Source: a virus
Reading direction: 5' to 3' (one strand)
IMG/VR virus record: IMGVR_UViG_3300027659_000022
Span: 1-64,000 of that record
Length of the DNA: 64,000 bases
The position numbers and the translations under genes are program-made. A model generated the notes under the pieces. That model searched no databases. It saw only the letters and a list, made by a program, of their open reading frames with translations, and was not told the DNA's origin. Position 1 is the first letter of the stretch. Every line of letters begins with the position of its first letter. Shown here in pieces: positions 1 to 64,000 of the stretch.

Positions 1-2
1 TG

Positions 3-2225
3 GGAGCATTTGGAACCACCACAGAAGGTGGTGCTGCTAACTTTGCTAGAGTTTCTAAACAGTTAAGAGCTACTGGCAGTGACTTGTACGCCTTGGGATT
101 TTCTACAGCAGAAATAAATCAAGGATTGGCCAGTTATGGTAATTTGATGAAACTGCAAGGTCAGCAAGGCAAAAAATCCAATGCAGAACTAGCTGCTGGT
201 GCAAGAAGTTATATGAAAGAACTGGATCTGTTGGCCAAGGCCACTGGTCAAAGTCGTCAGCAAGTCGAAGATCAAATGGCTGCTATGGCCAAAGATGCAC
301 AATTCCAAGCATCTATGGCTGGGTTAGGACCTCAGGTTAGAGATAGTTTTCTTGCAGTGACTACAGGATTACCTGCTGGCTTAAATGATTTTGCCAAAGA
401 TATCATGGCAACCGGAACAGCCACCACTGAAGAAAATCAAAAGCTCATGGCTATGATGCCTCAATCAGCGGCTATGTTGCAGAGAATGAATGCAAAAATG
501 CAGCGTGGCGAAGCAGTTACCTTAGAAGAAAGAAACGCCTTAAACAATCTCATGAAGCAGGAAGGCGGAAAACAATTACAGAATATGAAATATGCAGGAG
601 CAGCCAACGCTGAACTTGCAGGTACCGTGAATAAATTAGCTGCAACTCAACAGATCAATGCGAATGCACTAGTTGAAGCCACAGAAGAACAGAAAAAAGC
701 CGCTGCTGAAACTGATAAAATGAACAAAAAAATGTCAGAGTTTCAGCAGGCTATTGCACAAGTCAGCAACGATTTTAAGATGCTGCTGGCCAACAGTGGT
801 ATCTTAGATGTAATGATACAGGCATTCCACGGACTGGTAGGATTAGCCAATCAATATCTTGTGCCTGCATTTAACATAGTGGCGTCGGCGGTAATGAAAG
901 TGGCTAATGGTATAAGCATACTGTTGCAACCTGCACTGGATTATCTAGGAGAAAAATTTGGTGTAGATGGACTAGCAGGCACAGCGCAATTCCTGGACGA
1001 TGTGTTAAATGCGGTCTTTCCGATATTAGCAGGAGCCATGCGAGGAGCAATTATCGCCTTTGACGGATTGTGGAATGGAATCACAGCTGTTTTCAACCCA
1101 TTGAAAGAATTATATATCAAAATATTTGGAGTCTCAGACAGTACCAGCAAGTTCAGTGATATCCTTATTGAAGCGGGAGCGTATATTGGAGATGTATTTG
1201 AGATCTTAGGCAAGGCACTTGGATTTGTTATAGATCTTATTACCCCTATACTGGTTCCTGCAATTAAAGGCCTAATCGAGGGATTTAAATTTCTCTGGTC
1301 GGGTGTAAGAACAATTATGTATAAACTATTAAATTTTGGAGATGTGATCCAAGACGTAGGCATGTTTTTTGACAGTATGTTTGACATGATTCTTCTAGGA
1401 ATAAACAAGTTTACCTTTGGGCTTAAGGGTATCTCAGAAGAAGAATACAAGGCCCGTGAAGCACAAAGGAAAAAACAGCAGGAAGCTAATGATAAAGACC
1501 GGAAAGCTAGAGATGCTGCTAGGCTAGGAAGCCAAGAAAATGTTGAGAAGCAAAAGCAGTTGGCCAAGGAAGATGCCAAGAAATTCGGACAACGGACAAT
1601 AACACATAATCAACTTACTGCTTCGGCCCAACGCGAAGCCGCAGCCAAAGAAGCTGCGGTAAAAGCTCAAGAAAAACTCTTAGACTACACAGCTGGTCCA
1701 GAAGAACTATTGAAGCAGTTCAGTTCTAAACAAGGTGGCGCAGTTGAAATAGGCATCAAGAAAGGAGAAATCAGCAAGGAAAAAGAAGCAGCAGACAAAG
1801 AACTGGCAGCAGCAAAAACTGGTGCTGAAAAGAAAGCTGCCGCAGAAAAAATTGAAGCTGCTGAAGCCAAACTGAAAGCTTTAAGCGAGGCAGAAGCATT
1901 GGCCAAACAACGAGCTAGTACCGCACCTGCTTCAGCTAATGCAGACGCTACAAAAAAATCTATTGAAGCAGAAGCGGAAAAGAAAAAAGCAGAAGAAGAA
2001 AAGAAAAAAGCAGAAGAAGCCAGAGCCGCAGCTGCTCAATCAGATCCAAGAAGACTTGACCAACAGGCTCCTCCTAAAACTCAAGAAAACACAGAAACCT
2101 TGCTTGCGGAGTTAAATACGAAGATGGGCACACTTTTGAAATATACCTGGACAGTAGCAAACAATACCAATGAAACGGTTAATGCTACAAGAGGTCTTAC
2201 CAAAGATCTATTCAAGTCGCTGTAA
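3..2225 (+). CDS. probable tail tape-measure protein, 5'-truncated by window edge
   Basis: Frame is open from position 3, so the ORF-track start at 84 is internal. Long Ala/Gln/Lys-rich helical protein with a hydrophobic periodic mid-section and a charged coiled-coil C-terminus, typical of tape measures. Confidence 0.6.
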   Translation, partial: GAFGTTTEGGAANFARVSKQLRATGSDLYALGFSTAEINQGLASYGNLMKLQGQQGKKSNAELAAGARSYMKELDLLAKATGQSRQQVEDQMAAMAKDAQFQASMAGLGPQVRDSFLAVTTGLPAGLNDFAKDIMATGTATTEENQKLMAMMPQSAAMLQRMNAKMQRGEAVTLEERNALNNLMKQEGGKQLQNMKYAGAANAELAGTVNKLAATQQINANALVEATEEQKKAAAETDKMNKKMSEFQQAIAQVSNDFKMLLANSGILDVMIQAFHGLVGLANQYLVPAFNIVASAVMKVANGISILLQPALDYLGEKFGVDGLAGTAQFLDDVLNAVFPILAGAMRGAIIAFDGLWNGITAVFNPLKELYIKIFGVSDSTSKFSDILIEAGAYIGDVFEILGKALGFVIDLITPILVPAIKGLIEGFKFLWSGVRTIMYKLLNFGDVIQDVGMFFDSMFDMILLGINKFTFGLKGISEEEYKAREAQRKKQQEANDKDRKARDAARLGSQENVEKQKQLAKEDAKKFGQRTITHNQLTASAQREAAAKEAAVKAQEKLLDYTAGPEELLKQFSSKQGGAVEIGIKKGEISKEKEAADKELAAAKTGAEKKAAAEKIEAAEAKLKALSEAEALAKQRASTAPASANADATKKSIEAEAEKKKAEEEKKKAEEARAAAAQSDPRRLDQQAPPKTQENTETLLAELNTKMGTLLKYTWTVANNTNETVNATRGLTKDLFKSL

Positions 2226-2233
2226 GGAAAACA

Positions 2234-3940
2234 ATGAGCTGGAAAAGACATTTTACCCCTGTAAAAATTGATAACTCTAGTGGCTCTATGAGTCCAATCA
2301 GCGGCCGCGGCCGTCCTGGTCCAGCTAGAGCAAACTACTCTAGTTTCCTACCAGATGTATACGCAGGTGCACCCAATCGTGTAGAACGGTATATGCAGTA
2401 TGATACCATGGACATGGATTCAGAAGTCAATGCTGCCTTGGACATCCTCACTGAATTCTGCACACAAAAAGAAAAAGAAAATCGCACACCATTCAACACA
2501 TTTTTCAAAGGCAGTCCCACTGCCACTGAAGTAAAACTGTTGAAAGACAGTCTGCAGAAATGGAGTAAGCAGCAGCAGTTCGAAACTCGCATATTCCGTA
2601 TTTTCCGCAACGCTCTAAAATACGGTGACTGTTTCTTTGTGAGAGATCCAGAAACCAAAAAGTGGCTGTTTGTTGATGCTGCCAAAGTAACTAAGATCAT
2701 AGTCAACGAATCTGAAGGCAAGATACCCGAGCAGTATGTGATCCGTGACATCAACTTTAACTTCAAAGATATGGTGGCTGTGACTCCGCATGGTACCACA
2801 AACACAGCACCCAGCGGAACTAGTTCGTATACCACCGGCGGTGGATTTGGTCGCGGTATGGTCGGCGCAGCAGCACAACCCCCCGGCACTAGATTCAGCA
2901 ACCAGACCAATGAAGTTACTATAGATGCCAAACATGTGGTGCATATTAGTATGAGCGAAGGACTGGATAACAATTATCCTTTTGGCAATTCAATTCTAGA
3001 ATCAGTGTTCAAAGTCTACAAGCAGAAAGAATTATTAGAAGACGCGATCATCATTTATCGTATACAACGTGCTCCTGAAAGACGTATTTTCTATGTAGAC
3101 GTAGGTAACATGCCAGCACACATGGCTATGAGCTTTGTTGAGCGTGTTAAAAACGAAATCCAACAGCGCCGTATTCCTTCATCCACAGGAGGTGGCGCGA
3201 ATGTCATAGACGCTTCATACAATCCATTGAGCGTCAACGAAGACTACTTCTTCCCACAGACCGCAGAAGGTCGAGGAAGTAAAGTTGAAACATTACCAGG
3301 AGGCACTAACCTTGGAGAAATTACAGATCTGCGTTATTTTACTAACAAATTGTTTAGGGCTTTACGCATACCTAGTTCATATCTTCCTACGGCCATAGAT
3401 GAACAGCCCAACACCATGGCAGATGGCAAGGTTGGTACTGCCTACATACAAGAACTGAGATTCAACGAATACTGTAAACGTTTACAGTCAATGATCGTAG
3501 AAACTTTTGATCTAGAATTCAAACTATGGTTAAACGCACAGGGCATCAACATAGACAATGGTCTATTTGAATTGAAATTTAACTCACCGCAGAACTTTGC
3601 TGCTTACCGTCAATCAGAACTGGACACAGCTAGAGCCGCAACATTCAGCCAGGTCATAGCTATTCCGCATCTCAGCAAGAGATTCGCCATGAAACGTTTC
3701 CTAGGACTCAGCGAAGAAGAAATCAAAGAAAACGAAAAGCTATGGAGAGAAGAAAACGGCACAGTTCTTAAACCAGATATGGATGCGCAGAGCCAGTTGA
3801 GAAGTGTAGGAGTCTCAGCGGGTGGAATGGCCGCAGACGCAGCAGCACAGACCGCAGAAGCACCCCCAGACATGGCAGCCGCCGCAGAAGCAGATGCAGA
3901 AGGCACAGAAGCAGCAACACCAGAAGCACCAGTTCAATAA
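2234..3940 (+). CDS. gp20: portal vertex protein (T4 gp20-like)
   Basis: Motifs LEDAIIIYRIQRAPERRIFYVDVGNMP, EDYFFP, GRGSKVETLPGG, YFTNKLFRALRIP; AGGA SD upstream. Confidence 0.96.
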   Translation: MSWKRHFTPVKIDNSSGSMSPISGRGRPGPARANYSSFLPDVYAGAPNRVERYMQYDTMDMDSEVNAALDILTEFCTQKEKENRTPFNTFFKGSPTATEVKLLKDSLQKWSKQQQFETRIFRIFRNALKYGDCFFVRDPETKKWLFVDAAKVTKIIVNESEGKIPEQYVIRDINFNFKDMVAVTPHGTTNTAPSGTSSYTTGGGFGRGMVGAAAQPPGTRFSNQTNEVTIDAKHVVHISMSEGLDNNYPFGNSILESVFKVYKQKELLEDAIIIYRIQRAPERRIFYVDVGNMPAHMAMSFVERVKNEIQQRRIPSSTGGGANVIDASYNPLSVNEDYFFPQTAEGRGSKVETLPGGTNLGEITDLRYFTNKLFRALRIPSSYLPTAIDEQPNTMADGKVGTAYIQELRFNEYCKRLQSMIVETFDLEFKLWLNAQGINIDNGLFELKFNSPQNFAAYRQSELDTARAATFSQVIAIPHLSKRFAMKRFLGLSEEEIKENEKLWREENGTVLKPDMDAQSQLRSVGVSAGGMAADAAAQTAEAPPDMAAAAEADAEGTEAATPEAPVQ

Positions 3941-3946
3941 TAAATA
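3941..3946 (+). promoter_or_regulatory. T4-type late promoter core (TAAATA), 4 nt before ATG 3951
   Basis: AATAAATACATTATG; no SD. Confidence 0.6.
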
Positions 3947-3950
3947 CATT

Positions 3951-4193
3951 ATGCTTCTAAACGAATTTTTTTATTTTAACGAAAAAAACAACGACTTTGC
4001 CAATGATCGTAGATATGATGCTGGCAGAGATTCATCAGTTGTGAAGAAAAGTGACACTAGAAAAATACGTTTGACCCTACGGCAGATCAATCAATTGAGA
4101 CTACAGGCAGAAGCACATCAAGTAGAATCAGAGTCAGAACTGGGATTTATCAGGCAAATGTATGCAACCCCAGCAGAAGCACCTGCAGCATAA
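3951..4193 (+). CDS. small hypothetical head-module protein (MLLNEFF...)
   Basis: Start re-called to ATG 3951 after the portal stop and TAAATA box; DTRKIRLTLRQINQLR helix; lies between portal and prohead core genes. Confidence 0.65.
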   Translation: MLLNEFFYFNEKNNDFANDRRYDAGRDSSVVKKSDTRKIRLTLRQINQLRLQAEAHQVESESELGFIRQMYATPAEAPAA

Positions 4194-4809
4194 TCCTGCA
4201 TTCGTCATAGGCAACGGCACTAGCAGACTGAAATTAAATCATCTCAGTGCAATGGATCGTGGCATAGTATATGGCTGTAATGCACAGTACAGAGAATATG
4301 CTCCACACTATTTGATAGCGGTGGATGTGAAAATGGTGAACGAAATCATAGGTGCAGGCTATCACAAAAAGCATCAGGTCTGGACTAATCCCAACAAAGG
4401 TATCAGCACCAAACACAATATCAACTTCTTTTCGCCTCACAAAGGTTGGAGTTCAGGACCCACAGCTCTGTGGTTCGCTGCTACACAAGGTCACAAAGAT
4501 ATCTATATATTTGGCTTTGATTATCAAGGCGACAACGGCAAATTCAACAATGTGTATGCCAACACTCACAACTATAAAAAAAGTTCGGACAGCGCCACTT
4601 ACTATGGCAATTGGCTGAGCCAAACTGAAAAAACCATCAAAGAATTTAGGCACGTGAAATTTTTTAGAGTGGCAGATCCTGGTGCATTCATACCAGACAA
4701 ACTAGGCCCAACACTGTCAAACCTTAGTCACATCACCTTTGAGGATTTTGACAGAACGTTTCCGGGCACTATATATTCCAATCAAATCAATCAAAAAACT
4801 ACCATTTAA
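4162..4809 (+). CDS. DUF115/MptE-like (GT29 sialyltransferase-like Rossmann) protein
   Basis: AFVIGNGTSR, YGCNA, AVD, SSGPTAL and IYIFGFD motifs; exact start uncertain. Confidence 0.6.
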   Translation: MQPQQKHLQHNPAFVIGNGTSRLKLNHLSAMDRGIVYGCNAQYREYAPHYLIAVDVKMVNEIIGAGYHKKHQVWTNPNKGISTKHNINFFSPHKGWSSGPTALWFAATQGHKDIYIFGFDYQGDNGKFNNVYANTHNYKKSSDSATYYGNWLSQTEKTIKEFRHVKFFRVADPGAFIPDKLGPTLSNLSHITFEDFDRTFPGTIYSNQINQKTTI

Positions 4810-4872
4810 CCCTAGTTTGTAATCTTAGTGTTAAATAACTTACAGCCTTGACTATATAAAGGAGAACATAAC

Positions 4873-5697
4873 ATGGCAGACAAACAACTGTTGCAACAGA
4901 TGCTTGAGCATCTTGTGAACGACGATCAAGCGAAAGCTGAAGAATTATTCCACGAGTACGTGGTACAACAATCCCGTGAAATCTACGAATCTTTAATTGA
5001 CAGTGAAATCGCTGAAGAAAAAGATGCAGATGACGAGGATGTAGATGAAGCTGCAAAAGATGATGATGCAGAAGACGAAAAAGTAGACGAAGAATTTGAA
5101 GACATTGCTATCGAAGCTGATGACGAGGATCCAGATATGATGGGCGGTGACCCTACAGATGACCTAGAAGGTGATCTAGAAATGGGCGACGACGACATGG
5201 AAGAAAAGTCCGAAGAAGAACTATTCCAAGACCTAGACAGCATTGTTGATGAACTACAGGCTAAATTTGATGAACTCAAAGGTGGTGATGACATGAGCGA
5301 CATGGGCGGCGATGACATGGGCGGCATGGACGATAAAATGAAAGATGATTTCGATCTTGAAACCGTGCGTGAATACGTGGAAAAAGTTGCTCCTGCAAAA
5401 ATGGGCGACAACGGTGTCAATAACAAATCAATCGTAGCTGGTAAGAATGACATGGGCGGTACAACTGCCAACATTCTCAGCGGCAAAAATGGCACGCCTG
5501 GATCAGAAACAGGCGAACTTAAAGGTTCCGGACTGTTGAAAGGCAAGCCCACTGAAGATAATGCTGGTAACATCAATGTCCCAGGTGCTAAGAACGGGAA
5601 TGCTTTCTCTAAGAAAGAACCTGGACATGGTGCTGAGAAAGCTGGTTCTAAAGAATCCGCTGACAACAAGCAAAGCCTTTTCCGTGGTCGTAGATAA
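4873..5697 (+). CDS. acidic prohead core/scaffolding protein (gp67/gp68-like role)
   Basis: Very Asp/Glu-rich and immediately upstream of the prohead protease; GGAGA SD at 4861 and TAAATA at 4832. Confidence 0.65.
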   Translation: MADKQLLQQMLEHLVNDDQAKAEELFHEYVVQQSREIYESLIDSEIAEEKDADDEDVDEAAKDDDAEDEKVDEEFEDIAIEADDEDPDMMGGDPTDDLEGDLEMGDDDMEEKSEEELFQDLDSIVDELQAKFDELKGGDDMSDMGGDDMGGMDDKMKDDFDLETVREYVEKVAPAKMGDNGVNNKSIVAGKNDMGGTTANILSGKNGTPGSETGELKGSGLLKGKPTEDNAGNINVPGAKNGNAFSKKEPGHGAEKAGSKESADNKQSLFRGRR

Positions 5698-5709
5698 TAG
5701 GATCAAACG

Positions 5710-6342
5710 GTGAAGAAACTTACGCTAGCAGAACATTTGAGTTACGATCAGGCTAAGATTGTCTTGGAGAGCGAAGAAGGCAGCGACGGTAAAAAGTCGC
5801 TGCATTTAAACGGTATTTGCATTCAGGGAGACATCCGCAATGCAAACCAACGTGTTTATTCTTCTCAAGAAATTGGCAAGGCTGTCAAAACGCTCAACGA
5901 GCAGATCGCTGGTGGTTACTCTGTGCTGGGAGAAGTTGATCACCCACAGGATTTGAAAATCAATCTAGATCGTGTTAGTCATATGATTACCAAGATGTGG
6001 ATGGACGGTCCTAACGGCTACGGAAAACTTAAAATACTTCCAACTCCCATGGGTCAGTTGATTCAGACCATGTTGGAGTCGGGAGTTAAACTCGGCGTCA
6101 GCTCCAGAGGCAGTGGCGAAGTTGACAGCGACGGCAAAGTACAAGGATTTGAGATCATCACAGTAGATGTAGTGGCTCAACCCAGCGCACCTGGCGCTTA
6201 TCCTACACCAGTGTATGAACACCTAATGAATAACACAGGCGGTTATCAGGCCTACCAAATGGCACAACAAGTCCAAGGCGACCCACAGGCACAAAAATAC
6301 CTAGCAGAGAGTCTGAAACGCATAATTTCAGGTCTCAAATAA
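5710..6342 (+). CDS. gp21: prohead core protease (T4 gp21-like)
   Basis: N-x-N-x-R-x-Y, GEVDHP, VSH, LGVSSRGSG and DVVAQPSAP motifs; GTG start. Confidence 0.95.
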   Translation: MKKLTLAEHLSYDQAKIVLESEEGSDGKKSLHLNGICIQGDIRNANQRVYSSQEIGKAVKTLNEQIAGGYSVLGEVDHPQDLKINLDRVSHMITKMWMDGPNGYGKLKILPTPMGQLIQTMLESGVKLGVSSRGSGEVDSDGKVQGFEIITVDVVAQPSAPGAYPTPVYEHLMNNTGGYQAYQMAQQVQGDPQAQKYLAESLKRIISGLK

Positions 6343-6355
6343 CAAGGAGAATCAC

Positions 6356-7450
6356 ATGTTAGATATCGTAAAACAGTTGTTCGAAAACAATGTGATTTCC
6401 GAGGAAATCAAATCGGAAATTGAATCCGCTTGGAATAGCAGAATTCAAGAAAACCGTGATGAAGTCACTGCTACACTACGTGAAGAATTTGCACAGAAAT
6501 ACGAACACGACAAAGGCGCTATGGTAGAAGCTGTTGAAGCTATGCTAACAGATCGCCTACAAGCAGAACTAGGCGAGCTTGCAGAAGACCGTCAGGGCCT
6601 GATTGAAGCTCGTGCCAAGTATCACAAGAAAATGAAGGACGATGCCAAAGCAATGGAATCATTCGTGCTTCAAAATCTCAAGAAAGAACTTGCAGAACTA
6701 CACGAAGATCGCAAAGCAGTAGCTGGCAATGTTGAAAAGTTAGAATCTTTTATCGTGGATGCACTAGCGAAAGAAATCGCAGAATTCCACACTGACAAGA
6801 AAGATTTGGCCGAAACCAAAGTAAAATTGGTTCGTGAAAGCAAGGCCAAGTTTGAACAGATCAAGAAAGATTTCGTAGCACGTTCAGCTAAAATCATTGA
6901 AGAAACAGTCGCAAAAGGACTGCGTTCCGAAATGACTCAGCTGCGTGAAGACATTGAAGCTGCTCGCAGAAATGACTTTGGTCGCAGAATTTTTGAAAGC
7001 TTCGCCAGCGAATACGCTGCAAGTCATCTAAATGAGAAATCCGAAACAGCTAAACTATTGAAAGTAGTTGCGGTCAAGGAATCAGAATTAGAAGAAGCAG
7101 CTAAAGTTGTTGCAGAAACACAATCACTAGTAGAAAACAAAGAACGTGAACTACGCATCATTAAAGAAAGCAGCCAACGCAAGGAAGTTATGAGCGAATT
7201 GCTAGGCCCGTTGACCGGTGACAAGCGTGAAGTAATGGGCAGTCTACTAGAATCAGTACAGACAGAAAAGCTACGTACAGCTTTCGACAAGTATATCAGT
7301 TCAGTGATGAACGGTGCTACCCCGGCGAAGAAAGTACTATCTGAAGGCAAAGAAATCACAGGCGACAAAGCACAGGCACAACAATTCAGCAGTGAAGAAA
7401 AAACCGCTGAAATATTTGACATCCGCAGGCTTGCGGGACTAAAAGTTTAA
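6356..7450 (+). CDS. gp22: major prohead scaffolding protein (T4 gp22-like)
   Basis: Long Glu/Lys coiled coil between protease and capsid genes; AGGAG SD. Confidence 0.85.
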   Translation: MLDIVKQLFENNVISEEIKSEIESAWNSRIQENRDEVTATLREEFAQKYEHDKGAMVEAVEAMLTDRLQAELGELAEDRQGLIEARAKYHKKMKDDAKAMESFVLQNLKKELAELHEDRKAVAGNVEKLESFIVDALAKEIAEFHTDKKDLAETKVKLVRESKAKFEQIKKDFVARSAKIIEETVAKGLRSEMTQLREDIEAARRNDFGRRIFESFASEYAASHLNEKSETAKLLKVVAVKESELEEAAKVVAETQSLVENKERELRIIKESSQRKEVMSELLGPLTGDKREVMGSLLESVQTEKLRTAFDKYISSVMNGATPAKKVLSEGKEITGDKAQAQQFSSEEKTAEIFDIRRLAGLKV

Positions 7451-7461
7451 GGAGAACTATA

Positions 7462-8634
7462 ATGTCACAATTACTCGAGTCACGCTGGTCGGAAACCAAA
7501 GAGGCACTGTTAGAAGGTCTTCAAGGTAACAAGCGTTCAGTAATGGCAACTACTCTAGAAAATACCCGCAAGTATTTGTCAGAGAGTGCTACTGCTGGAG
7601 CTACATCCGCCGGTAACGTTGCAACCCTAAATCGTGTGATCCTACCAGTGATCAGACGTGTGATGCCTACGGTCATCGCTAATGAACTAGTTGGTGTACA
7701 ACCACTAACTGGACCAGTTGGACAGATCCACACCCTACGTGTTCGTTATTCTGATACATTCTCAGGCGGCGCAGGCGGATCTACTACAGCCGGTGAAGAG
7801 GCATTAAGCCCATTCAAGATCGCTGAAGGCTATTCTGGAGCATCTCCAGGTAAGCCAGCTAGCACTGCTGCACTAGAAGGTGTTGCTGGCAACAAACTAA
7901 GCATTCAGATCTTGAAACAAACAGTTGAAGCCAAGACACGTAAGTTGTCAGCTCGCTGGACTTTTGAAGCTGCTCAAGATGCACAAGCCCAACAAGGCAT
8001 TGACATCGAAGCAGAAATCATGGCTGCTCTTGCACAAGAGATCACAGCTGAGATCGATCAAGAAGTTCTACGTAGCCTATCAACACTAGCTGGTACTGCT
8101 GCATTAACATACGACCAAGCTGCTGTTTCTGGTACAGCTACATTTGTTGGTGACGAACATGCTGCACTAGCTGTTCAGATCAATCGTGTTGCTAACTTGA
8201 TCGCTCAGCGTACACGTCGTGGTGCTGGTAACTACGCTGTAGTTTCCCCAACAACATTGACACTGCTGCAGTCTGCAACTACCAGTGCATTTGCTCGTAC
8301 AACAGAAGGTACATTCGAAGCACCTACAAACACCAAGTTTGTTGGTACATTGAATTCAGCAATGAAAGTATATGTTAACTCATATGCAGAAAATGATGAT
8401 GTGTTGATTGGTTACAAAGGCGGATCAGAAAGTGATGCACCTGCATTCTATTGCCCATACATTCCATTGATGAGCAGTGGTGTTGTTCTTGACCCAGCAA
8501 CTTTTGAACCAGTAGTTTCTTTCATGACACGTTATGGTTATGTTGAGCTAACAAACACAGCTTCTTCTCTAGGTAACGCAGCTGATTACCTAGGTAAAGT
8601 TGGTGTAACAAGCGCAAATCTACGTTTCGCCTAA
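7462..8634 (+). CDS. gp23: major capsid protein (T4 gp23-like)
   Basis: VGVQPLTGPVGQI, VEAKTRKLSARWTFEAAQD, FYCPYIPL, FMTRYG; AGGAG SD. Confidence 0.97.
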   Translation: MSQLLESRWSETKEALLEGLQGNKRSVMATTLENTRKYLSESATAGATSAGNVATLNRVILPVIRRVMPTVIANELVGVQPLTGPVGQIHTLRVRYSDTFSGGAGGSTTAGEEALSPFKIAEGYSGASPGKPASTAALEGVAGNKLSIQILKQTVEAKTRKLSARWTFEAAQDAQAQQGIDIEAEIMAALAQEITAEIDQEVLRSLSTLAGTAALTYDQAAVSGTATFVGDEHAALAVQINRVANLIAQRTRRGAGNYAVVSPTTLTLLQSATTSAFARTTEGTFEAPTNTKFVGTLNSAMKVYVNSYAENDDVLIGYKGGSESDAPAFYCPYIPLMSSGVVLDPATFEPVVSFMTRYGYVELTNTASSLGNAADYLGKVGVTSANLRFA

Positions 8635-8657
8635 TCCGCAAAACGTTTGCAAACTTC

Positions 8658-8685
8658 AAAAAGGCTCTTCGGAGCCTTTTTGTTT
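8658..8685 (+). terminator. Rho-independent terminator after capsid gene
   Basis: AAAAAGGCTC-TTCG-GAGCCTTTTT stem with C(UUCG)G loop and U-tract. Confidence 0.9.
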
Positions 8686-8689
8686 GACG

Positions 8690-8695
8690 TAAATA
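8690..8695 (+). promoter_or_regulatory. late promoter TAAATA-N5-ATG
   Basis: TAAATA ACTTA ATG(8701); no SD. Confidence 0.65.
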
Positions 8696-8700
8696 ACTTA

Positions 8701-8970
8701 ATGCAGGTAACCAGCGATCAAGATTTCTCCCAGTTGCGCAGACATATTAATCAATGGCGCACAAGATTTCCTATGTTTGCTACCGATGTTCAACAGATTG
8801 AACGCATGGTAGAACAGCACATCGTAGAGTTCAGCAACGCTGGTATACGCTACAGACAAACGCACAGGCGCAGCCATCTAGAACAGGCACAGCGAGAACT
8901 AGATGAAATAAACCGAATCGTTGCTACTGTGGAAAAAATGGAACTGATGAGTCTGCTGAGCCGCGGATAA
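8701..8970 (+). CDS. hypothetical helical protein
   Basis: Start re-called to ATG 8701 because the ORF-track start runs through the terminator. Confidence 0.6.
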   Translation: MQVTSDQDFSQLRRHINQWRTRFPMFATDVQQIERMVEQHIVEFSNAGIRYRQTHRRSHLEQAQRELDEINRIVATVEKMELMSLLSRG

Positions 8971-8978
8971 ATAAAGTA

Positions 8979-9017
8979 TCTAGAAGAATTATGCGGTACC
9001 CGCCGCGTAGACCTAGA
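8979..9017 (+). promoter_or_regulatory. 5'-leader hairpin downstream of late promoter 8968-8973
   Basis: TCTAG/CTAGA outer stem and TATGCGG/CCGCGTA inner stem. Confidence 0.45.
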
Positions 9018-9040
9018 ACGTCAAACACAAGGAGAAACAA

Positions 9041-9424
9041 ATGGGACGTCCAGTAAAAAAAGATAAAAACGGTACGGTTGTATTTGGAGATTATACCACC
9101 ACCGACGTTGGTATTAAATGTGAAGCCTATATAGGCGGAAGTAATCAAACAGATGTTTTCATTGTCCAACAAAGAGGATCAAGCAGATATCTAGTACAAG
9201 ATAAATCTGCCGGTACAAAAGTAATTGCAAAACTAGTTGCAGGTACACCAGCAGCTGTTGGAGAAATGAGGATCACTGCTTTTACAGCAGGTGGCCCTGA
9301 TGCATCAGCAACATACATACGAAAACTTACTAAGAAAATTGCTATAGATTTCAGCGGAAACAGATATTCGTGGTTCTTAGATAACGACTCATCTGGTGAT
9401 CAGTTGATTATTGCTCCATTTTAA
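9041..9424 (+). CDS. hypothetical virion structural protein
   Basis: AGGAG SD; first gene of the tail/fibre block; beta-rich composition. Confidence 0.6.
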   Translation: MGRPVKKDKNGTVVFGDYTTTDVGIKCEAYIGGSNQTDVFIVQQRGSSRYLVQDKSAGTKVIAKLVAGTPAAVGEMRITAFTAGGPDASATYIRKLTKKIAIDFSGNRYSWFLDNDSSGDQLIIAPF

Positions 9425-9437
9425 TATAGGATCGTAA

Positions 9438-10490
9438 ATGGGACAGTTTCTCAGAGTCAACGGTGACTATAATATAAAAACAGCAGAAGGTGCCAAGATT
9501 GTTCTTGACACTGGTCCTGCTGCTTCTGGTGGATCAGTAAGGGTTACCGGAGACCTAGTCATCGAAGGAGAGACACTGTTTGTTGCTACAGAAAATCTAA
9601 CTATAACCGACAACATCATCACGCTAAATGACGGTGAAACTGGCGAGGGAGTCACACTGATCTATTCAGGAATTGAAATAGATCGAGGATTCCAAGGTGA
9701 TTCCAGTGCTGCCCCTGCCGCAAGTTTTTTGTATGAAGAAACCAATACCACATGGCTGATAGCTAATAACTCTGCACCGGGACCTTTCAACTACGACGAC
9801 AGCAATCTTAGACTGCGTAGAATCTATACCAACCCTACCACAGACGACGGCGACCTTACGCTAATAGGCACAGGTACAGGAGTAGTCAAGGTACTTGGTA
9901 CCATCAATTATGAAACACAGGTCTCACATGATGACGATTTGCCAAACAAAAAGTATGTTGATGATTCAATCCTTAACAACCCTACATTTCAGATTCTATC
10001 GCCGCAGGGTCAAGATACTCGTGTTATAATTGCAGATAAAGAGATTACCCCCGATGTTTCGGCTACAGCCGGATCGTTGTCATATTATACTGCTCAAACT
10101 GGATTTCCTAGCCCAGGTGAAAGTGCAGTGTCTGTGATTGTCGACAACACACTAATAGGTCAGTTCTATAATAATCGTTTAGAAATTTCAGATCTTGAGA
10201 TCGGCGGAGGTATAGACAGCAACGAGATTACCACTAAGCATGGTATTACCAACCTCAACATCTATGTAAGAACACAGGGTACAGGCAAGTTACAGACCAA
10301 CTATGCCATACAGCTAGAAAAAACAGGTGTGGCACCTACATATGTCTCAGACAACATACTGCTCTATGGCGACACTCCTGGTACAGGCACATCGGGCATA
10401 TGGTTTGTCAACGATTCAGCAGAAGCTGCCAAACAGAACGGAGAATTAATCAGCAAAAACCGCGCATTGGTTTTTAGCATGTTATTTTAA
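9438..10490 (+). CDS. tail/fibre structural protein
   Basis: V-x-G-D-L-x-I-x-G and ITDNIITLN shaft repeats; hydrophobic C-terminus RALVFSMLF. Confidence 0.6.
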   Translation: MGQFLRVNGDYNIKTAEGAKIVLDTGPAASGGSVRVTGDLVIEGETLFVATENLTITDNIITLNDGETGEGVTLIYSGIEIDRGFQGDSSAAPAASFLYEETNTTWLIANNSAPGPFNYDDSNLRLRRIYTNPTTDDGDLTLIGTGTGVVKVLGTINYETQVSHDDDLPNKKYVDDSILNNPTFQILSPQGQDTRVIIADKEITPDVSATAGSLSYYTAQTGFPSPGESAVSVIVDNTLIGQFYNNRLEISDLEIGGGIDSNEITTKHGITNLNIYVRTQGTGKLQTNYAIQLEKTGVAPTYVSDNILLYGDTPGTGTSGIWFVNDSAEAAKQNGELISKNRALVFSMLF

Positions 10491-10499
10491 GAGACCCAT

Positions 10500-10901
10500 A
10501 TGATACGTAATTATGAAAACCCAGAAAACACAATTTTACTGATAGATTCCACCAGTGTGACGGTGCCTGTGAAAGTATTCACCAGTTCAACCACAGGCGG
10601 TCCTATTGTCGGAGGTGTCATAGGCAGACAAAATGCAGTAACAACCATAGCACTGTGTAACACAGCTGCCCCAAGTACAGCTGATGAAACAACCAATGCA
10701 GTCACAGTGAATATCTATGTGGTACGCAGCGGCAAGACCGCAGGTAGCGGCAATTTAATCGTCAGCAATCTCACAGTTCCTGCTGGAGAAACTGTGTTTT
10801 TCTCAGAAGAAAGACTGGTGTTTGACAGTGGAGATGAACTGTGGGTTGGAACATCTGCTGCGGCAAGATTAAGTGTAACTGTGAGCGCACTAGCAGTATG
10901 A
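10500..10901 (+). CDS. small beta-sandwich fibre adaptor-like protein (paralog 1 of 3)
   Basis: Pattern LCN...V.I...VPAGET...LV.DSGD.L.V...VTVS is shared with 13911 and 27581. Confidence 0.6.
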   Translation: MIRNYENPENTILLIDSTSVTVPVKVFTSSTTGGPIVGGVIGRQNAVTTIALCNTAAPSTADETTNAVTVNIYVVRSGKTAGSGNLIVSNLTVPAGETVFFSEERLVFDSGDELWVGTSAAARLSVTVSALAV

Positions 10902-11623
10902 AGTTCTTAAAGACCAAAGGTATTTCAAAATTCAGTATCAATGATCGCGCATTGATATACTATCCCGATGGTGTGGGGCCCGGTAACAGAATCGTGGTCA
11001 ACGCCAAAGGCGGTATTATGCTGCCCAAAGGAACTACAGCTCAGCGTCCTCAACTAACCAGTGTGCGACAACCCACAGATGCTAACGGCACTATAAGATA
11101 CAACACTTCTACCACTAGCATAGAAGCTTATGTAGGTGGTGCATGGGTTATTGTGGCCAGTGCATTTGCCGCAGCTATAACCAAACAGACACTAGGACCA
11201 GGAGACGGAACTTCTACCATCTTTGGTCCTTTGAACACAACATTTGCTGCTAGTTATGCTGCCAGCGCAGACAATATTATAGTGTTGGTAGAAAATGTTA
11301 TGCAGATTTCTACCACTAACTTTACCATTAATCAAAATCCCACCAGTTCAGGCACAGGTGCGGAAATCAATGCTAGTACATTAACATCGGCCAATAACGG
11401 CACTGAGTATATTATTACTGCTGTCGGTTCTACAACATTCACATCATTTGGTGCGGCTGCTAATACTGTAGGCACAGTTTTTACTAAATCCGGTGGTACG
11501 ATCACGGGCTCTGGTAAGGTGCGTGAAACAGGATATTACCTTTCTTTTACATCAGCTGTGCCAGCATCAGGAGGAGGCGGTAATCCAGTTTACGTAACTG
11601 TGTACTACGGATACGCCAACTAA
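10898..11623 (+). CDS. tail fibre-like structural protein
   Basis: Start re-called to ATG 10898 (ATGA overlap); LPKGTTAQRP...GTIRYNT...EAY.G..W fibre motif. Confidence 0.6.
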   Translation: MKFLKTKGISKFSINDRALIYYPDGVGPGNRIVVNAKGGIMLPKGTTAQRPQLTSVRQPTDANGTIRYNTSTTSIEAYVGGAWVIVASAFAAAITKQTLGPGDGTSTIFGPLNTTFAASYAASADNIIVLVENVMQISTTNFTINQNPTSSGTGAEINASTLTSANNGTEYIITAVGSTTFTSFGAAANTVGTVFTKSGGTITGSGKVRETGYYLSFTSAVPASGGGGNPVYVTVYYGYAN

Positions 11624-11625
11624 CT

Positions 11626-12720
11626 ATGAGTCAACTGGGACGCATTAGTGGACAGGTACTCACAGACAACCTGTTACGTGCAGGTATTAACCTTGCGTTT
11701 GAAACTGACCTACTTTATCTAGACGTTACTAATAACAGAATTGGTATCAAAGATTCTACTCCTATCTATGATCTAGATATAAATTCAAACATACTTACCA
11801 ACGAACTAACAGTGACAACTCAAGCTGCACTGGGTAATTTACGTATTAATGCTCCTAACACATTTTCTACCAGTGTAGGCGGCATAGACGTTTTTATCAA
11901 TGGTGGCGGAGACATATTCCATGACAGAGTTATCACAAACAATCTAGTCGTTAATGATAATCAGATATCTAGTATAGCTAATTCAAACATAGTTATAGAT
12001 CCCAACGGCTCAGGCACAGCGGAGCTGAGATCCAACACAGATATCACTGGCGACCTCGCAGTTACTGGCAACATCAATGTGTCTGGAAATCTAACTGGAC
12101 TTGATACTCTGACTCTAGGCGACCAAACCATAGATACAGTTACAATAAACACTGATTTTACACAGAGTATTATTCTAGGGGATGATGTTACTTATGCCTT
12201 GGGTGCAGATGCAGGAGATTCAAGCCCTCGACGATGGGCTGAATTACATGTACCTCAATGGCAGAACATTTCTACTGGTGCATGGCCCGGTAGCGGGCTA
12301 GTAACACAAACGGTGACAGTCAGTGGTCAAATGACCCTGGATGGAACCATAAACAAAATATCTGCCATACAATCAAATGAAGATATATTTCTTAACCCTT
12401 ACACTGGTATTACTGATATAGAAAATATACGCTGGCAGATCAATGACATTACTAATCTCAACAGCACTGCACTCACAATAGCAGGCACAGGCATAGGGTA
12501 CTATCAGTTCACAGGTACCAACGGTATGGTGATACCGGCTGGGGACAACTCTCAACGTCGAGCGAGCCCCGAAGTAGGTGAAACTCGCTGGAACACAGAT
12601 GAGGGATATCTCGAATGCTATGATGGCACAGTATGGGTTGTGAGCACAGGTGGCGGTATCGAGGTAACAGTGGAAATCATGGAAGATCTCGGCCACGTCT
12701 ATACCCTAATGCTGGGATAA
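11626..12720 (+). CDS. tail fibre-like protein (paralog of 12854)
   Basis: N-terminus GRISGQ..NLLRAG.NLAFETDLLYLDV; PAGDNSQR..GETRWNT..LECYDG motif. Confidence 0.7.
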   Translation: MSQLGRISGQVLTDNLLRAGINLAFETDLLYLDVTNNRIGIKDSTPIYDLDINSNILTNELTVTTQAALGNLRINAPNTFSTSVGGIDVFINGGGDIFHDRVITNNLVVNDNQISSIANSNIVIDPNGSGTAELRSNTDITGDLAVTGNINVSGNLTGLDTLTLGDQTIDTVTINTDFTQSIILGDDVTYALGADAGDSSPRRWAELHVPQWQNISTGAWPGSGLVTQTVTVSGQMTLDGTINKISAIQSNEDIFLNPYTGITDIENIRWQINDITNLNSTALTIAGTGIGYYQFTGTNGMVIPAGDNSQRRASPEVGETRWNTDEGYLECYDGTVWVVSTGGGIEVTVEIMEDLGHVYTLMLG

Positions 12721-12733
12721 TTTCCAAAACAAC

Positions 12734-12739
12734 TAAATA
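12734..12739 (+). promoter_or_regulatory. late promoter TAAATA preceding structured leader
   Basis: CTAAATAC in intergenic region. Confidence 0.55.
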
Positions 12740-12744
12740 CTTTA

Positions 12745-12853
12745 ATTGCTGTAGTTGACCAAATTACTGCAGGATCCGACTGTGGTAAACCGGCAAAGAG
12801 CGTGAGCTGAAAATCTGGTTAACGGTGAAACACCGGGTTATTTTGGAGAGCTA
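12745..12853 (+). ncRNA. candidate structured cis-regulatory 5' leader RNA
   Basis: Stems 12747-56/12762-71; 12788-93/12815-20 enclosing an AGC-GTGA-GCT GNRA hairpin; CGGTG-AAA-CACCG at 12823-35. Confidence 0.45.
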
Positions 12854-13906
12854 ATGGCTATTGGTCGTATTTCCGGTCAGCTCTTGAAATCCAACTTGCT
12901 TCGTGCAGGCGAGAATTTGGCTTTCGAGACAGACTTACTCTATTTGGATGTTGTTAACTCTCGCATCGGGATAAAAACAGCAGCCCCTAGCACAGACCTC
13001 GATGTCAACGGTCACACTCGTTCAACTAATCTCACTGTAGATACACAACTAAATGTAGGCGATCTACACTTCACTGGTAATACCATAACCAGTGATTCTT
13101 CAACCATAAACTTTGCAGCGGCCGCAGGTGAAGCCACCGTTTATCATTCGAGACTGCAGATAGATGATCTGCAACTGCAGGGCAACACCATATCAACCAC
13201 TGTGAGCAACAGCAGCATAGAAATAGACCCCAACGGCACAGGTACTGTTAATATTATTGCTAATACCAATATCACCGGTAACCTAGGAGTCACAGGCAAC
13301 ATCTCTGCCACAGGCAATGTGGTTATAGGCGGTAACATACAGATTGGTGATGCACTTACAGATAATATTATATTCAATGCCAGCATCCGCAGCGATCTTG
13401 TGCCAGAAACTGACAACACCTATGATCTAGGTTCTGTTGCATTCCGTTGGAGAGCTGTTTACGCTGCTAATCTGTACACAGATATTATCACTGTACCTGC
13501 ACTAGATGTAGGTAACTTGATGTTCCGTGATAATGAAATCACTACCACAACAGGACAAGACCTATACATTGACGGCAATGGTGCAGGAGGTGTGAGATTA
13601 GGCAATTTCCGTATAGTAGATAATGTGATCACTAACATAACCTCCGGAGCGGTATCACAGATAGCACAGACAGGTATTGGATATTTTAAAATACAAGGCA
13701 CCAACGGTTTTGTGCCTCCTGTAGGAGCATCCGGAAATAGACCAACTGCATATGCTGTGTTAGGTATGACAAGATTCAACACTGATTCCGCTGCTTTGGA
13801 GATATGGGACGGCGCAGACTGGGCATCACCAGCAGGTGCATCAGGTGCTGTTTCTGTTGCAGAAGCCAACGACATCGCTGCTCAATTAGCATTGACACTA
13901 GGATAA
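12854..13906 (+). CDS. tail fibre-like protein (paralog of 11626)
   Basis: Same N-terminal motif as 11626; GGAG SD; ends AAQLALTLG. Confidence 0.7.
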   Translation: MAIGRISGQLLKSNLLRAGENLAFETDLLYLDVVNSRIGIKTAAPSTDLDVNGHTRSTNLTVDTQLNVGDLHFTGNTITSDSSTINFAAAAGEATVYHSRLQIDDLQLQGNTISTTVSNSSIEIDPNGTGTVNIIANTNITGNLGVTGNISATGNVVIGGNIQIGDALTDNIIFNASIRSDLVPETDNTYDLGSVAFRWRAVYAANLYTDIITVPALDVGNLMFRDNEITTTTGQDLYIDGNGAGGVRLGNFRIVDNVITNITSGAVSQIAQTGIGYFKIQGTNGFVPPVGASGNRPTAYAVLGMTRFNTDSAALEIWDGADWASPAGASGAVSVAEANDIAAQLALTLG

Positions 13907-13910
13907 ACAT

Positions 13911-14243
13911 ATGCCAACAGTATTTAAACACGCACTGGTTACACAAATAGGCACTAACCCCACCGATGTAGTAGAGATTGGCGCAGGAGTCCGAGCCACA
14001 GTTATAGGCTGTAATCTAGCTAACGTGACAGAGTACGACACTGTGGTAGTGGACATACAGGTAGTGGGTGTAGATACCACAGTGGCATACTATGTCAAGG
14101 GATTAATAATCCCACCAAACACATCTGTGAAAGTGATCACACAGGGCGAAAAATTAATACTGCCCGCAGAAACAGAACTGCGAATGGTCAGCGACACCGC
14201 AGACAGTGTCGATGCCACAGTAAGTTACGTTGAAATATCATAA
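13911..14243 (+). CDS. small beta-sandwich fibre adaptor-like protein (paralog 2 of 3)
   Basis: TVIGCNLAN...IPPN.S...KLIL...DATVSYVEI. Confidence 0.65.
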   Translation: MPTVFKHALVTQIGTNPTDVVEIGAGVRATVIGCNLANVTEYDTVVVDIQVVGVDTTVAYYVKGLIIPPNTSVKVITQGEKLILPAETELRMVSDTADSVDATVSYVEIS

Positions 14244-14252
14244 GGATCGATC

Positions 14253-14618
14253 ATGCCAAGCACATATTATCTAGGAACCAGTCCAGACGAAGCACTAGGA
14301 GATAGCCCTCGATACTGGTATGCTTTGCGTAGAAATGAAGACGGTGAATTATTTTTGCTACGCAGTGATCAACTCAAAGACAAAGACAGCATTGAATTAA
14401 ATCTTCCTGGGGCCCCCGAAGAAAATTTTGAGGATCTTGAACCTGGAGTAGATTATTTTGACGGTATCACCGAGGACCATGAGGTAGAATACGATAATTT
14501 AGTATATACACAATATCGTTGGGATAATCGTAACATGCTCTACTACGTAGACAGTAACGGTAGGCTAACACAGCGGATAAATCAAGGTTACACATACCCT
14601 ACAGGACATTCAAGTTAA
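14253..14618 (+). CDS. hypothetical tail-module protein
   Basis: AGGA SD; fills the gap between structural genes. Confidence 0.65.
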   Translation: MPSTYYLGTSPDEALGDSPRYWYALRRNEDGELFLLRSDQLKDKDSIELNLPGAPEENFEDLEPGVDYFDGITEDHEVEYDNLVYTQYRWDNRNMLYYVDSNGRLTQRINQGYTYPTGHSS

Positions 14619-14630
14619 ACGGAATAAATT

Positions 14631-17600
14631 ATGGCAGAATTTAAAATCAGTAGAATTAGATATACATGGCGCAATGCGTGGTCTAACACTACGGCGTACA
14701 ATCGTGACGATGTAGTTAGATACGGTGGAAGCACATGGATCTGTCAAAGGCAACACACAGCTTCCACGTTCGCTGCTGATCAGGCATATCTTGCTAATGC
14801 GGGAGATTCACAACCATCTCCTGCATGGTTGAAGATGACCGACGGCTATGCCTGGAGAGGTGCATGGACACAGTCAACTTTATATAATCCTGGCGATATC
14901 GCTCTATATGGCGGAGTGATTTATCTATGCGTGACCAGCCATCCATCGCAATCAACATTTGATGCTAACATAGCAAATTGGGCTGTGTATCTCAGTGCTG
15001 ATAATTGGCGCACAGCCTGGTTACCAAATATCAGATACGGTATAGGTGATGTTGTAAGATACAACGGCACCGTATATAGGTGCGTAGTAGGGCACACATC
15101 ATCATCCACAGCACTGGGACTAGAGATAGGTAATAACGATAATCAAGACGACAGCACCGGAGAACTTTGGCAAGTGGTCTATGAAGGTATACAGTATGTA
15201 GGAGCATGGACCGCTGCTACGAGATACAGAGAAAACGATCTAGTAAAATACGGTGGCAGTATATTACGTTGCATAATAGGGCATGTAGCAGATGCAAATA
15301 TAACCAACGCTAATTTTGTCACAGAATTTCCAGGATTTAATTTTTATCAAGAATGGAGCAACTCGGTCTATTATGCTATCGGTGATGTTGTTCGCCATGG
15401 CGGATATTTATACATTTCTAACAATAATAACACAGCCAGTACCTCTCCGGTGTTGGATTCTACAAATTGGCAAGTGTTGTCTAAACAAATTAATTTCCAA
15501 GGCGATTGGTCGGCTAGTGTAGATTATAAAATAGGTGATTTAGTAAGACGTGGTGGAGATCTATATGTTGCAGTTACTGATGTAATCGACGATGGTAGTT
15601 CTCTCGATTATCTCGACGATGGAGATTGGGAAAAAATTACCGTAGGACAAAATTGGAGAGCTTCATGGGTAATAAATCAACAATATAGTGTTAACGATCT
15701 AGTAATTTATCTAGGGAATACCTATAAATGCAATTTTGAACACATAGCCACAAATCAAAATTTTCCTGGAGATAACGGATCTGGATTTTTCTATTGGGAT
15801 TTATTAATACAGGCAGGACAAGACGCTGGTATGACTACCAGAGGCGATTTGCTAACCTATGATCTTAGCAGATCACTGCAAGGTGACGGCAGCACTTTTG
15901 GTCCAGCAAGAGTACCTGTAGGTGAAAGCGATCAGTTGCTGATAGTCAATAATGAAAACAGTGTAGATTACGCCTATTGGGGAGACATTGCCAGAGTACG
16001 CTATGTCAGCCTAGACGGAGTAGACGATGACACAGATCCAGAACGTGGAACCAGCCAATTCCTTCCTTGGAGAACCATAAGATATGCCTGTGAAAAAGTA
16101 GACGACGGATTTTCAGGAACGACTACGATCAGAGTCAGCGTGGGCGAGTTTGAAGAAATTATTCCGATTATCGTGCCAGCACGAACTGTGATACTAGGAG
16201 CAGAACTTAGAAGCACCACAATCAAAGCAGCTGGACCAATCGCAGCATTGGCTCTAGACCGTACATACCACATCGCGGTGTTGAATAGAATTTCAGGAAT
16301 AATACAGGCTATTGTTGCAGGAACTGCTATTAGTCCCCCAAAATCTGCAGGTAATATATTAAATCCTGTAATTGTAACTGAAACAGTATCTATTTCGTTT
16401 AGCCCACCACAGTTCGATGAATTCGGTAGTGAAATTTTTGACACATCCACTCAACCTCGACCTACTAGTAATACTGCTGCAATAGCTATACAGACTAAAA
16501 TTGCAAATATTATTGCTTATATTAATTTTAATATAAATTCTACCGGCAGCAATCCTACACTGGTCGGAACTAACACCGCAGTAACAGATGTTGAATATAC
16601 TAACACTGTGTTACAACTTGAAGCTAACAAAGAATTTCTAGCTGCAGAAGCTGTGGCATTTATGCAGGTAACATATCCTATATACGCATTTGATACCATC
16701 CGATTAAGCACTGACATACGTAGGTACATAGACGCTTTTAAGTATGATATAATTTATACTGGTAATTATAAATCATTACTAGCAGCTAGGTATTATAGAA
16801 ATGCTGTGCTAGGATGTAATGAAAGCGAAGATATGTTCTATGTGCGAAATTCCACAGGTATTAGAAACTGTACTCTCAAAGGACTTGAATCAACGTTAAA
16901 TCCACCCGCAGCTTTTGATCTGTATCAGAAACCCCTAGGCGGTGCATATGTATCCTTGGATCCAGGTTGGGGTCCAGCTGACAATCGCACCTGGATCACC
17001 ACCCGATCACCGTACATCCAAGGAGTTACTACCATAGGTACTGGTTGTGTTGGACAAAAGATTGATGGAGCACTACACAACGGTGGTAACAGATCTATCG
17101 TCAGCAATGATTTCACACAGGTTCTCTCAGATGGCATAGGTGCTTGGGTGTTGAACAACGGTCGTGCTGAATTGGTATCAGTGTTCTCATACTATGCGCA
17201 CATCGGTTACCTAGCTGAAGACGGTGGAGTTATTAGAGCCACGAATGGTAACTGTTCCTACGGTGCCTATGGTGCTATATCCGACGGTGTGGATGCTTCG
17301 GAAACCCCAGCCACGGCCGCGGTCTATACCAGAGCACAACAGGCCAGCATAGCAGCGGCATTTGCTGGAGATTTCGTAGATGAAATACAGATCTTAGAAT
17401 TCGCCAACTGCGGAAATGATTATACCTCAGCTACTGCAACTTTTGCAGGTGCCGGCGTAGATGCTGCTGTGGTATTTGAAGATTTCCGTGATGATGCTGT
17501 TTTTGAAGCCAGGCTGCTTGATGCCAACGCTGGAACAGCAACCATTGCCACAGCCATTGGAGGCACCGGATATGTACTAGTACAAAATAATGCCCAATCC

Positions 17601-20243
17601 GGAGATGCTACTACAATCACCATTGCCAGTAATGATGCTAATTCAATTACAGAATATCTTGGTATGAGAATTGTGATCACCAGCGGTGCAGGCACAGGAC
17701 AGTACGGCTATATCACTGCCTACAACAATGTTTCCAAAGTAGTAAGTGTAACAAGAGAATCAGACGATCAGCCAGGCTGGGACCATGTGGTGCCGGGAAA
17801 ATTACCAACAGTTCCGTTATTAACTAACACCACATATAGAATAGAACCTCGAGTTATATTCTCTGCACCTGCATATTCAGCCACACAGATCACAGTGCCT
17901 GTGAATACTTCATGGTCAGAAATCGTCTATGGTGAAACCACCGAAACATATACCAACGTAGCGGTTAATGAAGCAGGAACAGGAACTACAATAGGAGTTG
18001 GCGCCGCAAATGCTACCTTTAATGTTGTAAAACAGGGCAGAGATTACACTCTCACAATTAATAATGGCGGTGCAGGATACGAAGTTGATCAACTATTAAC
18101 TATTTCCGGAACACTATTAGGAGGAACAACACCAACTAATGATCTATTCATATTGGTCACAGCTGTCAGCGATGACAGCACAAATTCTATACTCGCAGCA
18201 CAACAAAAAACCTACGGTACTGGAGAAGACAACGAAGCAGCCAGCGGTAGATTTGTAGCAGTATCTACCGGAGGCAGCGCCGCTCTGTATAGTGAAGACG
18301 GTACTACCTGGACTGATTTCAACATGCCGACTTCGGGAGACTGGAAGTGTTTAGCCGCAGGTAGAGTCACATATCCTGCATTAGGCAACCATATATTTGT
18401 AGCTATACGCACAGGCAGCGCAGTGGCAGCTAGTTCCTTAGACGGAATCACATGGACCACAAGAGCAATGCCAGCATCAAGGGTCTGGAAATCATGTATC
18501 TATGGGGGAGGTATATTCCTTGCCATAGCTTCAGATTCAAATTCAGCAGCCTACAGCCTAAATGGCATTGGTTGGACTACAACTGTATTACCGGGGTTTG
18601 GTGATTCTACTCTTAACGAATGGGTAGATGTAGCCTACGGAAAAAACACCTACGTGGTGTTGGCCAATAGTGGAAATAATGTAATGGTAGGTGCATATAA
18701 TTCTATCTTGAACACATGGTCGTGGACCGGCCACATCATGGATGTGATCGCAGACTCCTCGGCCAAAGACTGGGTCAGTATAGCCTACGGTAATGATAGA
18801 TTTGTGGCCATATCCAGCACAGGTGAAGTGGCATATAGTTTTGATGGGGTTGTATGGCTAGCAGCCACAATGCCTTCGCAGGACGGAAGCACAGCCCATA
18901 ACTGGAAAAAGATTCGCTATGCACAAGGAGTATTCTTTGCGGTTGGAGATACCGGCGGTAGAGATATCGCAGGCGATCCAGTAGCTGTGCCAACAAACTA
19001 CGCAGCCACATCATTCGACGGCATAGTATGGACGTCTAGAACATTGGCATCTTCCAAAGAATGGGTATCGATAGCGTTTGGTAATCCTTATGTGGATGCC
19101 AGAGACTCTACTACCGGTAAAAGAACCCCTATGTGGATAGCCATAGATAACACTGAAATATTCAACAAAATACAAACAGGAGCAAGAGCACTAGGTCGTG
19201 TGACCATAAGCAGCGGTATCATCAGAAGCATCAAGATGTGGGATCCAGGATCCGGCTATACAGAAGGACCGTTATGCACACTAGTTGATCCTAATAACAA
19301 TACAGATGCTAGAATAGAATCCAGAACCGGAGATGGAGTTTTAGCCCAGCCTGGTTGGTTGAACAGAGGACTGGGTTATAGAACAACCAGTACCACAGTT
19401 ACAATCAGTGGCAACGGATATGCAGATGTTACTCCCTCAGGAAAATTCTTTGTAATGAATGACCTAGATGCTTACCCCGGACCAGGCGCCAGTTTGACTA
19501 TTGGTAACTTGCCAGATTTTTATACGCTGGTAGCCATAGAAGAAATTGGTCAAACTGACAGAGGACTAGCTGCGAGAATACGAGTTAGTCCCGAAATCAA
19601 GGTCAGAGATAATCTACAGCATCTTACACCTATCACTATCAGAACGCAGTTCAGCCAATGCCGTATCACTGGACATGATTTCTTAGACATAGGCACAGGC
19701 AACTTTGAAGAAACCAATTACCCAGAATTATACAGTGGATTCTATACTCCCTCACCAGAAAACGAAGTAGTTGAACTGAATCGTGGCCGTGTATTCTATA
19801 CCTCTACCGATCAAAGCGGTAACTTCCGTGCAGGAGAATTATTTGCGGTAGAACAGGCCACAGGTGTTGTAACGATCTCTGCGGACTTTTTTGATCTCGG
19901 TGGATTATCTGAACTGAGACTAGGTGGTATCAGAGTAGGCGGCACTGGAGCAGTGATTCGTGAGTTTTCAACTGATCCGTTATTCACCGCAGATTCTAAT
20001 AACATCGTACCCACAGAACGAGCTATCAAAAGCTATCTAGCCAGTAGATTGTCAGTGGGCGGATCTGAAATTGCAGTGGGTAGTTTCATAGCCGGTACCA
20101 TATTGGTAGGACCAGATAGAATTAATAACACAGCTGGACTGAGAATCATAGTGCCGGTAAGAGCAGAATTCGATCAAGCGAGTTCGGGAATCAGCGGAAG
20201 CATGCTGGCACAGACGATGTTTTATAGGTCGTTTCGCAATTAA
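14631..20243 (+). CDS. giant tail fibre/baseplate-associated protein (1870 aa) with CBM5/12-like repeats and Asp-box propeller
   Basis: Repeated W-x3-T-x-Y-x3-D-x-V-x-Y-x-G-x2-Y-x-C-x3-H units; S-x-D-G-x2-W repeats; paralog of 20278. Confidence 0.75.
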   Translation: MAEFKISRIRYTWRNAWSNTTAYNRDDVVRYGGSTWICQRQHTASTFAADQAYLANAGDSQPSPAWLKMTDGYAWRGAWTQSTLYNPGDIALYGGVIYLCVTSHPSQSTFDANIANWAVYLSADNWRTAWLPNIRYGIGDVVRYNGTVYRCVVGHTSSSTALGLEIGNNDNQDDSTGELWQVVYEGIQYVGAWTAATRYRENDLVKYGGSILRCIIGHVADANITNANFVTEFPGFNFYQEWSNSVYYAIGDVVRHGGYLYISNNNNTASTSPVLDSTNWQVLSKQINFQGDWSASVDYKIGDLVRRGGDLYVAVTDVIDDGSSLDYLDDGDWEKITVGQNWRASWVINQQYSVNDLVIYLGNTYKCNFEHIATNQNFPGDNGSGFFYWDLLIQAGQDAGMTTRGDLLTYDLSRSLQGDGSTFGPARVPVGESDQLLIVNNENSVDYAYWGDIARVRYVSLDGVDDDTDPERGTSQFLPWRTIRYACEKVDDGFSGTTTIRVSVGEFEEIIPIIVPARTVILGAELRSTTIKAAGPIAALALDRTYHIAVLNRISGIIQAIVAGTAISPPKSAGNILNPVIVTETVSISFSPPQFDEFGSEIFDTSTQPRPTSNTAAIAIQTKIANIIAYINFNINSTGSNPTLVGTNTAVTDVEYTNTVLQLEANKEFLAAEAVAFMQVTYPIYAFDTIRLSTDIRRYIDAFKYDIIYTGNYKSLLAARYYRNAVLGCNESEDMFYVRNSTGIRNCTLKGLESTLNPPAAFDLYQKPLGGAYVSLDPGWGPADNRTWITTRSPYIQGVTTIGTGCVGQKIDGALHNGGNRSIVSNDFTQVLSDGIGAWVLNNGRAELVSVFSYYAHIGYLAEDGGVIRATNGNCSYGAYGAISDGVDASETPATAAVYTRAQQASIAAAFAGDFVDEIQILEFANCGNDYTSATATFAGAGVDAAVVFEDFRDDAVFEARLLDANAGTATIATAIGGTGYVLVQNNAQSGDATTITIASNDANSITEYLGMRIVITSGAGTGQYGYITAYNNVSKVVSVTRESDDQPGWDHVVPGKLPTVPLLTNTTYRIEPRVIFSAPAYSATQITVPVNTSWSEIVYGETTETYTNVAVNEAGTGTTIGVGAANATFNVVKQGRDYTLTINNGGAGYEVDQLLTISGTLLGGTTPTNDLFILVTAVSDDSTNSILAAQQKTYGTGEDNEAASGRFVAVSTGGSAALYSEDGTTWTDFNMPTSGDWKCLAAGRVTYPALGNHIFVAIRTGSAVAASSLDGITWTTRAMPASRVWKSCIYGGGIFLAIASDSNSAAYSLNGIGWTTTVLPGFGDSTLNEWVDVAYGKNTYVVLANSGNNVMVGAYNSILNTWSWTGHIMDVIADSSAKDWVSIAYGNDRFVAISSTGEVAYSFDGVVWLAATMPSQDGSTAHNWKKIRYAQGVFFAVGDTGGRDIAGDPVAVPTNYAATSFDGIVWTSRTLASSKEWVSIAFGNPYVDARDSTTGKRTPMWIAIDNTEIFNKIQTGARALGRVTISSGIIRSIKMWDPGSGYTEGPLCTLVDPNNNTDARIESRTGDGVLAQPGWLNRGLGYRTTSTTVTISGNGYADVTPSGKFFVMNDLDAYPGPGASLTIGNLPDFYTLVAIEEIGQTDRGLAARIRVSPEIKVRDNLQHLTPITIRTQFSQCRITGHDFLDIGTGNFEETNYPELYSGFYTPSPENEVVELNRGRVFYTSTDQSGNFRAGELFAVEQATGVVTISADFFDLGGLSELRLGGIRVGGTGAVIREFSTDPLFTADSNNIVPTERAIKSYLASRLSVGGSEIAVGSFIAGTILVGPDRINNTAGLRIIVPVRAEFDQASSGISGSMLAQTMFYRSFRN
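17154..17206 (+). repeat. 53-bp perfect direct repeat, copy 1 (copy 2 at 24616-24668)
   Basis: AACAACGGTCGTGCTGAATTGGTATCAGTGTTCTCATACTATGCGCACATCGG is identical in both giant genes. Confidence 0.9.
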
Positions 20244-20277
20244 TTTTTATTAATAAATATAGGATACGGAGTAGAAA

Positions 20278-23200
20278 ATGGCAGAATTCAAACTAGGTAG
20301 AATTAGATTTGTATGGAAAAATGACTGGAACCCTTCCACCGTCTATTACATAGACGATGTGATAAGATACGGTGCCCGCACCTATATCTGTGCTGTAGGT
20401 CATACCTCCGCAGCGGATTTTAACACAGATCTAGAATACAGTCCTACCAAATGGAATCAAATGAGCGACGGCCAATCATGGACCGGCGATTGGAATACTT
20501 CTACATTCTACAAACTTAATGATGTGGTGAAATATGGCGGATTGTTATATATCTGCAATGACAGTCACACATCTACAGCCACAACAGCATCAGGTCTAGA
20601 AGCTGATCAAGCCAAATGGACATTATATGCCGAAGGATTTGATTGGAAAAATTCTTGGTCAGTCAGCACACGATACAAGGTAAATGATCTAGTTAGATAC
20701 GGCGGTTACACTTATGTATGTAATACCTATCATACATCTGCAGCCACAGCCGCATCGGGACTAGAAGCTGATCAAGCTAAATGGGACAGTTTCAACCAAG
20801 GCATAGAATACAAAGGTACCTGGGTCACCGCTACCAGATATAAACTCAATGATGTTATAAAATATGGTGCAGGACTTTGGATCTGTACCACACAGCACAC
20901 TGCTGATGCCGCATTCTTAACAGACAGCACTGCAGGTCGTTGGGCACAATTTGCAGAAGGTATTGAATTTGAAGATACATGGAGTTCTGGAACTCTATAC
21001 CAACCAGGAGACATAGTTCGATACGGTGGTAATCAATACGTAGCAAAAAATATTCACTCAGCGATTGTTCCATCGACAGGCACATCAAATTGGGATTTAT
21101 ACAGCGAAGGATTCAAATTTCAATCAGACTGGAATGATAGTACTTCTTACAAAATCGGTGAAGTTGTTAGACTTCGCGGATATACCTATCTAGCCACAGC
21201 AGACAATACTAATCAAGAGCCACCTAATGTCACATATTGGCAAAGACTTACTTCTGGTATTGCTTGGCAAGGAGAATGGACTGACGATATAAATTATAAA
21301 TTAGGCGATGCAGTGAGATTTGGCGCAAATGCCTATATCTGTCTTCTGGCACACAGATCAGAAGGTGACGATGGATCAACTATAGGACCAGAAGGCGGAG
21401 GTGCTGCTAATAGTAGACCAGATCAAGACAGCACAGGTACCTATTGGAGCTTACTAAACATCGGTTCTGAAACTGATATCTTATCAGTTCGTGGAGATTT
21501 AGTTTACTACAGCGGTTCGGGCCCTACAAGATTACCTATCGGACGTGAAGGTCAAGTTCTACGGTCCGACGGTGTAGACCCAGAATGGGCCACACTAGGC
21601 GAAATTGATCACAATTATTTTGTAGCACCACACGGCACAGATCTTCCTGCACCTATACATGGCAAGACCTGGGATAAGCCATGGAAGACTATTCGATATG
21701 CCTGTGAACAGGTAGAACGTGGCCCTAGAAATCCCGATGCCACATATCTATTAGAACTTAATCGTGTGTTCATACAACGAGAAACCACAGAATTCATACA
21801 GAATCAGATCACTAACAACATAGCACCGTTCACATCGGCATTTGTCTACGACGATTTCAAATGTGAAAGAGATGTGGGATTTGTTGTAGATGCATTGATC
21901 TATGATCTTAGACATGGCGGCAACGTCAAAACTAGAGGAGCAGCTAATGCTCTCATAGGTGGACTCAGCGCAGAAGAAACAGAAGCATATCCTGGTCTAG
22001 CTGCAGAATCAGACGAATCCATAGCGGCCTATAATTACATGGTCACTGTAGTCGAGGATGTACTAGCACAGACAGCTCCAGCAGTGAACTATCAGACCTT
22101 GAACGGTGACAATTCAACTGCCACAGTATCGCAGTATTTCAATGCTGACCTCACAGCAGAACCAGGAGCATATACCACAGCAGCTGGTTTAGTTGAAGTA
22201 ATCACTGATGCTATCACTGCCCGTGCAGCAGCAGTAACCGCTCCACAGATCGCAGCAGCATTGGCCAGTGTGCCTGCTCGTAGAAGTCCTAACAATCTTA
22301 TCAGCATTGCTACTGGGCAATACAGAGAAACGTTGCCTATCATTGTTCCAGAACAGACCTGCGTGATTGGAGACGAATTAAGATCCACAAACGCTGGTCC
22401 TGCTGGTAGCTTGACGAATCTTGCAGATTCTTACTATTCTATGGGTGCGCTGTCAAGACTAGAAACAGTAGTCAGTCAAATTATCACTGGCTCTAACGTC
22501 ACAGAAAGCTCAGGAAACACTGCTACACAGAGTGCAGCATTTCCGTATGCCAGCGCAGATGAACAGGCAGATATCACACAGCTGGTAAGAGTAATACAGC
22601 ATCAGATCGATTATCGAATCAGCACCACTCACATGGTTACCAACACAGATCCTACAGGTTACGATACTGCTTATCTCACAGGCTACGGTGATGCTAGAAC
22701 ACTGATAAAAGAAAACAAAGAATTTATCAAAGCTGAAATCATCGCCTTTATCACTGAAAACTACCCTTCAGTGAAATATTCTAGAACCATATGCAAACGA
22801 GACACAGGTTTTATTGTCGATGCTATGGTCTATGACTTGACCTATGGCGGTTTTACGCAGACACTGAATGCAGGATTAGCCTATTTTGACGGCACCACAG
22901 GGCTGGAAATTGACGCATCAGAAGTCACTGCTACTGTGGCTGCTTATGGTAGATTAAAAACTGTGATGCAAGAAATCGCTGCTAACACCACAGTGACCAA
23001 ATCCACAGGTAATGCTGCTACACAATGGACCGATGCGACTAATCTCACAGGTGGGTCTGCAGCCAGCGCATTCATCGGCGCTAACATTGACAACATCACT
23101 AACCTATTAGCAGGCGATTCCACCGCAGCTACTCCTCCTATCGTTACAGTGACTTCGATAACTGGCACAGACACCTTTGTTACTGCTGGTCACAGTCTAC

Positions 23201-26200
23201 AAGCAGGCGACCTAGTGGTTCCTATTGAAACACAGAACGGACTCACTGTAGGCACACGTTATTACGTAATTGCATCAGGACTTACAGCTACTGATTTCAA
23301 GGTATCAACAAGTTATGCGGGTGCAGCAGCCACAGGATTTACTAACGGTTCTGGTTTAACCTTGGTAATGACCTACGAGGATCGTCCGATTGCCACCAAC
23401 GCTGTAACTTCTACCACAGCACTAATTACTGCATTTACAACTCTAAGTGCGGCGGCTCAGACTATTGTATCAAACATGACAGTTTATATTGATGCAAACT
23501 TTCCATCATTAACCTATGATCCTAATAAGTGTGAAAGAGATGCTAGAATTATCTTAGATGCAGTAGGCTATGACTTCATGTTTAACGCCAACGGACAAAC
23601 TAGAAATGCAGCTTACGCTTATCTAAGAGCCAGTGCCAGCGATGTTTATAGTCTAGGACAGAAAGCAGCCACCCGAGCAGCATTTAGTTATGTGAAAACA
23701 CAAGCCAAGGCCAACGTAGGCGGTGATGCTACTGCACAGGCTCGCATTGAAACACTGATGACTCTGTTAGATGATATCATTTATGGCGCCACCAACGAAG
23801 GTAGTCGCTGTGCTTCTGGTAACAGGATGGTGGATTACGCAGTTCTGCAGTTAGAAAGAAACAGAGATTATGTTGTTACAGAGATCGATGCGTACATAGA
23901 CTCAACATATACAACCACAGTAACGAATGCCACAGCGGCCACAGATGTGTTTACCTGCACCAGCACAGCTTGGATGCAGCGTAATGCAGCAGTGAGATTC
24001 TCAGGAACTGTATTTGGCGGTATTAGCACAGGTACAACATATTACATACAGAATGTTGTAAGCTCAACAACCTTTAAAATCTCAACTACAAGAGATTCAA
24101 ACACAGCACTAGACATTGCATCTAATGCATCTGGATCTATGACTGTGAGCTTGTATTACAGCAGTGAAGCATGCCTGCGAGACGTTGGTACATATATTGA
24201 CGCACTAAAATATGATTTGAAATATCCAGGCAACTACAAATCTCGATATGCCGCTAGATACTATGGTAACAGCGTGGTTGGCAGCCTAGAAGAAGACATG
24301 TATTATCTACGTGATGGTACAGGTGTTAGAGATCAGACACTGCAGGGACTCACAGGCGATCTTTTAGCACCTAATGAGTACGGTACATCAAGAGTTTCGG
24401 CCGGAGCCTACTGTTCCTTGGATCCAGGTTGGGGTCCAGAAGATTACCGTACCTGGATCAACACTCGCTCACCATACGTACAAGGGGTGACCACACTGGG
24501 TACAGCCGCCGTGGGACAGAAGATCGACGGCTCGCTGCACAATGGTGGTAATGATTCCATCGTTTCCAACGACTTCACACAGGTTATATCAGACGGTATT
24601 GGTGCTTGGATCACCAACAACGGTCGTGCTGAATTGGTATCAGTGTTCTCATACTATGCGCACATCGGATATCTAGCAGAAAATGGTGGTAGGATCCGTG
24701 GCACCAACGGTAACTGTTCATACGGAGATTTTGGAGCTGTGGCAGAAGGATTTGATGCCAGTGAAACACCTGGCACAGCCGTAGTAGATAATAGACTGCA
24801 ATTTGAAGCAGTTATTGATCGCATTGTCACAGACGGATCGGCACTGACACAATTTGAATTTACCAATGCTGGTATTGATTACACTGAAGTCACATATGTC
24901 ATTACAGGTGGCGGCACTGGAGGATCAGTTCAGCAGGATGAATTCCGTGATGACGCTGTGTTCGAAGTACGCATGTTGGATCTAGTTGAAGACAGTACCG
25001 ACGCTGAAGAAGCTGTAGGTAATTTTGGTGGATTTGGTTATATTACAAATTCCAACACCTGCCAGGGCGGCACATCAACTTCAGTGACTATTGCTGCCAC
25101 AGATAGTGAGACCAGCACAGCCTATATAGGTATGAAAATCGTGCTCACAGGCGGTGCAGGTGTAGGACAGTTTGGTATTATCGACACATATAATTCAGGC
25201 ACTAAAGTAGCAGGCTTGGTCAAAGAATCCGATGGCACAGCAGGATTTGATCATTTGATAGCAGGCACAGCAATAGTATCACCAGATGCTTCTAGCACCT
25301 ATATCATCGAACCAAGAGTAACATTCTCAGCACCCGGCTACACATCCACAGCAGCTACACTGCCAACCTCAGGCACATGGACCGCTGTCAAATACGGAGA
25401 AACCGCAGCGGTATACGCATCAGTCACCGGCACCTACAGTGGTGCCGGTGTTGGTGCTACATTTACTGTGATACGCAACGGATGGAAATACACACCGTCC
25501 TTACAGACCGCTGGTACAGGATATGTGAGATTACAAACCATTACCATACTGGGAACCAGTCTCGGTGGGTTGAGCACAGCCAACGACCTAGTGATAACCA
25601 TCACCGCGGTTAATGCTGCAACTGGAGCTATCTTAAACTTTGATCATGCAGGATATGGCATAGGTGGCAGATATGTAGCTCTAAGAGGTGGCAGCACAGT
25701 GGGCGCAACATCTGAAGATGGTATTGCATGGGATACTCGAGCCAGCTTAATGCCGAGTGCGGCAAACTGGTCAGCTATGACTGCTGGCTTGTTTGATGAC
25801 GGATCCACAGTGGGCAAAGTCAGCAAATTCGTAGCAGTTGCTGGAACCTCAGCCAACACCACAGGTGCATATTCAGATGACGGCATTACTTGGTCAGCCG
25901 CCAGTATGCAGACATCAGCAACATGGGTAGATGTGGCATTTGGTGGTTTCAGCGCACAGAAATTTGTAGCAATAGCCAGCGATGTAACCACTGTGCGGAT
26001 CAGCAATGATGGTGAAAACTGGGATCAAACTGGCACACTTACCACCACTGGTTTCACAGCTATTGCATACGGTAAAAACAGATTCGTAGCCATCAAGAGT
26101 GGAACCGCAGTTACAAATTATGCTACCACATCAGGAGTCACGGGCACATGGACTGCAGGCACACTGCCAAGTTCATCGAACTGGAACAGTATAGCCTACG

Positions 26201-27558
26201 GTAATAACAGATTCGTAGCTGTGTCTAACACCAGTGGTACTGTAGCTGCCTACAGTCTAGATGGTATTACGTGGACTGCCAGCACACTGCCATCAACAGC
26301 ACAATGGACCAAGGTCACATACGGTCAAGGAGTATTCCTTGCTGTGAGTACAACCACAGCAGCAGCAACTTCTCCAGACGGTATCACATGGACTCTAAGA
26401 GCTACATCTACAGCAGCCAGTGGATTCTCAGCTGTCACTTTTGGTAACAGAAATCGTTATGGTCAATTTGTAGGTGTTGGCGCTAGCACAGGCACAGTAG
26501 CCACATACATTAGAACTGGAGCCACTGCTAGAGCTCGTGCGTTGGTGGCATCTAACAAGATATTCCAGATTAACATCACAGAGCCTGGTTCTGGATATAC
26601 TACTGAACCAACTATAACATTCACGGATCCTAACAACACCTTTGAAGCACCAGTAACCGTGAGACGAGGATCGGGAGTATTGGCCAATCCATCGTTTGTT
26701 AACCGAGGCACGCAGTATGTCACCAGCAGCTGTGAAGTAGACATCGGCGACGGTTACGCCAACGTGTTCCAACCAGGCGCATTTGTAGCAGTGAGACAGA
26801 TCACTGAACAACCAACTCCGGGATCTAATGTGGTGTTTGGACATCTACCAGATCGCACATTTAAATTAGTGAATGTTATCACGTTCTTGGGCGTCAACGA
26901 TGGAGCCTACACCGCATTCTTACAGATCAGTCCTAATTTAACCATCGGCGAAGCACCTGAAGATGCTGTAACGGTCACCACCAGACTGCGTTATAGCCAG
27001 TGTCGTTTAACTGGGCATGACTTCTTGGACATAGGTACTGGTAGTTTTATTGAAACTAACTATCCTAACTCTCCGTTGCAGCCGCCTATTCCAGCCAACG
27101 AAGCAGTTGATTCCAACGGTGGCCGTGTGTTCTTTACAAGCACAGACCAGGACGGTAACTTCCGAGTTGGCGACCTGTTTAACATTGAACAATCAACTGG
27201 TATTGCTACATTAAATGCTGATGCTTTTAATATTTCGGGCCTGCAAGAACTTAATTTAGGCAACGTGACACTAGGTGGCGGTTCGGCTACGATCACTGAA
27301 TTCTCTACAGACCCGTTCTTTACTGCGGATTCAGACAATATCGTACCTACACAGAGAGCGATCAAAGCCTATATTGGCAGCCAAATTGGTGGTGGTGGTG
27401 CTAGCTTGAACGTTAACTCAGTGACAGCAGGATCAGTGTTTATCAGCTCAAATATCATAACTACTACCACAGGCGGTGCGATTAAAATGAATGCTACCTT
27501 TGATTTCAGAGGGGGAGTAACTGGCCTTCCGTTGGCATTCAACTACTTTTTAAACTAA
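20278..27558 (+). CDS. giant tail fibre/baseplate-associated protein (2426 aa), paralog of 14631
   Basis: MAEFKLGRIRFVW start; the same CBM-like repeats, SLDPGWGP and GHDFLDIGTG blocks and Asp-box repeats; extra central helical repeats (KCERD..IVDA..YDL); TAAATA at 20254 and GGAG SD. Confidence 0.75.
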   Translation: MAEFKLGRIRFVWKNDWNPSTVYYIDDVIRYGARTYICAVGHTSAADFNTDLEYSPTKWNQMSDGQSWTGDWNTSTFYKLNDVVKYGGLLYICNDSHTSTATTASGLEADQAKWTLYAEGFDWKNSWSVSTRYKVNDLVRYGGYTYVCNTYHTSAATAASGLEADQAKWDSFNQGIEYKGTWVTATRYKLNDVIKYGAGLWICTTQHTADAAFLTDSTAGRWAQFAEGIEFEDTWSSGTLYQPGDIVRYGGNQYVAKNIHSAIVPSTGTSNWDLYSEGFKFQSDWNDSTSYKIGEVVRLRGYTYLATADNTNQEPPNVTYWQRLTSGIAWQGEWTDDINYKLGDAVRFGANAYICLLAHRSEGDDGSTIGPEGGGAANSRPDQDSTGTYWSLLNIGSETDILSVRGDLVYYSGSGPTRLPIGREGQVLRSDGVDPEWATLGEIDHNYFVAPHGTDLPAPIHGKTWDKPWKTIRYACEQVERGPRNPDATYLLELNRVFIQRETTEFIQNQITNNIAPFTSAFVYDDFKCERDVGFVVDALIYDLRHGGNVKTRGAANALIGGLSAEETEAYPGLAAESDESIAAYNYMVTVVEDVLAQTAPAVNYQTLNGDNSTATVSQYFNADLTAEPGAYTTAAGLVEVITDAITARAAAVTAPQIAAALASVPARRSPNNLISIATGQYRETLPIIVPEQTCVIGDELRSTNAGPAGSLTNLADSYYSMGALSRLETVVSQIITGSNVTESSGNTATQSAAFPYASADEQADITQLVRVIQHQIDYRISTTHMVTNTDPTGYDTAYLTGYGDARTLIKENKEFIKAEIIAFITENYPSVKYSRTICKRDTGFIVDAMVYDLTYGGFTQTLNAGLAYFDGTTGLEIDASEVTATVAAYGRLKTVMQEIAANTTVTKSTGNAATQWTDATNLTGGSAASAFIGANIDNITNLLAGDSTAATPPIVTVTSITGTDTFVTAGHSLQAGDLVVPIETQNGLTVGTRYYVIASGLTATDFKVSTSYAGAAATGFTNGSGLTLVMTYEDRPIATNAVTSTTALITAFTTLSAAAQTIVSNMTVYIDANFPSLTYDPNKCERDARIILDAVGYDFMFNANGQTRNAAYAYLRASASDVYSLGQKAATRAAFSYVKTQAKANVGGDATAQARIETLMTLLDDIIYGATNEGSRCASGNRMVDYAVLQLERNRDYVVTEIDAYIDSTYTTTVTNATAATDVFTCTSTAWMQRNAAVRFSGTVFGGISTGTTYYIQNVVSSTTFKISTTRDSNTALDIASNASGSMTVSLYYSSEACLRDVGTYIDALKYDLKYPGNYKSRYAARYYGNSVVGSLEEDMYYLRDGTGVRDQTLQGLTGDLLAPNEYGTSRVSAGAYCSLDPGWGPEDYRTWINTRSPYVQGVTTLGTAAVGQKIDGSLHNGGNDSIVSNDFTQVISDGIGAWITNNGRAELVSVFSYYAHIGYLAENGGRIRGTNGNCSYGDFGAVAEGFDASETPGTAVVDNRLQFEAVIDRIVTDGSALTQFEFTNAGIDYTEVTYVITGGGTGGSVQQDEFRDDAVFEVRMLDLVEDSTDAEEAVGNFGGFGYITNSNTCQGGTSTSVTIAATDSETSTAYIGMKIVLTGGAGVGQFGIIDTYNSGTKVAGLVKESDGTAGFDHLIAGTAIVSPDASSTYIIEPRVTFSAPGYTSTAATLPTSGTWTAVKYGETAAVYASVTGTYSGAGVGATFTVIRNGWKYTPSLQTAGTGYVRLQTITILGTSLGGLSTANDLVITITAVNAATGAILNFDHAGYGIGGRYVALRGGSTVGATSEDGIAWDTRASLMPSAANWSAMTAGLFDDGSTVGKVSKFVAVAGTSANTTGAYSDDGITWSAASMQTSATWVDVAFGGFSAQKFVAIASDVTTVRISNDGENWDQTGTLTTTGFTAIAYGKNRFVAIKSGTAVTNYATTSGVTGTWTAGTLPSSSNWNSIAYGNNRFVAVSNTSGTVAAYSLDGITWTASTLPSTAQWTKVTYGQGVFLAVSTTTAAATSPDGITWTLRATSTAASGFSAVTFGNRNRYGQFVGVGASTGTVATYIRTGATARARALVASNKIFQINITEPGSGYTTEPTITFTDPNNTFEAPVTVRRGSGVLANPSFVNRGTQYVTSSCEVDIGDGYANVFQPGAFVAVRQITEQPTPGSNVVFGHLPDRTFKLVNVITFLGVNDGAYTAFLQISPNLTIGEAPEDAVTVTTRLRYSQCRLTGHDFLDIGTGSFIETNYPNSPLQPPIPANEAVDSNGGRVFFTSTDQDGNFRVGDLFNIEQSTGIATLNADAFNISGLQELNLGNVTLGGGSATITEFSTDPFFTADSDNIVPTQRAIKAYIGSQIGGGGASLNVNSVTAGSVFISSNIITTTTGGAIKMNATFDFRGGVTGLPLAFNYFLN
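24616..24668 (+). repeat. 53-bp perfect direct repeat, copy 2
   Basis: Identical to 17154-17206. Confidence 0.9.
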
Positions 27559-27580
27559 ATATATACATGGAGAACAAATT

Positions 27581-27901
27581 ATGGCAACAGGAAGACTAGG
27601 AGTAGCAGATCTCTCAGCAGCTACTAATACCACATTATACACAGTGCCTGCAAGTACATTCGCAGTTGTAACTGTAAATGTGGTAAACAGGGGTGCATCA
27701 GCGGCTGCTGTAAGAATAGCAGTGGCTTCTACAGCATCTCCAGCAGATTCAGAATATATCGAATATGACGTTAGCCTAGCTGCAAAAGGTGTGGTAGAAC
27801 GCACAGGTATTGTTATGGATGCAGGAAAGCTCTTGGTAGTACGATCAAGTGCAGTAAGTGTAAATGCTGTGGTTTACGGCATCGAAACTTCAACTGCGTA
27901 A
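27581..27901 (+). CDS. small beta-sandwich fibre adaptor-like protein (paralog 3 of 3)
   Basis: TTLYTVPA...VNVVNR...YIEYD...ERTGIVM...VYGIE; TAAATA at 27556 and GGAG SD. Confidence 0.65.
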   Translation: MATGRLGVADLSAATNTTLYTVPASTFAVVTVNVVNRGASAAAVRIAVASTASPADSEYIEYDVSLAAKGVVERTGIVMDAGKLLVVRSSAVSVNAVVYGIETSTA

Positions 27902-27914
27902 CTAGGAGAATCAA

Positions 27915-28592
27915 ATGGGTAGAAAACATACAGCAGGATCGGTTGGTAATCAAGGTGTTGGCGGTGTTCAAGTTGATAACACCACGTTGTCTGCTGCTGA
28001 CAATCAAAACATCACCATTGATGCATCCGGAACCGGTTTATTTGTAATCGCAAGTGATACACTGATACAGGCTCAAGGCGACTTGAGATTTGGTGATGCT
28101 GACAGTTCTAATTATGTTGGGTTCCAGGCTCCAGGAACAGTTTCAGCTAATGTGTTATGGACACTGCCCGCAACTGACGGATCTAACACACAGGCGTTGA
28201 CTACCAACGGATCAGGTACATTGTCTTGGGCCACGAATTCCGTAGTCATATCTGACGAAGCCGCAGACGCTGCTTCCAACTATGTGGCGTTTACAACAGC
28301 CACTACAGGACAAATTACCACAGCTAGAGTCAGCAGTACTAAACTTACCTTTCAGCCAAGTTCTGGAACACTGACATCTACCGTTGTGACTTCAACAGGA
28401 AACACCACTGTTGGTGCAAATCTAAACATAACTGGAATTCCCAGTATCACTGGAAGCTTTCCGGTGTACCAAAATCAAACCAGTATAAACACTTATACAA
28501 TACCTGCAGGAACCAACGCTATGAGTGCAGGACCAATAACTATTGCTGCTGGACAAACGGTGACAGTTAATGGAGATTGGAGCATAGTCTAA
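27915..28592 (+). CDS. tail fibre shaft protein
   Basis: WTLPATDG...LTTNGSGTLSW fibre repeat; C-terminal TIP..NAMSAGPITI..VTV..W.IV motif; AGGAG SD. Confidence 0.7.
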   Translation: MGRKHTAGSVGNQGVGGVQVDNTTLSAADNQNITIDASGTGLFVIASDTLIQAQGDLRFGDADSSNYVGFQAPGTVSANVLWTLPATDGSNTQALTTNGSGTLSWATNSVVISDEAADAASNYVAFTTATTGQITTARVSSTKLTFQPSSGTLTSTVVTSTGNTTVGANLNITGIPSITGSFPVYQNQTSINTYTIPAGTNAMSAGPITIAAGQTVTVNGDWSIV

Positions 28593-29158
28593 TGAGCACA
28601 CTGGTCACTGACGAATTACAAGGACCACATGAGGCCAACCATCTCATAGCAATGCCAAACAACACTACCTTGTACGCTGCTGGGCAGACAATACAAACTG
28701 TTTGGAGAAAATTTCAAGGTGTGCAGACCTATAACAGCTATAATGATAACACCAGTAGACCAATCAGTGGATTGGATGTTAATATCACACTTAAGAGAGC
28801 CAACAGTAAAGTTATCCTAAAATGGTGGATTTTTTATGAAGCCCATCATGATATAACATTTCAGGCAATCCGTGGGGGCACAGTAATTGGATTCAACTCA
28901 GAAGTTGGTAATGTTAGATACAGCGGTATGGGTGGTGCTGACTATGAACATTCACATGATCAAAATAGTACCCCAACATACCAGCATCATTGCTGGATTG
29001 ACTCCCCAGGCACAGTTGGTCCGCACACTTATCAAATAGGTTCAAGATCATCTTCAAGTGCAAACTATGATATTCGTATGAATCGTTCTTGGAATGGTCC
29101 AACTGATGACCACGAAGTGGGTATAAGCTGGTGTGTGGTAGAGGAGATAGCTGTATGA
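28592..29158 (+). CDS. putative fibre-tip/receptor-binding module, family A copy 1
   Basis: Start re-called to ATG 28592 (TAATG overlap); G..IQ.V, L.V.IT..NSKV, PGT...TY, DDHEVG...EEI. Confidence 0.65.
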   Translation: MSTLVTDELQGPHEANHLIAMPNNTTLYAAGQTIQTVWRKFQGVQTYNSYNDNTSRPISGLDVNITLKRANSKVILKWWIFYEAHHDITFQAIRGGTVIGFNSEVGNVRYSGMGGADYEHSHDQNSTPTYQHHCWIDSPGTVGPHTYQIGSRSSSSANYDIRMNRSWNGPTDDHEVGISWCVVEEIAV

Positions 29159-29709
29159 GCGTGACTCTTAACAATCTCCAACCACAATCAGGCACAGAAA
29201 TCGTATTCAATGCCGCACATCAGATGCAGCACCAAGGTAAAGTTGTGCAGACTCAGACAGTAACTACTCATGTGCGAACCACTTATTCAGCAACCAACAG
29301 CGGAAATGGCAATGTGATCACTCAGCTAAATTTACTCATCACACCATATCGTGCGGACAGTTACATTTGGTTGCGATGGACAGTGGCCTATGAAATGCAT
29401 CATGACACATCGTTTGTTGTACAACGCGATGGTACTTTAATTGGATACAATTTAGATATAGGTAATACTAGATGGAGTAATATACTTACTCCGCAATATG
29501 ATAATGATTACTCATCAACACCCCAGGTTAGTACTATAAATTGGTTTGATCTTGCGGGATCAACTGCTGCGAGAACCTATCAATTAGCTGTAAGAAGCAG
29601 TGGCGGCAGCAACCATACATTTGCTCTTAATAGAACTCTTGGTTCCACAGGCACAGACGGTCACGAGATTGGGGTTAGTCATGGTATAGCAAGGGAGATC
29701 AGTGGATGA
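29155..29709 (+). CDS. putative fibre-tip module, family A copy 2
   Basis: ATGA overlap; GKVVQ, ITP..DS.I, YEMHHD, DGHEIGVS..REI. Confidence 0.65.
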   Translation: MSVTLNNLQPQSGTEIVFNAAHQMQHQGKVVQTQTVTTHVRTTYSATNSGNGNVITQLNLLITPYRADSYIWLRWTVAYEMHHDTSFVVQRDGTLIGYNLDIGNTRWSNILTPQYDNDYSSTPQVSTINWFDLAGSTAARTYQLAVRSSGGSNHTFALNRTLGSTGTDGHEIGVSHGIAREISG

Positions 29710-30320
29710 CCTTAAAAGTAAACAATATTTCAGGAACCAGCGGCGTTGTTCGCGTGGCACATCCCAACGCCATATATCAACCAGGACAGATCATACAGGT
29801 CAAATGGAGCCGTGCCATGCAGCGTCTACGTTACAATATCCCTAACAACGACGGTGGAAGCCGAGGCGATGTTTTTGCCACGGGTATCTCAGAAGGTGGC
29901 ACCATCATACGTCCCTTGGATGTTACAATCACTCCAAAAAGTCTAGACAGTTATATCTTTGTGGAATTTTGTGTGGCCTATGAAGCCACAAACAATATTG
30001 TGTTTAACATAGTCAGAGACGGAATGTTAGTCGGTGCGTCATTTGCCAACGTCAACGATCAAACATACAATAGTAGATGGACTGGTGCAGGTGTTAGTCG
30101 CTATGACAATAACGATTCATCAACACCGGGTCATATCTGCTTGCCTTGGGTAGACAGACCGGGAACCACAGATCCAGTAACCTACGGATTTGCTGCACGT
30201 AGTAGTGGCGGCAGCAACCATGAGTTCATGTTAAATACCACCTACGGCAGTTACCTAAACGGTCAAGACGATCATGAAGTTGGCGTGAGCTTTGGAATCG
30301 CACAAGAAATAGCATTTTAA
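29706..30320 (+). CDS. putative fibre-tip module, family A copy 3
   Basis: ATGA overlap; GQIIQV, ITPKS.DS.I, PGTT..VTY, DDHEVGVS..QEI. Confidence 0.65.
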   Translation: MTLKVNNISGTSGVVRVAHPNAIYQPGQIIQVKWSRAMQRLRYNIPNNDGGSRGDVFATGISEGGTIIRPLDVTITPKSLDSYIFVEFCVAYEATNNIVFNIVRDGMLVGASFANVNDQTYNSRWTGAGVSRYDNNDSSTPGHICLPWVDRPGTTDPVTYGFAARSSGGSNHEFMLNTTYGSYLNGQDDHEVGVSFGIAQEIAF

Positions 30321-30342
30321 AGAATAATAAGGATCTAATACA

Positions 30343-30777
30343 ATGGCAGACGAACAAACTAAAATTTTACCTGTGGCAACAGCACTGGGCGTGCTGTGTC
30401 CTAATAATAAATGGAGCATCGAAGCTGATGACCTAGCTACTCTAGTTTGGGATGACGATCCAGAAGCTAGACCCACAGATGAAGAGATTACTGCAAAAGC
30501 TCAAGAATTACTAGCGGCAGCTCCATTACGAAGACTGCGTCAAATGCGCGATGAACGCATGCGTGAAGTAGATTGGGTTACATTACGAGCAGCTAGAACT
30601 GGGGAACCTGTTCCCCAAGAATGGCGGGACTACATGCAGGCTCTAGCTGATATCACCGATCAAGTAGGCAATGCTACACTCAGTGGGAGAGAAATCTTTG
30701 GTGTAACATGGCCTGAGCGTCCAGACGGGAAGCCAGCAGGTAATCAGAGAGCCCAACGAGGATTATTCGGTCTATGA
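30343..30777 (+). CDS. phage tail fibre assembly chaperone-like protein
   Basis: AL..L.P...W...L.W......PT..EI, then LR..RD.....DW...W..Y.QAL.DI..Q...WP motif. Confidence 0.7.
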   Translation: MADEQTKILPVATALGVLCPNNKWSIEADDLATLVWDDDPEARPTDEEITAKAQELLAAAPLRRLRQMRDERMREVDWVTLRAARTGEPVPQEWRDYMQALADITDQVGNATLSGREIFGVTWPERPDGKPAGNQRAQRGLFGL

Positions 30778-31277
30778 CAACACTAAGGGTAGATAATCTA
30801 CAACATCAAAATCAAGAATATCTTTTACCACTGACTCAACTACGTCAGCGTACTATTAAAGAATATCGTCAAACCTATCAAAATGGTAGTTGGGAACCCA
30901 GCGACTCTTACGCATGGGCTCCAGGATTATGGGTTGATTATCAGCCAGCTTCGGCATCAAGTAGAATTAGAGCCACTTGGTGTTTTAATTTCGCACACAC
31001 CGACGGTCATGCAATTTCCAGCTGTGTATTTTACAGCAACGGCAGCACCGAACAAGGCCGGCACAGCATAGCAGGTCAGAGCCCAGAATATCGACACACC
31101 TATGTATGGGAATTTGACAGCTGGGGTACTAGTCGTGCTCGTATCGGATATCAAATAAGACGGCACGGCGGCAGCAACCGACCTAGATTTTTTGGTACGC
31201 ACCATTGGGATGGTGTTGGATCAAATCAAACTGGAACCAGCCAACTGTTTGTAGAGGAATATTTGCCAATAACATGA
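30774..31277 (+). CDS. putative fibre-tip module, family B copy 1
   Basis: W.P...Y.W.PG...D..P, SWG..RIGYQ.R and WDG.GS.Q...EE motifs. Confidence 0.65.
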   Translation: MTTLRVDNLQHQNQEYLLPLTQLRQRTIKEYRQTYQNGSWEPSDSYAWAPGLWVDYQPASASSRIRATWCFNFAHTDGHAISSCVFYSNGSTEQGRHSIAGQSPEYRHTYVWEFDSWGTSRARIGYQIRRHGGSNRPRFFGTHHWDGVGSNQTGTSQLFVEEYLPIT

Positions 31278-31783
31278 GCACACTTATCACAAATTCTCTT
31301 AGTTTTGATCCTAATTCAACTCCTATACCTTTAACAGAGTTAGGACATCGTGTGGTCAAAGAAGCAAGAGCCACCTATGATGGTGGTCAATGGAATCCTG
31401 ATACCACCTATGCATGGATTCCTGGTATGTTCAACGACTACACTCCATTGCTGGCAACATCTAGAATACGCATGACCTGCATGATTCCTTATGCAAGAAA
31501 TTCTGGCTCAGCACACGCTATCAGTCACTGGATATTTTATGCCAACGGTGCTGAGCAAGGACGACATGGAGTATCTGGAGAACATCACGAAGATATGCGT
31601 ACCTATGTATGGGATGTGGCCAGCTGGGGCACAGCTTCAGGACGTATCGGCTACCAAATGCGGGCCTATGCCAACGATAACAACGAAGTTAGACCTTATT
31701 GTACGCAATACTGGGATGGTGGCGGCTCAGTACAAAACTGTCGCGGCCAATACGTGATTCAAGAATATCTTCCAGGAGTGTAA
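31274..31783 (+). CDS. putative fibre-tip module, family B copy 2
   Basis: Start re-called to ATG 31274 (ATGA overlap); same motifs. Confidence 0.65.
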   Translation: MSTLITNSLSFDPNSTPIPLTELGHRVVKEARATYDGGQWNPDTTYAWIPGMFNDYTPLLATSRIRMTCMIPYARNSGSAHAISHWIFYANGAEQGRHGVSGEHHEDMRTYVWDVASWGTASGRIGYQMRAYANDNNEVRPYCTQYWDGGGSVQNCRGQYVIQEYLPGV

Positions 31784-31786
31784 TAG

Positions 31787-32293
31787 ATGCCTAATAATGT
31801 ACAGATTTCAACCTTACAAGATGTCTCTGGATCTGTGACTATTCCTGTGGTAGAATTAACCACACGAGTCATACAATATATTAGACAGGATTATACCGCC
31901 GGGGTATGGAATCCAGATAATTCATACAACTGGGTGCCAGGCGCTTTTTACGATTTCACTCCAAAACGAGCAGACAGCGTTATTAGTTATACTATGAGGC
32001 TACCAATAGCAAGAGCCGGTGGATCAACACATGCTATTGGAAACTGGTATTTTTACGCCAACAACATAATTTATTATCGCTGGGAAGACAGCCTACAGCA
32101 CGGAGAAAACGGCAACATATGGCAATTTCAAATTCCAAGCTGGGGTACCAGCACCGGTCGTATCGGTCTTCAACATCGCGCCCATAGTAATGACAGCAAC
32201 GAATTTAGAATGTATACCACAGAATACTGGGATGGTGTTGGATCAAATCAGAATTGTCGCGGACAGCTGTTCATCGAGGAGATCGTGTTATAA
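31787..32293 (+). CDS. putative fibre-tip module, family B copy 3
   Basis: WNPDNSYNWVPG, SWGTSTGRIG, YWDGVGSNQNCRGQ. Confidence 0.65.
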   Translation: MPNNVQISTLQDVSGSVTIPVVELTTRVIQYIRQDYTAGVWNPDNSYNWVPGAFYDFTPKRADSVISYTMRLPIARAGGSTHAIGNWYFYANNIIYYRWEDSLQHGENGNIWQFQIPSWGTSTGRIGLQHRAHSNDSNEFRMYTTEYWDGVGSNQNCRGQLFIEEIVL

Positions 32294-32844
32294 TGGGTAC
32301 TTTAACCACCAGCTATATAGCCAGCAGCACTGGATCACTGGTAATTCCTATCAGAGAACTGGCTACTAGATGCATACAAAGATATCATAGTCAATATACC
32401 TCAGGAGAATGGAATCCGGACACTACCAGCAACTGGGCACCAGGAGGATTTGTAGATTTTACTCCCCAACGTGCAGACAGCAGGATTGTGTTTATTTGGC
32501 GTGTGCCAACAGCTTGGTCAAACGCCGCCCACAGTATCAGCCATTGGAGATTTTATGTTAATGGTGTTCTTTATTATAGACATGGTATGGGCGGCACACA
32601 TGTGGAAGATGGAAATACACTGAAGTGGGATGTACCAAGTTGGGGTACATCATCTGGACGTATTGGATATCAAGTACGATCTCATACCAACGACAACCAC
32701 GAAACTAGACTGTATAGAACATACTATTGGAACGGCACTACATCAACTCAAAACGCCTACGGACAGTTAATAGTTGAAGAATGGGCACAATCAGGATTAC
32801 CAGCCGGTGCTGATAATACCGAAGGCATAGTTACTGCCCGCTAA
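32293..32844 (+). CDS. putative fibre-tip module, family B copy 4
   Basis: Start re-called to ATG 32293 (TAATG overlap); same motifs. Confidence 0.65.
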   Translation: MGTLTTSYIASSTGSLVIPIRELATRCIQRYHSQYTSGEWNPDTTSNWAPGGFVDFTPQRADSRIVFIWRVPTAWSNAAHSISHWRFYVNGVLYYRHGMGGTHVEDGNTLKWDVPSWGTSSGRIGYQVRSHTNDNHETRLYRTYYWNGTTSTQNAYGQLIVEEWAQSGLPAGADNTEGIVTAR

Positions 32845-32888
32845 ATAACATTATGGTATTATACAACCAAAAGATTAGGAGATAAAAC

Positions 32889-33218
32889 ATGTCAAGTGAA
32901 ATAGATTTCGGTGAAGTTATGCATAGATTCTATGCAGGTCGCCAGTACGGTGTAAGAGGCCCCAACTATGAAGATATTTCGTGGATGGAACCAAGCGAAC
33001 CAATGCCCAGCAGAGAAGCATTAGCTGCTAAATGGGAAACAATCAAAGAAGAAATTAGATTGATGAAAATTGCCCAGAAAAGATCAACACCTGGTGAATA
33101 CCCCGGTAAAGATGAAATTCTAGTTGCACTATGGGAAATGGTAGTTGAAAATCGTCCCGAAAAAGCTGAGGCATTACAAGCACGTAGATTAGAAATCAAA
33201 GCCAAGTATCCTAAATAA
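32889..33218 (+). CDS. second tail fibre chaperone-like small protein
   Basis: Y..I.W......P....L..KW...R...YP...E.L.ALW...IKAKYPK pattern; AGGAG SD and TAAATA at 32842. Confidence 0.6.
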   Translation: MSSEIDFGEVMHRFYAGRQYGVRGPNYEDISWMEPSEPMPSREALAAKWETIKEEIRLMKIAQKRSTPGEYPGKDEILVALWEMVVENRPEKAEALQARRLEIKAKYPK

Positions 33219-33220
33219 TT

Positions 33221-33760
33221 ATGACTGCAACTTTAAGAGTTAATACCATTACTAACTCAACTGCCAGTGTCAGTTTAGCCACCACTTATTTTCAAAGAAG
33301 ATTGGTGCAGAGAATTTACAAGCGATTCCACGGTGGTGGAAATCCAGAGCAAGGCGGTGGAGGACTTTGGAATCCAGGAAACGAATACAGACCAATTCCA
33401 GGAAATTCTTTGAGTATTACTCCCATGTATAGCAACAGTATATTGGTATATACCTGCAATGCTCCTGTGGGGCATCGTCAAAATAGCCACAGTATCACTC
33501 ATTGGAAATTTTATGCAGGTGGTCAAGAATATGCTCGTCACAGTAAATCAGGAACGCACATGAGTCATGCACATGTTCATAGATGGGAAGTTCCTAGTTG
33601 GGGTGCGGGGCGAGCAGGTATGATGGGATATCAAGTTAGACAATACGGTGACGGAACGCACTCAACACATTTCAACGGCCGTCGTTGGCTTGACGGCAGC
33701 GACACTAGTAGATCAGTACCAAGTTACGTAATGGTAGAGGAGTATGTGACAGCACCATGA
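33221..33760 (+). CDS. putative fibre-tip module, family B copy 5
   Basis: WNPG..Y..PG, HSITHWKFY, WEVPSWG, GYQVR, VEEY. Confidence 0.65.
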   Translation: MTATLRVNTITNSTASVSLATTYFQRRLVQRIYKRFHGGGNPEQGGGGLWNPGNEYRPIPGNSLSITPMYSNSILVYTCNAPVGHRQNSHSITHWKFYAGGQEYARHSKSGTHMSHAHVHRWEVPSWGAGRAGMMGYQVRQYGDGTHSTHFNGRRWLDGSDTSRSVPSYVMVEEYVTAP

Positions 33761-34752
33761 CCGCCCAATTAAACGTTTCAACCATTCAAAGTGAAGATGG
33801 ATCAATATCCAGAAACATACAAGATTTCGCTCACAGGGTAGTTCAACGAGTAAGTTACACACACCGAAACGGCTGGATTCGTGGTGATAACACCTATTAT
33901 TGGATGCCTGGAGGCTATGCCGATTTTACTCCAGTAAGATCAGACAGTAGAATAAGATCCACATGGTGCATTCACACCAGAGACTATGGTTCCAGCCACA
34001 TGATAATGCACTATATTTTTTACAGAGATGACATAGAGTATGGCCGCTTTACTAGAGGCGGACACGAAATAGAAAATACCAACGCCATAGAATGGGATAT
34101 TCCAAGCTGGGGCGCTGGACAAAAAGCTCGTATGGGGCACAGATATCGAGCATACGTAGACGGTAATCACAATGCGCATCTATTCCACACTGAGTGGTGG
34201 GACGGTAGTGGCAGCGGCCAAAGTGTGCCGGGACAATATACAATTTTAGAATACGTTCCTAAACTTCCTCTTAATACTGCTGACATGCCACATAGTCAAC
34301 AGAATATGCAAAACGCTGCTGTAAGAAATAACGGTGCAGGCGGTGCTGGATCAGCGGCCAGCGATGGCCTGGGAGATGATCGTACGCGAAGTCTAAGCTA
34401 CGGTTGGCATTCTAGTCCAGCTGTTTTTAACGGAATTTGTGCAGTTTACATGGGTAACAAATATCCTAACGGAGTTGTTGTAAATCAACTACGTCTAATT
34501 GCTCACACTAACCATTTACAAGCATTTACTATTCAAGGTAGTAACGATAGTGGTCAAGGTGCAAACTTCCATAATGCTGGAAACTGGACCACAATTATTA
34601 CAGGTGACGGTGGCGGCCCAGGCTCAGCATTTGACCGCCAAGCACTGGATTACCAATCAACCAATACTACACCATACCTAGCATACCGCATAGTTGTTAC
34701 AAGCGGTGGTAGCGGTTGGGCCAGCTACGGTTGGGAACTATACGGGTATTAA
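33757..34752 (+). CDS. fibre-tip module family B copy 6 fused to C-terminal discoidin (F5/8 type C)-like domain
   Basis: First ~170 aa match family B; C-terminal FTIQGSND...WTTI...YLAYRIVV...ELYG pattern. Confidence 0.65.
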   Translation: MTAQLNVSTIQSEDGSISRNIQDFAHRVVQRVSYTHRNGWIRGDNTYYWMPGGYADFTPVRSDSRIRSTWCIHTRDYGSSHMIMHYIFYRDDIEYGRFTRGGHEIENTNAIEWDIPSWGAGQKARMGHRYRAYVDGNHNAHLFHTEWWDGSGSGQSVPGQYTILEYVPKLPLNTADMPHSQQNMQNAAVRNNGAGGAGSAASDGLGDDRTRSLSYGWHSSPAVFNGICAVYMGNKYPNGVVVNQLRLIAHTNHLQAFTIQGSNDSGQGANFHNAGNWTTIITGDGGGPGSAFDRQALDYQSTNTTPYLAYRIVVTSGGSGWASYGWELYGY

Positions 34753-34810
34753 TTCATATTTGATCTCATATCTTATTACTGTAAAATAAGTAGTTGCATA
34801 GGAGATAGAC

Positions 34811-35284
34811 ATGCATCATGACGAAATAATTTCTCAGTTTATCGGAAAAGACGGAAAGGTCCTCTACATCGGAAACCCCACGGATGCTATAAAAAAACCA
34901 ACAACACCGTCGGTTTTCCACGCCATTGATCCTTCAACAACACTCATTGATGCATCTAATTTACCAAAAGATTTTGATACTGTGATATTTGCAACAGCGT
35001 TAGAACTAGTAAATGACCCGCGAGGATTGATAAATCAATTCAAATGGCAGGCCAAATGTACAATTGTCTATGAATTCAAATACGATCACATGGACGACAT
35101 TGATCCGTCATGGAAACTAACCTGGAAAAATATCGGATTAGAAAATATACTCACTTGGGAATTTGATTATGTTAGAAGCATATACCTAGGATATGCTACA
35201 ATATATTTCTGCGAAGGTCCCAACAAATATACTCCTGACGAAATCGGAGAGGGTGTCTCAGTTGAACACAAAAACACAATTTAA
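34811..35284 (+). CDS. hypothetical protein, possible degenerate SAM-methyltransferase fold
   Basis: KVLYIG...FDTVIF..ALE.V.DP resembles class I MTase motifs but lacks a clear GxG; GGAG SD. Confidence 0.4.
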   Translation: MHHDEIISQFIGKDGKVLYIGNPTDAIKKPTTPSVFHAIDPSTTLIDASNLPKDFDTVIFATALELVNDPRGLINQFKWQAKCTIVYEFKYDHMDDIDPSWKLTWKNIGLENILTWEFDYVRSIYLGYATIYFCEGPNKYTPDEIGEGVSVEHKNTI

Positions 35285-35304
35285 AACTTAAAAGGTAACT
35301 GACA

Positions 35305-36777
35305 TTGATTAATAACATAGCTATAGTAGGTGGGGGCACAGCCGGAGTAACTACCGCTTTGATTTTAAAAAAAACATATCCTAATCTACAGATTGATTTG
35401 ATAGAATCAGATCAGATAGGAATCGTAGGGGTAGGAGAAGGCAGCACTGAACATTGGGCTACCTTCATGCAGCACTGTGATATCAGTACCACTGAGCTGG
35501 TCAAACATACTGATTGTACTTTTAAATACGGTATTAATTTTGATAACTGGAATGGCGATGGTACAAATTATATTCACACAATTAGCAGTGCTTTTAACAT
35601 GGAGAGTCAAAGCAACAGTAAATTTGTATACTCATATCTGATAGCCAACGGAGCAGGCCCCAAGGATCTCATTCACAAATATATAGAACCTAGTCTGCAT
35701 AGAATGCCGTTCTTTACTATAAACCAATTTCATTTTAACACAACCAAATTAAATAAATTCCTACACGATCTCTGCGATCAAAGAAAAATAAACACCATAA
35801 AAGCAGAAATCAAAGAAGTTAAATTGGATGAGCAGGGCGCAATCAAAGAGTTAATTACCACAACTGATAAACACCTTAGTTATGACTTATATGTCGATTG
35901 TACCGGATTTCATCGTTTGCTTTTGCACAAAACTATGGGGGTCAAATGGCGCAGTTACCAAAAATATCTTCCAATGAACAGTGCTATCGCATTCCCTACA
36001 GAAACCACAGAAAAAATTCCCAGTTGGACACTAGCAAAGGCAATGAACAATGGATGGTTATGGAGAATTCCAACTCAACAACGATACGGCAATGGTTACG
36101 TGTTCAATGATAGTTTTATAGATTTCGACAAGGCCGTTGACGAAGTTGAAAAGCTCTATGGACATAAAATACAAGTAGCAAAAAAAATAAAATTTGATGC
36201 AGGATGTTTAGAAAAATCATGGGTAAAAAACTGTGTAGCTATTGGTTTATCTAGCAGTTTTATTGAACCTCTAGAAGCCAGCTCAATAGGATGCAGTATA
36301 CAACAGGCATTCAAGTTAAATCATTTATTACCTGCTTATATACCGGAAATTAAAACTACTCGGGTGATCGACGAATTCAATCAAGAATGTGATGAACTTC
36401 TTGAAAATATTTTAGATTATGTAGCATTACATTATATCACTAAGAGAACTGACACAGATTTTTGGAAATCTGCTAAGACTCTTCCAAAACCTTCGGGGTT
36501 AGAAGACAAATTAGAATTATACAAATACAAATTTCCTAGTAAGTCAGAATTTTCAAATAGAAAAGTCATGTTTAAAGAAGCCAACTGGATATTAGTAATG
36601 CATGGTCTAGGATTAATCAGCAAAGAATTAGCACAGAAAGATGTGGACATGCAGGCTAAACATCTAATGGAATCAATACCGTATAATCTTCCTAAAGAGG
36701 ATATCGATTCTGGAGAATTTGTTGATCATAGGCAGGCGTTACAATGGCTAATTGACAATCCAGAGCAGATAAATTGA
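35305..36777 (+). CDS. flavin-dependent halogenase (tryptophan halogenase/PrnA family)
   Basis: GGGTAG FAD motif, GVGEGS, catalytic-Lys region TFKYGINF, WLWRIP (WxWxIP), FIEPLEASSI; TTG start. Confidence 0.9.
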   Translation: MINNIAIVGGGTAGVTTALILKKTYPNLQIDLIESDQIGIVGVGEGSTEHWATFMQHCDISTTELVKHTDCTFKYGINFDNWNGDGTNYIHTISSAFNMESQSNSKFVYSYLIANGAGPKDLIHKYIEPSLHRMPFFTINQFHFNTTKLNKFLHDLCDQRKINTIKAEIKEVKLDEQGAIKELITTTDKHLSYDLYVDCTGFHRLLLHKTMGVKWRSYQKYLPMNSAIAFPTETTEKIPSWTLAKAMNNGWLWRIPTQQRYGNGYVFNDSFIDFDKAVDEVEKLYGHKIQVAKKIKFDAGCLEKSWVKNCVAIGLSSSFIEPLEASSIGCSIQQAFKLNHLLPAYIPEIKTTRVIDEFNQECDELLENILDYVALHYITKRTDTDFWKSAKTLPKPSGLEDKLELYKYKFPSKSEFSNRKVMFKEANWILVMHGLGLISKELAQKDVDMQAKHLMESIPYNLPKEDIDSGEFVDHRQALQWLIDNPEQIN

Positions 36778-37418
36778 TAATTAGTCAAGGATTAAATTGG
36801 CTGATCACTGATCACATTGCTGATTTAGGTACTATTAAAAAAGTAGTCAGTGATGTAACGTCGGAAGATTGGTCATCATATACCACAGCTAAAGGCCCAT
36901 TATCTAGACAGCACTACTTAATAAACCCGTCATGGATGCCATCCCAAGTTCATGAAGAACCACAAGGATGGGCTGAACTTAAATTGTGGTATGAAAACAC
37001 CGTACAAAAGTTATTGGTACATCACGGTCTTATGCCAGGTCAATGGCAAGGAATTTCAGCAAACAGATCGTGGACTGTGATCGGCGAAGAAGGCAGTTAT
37101 CATACGATACACGATCATGGACCAAATTCTGTATGCTCTGTGACCTATCTCGAAGTACCGGAACAAAATAAAAACGACGATAAAGCGGGTCAAATTTATT
37201 TTGTATTACAGTCCGATCCCTATCATCCATTAACTCCGGTAAAACATAAAGTAGTTCATATATCTCCAAAACCGGGAATGATCGTAATTTTTCCTAGCTG
37301 GTTACTACATGGCGTTTATCCTCAAGGTCCAGGAATACGCCAAACACTCAATGTTGATTTTGTCGGAAACGTGTGTCCAGGGCCAGAAGATTCTGCTGGA
37401 TATATTAGTATTTTATAA
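36774..37418 (+). CDS. 2OG-Fe(II) oxygenase superfamily protein
   Basis: H-x-H (IHDH), G.I.F, IFPSWLLHGV.P and R..L..D motifs. Confidence 0.8.
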   Translation: MIISQGLNWLITDHIADLGTIKKVVSDVTSEDWSSYTTAKGPLSRQHYLINPSWMPSQVHEEPQGWAELKLWYENTVQKLLVHHGLMPGQWQGISANRSWTVIGEEGSYHTIHDHGPNSVCSVTYLEVPEQNKNDDKAGQIYFVLQSDPYHPLTPVKHKVVHISPKPGMIVIFPSWLLHGVYPQGPGIRQTLNVDFVGNVCPGPEDSAGYISIL

Positions 37419-37501
37419 AGTTATTTTGTCTAGACGATATCTTTGATATTTTAACTTAATTGTAATATAGTTATTTGGCGAAAACCTAAATCATTTTTCG
37501 A

Positions 37502-37507
37502 TAAATA
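37502..37507 (+). promoter_or_regulatory. late promoter TAAATA-N5-ATG
   Basis: GATAAATACTATT ATG, close to the T4 late consensus TATAAATACTATT. Confidence 0.75.
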
Positions 37508-37512
37508 CTATT

Positions 37513-39555
37513 ATGACCAGAGAAACCCTCAATATTTTAAGAATCATACCTAGAGATGCTGATTTTCTAGATAGAAAAACTGGATCTCGCGGAGAAATAT
37601 TCTACGATAAAGATACAAATACACTTCGTTTGTATGACGGACAATATCAGGGAGGTTATACACTAGCTAAGGCAGACTTAACAAATATCACTAACTCAGA
37701 TTTCCTTGCCAAAGCTAATTCAGCAGGATTTAGTGGTGGGGTACAGGCAGGTGTAGCTGGTAGAATAGCCTACTATCCTAGTACAGGCAGTCAGGTCAAC
37801 GATCTTGCTGAAGTTTATTGGCATACACACGATAGCGCCAGTATGTTGCACATCAACGGACTGTTGGAAGTATCTGGCCAAAAAAATAAGATACGTTTCC
37901 ACTGGGACACACTGGCTGATTTAACCAGTGAAGTTCCTGCTGTAGATTGGCACGGTATGGTAGCCCACGCACACGATACGGGGAAATTGTATTACGCTCA
38001 TGCCAGTGCTTGGGTGCCAGTAGCCAGCGAATCTAGTCTGCCCAATTCATTTAGCACTGTGGTTGTTGCAGGACAGAGCTCTGTGATAGCCGATTCTACT
38101 GCTGACACACTAACCCTAGTCGCCGGCTCTAATATTACTATTACTACCAATGCTGGCACAGACACCGTAACCATAAGTTCAACTACCAGCACAGGTTCTA
38201 TTACTTTTGTAGGAACCACAATAGATTCAGCAGACAGTTCCACCATCACATTTACGCCTACGGTGGCATTTGATTCAGATGTTGTGGTAGGCAATGAAAT
38301 TGTATTCGCGGACGGGACAAGGCAATCGACCACCGCCGTAGGAGTTCCCGGACCACAAGGACCACCAGGCCCCACAGGAGCGTCAGGCGCGGGAACAGGG
38401 GATGTATTAAGCGCAGGCGGCGGGTATGTGGATAATGCTATCATACGCTACGATGGTACCACAGGTACAATCATTCAAAACAGTTCTGCGACTATATCAG
38501 ACGCTGGATTATTGACAGCTACCAGCTTCAGTGGTATCGGCAGTTCTCTGACTGCGTTAAATGCTACACAACTGACTGCTGGAACTATACCAGATGCACG
38601 TTTTCCAGCTACACTGCCTGCACTAAGCGGAGCAAATCTCACAGCATTGCCTGCGACCCTGCCAGCCGCCAGCGGTGCAAATCTTACTGCATTGAACGCC
38701 ACTGAACTTACCAGCGGGACAGTACCTGTGCTTAGACTAGGTGCGTCTGGCACTAGAGACGCTACTACCTATCTCAGAGGAGATAATACATGGGCTACAG
38801 TAGCAGGCGGCGGCGGAGCAGCATCCGACAGTTTCGCTACTATCGCAGTAGCTGGACAAAGTTCTGTTGTAGCTGATTCTGCCACAGACACATTAACACT
38901 GGTAGCTGGTAGTGGTATAACTATTACCACAGATGCCGGTACAGATACGATAACTATAACCAATAGCAGTGCTGCTCAAAATACATTTTCCACTGTGGCA
39001 GTCACCGGACAGAGCAACATCGTAGCAGATTCTAGCACAGATACACTGACAATAGCAGCCGGTACAGGTATTTCTATTACCACAGATGCAGGCACAGACA
39101 CAGTAACTATAACCAGCACAGTCGCCGCTGGCGCTACTGCATTCACTGGTCTTAGCGATGCAGGAAGTCTCACCGTGGATAGATTTTATCTTCCTGCGAT
39201 CACTATGTTGGATGTCACTGCCAACGGCACATCAGCCTATAGATTTGATCAGTACGGTACCACAGATGATCCTACCATATATGCCATCAATGCTACGACT
39301 ATCGCATTCAATTTGGCCGGCGCTACTAGCCATCCGTTCCTAATACAGGACAACACCGGTACCAATTACAACACTGGATTGGTGCATGTAACCACCAGCG
39401 GAGTTGTGACCACAGGGGCAGCAGCACAGGGCAAGTCATCGGGTACTTTGTATTGGAAGATTCCTGATTCTATATCAGGCAACTATAGATATCAGTGTCA
39501 ATCTCATGCTGGTATGATAGGGACTATAACCATCAAGAACTTTGGCAGCATCTAA
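37513..39555 (+). CDS. fibre-like virion protein with collagen segment, three internal repeats and C-terminal cupredoxin-like domain
   Basis: GPQGPPGPTGASGAG; three copies of F.T..V.GQS...ADS..DTLT..AG..I.ITT.AGTDT.TI; HPF...YQCQSHAGMIG. Confidence 0.7.
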   Translation: MTRETLNILRIIPRDADFLDRKTGSRGEIFYDKDTNTLRLYDGQYQGGYTLAKADLTNITNSDFLAKANSAGFSGGVQAGVAGRIAYYPSTGSQVNDLAEVYWHTHDSASMLHINGLLEVSGQKNKIRFHWDTLADLTSEVPAVDWHGMVAHAHDTGKLYYAHASAWVPVASESSLPNSFSTVVVAGQSSVIADSTADTLTLVAGSNITITTNAGTDTVTISSTTSTGSITFVGTTIDSADSSTITFTPTVAFDSDVVVGNEIVFADGTRQSTTAVGVPGPQGPPGPTGASGAGTGDVLSAGGGYVDNAIIRYDGTTGTIIQNSSATISDAGLLTATSFSGIGSSLTALNATQLTAGTIPDARFPATLPALSGANLTALPATLPAASGANLTALNATELTSGTVPVLRLGASGTRDATTYLRGDNTWATVAGGGGAASDSFATIAVAGQSSVVADSATDTLTLVAGSGITITTDAGTDTITITNSSAAQNTFSTVAVTGQSNIVADSSTDTLTIAAGTGISITTDAGTDTVTITSTVAAGATAFTGLSDAGSLTVDRFYLPAITMLDVTANGTSAYRFDQYGTTDDPTIYAINATTIAFNLAGATSHPFLIQDNTGTNYNTGLVHVTTSGVVTTGAAAQGKSSGTLYWKIPDSISGNYRYQCQSHAGMIGTITIKNFGSI

Positions 39556-39566
39556 TTAGAGTGAAA

Positions 39567-39830
39567 CTAGTCTAGATTTTTTAATTTGTTATCTAGTTTT
39601 TTACGAATAGCTACTATATTCTGTTTCATATCGGAACCCATAGACGGCATCTGTTTGGTATAGATCATTTCCATGTGCATGGTGTCTAGTTTTCTAACTT
39701 CAGAGATCAATTTGTTCAGCAGTTCTTTGACTTCTTGTTTGAACTCACCTTCTGGAATCTGTTCAATCTTGGCTAGATACCGTTCGTGGTCTTGTTGAAA
39801 TCTACTAGATTTCTGTAGTAGGCTTGACAT
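39567..39830 (-). CDS. hypothetical helical protein
   Basis: ORF at the end of the minus-strand neck operon; converges on 39555. Confidence 0.6.
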   Translation of the reverse strand: MSSLLQKSSRFQQDHERYLAKIEQIPEGEFKQEVKELLNKLISEVRKLDTMHMEMIYTKQMPSMGSDMKQNIVAIRKKLDNKLKNLD

Positions 39831-40200
39831 TTTCTAACTCCATGATAGTTTCAATTTTAATTCTGATCACTTGATTATTCAGCGTGGTTTTCAAACCCAG
39901 ATGCAGTTGTTTAGGAAGATCATCTAGATCGGCCCAGCACACAGTCCGCACCGCAGAGTTTAGAAATTCTTGATCAACCACACACACATAGGTGCCGTAT
40001 TCAAATCCTCGATCCTCTGACAGATACAACTCAATAGGCAGTATTCTGCCTGTGGCATAATCTTTGAGCAGCGGAGCACTGTCTTCCAACAAAGGTCCTG
40101 TTCTCACGAAAGTAGGTACAGTCCATCGTTGATCCTCGAGGATCAACAGTATTCTACCTGTGGTTTTGGCTAAAAATAGCAGTCCGGCACGCTGTTGCAT
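39805..40200 (-). CDS. NUDIX-fold-like protein lacking the Nudix box
   Basis: Start re-called to ATG 40200 (TAAGTA-N5-ATG); AG.LF....GRILL..., W..P and W..L..LP..LH layout. Confidence 0.45.
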   Translation of the reverse strand: MQQRAGLLFLAKTTGRILLILEDQRWTVPTFVRTGPLLEDSAPLLKDYATGRILPIELYLSEDRGFEYGTYVCVVDQEFLNSAVRTVCWADLDDLPKQLHLGLKTTLNNQVIRIKIETIMELENVKPTTEI

Positions 40201-40214
40201 GTGAGTACTTAGCG

Positions 40215-41777
40215 TCAGACCATCCTGAAGTTCCAACGTCCTGGCGCATACTCGCCCTCAAAGGCCTTGAGCCATTGCGAGCCGTCCCATTTGTATTTGA
40301 TACCTGTGCGGATGTTTTGGATATAGGTGGCTTCGAAATCTTGATCAATAACGGCATCATCTTGTAAGGTGTTATCATCGGGATCCCAGATAGTGTTCCA
40401 CTTGGTTCCGGACCATTCTATGATGGAGTTAGCTGTGATTACAGGATCAGTGCCGTCCTGGTTTTCCCATGACGAATCGTCGTTGCCGGGCTCACGCCAA
40501 GCCTGTGGTCCGCGATAAGGCACATTGGTGCTGTCTGCGGGATTACTAGGGTATTCGATGAATCCTCCGCGATTCGCACTGTTGTTGACATCCTCCAACA
40601 TGAGGAATCTCAAACCTATAGGAATACCAGCATGATTACCATACACTTCTAGAGGATTGTATTTGTAAGGATCGATGATAGCATCCACGGTGCCACGAGT
40701 TTCTATAGCACTTGCTATATCTGAGTTAGCAGGATAGGTATCTGGATCTAGAGTCACAGTCAATACTGTTCTATCTAAAGGATTGATCACAAATGTGCCA
40801 ACAATTTCACTGTCACTATCTTTGAGAAAAAACACATCGCTGCCTGGTACATATCCGCCCTGTACTTCTAGGATACGATCCCATTCTACGGGCTCACCAT
40901 TTTTATATTCTTGTGCATCTAGTCCCAGTGATAAGACTGCTGCGTCAGGATTGACCAGCGTGAGGTCATACTGATTGTCTGTGAGGTTGCCTGTGTTAGA
41001 CTTAAACAGCAGCACACGATATCTGTTACTAGAATTAGTTACTATAGATACTGTTGGTTTTTCACGATTGTAAATTAACTGTTCGAGATCAGCAACATCT
41101 CCAGTTTCTGTGAACACATTTGAAATAATAGTCTGTACGATACCTAATTTTTTAACTTTCGCAGGGGCAGTGATATAGATTGGTATTTCAAAGTCAAGGC
41201 TACAGACATCTATTTCGCTTTCCGCACCAGCAGGAATAGTCCTTGAGGTAAAGTTTGTGCTGGTAAGATACAGTGTGCTGAGACTGGTCCAATCTAGATA
41301 GTTGTCTGTGGTCTGTAGTTCTAGACTAGGGTTAAACAGCACAAGGATCTGTTCCAGCAGTTGCAGCTTTTGATCTGTGTTAGAAGTCCATATGTCTGCT
41401 TTCATGGTCATCTTGAAAGGAGTTGGCATTAGTCTTTCTACGGTATAGTTGCCACCCTGCGCATTTTGATATTCTCTAGTTCCCGCAGCATCTGTGAATC
41501 TGCGTTCCCTCACATGCACTTTAGAAACAAACGTAGGATCACTGAGCCGCGACGTATCCATTTCTAGGGCACTGATATAACAGCTGATCTTGGGCACAGA
41601 CGGCATTTTATTTTCTGAATTTTCTTTGATGATAGCAGCTACCTGGCGTGCCTGGTCACCATAGCTTACAGGCACACTGATCTCATCACCATTGCCAGCT
41701 TTGTATTTGAAGCCTATGAACACACGCATGAACTGTGTTACATAGCGTCTTATTTGTCCGTCATAGAAAAAATCCAT
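40215..41777 (-). CDS. gp15: tail sheath stabiliser/tail terminator (T4 gp15-like) with long C-terminal extension
   Basis: FFYDGQIRRY..QF..., VPV.YG, P.P......IW..N.DQKLQ.LEQIL.LFNP. Confidence 0.85.
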   Translation of the reverse strand: MDFFYDGQIRRYVTQFMRVFIGFKYKAGNGDEISVPVSYGDQARQVAAIIKENSENKMPSVPKISCYISALEMDTSRLSDPTFVSKVHVRERRFTDAAGTREYQNAQGGNYTVERLMPTPFKMTMKADIWTSNTDQKLQLLEQILVLFNPSLELQTTDNYLDWTSLSTLYLTSTNFTSRTIPAGAESEIDVCSLDFEIPIYITAPAKVKKLGIVQTIISNVFTETGDVADLEQLIYNREKPTVSIVTNSSNRYRVLLFKSNTGNLTDNQYDLTLVNPDAAVLSLGLDAQEYKNGEPVEWDRILEVQGGYVPGSDVFFLKDSDSEIVGTFVINPLDRTVLTVTLDPDTYPANSDIASAIETRGTVDAIIDPYKYNPLEVYGNHAGIPIGLRFLMLEDVNNSANRGGFIEYPSNPADSTNVPYRGPQAWREPGNDDSSWENQDGTDPVITANSIIEWSGTKWNTIWDPDDNTLQDDAVIDQDFEATYIQNIRTGIKYKWDGSQWLKAFEGEYAPGRWNFRMV

Positions 41778-43168
41778 TATTCATCCGCCTGTGGTCTTAG
41801 AGCCTTGGTAAGGCTCTGCTTTTCTTTGGTCTCATGACCATCTATGGTAGTCACTGTGGTGTTGTTGACAAACGTGGCCTTTTGTGTCTGACGAATATCT
41901 TTGCCAGCATAGGTACCACCTGCAGCCACATCACTGGCTCCGAGATTGTTCATGGTCATGCGCACATTGTCCTCAAATTTAGTCCAACGTCTGCCATCAA
42001 ATCTAAACAGTCTGTTGGGTAGATAATCAGTCCTAAGAGCAAACTGCCCCACAGTGGGATTGATAGGAAATGCGATACCAGCAGTAAATGGAGCGCCGTT
42101 AGGCGGCAGGCCATCTCTGGTCAGATACCCGTTATAGCCGTCGCCGTCTGCAGACATAAGCATCGAGCTTGCAGTCTGTCCTACGTAGACAGGATTGCCG
42201 TCTGCATCAAACAACGGTGTGCCATCTATGTCAGTGGCCTGTGTCTCAGCATCTACAGTCACAGCAGTGGCATCTACCGAAGCAAGTTCCGCTGTGCCAT
42301 CCTCTGCTCTCTGCAAGGTGTAGAACTTGCTGTTATCATATCCACTCTTAGGAGCATCAGCTTCTGCTTGATTTAATACAGCTGACGTGATCTGCATTTC
42401 TTTGTTGTAGGTAGAGATGATATCTTTCAGCGTGTCAGCGATCACATAGTAGGTACCATTGGGAGGTGCAACTCCTGTTACTTCTTGGGTGACCTGATAT
42501 TTCTTGCCATCTGCGCCTGTGACAATGTCTCCAGGATAGTAAGTGATATCAGCATTGTAGGAGCCTCGGTCGGAGTCTGTGTTGGCTATGCCGTCTAAGA
42601 TCTGTTTATATTCTTGGCTGTCTACCAATGGTTTGCATTTGGCTCTGTACAGATGCGGATACCATGTCACAGAAAATCCTTCTGCTGCTCTGCTTACTTC
42701 TTCGATGACATAAAATCTTTTCAGCGCATACTGAAGATCGTTCAACGCATATTCATCTGTGAGGTGCGGCAGTTCTATCACATCACCTGCGATGATTTTA
42801 CGACCTATCTTTTCCACAGTGTCGTTGATGTGGAACGTAATAAAAATAGTATCGTTCTGTAGAAACAGTCCAAATTGGCTGAGATTGAAATCTATGTCTG
42901 AGAGATTATACACCCCCCTAAGCAGATAAATGTCGGGATCATATTTGCGATCTCGATTTTCTAAGAACAATAGATCCTGTATGTTAAAGGGATCGTCTGT
43001 GTTGTACGTGGGCGTCGAAGGAGTGTTGCCCTGCACAGCGGTATCGGGCCCAAGATATTTGTGCACCAGCACATCCGTGCCGCCAACCTGGAACATTTCC
43101 CAGATGGTTTTATCTATAAATCGGTAATCATTGCCCTTTTGGGGCCGGTAGAGACTGAGTCTTGGCAT
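41777..43168 (-). CDS. gp14: neck/head-closure protein (T4 gp14-like)
   Basis: Start re-called to ATG 43168 (MPRLSLY); DLLFLENRDRKY, LSQFGLFL..D, GDVIELP; adjacent to gp15 and gp13. Confidence 0.75.
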   Translation of the reverse strand: MPRLSLYRPQKGNDYRFIDKTIWEMFQVGGTDVLVHKYLGPDTAVQGNTPSTPTYNTDDPFNIQDLLFLENRDRKYDPDIYLLRGVYNLSDIDFNLSQFGLFLQNDTIFITFHINDTVEKIGRKIIAGDVIELPHLTDEYALNDLQYALKRFYVIEEVSRAAEGFSVTWYPHLYRAKCKPLVDSQEYKQILDGIANTDSDRGSYNADITYYPGDIVTGADGKKYQVTQEVTGVAPPNGTYYVIADTLKDIISTYNKEMQITSAVLNQAEADAPKSGYDNSKFYTLQRAEDGTAELASVDATAVTVDAETQATDIDGTPLFDADGNPVYVGQTASSMLMSADGDGYNGYLTRDGLPPNGAPFTAGIAFPINPTVGQFALRTDYLPNRLFRFDGRRWTKFEDNVRMTMNNLGASDVAAGGTYAGKDIRQTQKATFVNNTTVTTIDGHETKEKQSLTKALRPQADE

Positions 43169-43175
43169 AGTCATA

Positions 43176-43196
43176 TATTTACCGCTACGATAAATA
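43176..43196. promoter_or_regulatory. back-to-back divergent late promoters
   Basis: TATTTA (43176-81, TAAATA on -) and TAAATA (43191-96) separated by 9 bp. Confidence 0.7.
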
Positions 43197-43201
43197 CTAT
43201 C

Positions 43202-43960
43202 ATGAGCACAACTGATCAAGCAAAACAACAGGTTTTTGACTACTGCAAGGCCATGCTGGGTGACGGCATGATCGACATAGAACTAGACCCTATACACTAC
43301 GAAACCGCACTGAATCGCAGTCTAGCTGTGTTTAGGCAGCGCAGTGATAACGCTGTAGAGGAAAGTTATTGTTTTCTCACACTAACTGAAAGCAACAACG
43401 AATATATCCTTCCTAAAGAAATACAACAGGTTAGACAGATATTCCGTCGTTCAGTGGGATCTAGAACGGGCAATGGCACAGGTGGAACGGTGTTTGAACC
43501 GTTCAATTTAGCCTATTCCAATACCTATCTGTTAAGCTCGACTAACATGGGCGGATTAGCTACCTATGAACTGTTTGCACAATATCAGGAACTGGTGGGC
43601 AAAATGTTCGGCTCCTTTATCAACTTCACATGGCACCCACAGAGCCATAAGCTGATCATACATCAACGTCCTAGAGGCGAAGAGTCTGTGATGCTACAGG
43701 TCTATAATACCAAACCCGACTTCGCTATCATAGATGATGTGTATTCTGGGCAGTGGATCAAGGACTATACCTTGGCCAACTGCAAGATGATGCTGGGCCA
43801 AGCACGTGAAAAATTCGCACAGATCGCAGGACCACAGGGTGGTTCGGGGCTCAACGGTGCTGCTATGAAAACTGAAGCTGCCGCAGAAATGGAAAAACTA
43901 GTGGATGACCTAATGAAGCTAGTGCCCGGCGGTTCAGGGTATTCTTGGATAATTGGCTAA
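43202..43960 (+). CDS. gp13: neck protein (T4 gp13-like)
   Basis: Start re-called to ATG 43202; LG.GMI.IEL, W.KDYTLA..K..LG..R.KF..I.GP.G...LNG motifs. Confidence 0.85.
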   Translation: MSTTDQAKQQVFDYCKAMLGDGMIDIELDPIHYETALNRSLAVFRQRSDNAVEESYCFLTLTESNNEYILPKEIQQVRQIFRRSVGSRTGNGTGGTVFEPFNLAYSNTYLLSSTNMGGLATYELFAQYQELVGKMFGSFINFTWHPQSHKLIIHQRPRGEESVMLQVYNTKPDFAIIDDVYSGQWIKDYTLANCKMMLGQAREKFAQIAGPQGGSGLNGAAMKTEAAAEMEKLVDDLMKLVPGGSGYSWIIG

Positions 43961-43966
43961 AAATTC

Positions 43967-43995
43967 TTGACTCTTTGATTATTCTATAGTATACT
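43967..43995 (+). promoter_or_regulatory. sigma70-like early promoter for dNMP kinase
   Basis: TTGACT-N17-TATACT, followed by AGGAG SD. Confidence 0.75.
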
Positions 43996-44015
43996 GTCTT
44001 TGTAAGGAGACATTT

Positions 44016-44687
44016 ATGATTATAGGAGTATGTGGTTTTATTGGCAGCGGCAAGGACACCGTCGCAGACTATCTGGTTAACTTCCACGAATTTAGACGAG
44101 AATCATTTGCCAGCACACTGAAAGATGCTGTGGCAGCCGTATTTGGTTGGGACAGAACCATGTTGGAAGGTCGTACTAAAGCAGCTCGTGAGTGGCGCGA
44201 ACAGGTAGATCCATGGTGGGCCAAACGCTTAGATATGCCTACGCTAACCCCTCGATGGGTCTTGCAATACTGGGGCACAGAAGTCTGTAGAAAATCCTTC
44301 CACGATGATATCTGGATAGCCAGTTTAGAAAACAAACTGCGAAATTCACAGGATCATGTGGTAATCTCAGACTGCCGTTTTCCTAATGAAATTGCCAGCA
44401 TACGCAATGCGGGCGGTAAAATCATTTGGGTGCAACGTGGTGCGTTACCCGAGTGGTATGATACCGCAGTGGCAGCTAATCAAGGCTATAATTGGGCTCA
44501 TCAAGATCTCAAGATGCGAAAGATACACGCTTCAGAGACTGCTTGGGTGGGCACAGAGTTTGATCATATCTTGATCAACGATCACAGCATAGACGAGCTC
44601 TACGATACTGTGAGATCAATAATCAGCAACGAGATCACCTTGACGCCAAGTGACTCCTTCTTTGCTCAGAACGCCAGCACAGTTTAG
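44016..44687 (+). CDS. deoxynucleoside monophosphate kinase (T4 gp1-like)
   Basis: G..GSGKDT P-loop, FA..LK, TPR.VLQ..GTE, ISDCRF.NE, H.SE. Confidence 0.92.
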   Translation: MIIGVCGFIGSGKDTVADYLVNFHEFRRESFASTLKDAVAAVFGWDRTMLEGRTKAAREWREQVDPWWAKRLDMPTLTPRWVLQYWGTEVCRKSFHDDIWIASLENKLRNSQDHVVISDCRFPNEIASIRNAGGKIIWVQRGALPEWYDTAVAANQGYNWAHQDLKMRKIHASETAWVGTEFDHILINDHSIDELYDTVRSIISNEITLTPSDSFFAQNASTV

Positions 44688-44951
44688 ACATATGGTTTTA
44701 AGATTCGCAGCTCGGCAGTTGTCTAAATTGCCGTCCATGTGAAACACTCTAAAAACTTCCGCATGCGGAGAACGAAACCCGCATTTTTCACACTGCGATT
44801 TCATTCTATAGCCACTGCGCAACCATCGTGGCACTCCTGTGTATAACCCATGAGCCATACAGATTTCACAGAGACTTCTATAATAGGTCTTGGAATTTTT
44901 CTTATAGTTCACAGCACAGGGTCTTGCACCGCACTTGCATAGTGGTCTCAT
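44616..44951 (-). CDS. zinc-finger/HNH-like protein
   Basis: Start re-called to ATG 44951 (TAAATA-N5-ATG on -); CKC, CEIC, CEKC, H.DGN..N....NL...C.NC. Confidence 0.7.
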   Translation of the reverse strand: MRPLCKCGARPCAVNYKKNSKTYYRSLCEICMAHGLYTGVPRWLRSGYRMKSQCEKCGFRSPHAEVFRVFHMDGNLDNCRAANLKTICLNCAGVLSKEGVTWRQGDLVADY

Positions 44952-44956
44952 ACAGA

Positions 44957-44962
44957 TATTTA
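44957..44962 (-). promoter_or_regulatory. late promoter TAAATA-N5-ATG
   Basis: Minus strand reads TAAATA TCTGT ATG. Confidence 0.65.
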
Positions 44963-45064
44963 ACGCTTCTGTACCTTTTGCGCCCCTTTTGATTGGCACG
45001 TAATCATCCATTTTTACTTGATACAGCTAAATATTATGAGCAACTATTACCAGGAGAAAATGGG

Positions 45065-48000
45065 ATGGCACTACAATCACCAGGCGTACAAGTTACGGTA
45101 ATCGACGAGAGTTTTTATACACCAGCAGAACCTGGTACCACACCTCTTATCGTAGTAGCAACAGCGCAAGATAAAACCAATGGTGCAGGCACAGGCACTG
45201 CATTAGGTACCACAGCGGCCAATGCTGGCAAGGCCTTTAAGATAACCAGCCAGCGAGAACTTACAGAAACATTCGGCGTTCCATTCTTTGAGAAAACAGC
45301 CAGTGCTACTCCTGTACATGGTTCAGAGCGCAACGAATACGGACTGCTTACAGCCTACAGTTTATTGGGTGTAAGCAATGCTGCTTTTATCGTAAGAGCA
45401 GATGTCGACCTAGACGAACTAGAAGCACAGACTGACGCCCCGGGAGCGAATCCCACAAACGGCCAGTGGTGGATTGATACGCAGGCCACAACCTGGGGTA
45501 TCCAAGAGTGGAATGGTGCCGCTGCAACAGTAGCAGGCGGCCAGAAATTCACATATAAAGTGCCAATCGTACTCACAGACGCAGACTATCCTTCAAAAAT
45601 TGTTCTTAATGGCAACGCCCCAAAAGAAGGAGTAGGCAAGATTGGTGACTATGCTGTGGTTTTCCGCACAGTGGAAGGTGACACTAGTTTTGGTGCAGAA
45701 GAAGAATATGCTAGAATCTATTACAAGAGTCCCGGTGCTCCAGCGTCTGCTGGTGGCAATGTAGCTGCGGTTGATGCAGGCGAATGGGTTCTAGTTGGAT
45801 CTAACGAATGGCAGTCTAGCTGGCCTACAGTTAGCGGGACAGCAGTTAATACTTCAGTGACTTATGATTTTTATATAAACAACAGTTTGGTCACTGGTAC
45901 AGGAACTATTACGCAAGTGGCCTCAGCTATTAACTCTGGCAGTATTGAAGGAGTCAGCGCCCAGGCCATCAGCGGTAGATTGTACATTTACTCCAATGGT
46001 GAAACAAGCGCCACCGACGACTCAACCGGAGCAGATGGCAGAATTGTAATAGCGGTTGGAACATCTCCTTTAAGTAATGTTGGATTGACAGCAGGAACAT
46101 ATCTCAATCCTCGTCTAGCACAACAACCCCATACATCAATACCTGCGTTCAAACTTGCAGATAATGCCGGAACGGTAGGCGGAGCAGCCACTGGCAGTGT
46201 GTGGGTCAAAACCACCGAACCCAATAACGGCGCTCGTTTGAGAGCCAAACGTTGGAGCTCAGCCACACTGTCATGGGTCAGCTATGAAGCACCTATCTAT
46301 GACACCACCTCAGCAGCTCTGTACTATCTAGATCGCAGCGGAGGCGGTGCAGGTATTGCAGAAGATGCATTATTCACACAGTCAAATGCCAAAGAAACAT
46401 CTGGTCTTGACACAACACCTGCTACAGCAACATTTAGATTATGGCGTAGAAATATTGCTGTAGGTTCAGCTACCAGCATCACCAGCAATATAATTAAAAA
46501 CGGCACATTGGGATCATCAGGTACCAAAACATTTACCATCAGTGAATCACTGAAAACCACACTTGCCCTAGACACTGCGAAAACAATTACATTTACAGCA
46601 GTCAATACCAGCGCAGATGCAGAACTAATGGCTGCGGCTATTAACGCAGCTGGATTTACCAACATTGTGGCTTCTGTTACAGCAGTCAGCCTTACATCTA
46701 ACAGATTAATTATCAGTCACACACTAGGTGGAGATTTTAGACTAGTAGATACAGTAAGCACCGCAGTGGCCAGTATGTTTACTGCTTACAACATAGACAC
46801 ACTAGCAGGCACAGAAAACTTCTACGCTGCAGAATCTGCAGTAGGAGGCTACCTAGCTTCTGGTTGGAAGCCACTAGCAGCCTCGGATCCAAGATTTGCT
46901 GCTTCTCCAGATGCTCCGTTGAACGAGCCACAGGACGGTCAGTTATGGTATAATCCGAACTTCTCAGAAGTTGATCTAATGGTGCACAATGGTAATACAT
47001 GGGTTGGATATCGTCATTCGACAGCACCGTACTATGAAGCAGCCACAGCAACATTGAGAAACGGATATCTGCCTATAGTGTCAGCTTCAAATCCCTACAA
47101 GGCCAGCGTAACTGCCAATGGTGATATATGGATCAGCACAGCGGATCTTGAAAATTATCCTACCATTTACAGATACAACACCAACTTGAGTGATGTACCT
47201 GATCTTGCACAGCGTTGGGAACTGGTAGACAAAGCAGACGATACCACAGAAGAAGGTGTGTTGTTTGCAGATGCACGTTGGAATACCGCAGGTACTTCAA
47301 CAGTGGCCAGCACCATAGAAGACCTAATTACCAACAACTTCTTAGATCCAGACGCTCCGGATCCTGCACTATATCCTAAGGGTATGCTGTTATGGAACCT
47401 ACGCCGCAGCGGAGGTAACGTCAAACAGTATCAAAACAGCTACATTGATACTACCGCTGATAATCCAAGAACCAGTGCAGCTACACTAGCAGGTTCAGCA
47501 TTTGTCAGCGGCAGCGGTGAAAGCATGGAAACCTATGCCACAGACCGTTGGACCACAGCTTCAGGCAACAACGAAGATGGCTCAGGATCATTTGGTCGCA
47601 AAGCACAGCGCAAGGTTGTAACACAGGCCTTGAAGAGTGTAGTTGATACCAGTCAAGAGATCCGTGACGAAGAACGCCGCAATTTCAACATCATAGCTGC
47701 TCCTGGTTATCCAGAACTGTTGAGCAATCTAGTGAATCTAAACATCGATCGCGGTGTTACAGCGTTCGTGGTTGGCGACACACCGTTGAGACTACCTTCA
47801 GATGCCACAAGTTTAACCACATGGGGTACTAATGCTAACCTAGTCACAGACAACGGTGACGATGGTGTTGTTACATATGATGAGTATTTGGCGGTTTATT
47901 ATCCAAACGGATTCACCACTGATCTCAGCGGTTCGCCTGCAGTGGTTCCAGCTAGCCACATGATGCTGAAGACCATCACACTCAGTGACAACGTCAGCTT

Positions 48001-48529
48001 CCCATGGTTTGCACCAGCAGGAACACGTCGAGGTGGTATTACTAATGCAACAGCAGTGGGTTATATTGACGCTGCCACAGGTGAATTCCAAACTGTAGCT
48101 CTAAACGAAGGACAGCGTGATACATTGTATGATCTTAAGATCAATCCAATTCCATTCTTCAACGGAATAGGATTAGTAGCACACGGACAAAAGACTCGCG
48201 CAAGAAACGCTTCAGCATTGGATCGTATCAATGTAGCACGTTTAGTGGTATATCTACGCAGCCAGTTGAACAAGCTAGCTCGTCCGTATATCTTTGAACC
48301 CAATGATAAAATCACACGTGATGAAATCAAACAAGCTGTAGATAGTCTATTGTTAGAACTAGTAGGACTAAGAGCACTCTACGACTTTGCGGTTGTCTGT
48401 GACGAAAGCAACAACACACCTGCAAGGATAGATCGCAACGAACTGTATGTTGATATTGCAATTGAACCCGTGAAGGCGATTGAGTTCATTTACATTCCGT
48501 TACGTGTCAAGAACACAGGAGAAATTTAA
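45065..48529 (+). CDS. gp18: tail sheath protein (T4 gp18-like) with large internal insertion
   Basis: Start re-called to ATG 45065 (L.SPGV.V..IDES; AGGAG SD; TAAATA at 45028); PWFAPAG.RRG, RINVARL, FEPND, VCDESNNTP..ID, EFIYIP. Confidence 0.93.
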   Translation: MALQSPGVQVTVIDESFYTPAEPGTTPLIVVATAQDKTNGAGTGTALGTTAANAGKAFKITSQRELTETFGVPFFEKTASATPVHGSERNEYGLLTAYSLLGVSNAAFIVRADVDLDELEAQTDAPGANPTNGQWWIDTQATTWGIQEWNGAAATVAGGQKFTYKVPIVLTDADYPSKIVLNGNAPKEGVGKIGDYAVVFRTVEGDTSFGAEEEYARIYYKSPGAPASAGGNVAAVDAGEWVLVGSNEWQSSWPTVSGTAVNTSVTYDFYINNSLVTGTGTITQVASAINSGSIEGVSAQAISGRLYIYSNGETSATDDSTGADGRIVIAVGTSPLSNVGLTAGTYLNPRLAQQPHTSIPAFKLADNAGTVGGAATGSVWVKTTEPNNGARLRAKRWSSATLSWVSYEAPIYDTTSAALYYLDRSGGGAGIAEDALFTQSNAKETSGLDTTPATATFRLWRRNIAVGSATSITSNIIKNGTLGSSGTKTFTISESLKTTLALDTAKTITFTAVNTSADAELMAAAINAAGFTNIVASVTAVSLTSNRLIISHTLGGDFRLVDTVSTAVASMFTAYNIDTLAGTENFYAAESAVGGYLASGWKPLAASDPRFAASPDAPLNEPQDGQLWYNPNFSEVDLMVHNGNTWVGYRHSTAPYYEAATATLRNGYLPIVSASNPYKASVTANGDIWISTADLENYPTIYRYNTNLSDVPDLAQRWELVDKADDTTEEGVLFADARWNTAGTSTVASTIEDLITNNFLDPDAPDPALYPKGMLLWNLRRSGGNVKQYQNSYIDTTADNPRTSAATLAGSAFVSGSGESMETYATDRWTTASGNNEDGSGSFGRKAQRKVVTQALKSVVDTSQEIRDEERRNFNIIAAPGYPELLSNLVNLNIDRGVTAFVVGDTPLRLPSDATSLTTWGTNANLVTDNGDDGVVTYDEYLAVYYPNGFTTDLSGSPAVVPASHMMLKTITLSDNVSFPWFAPAGTRRGGITNATAVGYIDAATGEFQTVALNEGQRDTLYDLKINPIPFFNGIGLVAHGQKTRARNASALDRINVARLVVYLRSQLNKLARPYIFEPNDKITRDEIKQAVDSLLLELVGLRALYDFAVVCDESNNTPARIDRNELYVDIAIEPVKAIEFIYIPLRVKNTGEI

Positions 48530-48531
48530 AA

Positions 48532-49182
48532 ATGGCAATTACATCACTGAATAATTTAGGTATTCCAACAACTAACGCAGCTGGCAGCACACAAGTGCTG
48601 TTGATGCCTAAATTAAAATATCGCTTTAGGGTTACATTGTTGGGTTTTGGAGTTGCCGCTGCCACAGAACTTACCAAGCAGGTACAGGACGTGACTAGAC
48701 CCAAGGTGTCATTTGAAGAAATGACCTTAGACATCTATAATTCCAAAGTCAAACTGGCCGGAAGATATACCCTGGAAAATATTACATTGACCTTACGTGA
48801 TGATGCCAGCGGTCAAGTGCAAAAACTTGTGGGACAACAGATCCAGAAACAATACGATTTCATGGAACAGGCATCTGCTCGTTCAGGTATCGACTATAAA
48901 TTTACCACACGCATTGAAGTCTTAGACGGTGGTAACGGCGCTTTGGTTCCTTCAACTCTAGAAACATTCGAACTATATGGATGCTTTGTTCAGAACGCAG
49001 ACTACGGTGATGCCAACTATTCTACCAATGAACATATGACGGTGGCATTGACGCTCGCCTACGATAATTTGGTTCAGTTCGCAGCAGGCGCAGCATCTAC
49101 TAGCCCGATTGGTGGTATTGGTGCAGCAGTAGGACGCTCTCTTGGTGCAGCCGTAACTGGTGCATCAACTACACAGGGTTAA
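48532..49182 (+). CDS. gp19: tail tube protein (T4 gp19-like)
   Basis: Follows the sheath; P.LKYRFRV, KLAG...I.LTLRDD, ELYGCF, LTL.YD. Confidence 0.88.
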   Translation: MAITSLNNLGIPTTNAAGSTQVLLMPKLKYRFRVTLLGFGVAAATELTKQVQDVTRPKVSFEEMTLDIYNSKVKLAGRYTLENITLTLRDDASGQVQKLVGQQIQKQYDFMEQASARSGIDYKFTTRIEVLDGGNGALVPSTLETFELYGCFVQNADYGDANYSTNEHMTVALTLAYDNLVQFAAGAASTSPIGGIGAAVGRSLGAAVTGASTTQG

Positions 49183-49199
49183 TTGAACCTATAATCAAG

Positions 49200-49226
49200 A
49201 AAAGCTCGATTATTCGAGCTTTTTTT
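49200..49226 (+). terminator. Rho-independent terminator after tube gene
   Basis: AAAGCTCGA-TTAT-TCGAGCTTT plus T-run. Confidence 0.85.
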
Positions 49227-49232
49227 GTGACA

Positions 49233-49238
49233 TAAATA
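49233..49238 (+). promoter_or_regulatory. late promoter TAAATA-N5-ATG
   Basis: TAAATA TTTGT ATG(49244); no SD. Confidence 0.7.
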
Positions 49239-49243
49239 TTTGT

Positions 49244-50347
49244 ATGGCAAACTATTTTACAAGATTTCTCACTGGTGTCGGCGAAGGTTTATTAACTCCT
49301 AAAGGTCAGAGCGCAAACTGGCGCCATGCCACCAAGTTGTTCATAGATGGCAACATGCGGCTGGCTCCTCGCACCAAGTTCAACTACTATGTGAGATTTG
49401 ATCTAGACAAAAGTGTGGTGCGTGTTCCTGCATTTACACAAAAACATCATGAAGAAATTGGCCTGCTAGTCAAAACAGTAGAACTACCTAAGTATAATTT
49501 TGATAGTGTGGTAAAAAATCAGTATAATAGAAAAAAATTAGTCTATAAGAATTTCAATTACGACCCTGTGTCCATAACCATGCACGATGATGCTACGGGA
49601 GTTATCAATGCGATGTGGGCTGTATATTATGGATATTATATTGCTGATAGACAATTGCCAGAATCGGCCTATTCTGAAACCAAATATCGTGCGGCTGATA
49701 CTCCTAAAGACAATTTCCGATACGGTATGGACAACGATGTCACTGCTGGATTTTTTAAATCAGTTAGCATTTATACCATGGCACGCAGAAGATTTTTAGG
49801 ATACACTTTGATTAATCCAAGAATCAAATCATGGAATCACGGTAACATGGATTATGCAGCTAGTGAATTTGCAGAAAGTACCATGACTTTGGAATATGAA
49901 TCAGTTAAATATTCAGCGGGACAGGTATCATTTAATAATCCCAAAGGATTCGCTACACTTCACTATGATTCTATGCCAAGCCCTATATCAGTGGCAGGTG
50001 GCGGCGTTGCTACACTAACCGGCGAAGGCGGTGTCCTAGACGGGCTAGAGCAGATATTCGGAAATATCGGCTCCGGTGCTGCGTTCGACAGCAAAGGAGG
50101 GTTTCTCAGCACTGCCATTGCATCAATAAACACCTACAAGAATTTTAAATCTCTAACACCGGCACAGTTGAAATCAGAAGCCATCAATATACTCAGCGAT
50201 CCAGGAAATATCTCATCAGCTATATCTACAGTAGGTGGAGTTATAGGTGCGGCATTTCCAAAGAGTGCGACACCGACGCCATCTACCACAGCTACTCAAC
50301 GACCGTTGGTAGGAGACTTCCCCCCAGCACCAGGAAATCAAGCATAA
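49244..50347 (+). CDS. tube-fold baseplate/tube initiator (gp48/gp54-like)
   Basis: Tube-like motifs K.VELP, NQYNRK, Y.PV.IT.HDD, L.NP.I, MTL.YE. Confidence 0.65.
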   Translation: MANYFTRFLTGVGEGLLTPKGQSANWRHATKLFIDGNMRLAPRTKFNYYVRFDLDKSVVRVPAFTQKHHEEIGLLVKTVELPKYNFDSVVKNQYNRKKLVYKNFNYDPVSITMHDDATGVINAMWAVYYGYYIADRQLPESAYSETKYRAADTPKDNFRYGMDNDVTAGFFKSVSIYTMARRRFLGYTLINPRIKSWNHGNMDYAASEFAESTMTLEYESVKYSAGQVSFNNPKGFATLHYDSMPSPISVAGGGVATLTGEGGVLDGLEQIFGNIGSGAAFDSKGGFLSTAIASINTYKNFKSLTPAQLKSEAINILSDPGNISSAISTVGGVIGAAFPKSATPTPSTTATQRPLVGDFPPAPGNQA

Positions 50348-50348
50348 C

Positions 50349-50714
50349 ATGGCTACCAATCTACCCTCATTTGAAATCCAAGACAGTGCCGCAGGTACCA
50401 AGCTGTATTTTGACACCTACGGTGAAGCTGCGCTGGAGTTCGCAGCCAACGACGTCACAGCCGCTGTGAGCTTTTTCACTGCCGCAGGTTTTGACTCAGA
50501 TGCAGCTGCCACTGTGGCTATGACACTGCTGCGCCAGGCTAAGATTGATGCTACTCCTATCTCACAGATCTTAGATACGCTTACCGGGACGAACAAAAAC
50601 AAACTCAGCCAATTAGTTGGAGAGATACTGAACAATAATCGTGTGCCAACCAGCCTTCTGGGGTTTAGAACCGCAGATGTCAAACCTGCCCAGATCAGAA
50701 ACATAGCTGCATAA
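50349..50714 (+). CDS. hypothetical protein
   Basis: Tightly packed between neighbouring genes. Confidence 0.6.
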   Translation: MATNLPSFEIQDSAAGTKLYFDTYGEAALEFAANDVTAAVSFFTAAGFDSDAAATVAMTLLRQAKIDATPISQILDTLTGTNKNKLSQLVGEILNNNRVPTSLLGFRTADVKPAQIRNIAA

Positions 50715-51154
50715 TGGGCAAATTCGCACAGGGTAGATTTGAAATGAAAAATCCTGCCAAGTACGTAGGATTAAAAACTCCGTTGGCTCGCAGCTCATGG
50801 GAATTCGTGTTCATGCGGATGTTGGATGAACACCCAGGCGTACAGAATTGGGCCTCAGAAAGCATCAAGATACCCTATAGAGATCCCCTGACTGGTCGCA
50901 GTACCATATATGTGCCAGATTTTTTTATCGTGTATCAAGATAAGAATGGTGCTAAACACGCAGAAGTTGTAGAAGTTAAACCTTCTAATCACACATTTAG
51001 AGAAGCTGTGGGCAGAAGCCAATATAATCAACAGCAGTATGTGAAAAACATGGCCAAATGGGAAGCTGCTAACGCTTGGTGCAAACAGCAGAACATAAAA
51101 TTTAGGGTGATAAACGAAACAGACATTTTCCATCAAGGCACAAAACGAAGATAA
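50714..51154 (+). CDS. gp4: head completion nuclease (T4 gp4/TnsA-like)
   Basis: KY.G, RSSWE, W.SE...IPY, Y.PDF, EVKP, KW.AA..W, F.VINE. Confidence 0.88.
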   Translation: MGKFAQGRFEMKNPAKYVGLKTPLARSSWEFVFMRMLDEHPGVQNWASESIKIPYRDPLTGRSTIYVPDFFIVYQDKNGAKHAEVVEVKPSNHTFREAVGRSQYNQQQYVKNMAKWEAANAWCKQQNIKFRVINETDIFHQGTKRR

Positions 51155-51161
51155 GTATGAT

Positions 51162-51638
51162 ATGACCAAAAGACTTGAAGAATTGTTAAATCTAGAAACC
51201 ACAGAACACACGGCAGCAACGCCAGTTGAAGCACCTACACATGAACAGGTACAGAGCCTGGATGACAGCTATCGCAGAGTGGCCGAAATCACTAGAGGAC
51301 TGCCGCAGATCAAAGAGCTCGATGAGTTAGATGATAGAGAACTAGACGAGCTGGCTAAAAAAGCAGAAGCTGCATATGATGATCTAATGGATCTTGGTAT
51401 GAACGTAGAAGTTAGATATGCAGGGCGTATCTTTGAAGTAGCTGCTAGCATGATGGGCAACGCTATCACTGCTAAAACCAATAAGATAGATAAAAAACTC
51501 AAGAGCGTAGATCTACAACTAAAGAAGCTGAAAATAGACAATGACGCAGGTAATGAACAAGACGGTGTCATCAACGGTGCTGCCTATGTGATCACAGACC
51601 GCAACGAGCTGCTGAAAAAATTAAGCGGAAAAGCATAA
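51162..51638 (+). CDS. gp16: terminase small subunit (T4 gp16-like)
   Basis: Helical protein with R.FEVA and C-terminal DRNELLK motifs; TAAGTA-N4-ATG. Confidence 0.65.
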   Translation: MTKRLEELLNLETTEHTAATPVEAPTHEQVQSLDDSYRRVAEITRGLPQIKELDELDDRELDELAKKAEAAYDDLMDLGMNVEVRYAGRIFEVAASMMGNAITAKTNKIDKKLKSVDLQLKKLKIDNDAGNEQDGVINGAAYVITDRNELLKKLSGKA

Positions 51639-51641
51639 ATA
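51636..51641 (+). promoter_or_regulatory. late promoter TAAATA-N5-ATG
   Basis: TAAATA CAAGT ATG(51647). Confidence 0.7.
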
Positions 51642-51646
51642 CAAGT

Positions 51647-52213
51647 ATGAAAACTTTTAAAGAATATCTCACTGAAAACAAAAAAATCTACAGCTTCAAG
51701 GTCAAAGTTGCTGGCGACATTCCTGAGAATTTTCAGGAAAGTCTCAAGACCAAACTAGAACGCTGCAAGGTCGTGACCTTTGAAAAGATGAGCACAACAC
51801 CTATACAGAAGTTTCCGCTGGATTTTCCAAACAAAAGCAACATGGAAGTCACTGTGTTTGAAGTTGTTACAGAATATCCGGTAACTCCTCCAGAAATTGC
51901 TGTTATGATCAAGGGCTCCGGAATCACTGAAGACTGTTTTCGTGTACGCGGCAGCGGCGAACCTACAGAAATGGATCAGCTGCTCATGGACAATGAGCCC
52001 ACAGGTGATGCACTGTTAGATGAACAGGACATGGACAAAAGCACAGGAAAAATCAAACACAAAGATTATTTCGGAGATGATTTCAACAAGAGTTTCTTAA
52101 AAGATTTAACTAAAGCTGCCAAAGATCGCAAGAAGGATGGCATCAACGTGGAATACAAACTGCCTAAGGGCAAACAAGACAAAGCAGGTGCTAAAAGCGC
52201 CCTAGGGAGTTAA
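51647..52213 (+). CDS. hypothetical, probable internal head protein
   Basis: N-terminus MKTFKEYLTE resembles T4 internal-protein capsid-targeting sequences. Confidence 0.55.
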   Translation: MKTFKEYLTENKKIYSFKVKVAGDIPENFQESLKTKLERCKVVTFEKMSTTPIQKFPLDFPNKSNMEVTVFEVVTEYPVTPPEIAVMIKGSGITEDCFRVRGSGEPTEMDQLLMDNEPTGDALLDEQDMDKSTGKIKHKDYFGDDFNKSFLKDLTKAAKDRKKDGINVEYKLPKGKQDKAGAKSALGS

Positions 52214-52216
52214 TAC

Positions 52217-52972
52217 ATGGATTTCAATCAATTAATGGCACGCATGCGTGAACTGGATCAACCCACAAATGAGGGAGGTTGCGGCATGGATTCGCCAATG
52301 GCACCGCCTATGTCTCCGCCCATGAGCATGACTCCGCCAAAACCAGACACACCACCACCTACAATGAGCATCAATCTAAATGCCCAAGGCATGGACAACA
52401 TCGAGTCATTGATGAAATTAGTGACGAAAGTGAATCCAAGCATGGATAAACCGATGATGCCACCGAGTATCAGTATTGAGCCTATGGACAAACCAGCAGG
52501 CATGCCTCCAATGGGCGGTCTTGGAGACCTAGACCGAGGTCCTTTAAAAATGCTGCCAGATCTAGACGCAGACAACGATGATATGCCAGGCGGTGAAATG
52601 GACAGTGACTATGATGACAGCGGAGATCTAGATGCACATGAAAAAGATCACGCTGATGAAAAACCATTGATCAAAACTCTAGACCGTGATGACGACGGCG
52701 ATCATGACATGGACGATCATGACGCAGAGAAAAAAGAAAAAGATGAAGCGTTCGGCAACAGTGTAGACGATTCCGAACCCGGCTACAAGACTATCGCCGA
52801 TGTGATGAACAAAGGCAACGATCTAAACAGACCAAAGAAAAGCTTCAGCGGCAAACCATATCGCGGTGACAATCCTATGGCAGCTGGAGCATATGAAAGC
52901 AAAGAACAACTACGTGCCGGCATACGTGCAGAACTCATGCAACGTTTGGCAGAAGCTAAAGGAGCGAAATAA
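52217..52972 (+). CDS. low-complexity Met/Pro/Asp-rich hypothetical protein
   Basis: GGAG SD; PPM repeats and DxDxDG-like loops. Confidence 0.6.
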   Translation: MDFNQLMARMRELDQPTNEGGCGMDSPMAPPMSPPMSMTPPKPDTPPPTMSINLNAQGMDNIESLMKLVTKVNPSMDKPMMPPSISIEPMDKPAGMPPMGGLGDLDRGPLKMLPDLDADNDDMPGGEMDSDYDDSGDLDAHEKDHADEKPLIKTLDRDDDGDHDMDDHDAEKKEKDEAFGNSVDDSEPGYKTIADVMNKGNDLNRPKKSFSGKPYRGDNPMAAGAYESKEQLRAGIRAELMQRLAEAKGAK

Positions 52973-53673
52973 TGGCATCAGGATTCCAACAAAACACAGA
53001 TCAACTTACACCGGGGTTATATCGTGTGGTAATTGATCTCACAGGTTATTCAACCACAGCAGCTAATGAAGATGCAGGTGGCGTTGAAACCAGAGACAAC
53101 AGTGCGTTCGCCACACAGGTCACTACCACAGCAATTGGCCGACGCAGAGCCAGAGGCAATCTACGCTGGCAAGGAATTTTAGAAAATCTAGGCCGAGGTG
53201 GCGATTTTAGGATCTTAGACATAGAAGAACTAGAAGCTACAGGTCCAAGCGTGTTAGACAATGCAGACGACACCACTACTACACTTACCTTTACCGTGCA
53301 GTATGACAGAGATGCCTTTGTGTTGGGCAACGTACAAAACTTCCTGATCGCCGAAGGCAGAGTTAGCGGTGGTGTGGCTAAGAATTCAGATCACGAAACA
53401 CTGGCCTCAGCAACTACCTGTTCAACTACTGCATTAGCCATAGAGGAGCTTGTGGTAAGAGGCATTACCAAAGGCTATCAGGACTACGTGACCGATGTCA
53501 GCACAGCAGTGACCAGCACGGATATATTCAAAAGAAGTTATCGTGTATTTGATGGCACTAATGCCATTGAGAATCAAGAAGTTCTCACGGTGAAAGCACC
53601 AATCACACCAAAAGCAGCTCACACAGATGTCACTGTTACTAATATTGACGGTACCACTCTGCCAACTACATAA
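52972..53673 (+). CDS. hypothetical virion protein
   Basis: GGAG SD, TAATG overlap, followed by a terminator. Confidence 0.6.
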   Translation: MASGFQQNTDQLTPGLYRVVIDLTGYSTTAANEDAGGVETRDNSAFATQVTTTAIGRRRARGNLRWQGILENLGRGGDFRILDIEELEATGPSVLDNADDTTTTLTFTVQYDRDAFVLGNVQNFLIAEGRVSGGVAKNSDHETLASATTCSTTALAIEELVVRGITKGYQDYVTDVSTAVTSTDIFKRSYRVFDGTNAIENQEVLTVKAPITPKAAHTDVTVTNIDGTTLPTT

Positions 53674-53688
53674 ATCCAGCACACACCC

Positions 53689-53716
53689 AAATAGGCTCTA
53701 CGGAGCCTATTTTTTT
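53689..53716 (+). terminator. Rho-independent terminator
   Basis: AATAGGCTC-TACG-GAGCCTATT plus T-run (UNCG loop). Confidence 0.88.
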
Positions 53717-53719
53717 CAG

Positions 53720-53725
53720 TAAATA
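53720..53725 (+). promoter_or_regulatory. late promoter TAAATA-N5-ATG
   Basis: TAAATA AACAT ATG(53731); no SD. Confidence 0.7.
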
Positions 53726-53730
53726 AACAT

Positions 53731-55317
53731 ATGGGAAAATCACTAGACGGCGTACTGATTAAAAAGGCTCATGCTCAGACCAAATACACAATGGATGAGG
53801 TCAAGCATCTTGAAGCCTGCTTGGATCCTGTCACAGGACCTTTGTATTTCTGCACTAACTTTTTAAAGATACAGCATCCAACTCGTGGCGCTATCAATTT
53901 TGAACCCTACGAATATCAAGAAAGATTGATAAAAAGCATACACACTAATAGGCAGTGTATAGCCATGCTGCCTCGCCAGATGGGCAAGACCACCTGTGCT
54001 ACTGGTTATCTGCTTTGGTACACCATGTTCATACCTGACTGTCAGGTGTTGATAGCTGCCCACAAGTATGAAGGTGCCAAAGACATCATGGACAGATATA
54101 GATTTGGTTATGAAAATCTTCCAGACTTTATTCGTGCAGGAGTTTATTCATACAACAGAAACACCATTGAATATGACAACGGTGCTAGGATACAGGCCAC
54201 AACTACAACAGAAAACACTGGTCGTGGTAAATCTCTTTCATTGATCTACTGCGATGAGTTTGCGTTTGTGCAGCCGCCAGAAAAAGCCAAAGAGTTTTGG
54301 ACAGCTTTGAGTCCCACACTAGCCACTGGTGGTAAGTGTATAATCACATCCACACCAAACTCAGACGAAGATCAGTTTGCGTTGATATGGGCCGAGGCCA
54401 ACAAGCGTTTTGACGAATTTGGCAACGAAGCCGAAGTAGGACAGAACGGATTTGCTTCATACACAGCTCATTGGTCAGAGCATCCAGATCGAGATGACGC
54501 ATGGGCCAACGTGGAAAGATCTAAAATTGGTGAAGAACGTTTTCGTCGTGAGTTTGAATGTGAATTCTTGATCTTTGATGAAACGCTGATCAACTCTGTG
54601 AAACTGGTCGAGTTAGCAGGCTCAGATCCCACAATGACCATGGGACAAACACGCTGGTACAAAGACATAGATCCCAAGGCCACCTATCTAGTGGCTCTAG
54701 ATCCCAGCCTAGGCACAGGCGGAGACTATGGTGCCATACAGGTCTATGAAATGCCTACAATGACCCAGGTAGCAGAATGGCATCACAACCAAACTCCAGT
54801 GCAGCAGCAGGTCAAACACATGCGAGAAATACTGAGATACATACACGATCGTGGAGAAGAACAGGGCGGTGTACCACAGATCTATTATTCAGTGGAAAAC
54901 AACAGCCTCGGTGAAGCTGCGCTGATAGTGATCAACGACATAGGCGAAGAAAACTTCTACGGCCTGTTTCTCTCAGAACCCATACGCAAAGGACACATAC
55001 GCAAGTTCCGAAAAGGATTCAACACCACGCACCGTTCAAAGATCACTGCCTGCAGCCAACTGAAAAATCTCATTGAAACTAATAAAATGAGCCTTAAATC
55101 AAAACCCTTGATTTCAGAACTCAAGACTTTTGTAGCCACTGGATTGGGTTTCAAGGCCAAAAGCGGTGAGCATGACGACCTAGTATCCAGCACACTGTTA
55201 ATCATACGTATGGCCGATGTACTGGCCGATTGGGATCCGCAGATCTACGATAAAATGACTGAAAAAGTCTCCGAAGAATCTATGCCTATGCCGATCTTTG
55301 TTAGCATGGGCCTTTGA
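53731..55317 (+). CDS. gp17: terminase large subunit (T4 gp17-like)
   Basis: YEYQ, Walker A PRQMGKT, Walker B IYCDEFAF, ITSTPN, F.REFEC.F, nuclease DPS.G.GGDY and HDDLV. Confidence 0.96.
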   Translation: MGKSLDGVLIKKAHAQTKYTMDEVKHLEACLDPVTGPLYFCTNFLKIQHPTRGAINFEPYEYQERLIKSIHTNRQCIAMLPRQMGKTTCATGYLLWYTMFIPDCQVLIAAHKYEGAKDIMDRYRFGYENLPDFIRAGVYSYNRNTIEYDNGARIQATTTTENTGRGKSLSLIYCDEFAFVQPPEKAKEFWTALSPTLATGGKCIITSTPNSDEDQFALIWAEANKRFDEFGNEAEVGQNGFASYTAHWSEHPDRDDAWANVERSKIGEERFRREFECEFLIFDETLINSVKLVELAGSDPTMTMGQTRWYKDIDPKATYLVALDPSLGTGGDYGAIQVYEMPTMTQVAEWHHNQTPVQQQVKHMREILRYIHDRGEEQGGVPQIYYSVENNSLGEAALIVINDIGEENFYGLFLSEPIRKGHIRKFRKGFNTTHRSKITACSQLKNLIETNKMSLKSKPLISELKTFVATGLGFKAKSGEHDDLVSSTLLIIRMADVLADWDPQIYDKMTEKVSEESMPMPIFVSMGL

Positions 55318-55323
55318 TAAATA
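55318..55323 (+). promoter_or_regulatory. late promoter TAAATA-N5-ATG
   Basis: TAAATA TACTT ATG(55329). Confidence 0.7.
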
Positions 55324-55328
55324 TACTT

Positions 55329-57197
55329 ATGGACGCAAGAAATAACATAGCAACAGATTTATTCTACAAGGTACGTAGTCGGTTTTCTGGCCTTAAATTA
55401 GGTGCGGAAACCGGGGAAATAACCATCAATCCTGAAGAAGCTCGATTCTTTGATTTTGACTACATGGAAGGAAAGACTCCCATAGGACATGTCAGTATCA
55501 GTCTTGCAGAACCCAACTCGATGAAGGTATATTTCAGTCATGGTATTTCTGAAGGCATGGATGAAAAACAAAAGGTCAATTGGTACGGTTTCCTCAAAGA
55601 GCTGCGCCAATTCGCTAAACGTAGACTACTGAGTTTCGACACCAGAGACATAGCCAAAGACAATCTAGATCGCAGGGACTACGAATTTCTAGTGCAAAAC
55701 TCACAGCCCAAGCAGACCAAGCAGGACACTATACAAAAACCAGTCGGAGAAAGTATGATGGCAGAAAGCAATATGTATGGTAGTAGAACCATGAGCTACC
55801 AAAAATTAATGGACACTAGATTGATTATCAAACACAACCAAGCGGTCATGGATGAGAATCAGCCAGGTGCAAGAACACGCCACATAGGTGCGTTGTTCGT
55901 GGAAAACCAAGACGGTGAAAGATTCAAATATCCTTTCATCCATCTAGCAGGTGCTAGAGCCATGCAGAGACATGTGGCCAACGGTGGCGTTCCCTATGAT
56001 GATCTAGGCAAGAGCATAATTGGCATGAGCGAAGAAATCGCACAGTTAAAGAGTTTTGGTAATTATGTTGTACGTAACGATCTTATGAACTCAGATACAA
56101 ATTCAGTAGTAGAAAGATCAACCACTTACCTAAATCAATTGCGCGAGCAGATCAAGGCACTGAGCAAACAGAGCCATTACGAAGCATACAAAGAAAACTT
56201 TCAGGCCTATGACAGTGAAGAAATTCCACAGGACGTGGTAGAAGATTTCAAAGAAAAATTCACTGTAAAATCATTCAAAGAAGATATCGCATCAGTGTTT
56301 CCTGTGTTGTACAGACTGATGAAAGAAGGAAACACCATAGGCTACGACGACATAGTCGCAATGACACAGGAAGAAATAGCCAACGAAGATCTAGAAGTCA
56401 GTGAAGACGCCTATGATCCATTTGATCAATTTGAATCATGGGTGATGGCACTGGGTGAAGAATCCGCTATCACCTCAGAAGATCCAGAAGCACAGGCCAC
56501 TGCCGTCCAGAGCCTACAAGAACTAGTAGGACAGCATTTCCCCGCAGGCGTAGATGGCACTAATGCCATAGAAAGCCTCAAAGGCATCATAGAAGATCCA
56601 GAACTATACAAACGCATCAAAGCACAGGCCGCCGAAGACGCAGACTCATGCGTGAGACCATTGGTCAAAGAATGGTTAGAATTAAATGCTCCAGAAACTC
56701 TAGAGCAATTAGATTTTGGTGATATGGTCGATGAGCCGGAAGCAGCCCAAGGAGGTGACCAAACTGCCCCGGAAGGAGAACCAGTAGCAGTTGATCCAGC
56801 CGCAGCCGAAGTTCCTGTGCAACAACCAGTTCCGCAGGAAGCTATAGATCCTGACAATCCCAGAGATTATGAGAGACCTGCGATTGATAGAAAGAAATCT
56901 GGTCAAGCACCATTAACAATGAAAGACGTCAAAGACAAAGATGAAAAATCAGAACGTGATCGCAAAGAACGCTCAGGCATAAAAGTTGAAGAACTAGCAG
57001 AATTTATTACATCATTCTATGACAGGCAGTCAGGTACGTTCCCTAAAGGACCTGAAGGTGTAGTGATAATGGTAGGCAAAAAGTTTGGCGAACAGGCAGA
57101 ACAAGTTGCTCGAAAGTTTGTAGAGCGCATGGCCCCACAACAGCAAGATCCACAGATTTCAGAATTGGCTCGTATCAGAGAACTAGCAGGCTATTAA
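55329..57197 (+). CDS. large hypothetical protein, possibly head-associated
   Basis: Start re-called to ATG 55329; acidic C-terminal half ending RIRELAGY, similar to the scaffold end IRRLAGLKV. Confidence 0.65.
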   Translation: MDARNNIATDLFYKVRSRFSGLKLGAETGEITINPEEARFFDFDYMEGKTPIGHVSISLAEPNSMKVYFSHGISEGMDEKQKVNWYGFLKELRQFAKRRLLSFDTRDIAKDNLDRRDYEFLVQNSQPKQTKQDTIQKPVGESMMAESNMYGSRTMSYQKLMDTRLIIKHNQAVMDENQPGARTRHIGALFVENQDGERFKYPFIHLAGARAMQRHVANGGVPYDDLGKSIIGMSEEIAQLKSFGNYVVRNDLMNSDTNSVVERSTTYLNQLREQIKALSKQSHYEAYKENFQAYDSEEIPQDVVEDFKEKFTVKSFKEDIASVFPVLYRLMKEGNTIGYDDIVAMTQEEIANEDLEVSEDAYDPFDQFESWVMALGEESAITSEDPEAQATAVQSLQELVGQHFPAGVDGTNAIESLKGIIEDPELYKRIKAQAAEDADSCVRPLVKEWLELNAPETLEQLDFGDMVDEPEAAQGGDQTAPEGEPVAVDPAAAEVPVQQPVPQEAIDPDNPRDYERPAIDRKKSGQAPLTMKDVKDKDEKSERDRKERSGIKVEELAEFITSFYDRQSGTFPKGPEGVVIMVGKKFGEQAEQVARKFVERMAPQQQDPQISELARIRELAGY

Positions 57198-57218
57198 AAG
57201 TTTCGTCGCAGTTAGATC

Positions 57219-57242
57219 GGGCACTTCGGTGCCCTTTCTTTT
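57219..57242 (+). terminator. Rho-independent terminator
   Basis: GGGCAC-TTCG-GTGCCC-TTTCTTTT. Confidence 0.88.
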
Positions 57243-57275
57243 GGCAAAACAAAATCAAAAAAACGCAGATAATCA

Positions 57276-57304
57276 TTGACCTTGATAAATAAAAAGCGCA
57301 TAAT
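57276..57304 (+). promoter_or_regulatory. sigma70-like promoter with nested TAAATA upstream of ssb
   Basis: TTGACC-N17-CATAAT; TAAATA at 57286-91 inside the spacer. Confidence 0.6.
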
Positions 57305-57360
57305 AAAACATGTGCATAAGGCATATAAACATTTTAGGCATAACATAGGAGGCATTTAAA

Positions 57361-58338
57361 ATGGCATCACTCGCAGAAATCCGTGCTAAACTTCAAGAAG
57401 CACAATCAAAGTCCACAGGACAATCCACCGGCGGTGGAGACAACGCAATTTACCCACACTGGAACATGCAAGAAGGCAAGGAAGCGGTTATCCGTTTGCT
57501 ACCTGATGGCAATCCCAACAACACATTTTTCTGGGTAGAACGTGCGATGATCAAACTGCCATTCGCTGGCATCAAAGGTGAGACTGATAGTCGTCCAGTT
57601 CAAGTGCAGGTTCCATGCGTGGAAATGTACAACGACGGCACAGCTTGTCCGATCCTCGCAGAAGTGCGTGGTTGGTTCAAAGACAAAAGTCTTGAAGAAA
57701 TGGGTCGTAAGTATTGGAAAAAGCGTTCATACATTTTCCAAGGCTTTGTAGTTGAAGATCCAATTGGTGAAGACAAGACGCCAGAAAATCCTATCCGTAG
57801 ATTTATCATTGGTCCTCAGATCTATAATATCATCCGCTCGGCATTGATGGATCCAGAACTAGATGAACTGCCAACAGACTTCCTGAAAGGTCTAGACTTC
57901 CGTATCGCTAAAACATCCAAAGGCGGATTCGCTGACTACTCAACATCTAAGTGGAGCCGCAGAGAACGTGCTTTGAGCGATGTTGAAAAAGCAGCCATTG
58001 ACACTCACGGACTGTTTGATCTCAGCGGGTTCCTTCCTAAGAAGCCTACAGATGTTGAGCTTAAAGTGATGAAAGAAATGTTTGAAGCGTCAGTGGATGG
58101 CGAAGCATATGACATGGATCGCTGGGGACAGTATTTCAAACCAGCAGGTATGGGACAGGCCACTGGTGATCCTAACAAAGCATCTGCTCGTGCAGCCCCA
58201 GTTGATGAAGATGCAGATGACACACCCGCTCCTGTAGTCAAACCTGTAAGTGCTCCTGCAGCACCAGCGGCTGCCGCTGAAGGTGCTAGTCGTGCGCAAG
58301 ATATCCTTGCAATGATTCGCAATCGTCAAAAGCAGTAA
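57361..58338 (+). CDS. gp32: single-stranded DNA-binding protein (T4 gp32-like)
   Basis: AVIRLLP, C...CP, KYWKKRSY, G.DF.I.K...G.ADYS.S.W; GGAGG SD. Confidence 0.9.
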   Translation: MASLAEIRAKLQEAQSKSTGQSTGGGDNAIYPHWNMQEGKEAVIRLLPDGNPNNTFFWVERAMIKLPFAGIKGETDSRPVQVQVPCVEMYNDGTACPILAEVRGWFKDKSLEEMGRKYWKKRSYIFQGFVVEDPIGEDKTPENPIRRFIIGPQIYNIIRSALMDPELDELPTDFLKGLDFRIAKTSKGGFADYSTSKWSRRERALSDVEKAAIDTHGLFDLSGFLPKKPTDVELKVMKEMFEASVDGEAYDMDRWGQYFKPAGMGQATGDPNKASARAAPVDEDADDTPAPVVKPVSAPAAPAAAAEGASRAQDILAMIRNRQKQ

Positions 58339-58345
58339 TTAACAC

Positions 58346-58383
58346 GGCTCGGGCCAATGAGACGTAGTTCTTATGCCCGAGTT
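58346..58383 (+). promoter_or_regulatory. intergenic hairpin between ssb and uvsX
   Basis: GGCTCGGGC/GCCCGAGTT outer stem and ATGAGA/TCTTAT inner stem. Confidence 0.55.
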
Positions 58384-58405
58384 CTTCTCATCACAGGATA
58401 ATAAT

Positions 58406-59485
58406 ATGGCAAAAGCATTTGATATTTCTAAATTTAGAAAGTCAATTACTAAGAGCATCGAAGGACTTAGTATTGGCTTCAATGATCCAGTAGACTGGAT
58501 CTCAACCAACAACTTCGCACTGAACTATTTGATCAGTGGAGATTTTTACAAAGGCATTCCCCTGGGCAAGGTCACTGTGTTTGCTGGCGAGTCAGGTGCA
58601 GGCAAGAGTTTTATCTGTGCCGGTAACTTGGTCAAGAACGCACAGGCATCGGGCATATTTCCTATATTGATTGACACAGAAAACGCCTTAGATAAAGATT
58701 GGCTAGAAGCCTTAGGCGTAGACACTTCAGAAGATAAATTGATGAAGTTGAACATGGCCATGATCGATGATGTGGCCAAGACCATCGTGGAGTTCGTAGC
58801 AGAATATAAATCCATGGATGAAGCCACACGTCCTAAGATCTTGTTCGTGATAGACAGTCTTGGAATGTTACTGACTCCCACGGATGTTAATCAGTTTGAA
58901 GCCGGGGATCTCAAAGGTGACATGGGCCGTAAGCCCAAAGCACTTACGGCACTGGTTCGCAACTGTGTGAACATGTTTGGTAGTCTTAATATCGGTTTGG
59001 TGTGTACTAATCATACCTATGCCAGCCAAGACATGTTTGATCCAGATGACAAGATCAGCGGTGGTCAGGGTTTTATCTACGCCAGTTCAATCGTAGTTGC
59101 CATGCGTAAGCTAAAACTCAAAGAAGACGAAGACGGCAACAAGATCTCAGAGGTCAAAGGCATTCGTGCTGCCTGCAAGGTTATGAAAACACGATATGCT
59201 AAACCTTTTGAATCAGTGCAGGTGAAGATTCCTTATGAAACAGGTATGAATCCATATAGTGGACTGGTCGACCTGTTCGAAGCCAAAGGCATGCTCAAGA
59301 AAGAAGGAAACAGCCTAGTCTATACCACTGCCGATGGCGAGATCATCAAACAGTTCCGCAAGGCCTGGGAACGCAATGACAATCTCGGTCTCGACAAGGC
59401 CATGGCAGATGTATCAAAACACGGTGAAAAATCCATTTCTGAGATAACTACTACAGTTGAACCAGACTTGGAGGAAGCCGAATGA
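58406..59485 (+). CDS. uvsX: RecA-like recombinase UvsX
   Basis: Start re-called to ATG 58406; AGESGAGKS Walker A, IDTE, VIDSLG, NHTY, SGG.G..Y. Confidence 0.93.
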   Translation: MAKAFDISKFRKSITKSIEGLSIGFNDPVDWISTNNFALNYLISGDFYKGIPLGKVTVFAGESGAGKSFICAGNLVKNAQASGIFPILIDTENALDKDWLEALGVDTSEDKLMKLNMAMIDDVAKTIVEFVAEYKSMDEATRPKILFVIDSLGMLLTPTDVNQFEAGDLKGDMGRKPKALTALVRNCVNMFGSLNIGLVCTNHTYASQDMFDPDDKISGGQGFIYASSIVVAMRKLKLKEDEDGNKISEVKGIRAACKVMKTRYAKPFESVQVKIPYETGMNPYSGLVDLFEAKGMLKKEGNSLVYTTADGEIIKQFRKAWERNDNLGLDKAMADVSKHGEKSISEITTTVEPDLEEAE

Positions 59486-59709
59486 AAGAAGATTTAATCG
59501 CCGATATATGGAATGTAGTGATTGGTCATATTCCAGAAAAACAACGAGCTGATGTTGCCGCTGATTTTGTTAATACACTATTAGACTACGGTATCAAAGA
59601 CTCTGTGTTAGAATCACTGCAAGGAGTGGATCCTTATTTAGACGATGCTATCGATTACGCAATCGATGGTGAGGAAATCGAAGAAGAATACGAAGACGAC
59701 GAGGAATAA
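59482..59709 (+). CDS. small acidic hypothetical protein
   Basis: GGAGG SD, ATGA overlap with uvsX. Confidence 0.7.
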   Translation: MKEDLIADIWNVVIGHIPEKQRADVAADFVNTLLDYGIKDSVLESLQGVDPYLDDAIDYAIDGEEIEEEYEDDEE

Positions 59710-60165
59710 ATGAATTGGTATGATCGAGTTTCCAAGGATATTTCGAATATTCCTGATGCTGTGGCCTATTATGAAGCTGAATTAATTTCAGCAAAACAAG
59801 ATGTCCGTGTAACGGGAAACATCGAGAAAGCCTCTGCGCAGATGCCTGGCATCGTAGAAACTCGGTTCAATCAACTTCAAGAAATTGAAGGTATTCTAGA
59901 ATATCTCAATATCGAACTTCGAAGACTGCGTAGTCAACACTTTCGTAAATATCTCGAAAACTATCAACGTCAGCTCAGTTCCAGAGACTGTGAAAAGTTT
60001 GTGGAAGGTGAAGCTGATGTTGTAGATTTTGAAAAGATCATCAATGACTTTGCTCTGCTACGTAACAAATGGCTAGGCATTATCAAAGCCTTAGACATCA
60101 AGCAATGGCAGTTGAGTAATATCGTCAAACTTAGAACTGCAGGACTAGAAGACGCTACTCTATGA
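59710..60165 (+). CDS. uvsY: recombination mediator UvsY
   Basis: Helical ~150-aa protein near uvsX; KYLE.Y...L...D..K.V.G and K.LD.K.WQL.NIVKLR motifs. Confidence 0.8.
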   Translation: MNWYDRVSKDISNIPDAVAYYEAELISAKQDVRVTGNIEKASAQMPGIVETRFNQLQEIEGILEYLNIELRRLRSQHFRKYLENYQRQLSSRDCEKFVEGEADVVDFEKIINDFALLRNKWLGIIKALDIKQWQLSNIVKLRTAGLEDATL

Positions 60166-61130
60166 CAATTTTAGTAACTGGTGGCCTAGGATTAATAGGG
60201 CACCATGTAGTTAAGAAATTAGAAGATCTCGGTGAACAAGTGGTAATCACTGACACCCGAACCAACTACGGTATTATACCTCAGGCCGAAATCGATTATC
60301 TAATTTCTCAGAGATTAAAATCAATCACGACCGATAAAATACATCGCATTGACATCAGCGAACGAGATAGTGTAGAATGGTTGTTCAGGCACTACCGACC
60401 TTCAGCAGTGGTACATCTAGCATCATTTCCCCGGCAAAAAGTAGTTAATGCTGATCCTGCGCAAGGCGCTAAAGTCATGAGCGAAGGACTACTGAACCTA
60501 TTAGAGGCCAGTGTGAAATATCAATGTCCGAGATTCCTGTATGCCAGTTCTAGCATGGTCTATGGTGATTTCAAAGATTATGTCAAAGAAGATGCTGTTT
60601 GCCGTCCACAAGGTCAGTATGGTATAATGAAATTAGCAGGCGAGTGGTTAGTACGAGATTATCAACGTAAAGGAATCGAGCATACTATTTTTAGACCCAG
60701 TGCGGTGTATGGTCCATTAGATGTTGAGGACCGCGTGATTTCAAAGTTTCTGCTCACTGCCATGAGAGGCGGTGTATTAAAGGTAAACGGGATCCACGAA
60801 ACTCTAGATTTCACCTATGTGGACGATGCAGCCCAGGGCATGGTAAAGGCACTGCTGAGTAAAAACACCAAAAACAAAACATACAATATAACCAAAAGCC
60901 ACAGTAAAACTTTGTATGCAGCCGCACAATTGGCCGTGGAGTTAGTTGGCAATGGCAGCATAGCCATCGGTGATAAAGATCAAGATTTTCCTAGTCGAGG
61001 TGCCTTAGACATTTCTGCTGCACGTCAAGATTTCGGATTTGATCCGAAGATAGATATAGAGGAAGGTTTCGAACGTTATTATCATTGGTTGAAAAATTCT
61101 TCGTACTATCAAGCCAATCTTTTAGATTAG
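60162..61130 (+). CDS. NAD-dependent nucleotide-sugar epimerase/dehydratase
   Basis: VTGGLGLIG, HLA, ASSSMVYG, Y-x3-K (YGIMK), DFTYVDD. Confidence 0.92.
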   Translation: MTILVTGGLGLIGHHVVKKLEDLGEQVVITDTRTNYGIIPQAEIDYLISQRLKSITTDKIHRIDISERDSVEWLFRHYRPSAVVHLASFPRQKVVNADPAQGAKVMSEGLLNLLEASVKYQCPRFLYASSSMVYGDFKDYVKEDAVCRPQGQYGIMKLAGEWLVRDYQRKGIEHTIFRPSAVYGPLDVEDRVISKFLLTAMRGGVLKVNGIHETLDFTYVDDAAQGMVKALLSKNTKNKTYNITKSHSKTLYAAAQLAVELVGNGSIAIGDKDQDFPSRGALDISAARQDFGFDPKIDIEEGFERYYHWLKNSSYYQANLLD

Positions 61131-61138
61131 TCATTATA

Positions 61139-61160
61139 TGTGCAGATAAATATCTGCATG
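61139..61160 (+). promoter_or_regulatory. late promoter (TAAATA 61147-52, N5-ATG) embedded in an inverted repeat covering the start codon
   Basis: TGCAGAT-AAAT-ATCTGCA perfect stem, extendable by G-U pairs over the ATG at 61158. Confidence 0.6.
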
Positions 61161-61919
61161 AAAACCTTAGTACTTGTCACAGGGGGATTCGATCCTCTAC
61201 ACTCCGGGCACATCGCCTACTTTCGTGCAGCAAAGCAACTAGGAGACACACTGGTTGTTGGTGTTAATTCTGATGCGTGGTTGGTTCGTAAAAAAGGTCG
61301 AGCATTTATGCCTTGGAACGAACGCATGAATATCGTCAAAAATATCAAAGACGTAGATTTTGTCTTGGAATTCAATGATGATGATGGCAGCGCCAAACAG
61401 GCAATAAAATTAGCCAGACAAACATGGCCGGATCATAAAATTATATTTGCCAATGGCGGGGACCGCACAGACGCTAATATTCCGGAAATGGAGTTTGAGG
61501 ATCGTAATCTCGAATTTGCATTTGGAGTTGGCGGATTCGATAAGGCCAATTCCAGTTCGTGGATATTAGAAGAATGGAAAGCTCCTAAGACCGGCAGGGC
61601 ATGGGGTTACTATCGTGTGTTACATGAAGTTCCTGGAATGAAAGTCAAAGAGTTGACCGTTGATCCCGGTAAAAGTCTGTCTATGCAAAGACATCAATCT
61701 AGATCAGAATTTTGGATAGTCAGTGAAGGGCAGGCGATGGTAAACAGAGCTACACCTTTGAATTTTGATTTACCTACTGCAGAATTAAACAAACACGAAC
61801 AATTACATATCGTTCAACAAGAATGGCATCAACTCACAAATCCTTACAGCCATCCATTAAAAATTGTAGAGATACAATACGGTGATCAGTGCGTAGAAGA
61901 GGACATAGAAAGACGATGA
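61158..61919 (+). CDS. cytidylyltransferase-like (HxGH) domain fused to mannose-6-phosphate isomerase type II cupin
   Basis: GGFDPLHSGH, VGVNSD, ANGGDR; WG.Y..L, KVKELTV.PG.SLSMQRH..RSEFW, IVEIQYG...EEDI.R. Confidence 0.88.
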   Translation: MKTLVLVTGGFDPLHSGHIAYFRAAKQLGDTLVVGVNSDAWLVRKKGRAFMPWNERMNIVKNIKDVDFVLEFNDDDGSAKQAIKLARQTWPDHKIIFANGGDRTDANIPEMEFEDRNLEFAFGVGGFDKANSSSWILEEWKAPKTGRAWGYYRVLHEVPGMKVKELTVDPGKSLSMQRHQSRSEFWIVSEGQAMVNRATPLNFDLPTAELNKHEQLHIVQQEWHQLTNPYSHPLKIVEIQYGDQCVEEDIERR

Positions 61920-62587
61920 AAGTATTTGTTGGCTATGATATCAGAGAAGATATCGCATATCAGGTCTGTGAATACAGTATACACAAACATCAATCCGCAG
62001 CACAGGTGATTCCTCTCAAGCAAAAAGAACTTAGAGAAAGCGGTGTCTATACCAGAACTGTAGATCCTCTCAGTTCCACAGAATTTACATTCACAAGGTT
62101 TCTAGTACCTTATCTAGCAGATTATCAAGGTTGGGCTGTGTTTGTGGACTGTGATGTTGTGTTTATCCAAGATGTCAAAGAACTGTTTGCCCAGGCCGAT
62201 GATCAATATGCCGTGATGGTGGTCAAACATGATTATACCCCTAAAGAAGGGTTGAAGATGGACGGGTGTCGTCAACTTCCGTATCCAAGAAAGAACTGGA
62301 GTTCTGTGATACTATGGAATTGTGCTCATCCTTCAAATCGACAAATTACTCCGGACATCGTTAATAGTCAAACAGGACAGTATCTACACAGATTCCAGTG
62401 GCTAGACGAAAAAGAAATAGGTGCATTGACACTAGACTGGAATTGGCTAGTGGGCTGGTATCAAGAACCTCAAGATGGCACACCTAAGGCTCTGCATTAC
62501 ACAGAAGGTGGGCCATGGTTCGCTGAATATAGACGCTGTGATTATCACAAGGTCTGGAAAAAATATCTTCGAGAAATGCTCAAATGA
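61916..62587 (+). CDS. GT-A fold glycosyltransferase (GT8-like)
   Basis: Start re-called to ATG 61916; VFVGYD.RE, STEFTFTRFLVP, DCD (DxD), YPRKNWSS, WNWL, HYTEGGPW. Confidence 0.85.
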   Translation: MKVFVGYDIREDIAYQVCEYSIHKHQSAAQVIPLKQKELRESGVYTRTVDPLSSTEFTFTRFLVPYLADYQGWAVFVDCDVVFIQDVKELFAQADDQYAVMVVKHDYTPKEGLKMDGCRQLPYPRKNWSSVILWNCAHPSNRQITPDIVNSQTGQYLHRFQWLDEKEIGALTLDWNWLVGWYQEPQDGTPKALHYTEGGPWFAEYRRCDYHKVWKKYLREMLK

Positions 62588-63378
62588 TTTTCCTCAGCAA
62601 AGACGGCCAGGATCCATATATCAACATGCTAGCACAAGGCTGCGGTAAAAAAGTCACTGACACCAACAACTTCGATTATGCCGCTAGTTCTGAACCCCTA
62701 GTGCTACGAGGCATACTCAAGAAAAAAATCATACATCGTTGCTTGGCCGATGGCCGAACATTTTACTACGTAGATACGGGATATTTTGGCAATGAGATCA
62801 CTGCTGGTAATCCCAATGGTTGGAAGTATTGGCACAGAATTGTTAAGAACGATCTACAACACAAATATGTGGTGCCAAGATCAGATGATAGGTTTAAAAA
62901 TTTCAAAAAAAAGATTTCGTCTTGGAAAAAGACAGGTTCTAAGATATTAATAGCAAAGCCTGATGACAAGCCAATGAGATTCTATGACTACAACATGGAT
63001 GTATGGCTGCAGAATACTGTTGACACTATCCGTGAATACACTGACAGGCCTATAGAGATCAGAGATCGTGCGGCCAAGCGCATAGATAGAATACAGCACA
63101 ACACACTACAAGAAGCATTAGATGACGATGTGTTTGCACTAGTGACTTTTAATAGTGTGGCCGCGGTTGAATCTGTGTTTCACGGCATACCGGTGTTCAC
63201 CCTAGCACCAACGAATGCAGCTGAGCCAATGGGGCTGCAGGATCTTTCACTGATAGAAACTCCTCGTTATCCAGACAGCGACGAAGTTTATCAATGGGCT
63301 AGTCATTTGGCCTACGGTCAATTCCACAACAGCGAATTACGCAACGGCAAGGCAATGGAGATGCTACAACATGGATGA
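62584..63378 (+). CDS. capsule polysaccharide modification/glycosyltransferase-like protein
   Basis: YYVDTGYFG, RPI.IR, LVTFNS.AAVE....GIPVF (GT-B-like C-terminal lobe). Confidence 0.6.
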   Translation: MIFLSKDGQDPYINMLAQGCGKKVTDTNNFDYAASSEPLVLRGILKKKIIHRCLADGRTFYYVDTGYFGNEITAGNPNGWKYWHRIVKNDLQHKYVVPRSDDRFKNFKKKISSWKKTGSKILIAKPDDKPMRFYDYNMDVWLQNTVDTIREYTDRPIEIRDRAAKRIDRIQHNTLQEALDDDVFALVTFNSVAAVESVFHGIPVFTLAPTNAAEPMGLQDLSLIETPRYPDSDEVYQWASHLAYGQFHNSELRNGKAMEMLQHG

Positions 63379-64000
63379 AGAACTATTTAGAAAATCAATC
63401 CCAGGCATACCACCCTCAGTTTTTCGAGGAGTAACCAAGAGAAAACACATACAACAACATTGGAAGGATAAAACAGATTTCTATTACATGGATACTGGGT
63501 ATTTTGGAAATTTTATAAGTCTTGGAAATCCTGGTGGAACAAAATTGTTTCACAGAATAGTCAAAAACGATCTACAAAAACATTGGTTAGAGAAATATCC
63601 CGACGATCGTTGGCAAGAAATTTGTAAAATTGATTCTAGATACCAATGGAACGGATGGAAGAAAAAAGGCAACAAAATCTTAATAATTGTGCCGAATAGA
63701 AAATCGTGTGTGTTTTATGGCTACGAAGAAGGCAAGGCCAAAGACCGAGATGAAAGAAAACCCACTTGGCTAATGAACACCATAGAAACTATAAAAAAAT
63801 ATACAGACATGGAGATTGTTATTAGAGAAAAAGGCAGCAGATCTGATCGACACCATCATTCAATATTTGATGCCCTTGATGAAGGAATATTTGCCACAGT
63901 AACATTTAATAGTATTGCAGCACTAGAGTCTGTGATATACGGAATTCCTGCATTTGTCACAGTACCGTGTGCAGCATCTCCGTTAGCTCTAACAGACCTT
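63371..64000 (+). CDS. paralog of the preceding glycosyltransferase-like gene, 3'-truncated by window edge
   Basis: Absent from the ORF track because it has no stop; reads MDEELFRKSIPG...FYYMDTGYFGN...HRIVKND...TFNSIAALE...GIPAF. Confidence 0.7.
   Translation, partial: MDEELFRKSIPGIPPSVFRGVTKRKHIQQHWKDKTDFYYMDTGYFGNFISLGNPGGTKLFHRIVKNDLQKHWLEKYPDDRWQEICKIDSRYQWNGWKKKGNKILIIVPNRKSCVFYGYEEGKAKDRDERKPTWLMNTIETIKKYTDMEIVIREKGSRSDRHHHSIFDALDEGIFATVTFNSIAALESVIYGIPAFVTVPCAASPLALTDL

Follow-up and report, generated by a model that had tools for sequence, protein, structure and literature searches.

Nine stand-alone fibre-tip proteins behind one candidate socket motif in a freshwater jumbo phage

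An array of tip genes behind a short fibre protein

The array described here comes from a freshwater jumbo phage and lies in a stretch of 64,000 nucleotides (the window) belonging to an 86-kb record. A giant fibre gene of 2426 aa is followed by g27581 (27581..27901; this and all genes below are on the plus strand), a small fibre-associated protein of 106 aa that matches phrog_11338 and phrog_693, 'tail fiber protein', at E 2.3e-11 and 5.9e-8. Then comes g27915 (27915..28592; 225 aa), a putative short shaft or adaptor whose variable body gives way, over the final ~45-50 residues (28440..28589), to a conserved C-terminal candidate socket ('dock') motif.

Behind it, at 28592-34752, the ORF list holds three family-A paralogs, six family-B paralogs and two chaperone-like genes. 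The putative stand-alone tip subunits A1 (28592..29158; 188 aa), A2 (29155..29709; 184 aa) and A3 (29706..30320; 204 aa) are followed by a tail fibre assembly chaperone (30343..30777; 144 aa), four members of family B – B1 (30774..31277; 167 aa), B2 (31274..31783; 169 aa), B3 (31787..32293; 168 aa) and B4 (32293..32844; 183 aa) – a second gene that is chaperone-like via remote similarity only (32889..33218; 109 aa), B5 (33221..33760; 179 aa) and B6 (33757..34752; 331 aa). The whole record contains exactly these 3 A and 6 B copies. The first-pass annotation had described nine diverged, intact fibre-tip paralogs (3 + 6) with chaperones, and the open reading frames are present as it described them; its figure of 165-205 aa holds for the nine domains but not for gene 33757, which at 331 aa adds a C-terminal domain of ~156 aa. 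That most genes are joined by ATGA or TAATG overlaps was borne out: of the 11 junctions from 27915 through 34752, 7 are overlaps (ATGA at 29155, 29706, 30774, 31274 and 33757; TAATG at 28592 and 32293), the remaining four being gaps of 22, 3, 44 and 2 nt.

The extra domain of B6 (34282-34749, behind a B domain at residues 1-170) is a candidate discoidin-like (F5_F8_type_C, CBM32-like) carbohydrate-binding module: it matches the chitosan-binding modules 2rv9, 4zxe and 4zy9 over ~100 residues at E 0.003, and PF22633 (F5_F8_type_C_2) at E 0.064 and 14.3 bits, below the 27.8 cut-off.

The proposal of two chaperone-like genes stands firmly for one of them. Gene 30343 is a clear member of PF16778 (Phage_tail_APC; E 7.5e-15, 55 bits against a cut-off of 26.6, residues 63-128) and matches phrog_4912, 'tail fiber assembly', at E 3e-12. 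Gene 32889 matches no Pfam family at E <= 0.1, falls short of the PF16778 threshold, and finds phrog_9114 (function unknown) at E 0.0014; what ties it to 30343 is a remote match of 60 columns with orthologs of 30343, in their N-terminal portion (hhalign 86%, E 5.1e-6). Its homologs come after B-type or A-type genes in the loci L016-18 and L027.

Two families of one superfamily and their kinship to fibre tips

Within each family paralogy is clear from pairwise BLASTP. Members of family A (28592, 29155 and 29706) match one another at E 1.6e-27 to 7e-38 with 34.5-38.4% identity, A2 finding A1 at 1.3e-29 and A3 at 7e-38; those of family B (30774, 31274, 31787, 32293, 33221 and 33757) do so at E 4.5e-17 to 5.4e-55 with 25-49% identity. 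The motifs quoted for both families in the first-pass annotation recur as invariant or consensus alignment columns. The six B proteins make up three pairs of closest paralogs, with B1+B2 and B3+B4 each a clade at 96.

Evidence that the two families are related came from a deeper sampling of relatives. With window copies alone the link is weak (hhalign 16.7%, E 0.0015); enlarging the sets to 87 and 24 sequences brings it to 82.1% (E 1e-5), with 157 columns aligned from the N-terminal strand as far as the EEI/EEY at the C-terminal end. Among 1469 ORFs, jackhmmer recovered 90 from A2 and 92 from B2, 89 of them common to both (89/93 shared). The best direct link is B4, which matches A1 by BLASTP at E 2.9e-5, and the family B profile matches A1 at 1.9e-5. 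Judged by these comparisons, families A and B are distant members of one superfamily.

Family A is, on its profile matches, a fibre-tip domain and a very common one. A1 aligns with positions 534-707 of the 708 in the phrog_6942 tail fiber (E 2e-13; A3, 1.2e-11), and the family profile matches residues 483-656 of the 658 in the tail fibre of Legionella phage LME-1 (PDB 9efk, orf22; E 3.7e-11). Among the best 150 of 4002 relatives the domain is C-terminal in longer proteins in 106 and stands alone in 38. The family B profile finds 206 metagenomic relatives, and short fibres in L016-18 end in the domain, as does protein P0273.

Could the modules nevertheless not be tip subunits, and instead be accessory adhesins working as monomers, decoration proteins or enzymes whose likeness to fibre tips is confined to the fold? 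No fold has been assigned. Neither PDB nor Pfam yielded a match for family B; across 61 members of family A the Pfam matches are inconsistent, and Atlas leads are weak. The phage tail collar PF07484 was absent at E <= 0.1 from 28592, 29706, 30774, 32293 and 33757, and at E <= 5 from the 61 family-A members. The conserved His, Glu and Trp columns seen in the alignments could, moreover, form a binding or catalytic site. Against this stand the strong profile matches to tail-fibre C-termini, the Tfa-type chaperones that adjoin the modules, and the conserved place right behind fibre genes. We consider such a non-tip role very improbable.

A socket motif, a fixed array and the recurrence of threes

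The end of g27915 is a candidate joint. Its body shares 38% identity with that of the related locus L007, while neighbouring genes are 74-91% identical; g27915 is otherwise the most variable gene, yet it ends in a conserved motif of ~45 residues, and it matches the C-terminus of phrog_34255 at E 6e-5. A profile made from seven jumbo-clade sequences only, run against 2189 six-frame segments, matched cyanophages ACG-2014j (1.3e-11) and S-WAM2 (2.1e-9), L022/L023 (5.9e-8) and L027 (2e-7), the next best being 0.43. Outside its own clade the motif was found only at the C-terminal ends of genes that precede stand-alone A triplets; the lineages concerned number four, are unrelated and include two cultured cyanophages. 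The motif is absent from L024-26, whose fibres have the A domain as part of the same protein. In IMG/VR the motif occurs in at least 452 places, usually with three small tip genes next. This distribution suggests that the conserved end of g27915 probably serves as a socket for the nine tip proteins.

A different use of the modules deserves mention here: they could be successive trimeric nodules along the fibre axis, each plugged non-covalently into the one before. Single chains with tandem A domains exist – five in P0123, joined by helical linkers of 31-59 residues, and six in P0200, with linkers of 50-73 residues – so the A domain need not be terminal. Some socket proteins start with a plug-like N-terminus, two socket genes can stand in succession (L032, L073 and L100), and the last gene, B6, holds the window's extra distal domain. 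Stacking of this kind is nonetheless improbable. The motif is present in a single copy in the 86-kb record and the modules themselves are without it; the recurring number three is left unexplained; and C-terminal add-ons would block end-to-end assembly. Such add-ons (Laminin_G_3, Gly_rich_2, He_PIG and Big_5) are found in relatives, and L015 has one on five of its six B orthologs, differing by position.

Comparison of copy number and order in relatives, as the first-pass annotation had suggested, revealed both to be fixed. The order 3A-chaperone-4B-chaperone-2B is found in nine of nine related viral contigs (L007-L015), and a 94%-complete relative has 1 socket, 3 A and 6 B. Orthology follows position (A1 clade 96, A3 clade 99, B5 clade 98): since the copies from different relatives group by position, each position as a separate clade, the modules are old duplicates, in agreement with the claim of diverged, intact copies and no recent amplification. 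They also change slowly, with dN of 0.08-0.19 against 0.08 for the chaperones, 0.14 for the halogenase, 0.41 for g27581 (55% identity to L007) and 0.77 for the 'shaft' g27915, compared with L007; dS is saturated, so dN/dS values are unreliable.

In two lake DNA runs the array assembles as one contig each, identical to the window; the upstream giant fibre gene splits into variant contigs. At least 14 DNA runs, dated 2017 to 2025, contain the phage in almost the same form; their labels are freshwater, lake water or, for two of them, fungus metagenome. This makes the nine-subunit array an abundant natural test case. No long repeats were found among the copies, the longest shared DNA being 62 nt at 74%, and inverted repeats amount to two pairs of 17-18 nt at 82-83%. 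Host-range variation of the invertase shufflon type was rejected, given copies without near-identical cassettes or long inverted repeats. The idea of a combinatorial repertoire that gains host-range breadth through variability is not supported more generally: number and order are fixed, dN is low, and the two lake runs show no strain differences.

What, then, accounts for the number three? Counting module runs that begin with a superfamily member and are uncut by a contig end, we found three modules in 10 clusters, two in 1 and one in 5, with many of the 'three' clusters belonging to one lineage type and hence not independent. Runs of 1, 2 or 4 recognisable modules also exist: three is the mode, not a rule. 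A mixed A-B-A triplet occurs in L081/83. Positions 1, 2 and 3 form no clades across distant lineages, and the cyanophage triplets do not pair one-to-one with A1-A3 in the tree; this may mean that triplets arose more than once, or that the trees lack resolution.

The possibility of heterotrimeric tips, raised in the first-pass annotation, is favoured by these comparative data, because stand-alone genes recur in threes behind the motif in unrelated phages. We place at about even chances the reading, drawn from sequence, that the phage divides its fibre among several genes and tips it with heterotrimers, a single socket here serving an enlarged set of nine subunits; gene order is the ground for inferring plug-socket contact and heterotrimerisation, and the attachment of family B is likewise inferred. 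With one socket gene for nine modules, the first-pass alternative of different tips loaded on one shaft may also apply. The locus would then encode the distal end of a tail fibre divided into separate polypeptides. The fast-changing g27915 would be the short shaft or adaptor, its final ~45 conserved residues acting as socket, and the nine small proteins would be stand-alone tip domains with the short N-terminal strand as plug. A1-A2-A3 would form a single heterotrimer plugged into the socket and folded with the Tfa-like 30343; the six B proteins would contribute additional tip subunits in a constant stoichiometry, in the simplest case as another two heterotrimers, with 32889 assisting their folding. 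Free C-termini would face outward, where relatives and B6 carry glycan-binding or Ig-like add-ons, and the overlapping stop and start codons would hold the subunits near equimolar.

Phage fibres are normally homotrimers of one gene, and this points to the main competitor: nine separate homotrimeric tips on a branched fibre apparatus, presented either all at once or in alternation, making the virion multivalent in the manner of phages with several tailspikes. The nearest solved relative, LME-1, is reported as single-protein trimers in the accessible part of its description. A domain at the C-terminus of one long protein, as in the 106 of the best 150 relatives, must be homo-oligomeric there; the add-ons of L015, differing by position, fit separate tips; and one socket for nine modules could mean that tips compete. 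Independent tips should, however, vary in number, and this sits poorly with a 3+6 copy number constant in all nine relatives and with three recurring behind the socket in unrelated lineages; slow change and the lack of strain variation in two DNA runs are likewise unlike typical host-range determinants. On balance we judge homotrimeric tips somewhat unlikely.

The heterotrimeric reading has a broader form, which we think unlikely as a whole. A widespread system would have a ~45-residue socket on a homotrimeric shaft that takes three unlike tips via their N-terminal strands, with the jumbo phage carrying three alternative heterotrimers. A1-A2-A3 and two sets with one member from each B pair would compete for the single socket, giving three tip types per virion without genetic switching, and many phage fibres, including those of cultured cyanophages, would end in heterotrimers. 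The stakes are practical, since host-range prediction and fibre engineering assume homotrimeric fibres of one gene. Were heterotrimeric tips real, a single fibre could show an asymmetric or composite binding surface, and annotation pipelines would miss the actual receptor-binding unit; three unlike subunits on a conserved socket would make the motif a simple marker for such loci.

Comparison with known systems

In the literature searched we found no description of a plug-and-socket tail-fibre system. Familiar elements are nonetheless present. As in Tfa-type pairs (PF16778), a chaperone gene – 30343, over the Pfam threshold – directly follows genes that encode tips. Such pairs usually have a single chaperone per fibre gene; in the jumbo phage the first chaperone comes after three genes and the second is embedded in a run of six.

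Among published systems the nearest is the heterotrimeric tail of a virophage, built from a different family. In DSLV2, three consecutive tail proteins of ~200 aa co-purify 1:1:1 and are, according to the accessible part of the report, akin to Synechococcus phage fibre proteins (J Virol 2025, PMC12724248). The likeness lies in three consecutive ~200-aa genes with orthology by position in relatives. The DSLV2 work, however, concerns a virophage capsid and not a phage fibre, and the tail is of the gp37-like collar-domain type, whereas PF07484 has no match among the A and B proteins of the window; neither a socket motif nor chaperone genes nor a second family of six genes appears in the same part of the report (PMC12724248).

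The LME-1 fibre, for which the accessible text describes six trimers (PMC12407071), is a genuine tail fibre whose C-terminal 170 residues belong to family A. In LME-1 the domain is fused to the fibre and occurs as three identical copies, whereas the jumbo phage has detached it and tripled it into genes that differ. The LME-1 map (9efk) leaves the distal part unmodelled, as far as that text goes, and hence offers no fold (PMC12407071).

Nearest in layout are the cyanophages S-WAM2 and ACG-2014j (Kyanoviridae), in which the socket motif ends a giant fibre and is followed by three stand-alone family-A genes and a small chaperone-like gene. Annotation of these genes goes no further than 'tail fiber protein', and family B is absent. 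In the cyanophages the socket is carried by the giant fibre itself, whereas in the jumbo phage it resides on a separate protein of 225 aa.

Organization of the array and kinship of its modules

The source record comprises 86,365 bases and is rated 25% complete by CheckV. T4-type portal and major head genes are present in the window, and the head protein shares 66-71% identity with its counterparts in jumbo phages – Sinorhizobium phage Phosso, Vibrio phage 2.275.O, Pseudomonas phage PA5oct with its close relatives, and Pectobacterium phage CBB. Two giant fibre genes (1870 and 2426 aa, both phrog_9851 'tail fiber protein') lie upstream of g27581 (106 aa), which is followed by the shaft or adaptor gene g27915 (225 aa). 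Then come three family A genes (28592, 29155 and 29706), a chaperone gene (30343), four family B genes (30774, 31274, 31787 and 32293), a second chaperone-like gene inside the B run (32889) and the two last B genes (33221 and 33757); from g27581 onward all are on the plus strand. Stop and start codons overlap (ATGA or TAATG) at seven of 11 gene junctions, and neither promoter-like sites (25 versus 27.3 in shuffles) nor terminator-like sites (5 versus 6.7) are enriched.

The first-pass annotation described these modules as paralogs in two families with a common N-terminal strand and core, and our comparisons bear this out. Pairwise E values run from 1.6e-27 to 7e-38 within family A and from 4.5e-17 to 5.4e-55 within family B, and the motifs quoted for each are conserved alignment columns. 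The link between A and B is weak from the window copies alone (hhalign 16.7%); with relatives included it reaches 82.1% (E 1e-5) in a collinear alignment of 157 columns, and iterated searches started at A2 and at B2 converge on the same 89 ORFs. Two chaperones had also been proposed: the gene at 30343 matches Phage_tail_APC above the Pfam cut-off, and the role stands; that at 32889 is linked to the role only by its position and by a remote match within the N-terminal 60 residues of the same family, and it found no counterpart in the PDB by sequence or by profile. The last B gene, 33757, carries an extra C-terminal domain marginally similar to discoidin-type carbohydrate-binding modules (E 0.003).

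Three genes follow the array at 34811-37418: g34811 (157 aa), one resembling tryptophan halogenases (PF04820, E 3e-107) and one for a 2OG-Fe(II) oxygenase (PF13759, E 8.6e-16). Their order is also seen in the related loci L010-L013. A second halogenase copy is found in L010 and L012, and the cyanophage S-WAM2 has a 2OG oxygenase near its own A triplet. These putative enzymes might modify the fibre proteins, which are rich in Trp and His.

A fixed array downstream of a variable fibre

A central issue is whether the array changes rapidly. Nine related loci (L007-L015), fetched with the B profile and 57-83% identical to B2, all have the same order: three A genes, chaperone 1, four B genes, chaperone 2, two B genes. 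In each the array is followed by g34811 and the halogenase-like gene, and by the oxygenase wherever the fetched DNA extends far enough (the sequences of L007 and L015 stop within or just past this stretch). Every array position forms its own clade: A1, A2 and A3 one each, and the B genes within three starred pair clades, B1+B2, B3+B4 and B5+B6. One relative, rated 94% complete, has exactly one socket gene, three A genes and six B genes. Across distant lineages the trees give no resolution of positional orthology.

Identity of the modules to their L007 counterparts is 74-91% and their dN is 0.08-0.19, comparable figures being 0.08 for the chaperones and 0.14 for the halogenase; g27581 (0.41), g27915 (0.77) and g34811 (0.41) stand higher. 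Ratios of dN to dS were disregarded because dS is saturated.

The phage is widespread and stable. At least 97% (97-100%) of sampled words of 26001-36000 are contained in each of at least 14 DNA runs from 2017-2025, labelled freshwater, lake water or, in two cases, fungus metagenome. Four metatranscriptome runs contain 31-91% of the words. Contigs of two metatranscriptome runs span much of the array, a signal to which DNA carry-over may contribute. In two lake runs one contig spans 27577-34537 (X14) or 27577-39216 (X3) with zero differences from the window, these being contigs, from which rare variants drop out. Among 50,697 cultured phage records there was no DNA match and no match to family B; family A matched four records, representing two cyanophages.

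Strain-level variation of this fibre apparatus sits upstream of the array, at 20278-27900. There, in the same lake runs, the giant fibre gene of 2426 aa assembles, like g27581, as many short variant contigs with joints and loose ends, for example around 24415-24689 and 27142-27819. The copies of the array share no long DNA repeats and have no notable inverted repeats. Given the low dN and the single identical contigs in two lake runs, we reject the possibility that the array is a hypervariable island. Fixed order, positional clades, low dN and identical contigs together are at odds with a fast-changing repertoire, and the conservation data lend no support to the earlier reading of a combinatorial array conferring host-range breadth.

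A candidate socket motif and a tendency towards three modules

Lining up the ends of genes that precede stand-alone A triplets revealed a candidate socket: some 45 conserved residues at the very C-terminus, with the core G-P-[IV]-T-I ... T-V-T-V-x-G-D-W-S-[IV]-V. At 28440-28589 the motif closes g27915, and it closes the orthologs of that gene as well; the bodies of these proteins vary more than anything else in the locus. In L015 it terminates a 2308-aa giant, a separate shaft being absent; it likewise terminates the giant fibres of the cyanophages S-WAM2 and ACG-2014j, an 847-aa fibre in the viral locus L027 and a 64-codon ORF in L022/23. When 2189 six-frame segments were scanned with a profile made solely from jumbo-clade sequences, exactly these carriers emerged (E 1.3e-11 to 2e-7; next best 0.43); the motif was not found in L024-26, whose fibre has the A domain fused. 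Searches of the PDB gave no match below E 0.39, and a 50-aa query gave none in the 50,697 phage records, a short query having little power.

In IMG/VR the motif has at least 599 pattern matches, of which at least 452 are confirmed. Downstream of it, in the 80 loci examined, lie small genes, most with the same kind of N-terminal strand, that belong to the A/B superfamily, Gly_rich_2, Peptidase_S74 intramolecular chaperone proteins and unnamed families, interspersed with small chaperone-like genes. The motif also occurs on very small proteins of 61-111 aa, sometimes as two genes in a row (L022/L023, L043, L044, L056, L032, L073 and L100), and some of these start with a module-like N-terminus; they hint at a modular plug-and-socket chain.

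How many modules follow a socket was counted in runs that open with an A/B-superfamily member and are uncut by a contig end. Counting by N-terminal profile proved too strict, halting at unrecognised families, and the count was restricted to the superfamily. Three modules were found in 10 clusters, two in one and one in five; in the single-module clusters the large ORFs that come next are members of other families and were left out. The clusters are not independent, many being of a single 'module, module, chaperone, module' lineage; four further lineages come from the A triplets of S-WAM2, ACG-2014j, L022/23 and L027. By eye we noted further threes in other families, one four (L088) and some ambiguous runs. 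Nine modules occur only in the window's clade, and gene order suggests that its B array may be a doubled 'module-module-chaperone-module' cassette. L081/83 carry a mixed A-B-A triplet; of all outside relatives, its middle gene stands nearest to family B (99*).

Domain context, tip assembly and known systems

Family A is an end domain of tail fibres and is very common. Searching 1.84 billion representatives with its profile yielded 4002 relatives at E <= 0.001, and among the best 150 the domain is C-terminal in 106 (in proteins of up to 1560 aa), stand-alone in 38, N-terminal with an extension in two and otherwise arranged in one. The remaining three have split or repeated matches: P0123 (1454 aa; five tandem domains, with helical-looking linkers of 31-59 residues), P0200 (1659 aa; six) and the short P0239 (two pieces). 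Tandem copies in P0123 and P0200, both metagenomic proteins, indicate that the A domain can also form internal fibre nodules, and suggest a rival arrangement of the modules as a serial stack. The third A-type gene of L027 (5563-7077) is interrupted in mid-domain by roughly 330 inserted residues, the profile matching residues 2-95 and 423-504. The ESM Atlas offered no named cluster, all its hits being viral and unnamed, and pointed weakly to the Pgp3 C-terminal domain (14% of members) and C1q (23%, score 0.85), leads that were not borne out by Pfam (Chlam_vir in 1 and RGI_lyase in 6 of 61 family A members). Among the relatives retrieved, no long protein combines an A domain with a g27915-like or giant-fibre segment.

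For family B, 206 relatives were recovered, all with uninformative names, and there is no Pfam, PHROG or PDB match (PDB sequence and profile searches were empty at E <= 10). Within its own clade the domain is N-terminal in 122 of 124 domain hits, and behind it there may be a lectin-like (Laminin_G_3), Gly_rich_2, Ig-like or cupredoxin-like domain; in the distant relatives L016-18 and P0273 it ends short fibres. This combination – optional add-ons behind an N-terminal domain, and a terminal position in distant fibres – implies that the free C-terminus is probably exposed. The C-terminal 110 or so residues of the next fibre gene, 37513-39555 (query 556-674), recur as such an add-on of the family B proteins P0098 and P0108 (phmmer E 6e-10 and 1e-6), and one protein of this type is named 'plastocyanin' in one source.

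From the earlier interpretation we favour the heterotrimer, with contacts and oligomeric states that we infer as follows. A homotrimeric shaft would present three socket motifs at its end, into which three unlike tip subunits would insert their N-terminal strands; the adjacent chaperone would assist formation of the heterotrimer, and the overlapping stop and start codons would favour roughly equimolar synthesis. The B pair clades would fit two more heterotrimers, each drawing one member per pair. Only a single socket gene accompanies the nine modules, and the B sets may either compete with A for g27915 or attach elsewhere. Rival readings take the modules as nine homotrimers, or as small proteins with non-tip roles. 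The main new leads are the candidate socket and the recurrence of three modules behind it.

Only one relative of family A has a solved structure, namely the Legionella phage LME-1 tail fibre (PDB 9efk; residues 483-656 of 658, E 3.7e-11), where the domain lies at the C-terminus of one 658-aa protein; its published description reports six trimers and a distal part unmodelled in the map (PMC12407071). The cyanophage triplets of S-WAM2 and ACG-2014j bear the sole annotation 'tail fiber protein'. Among the papers searched for heterotrimeric phage fibres only the 2025 study of the virophage DSLV2 fits: it describes three tail proteins, consecutive and each about 200 aa long, that co-purify 1:1:1, with orthology by position (PMC12724248). 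The DSLV2 proteins bear the collar domain PF07484, which none of the window's A or B proteins match, and that study describes neither a socket motif nor chaperones of the kind seen here (PMC12724248). The array would represent the same idea, carried out by another protein family.
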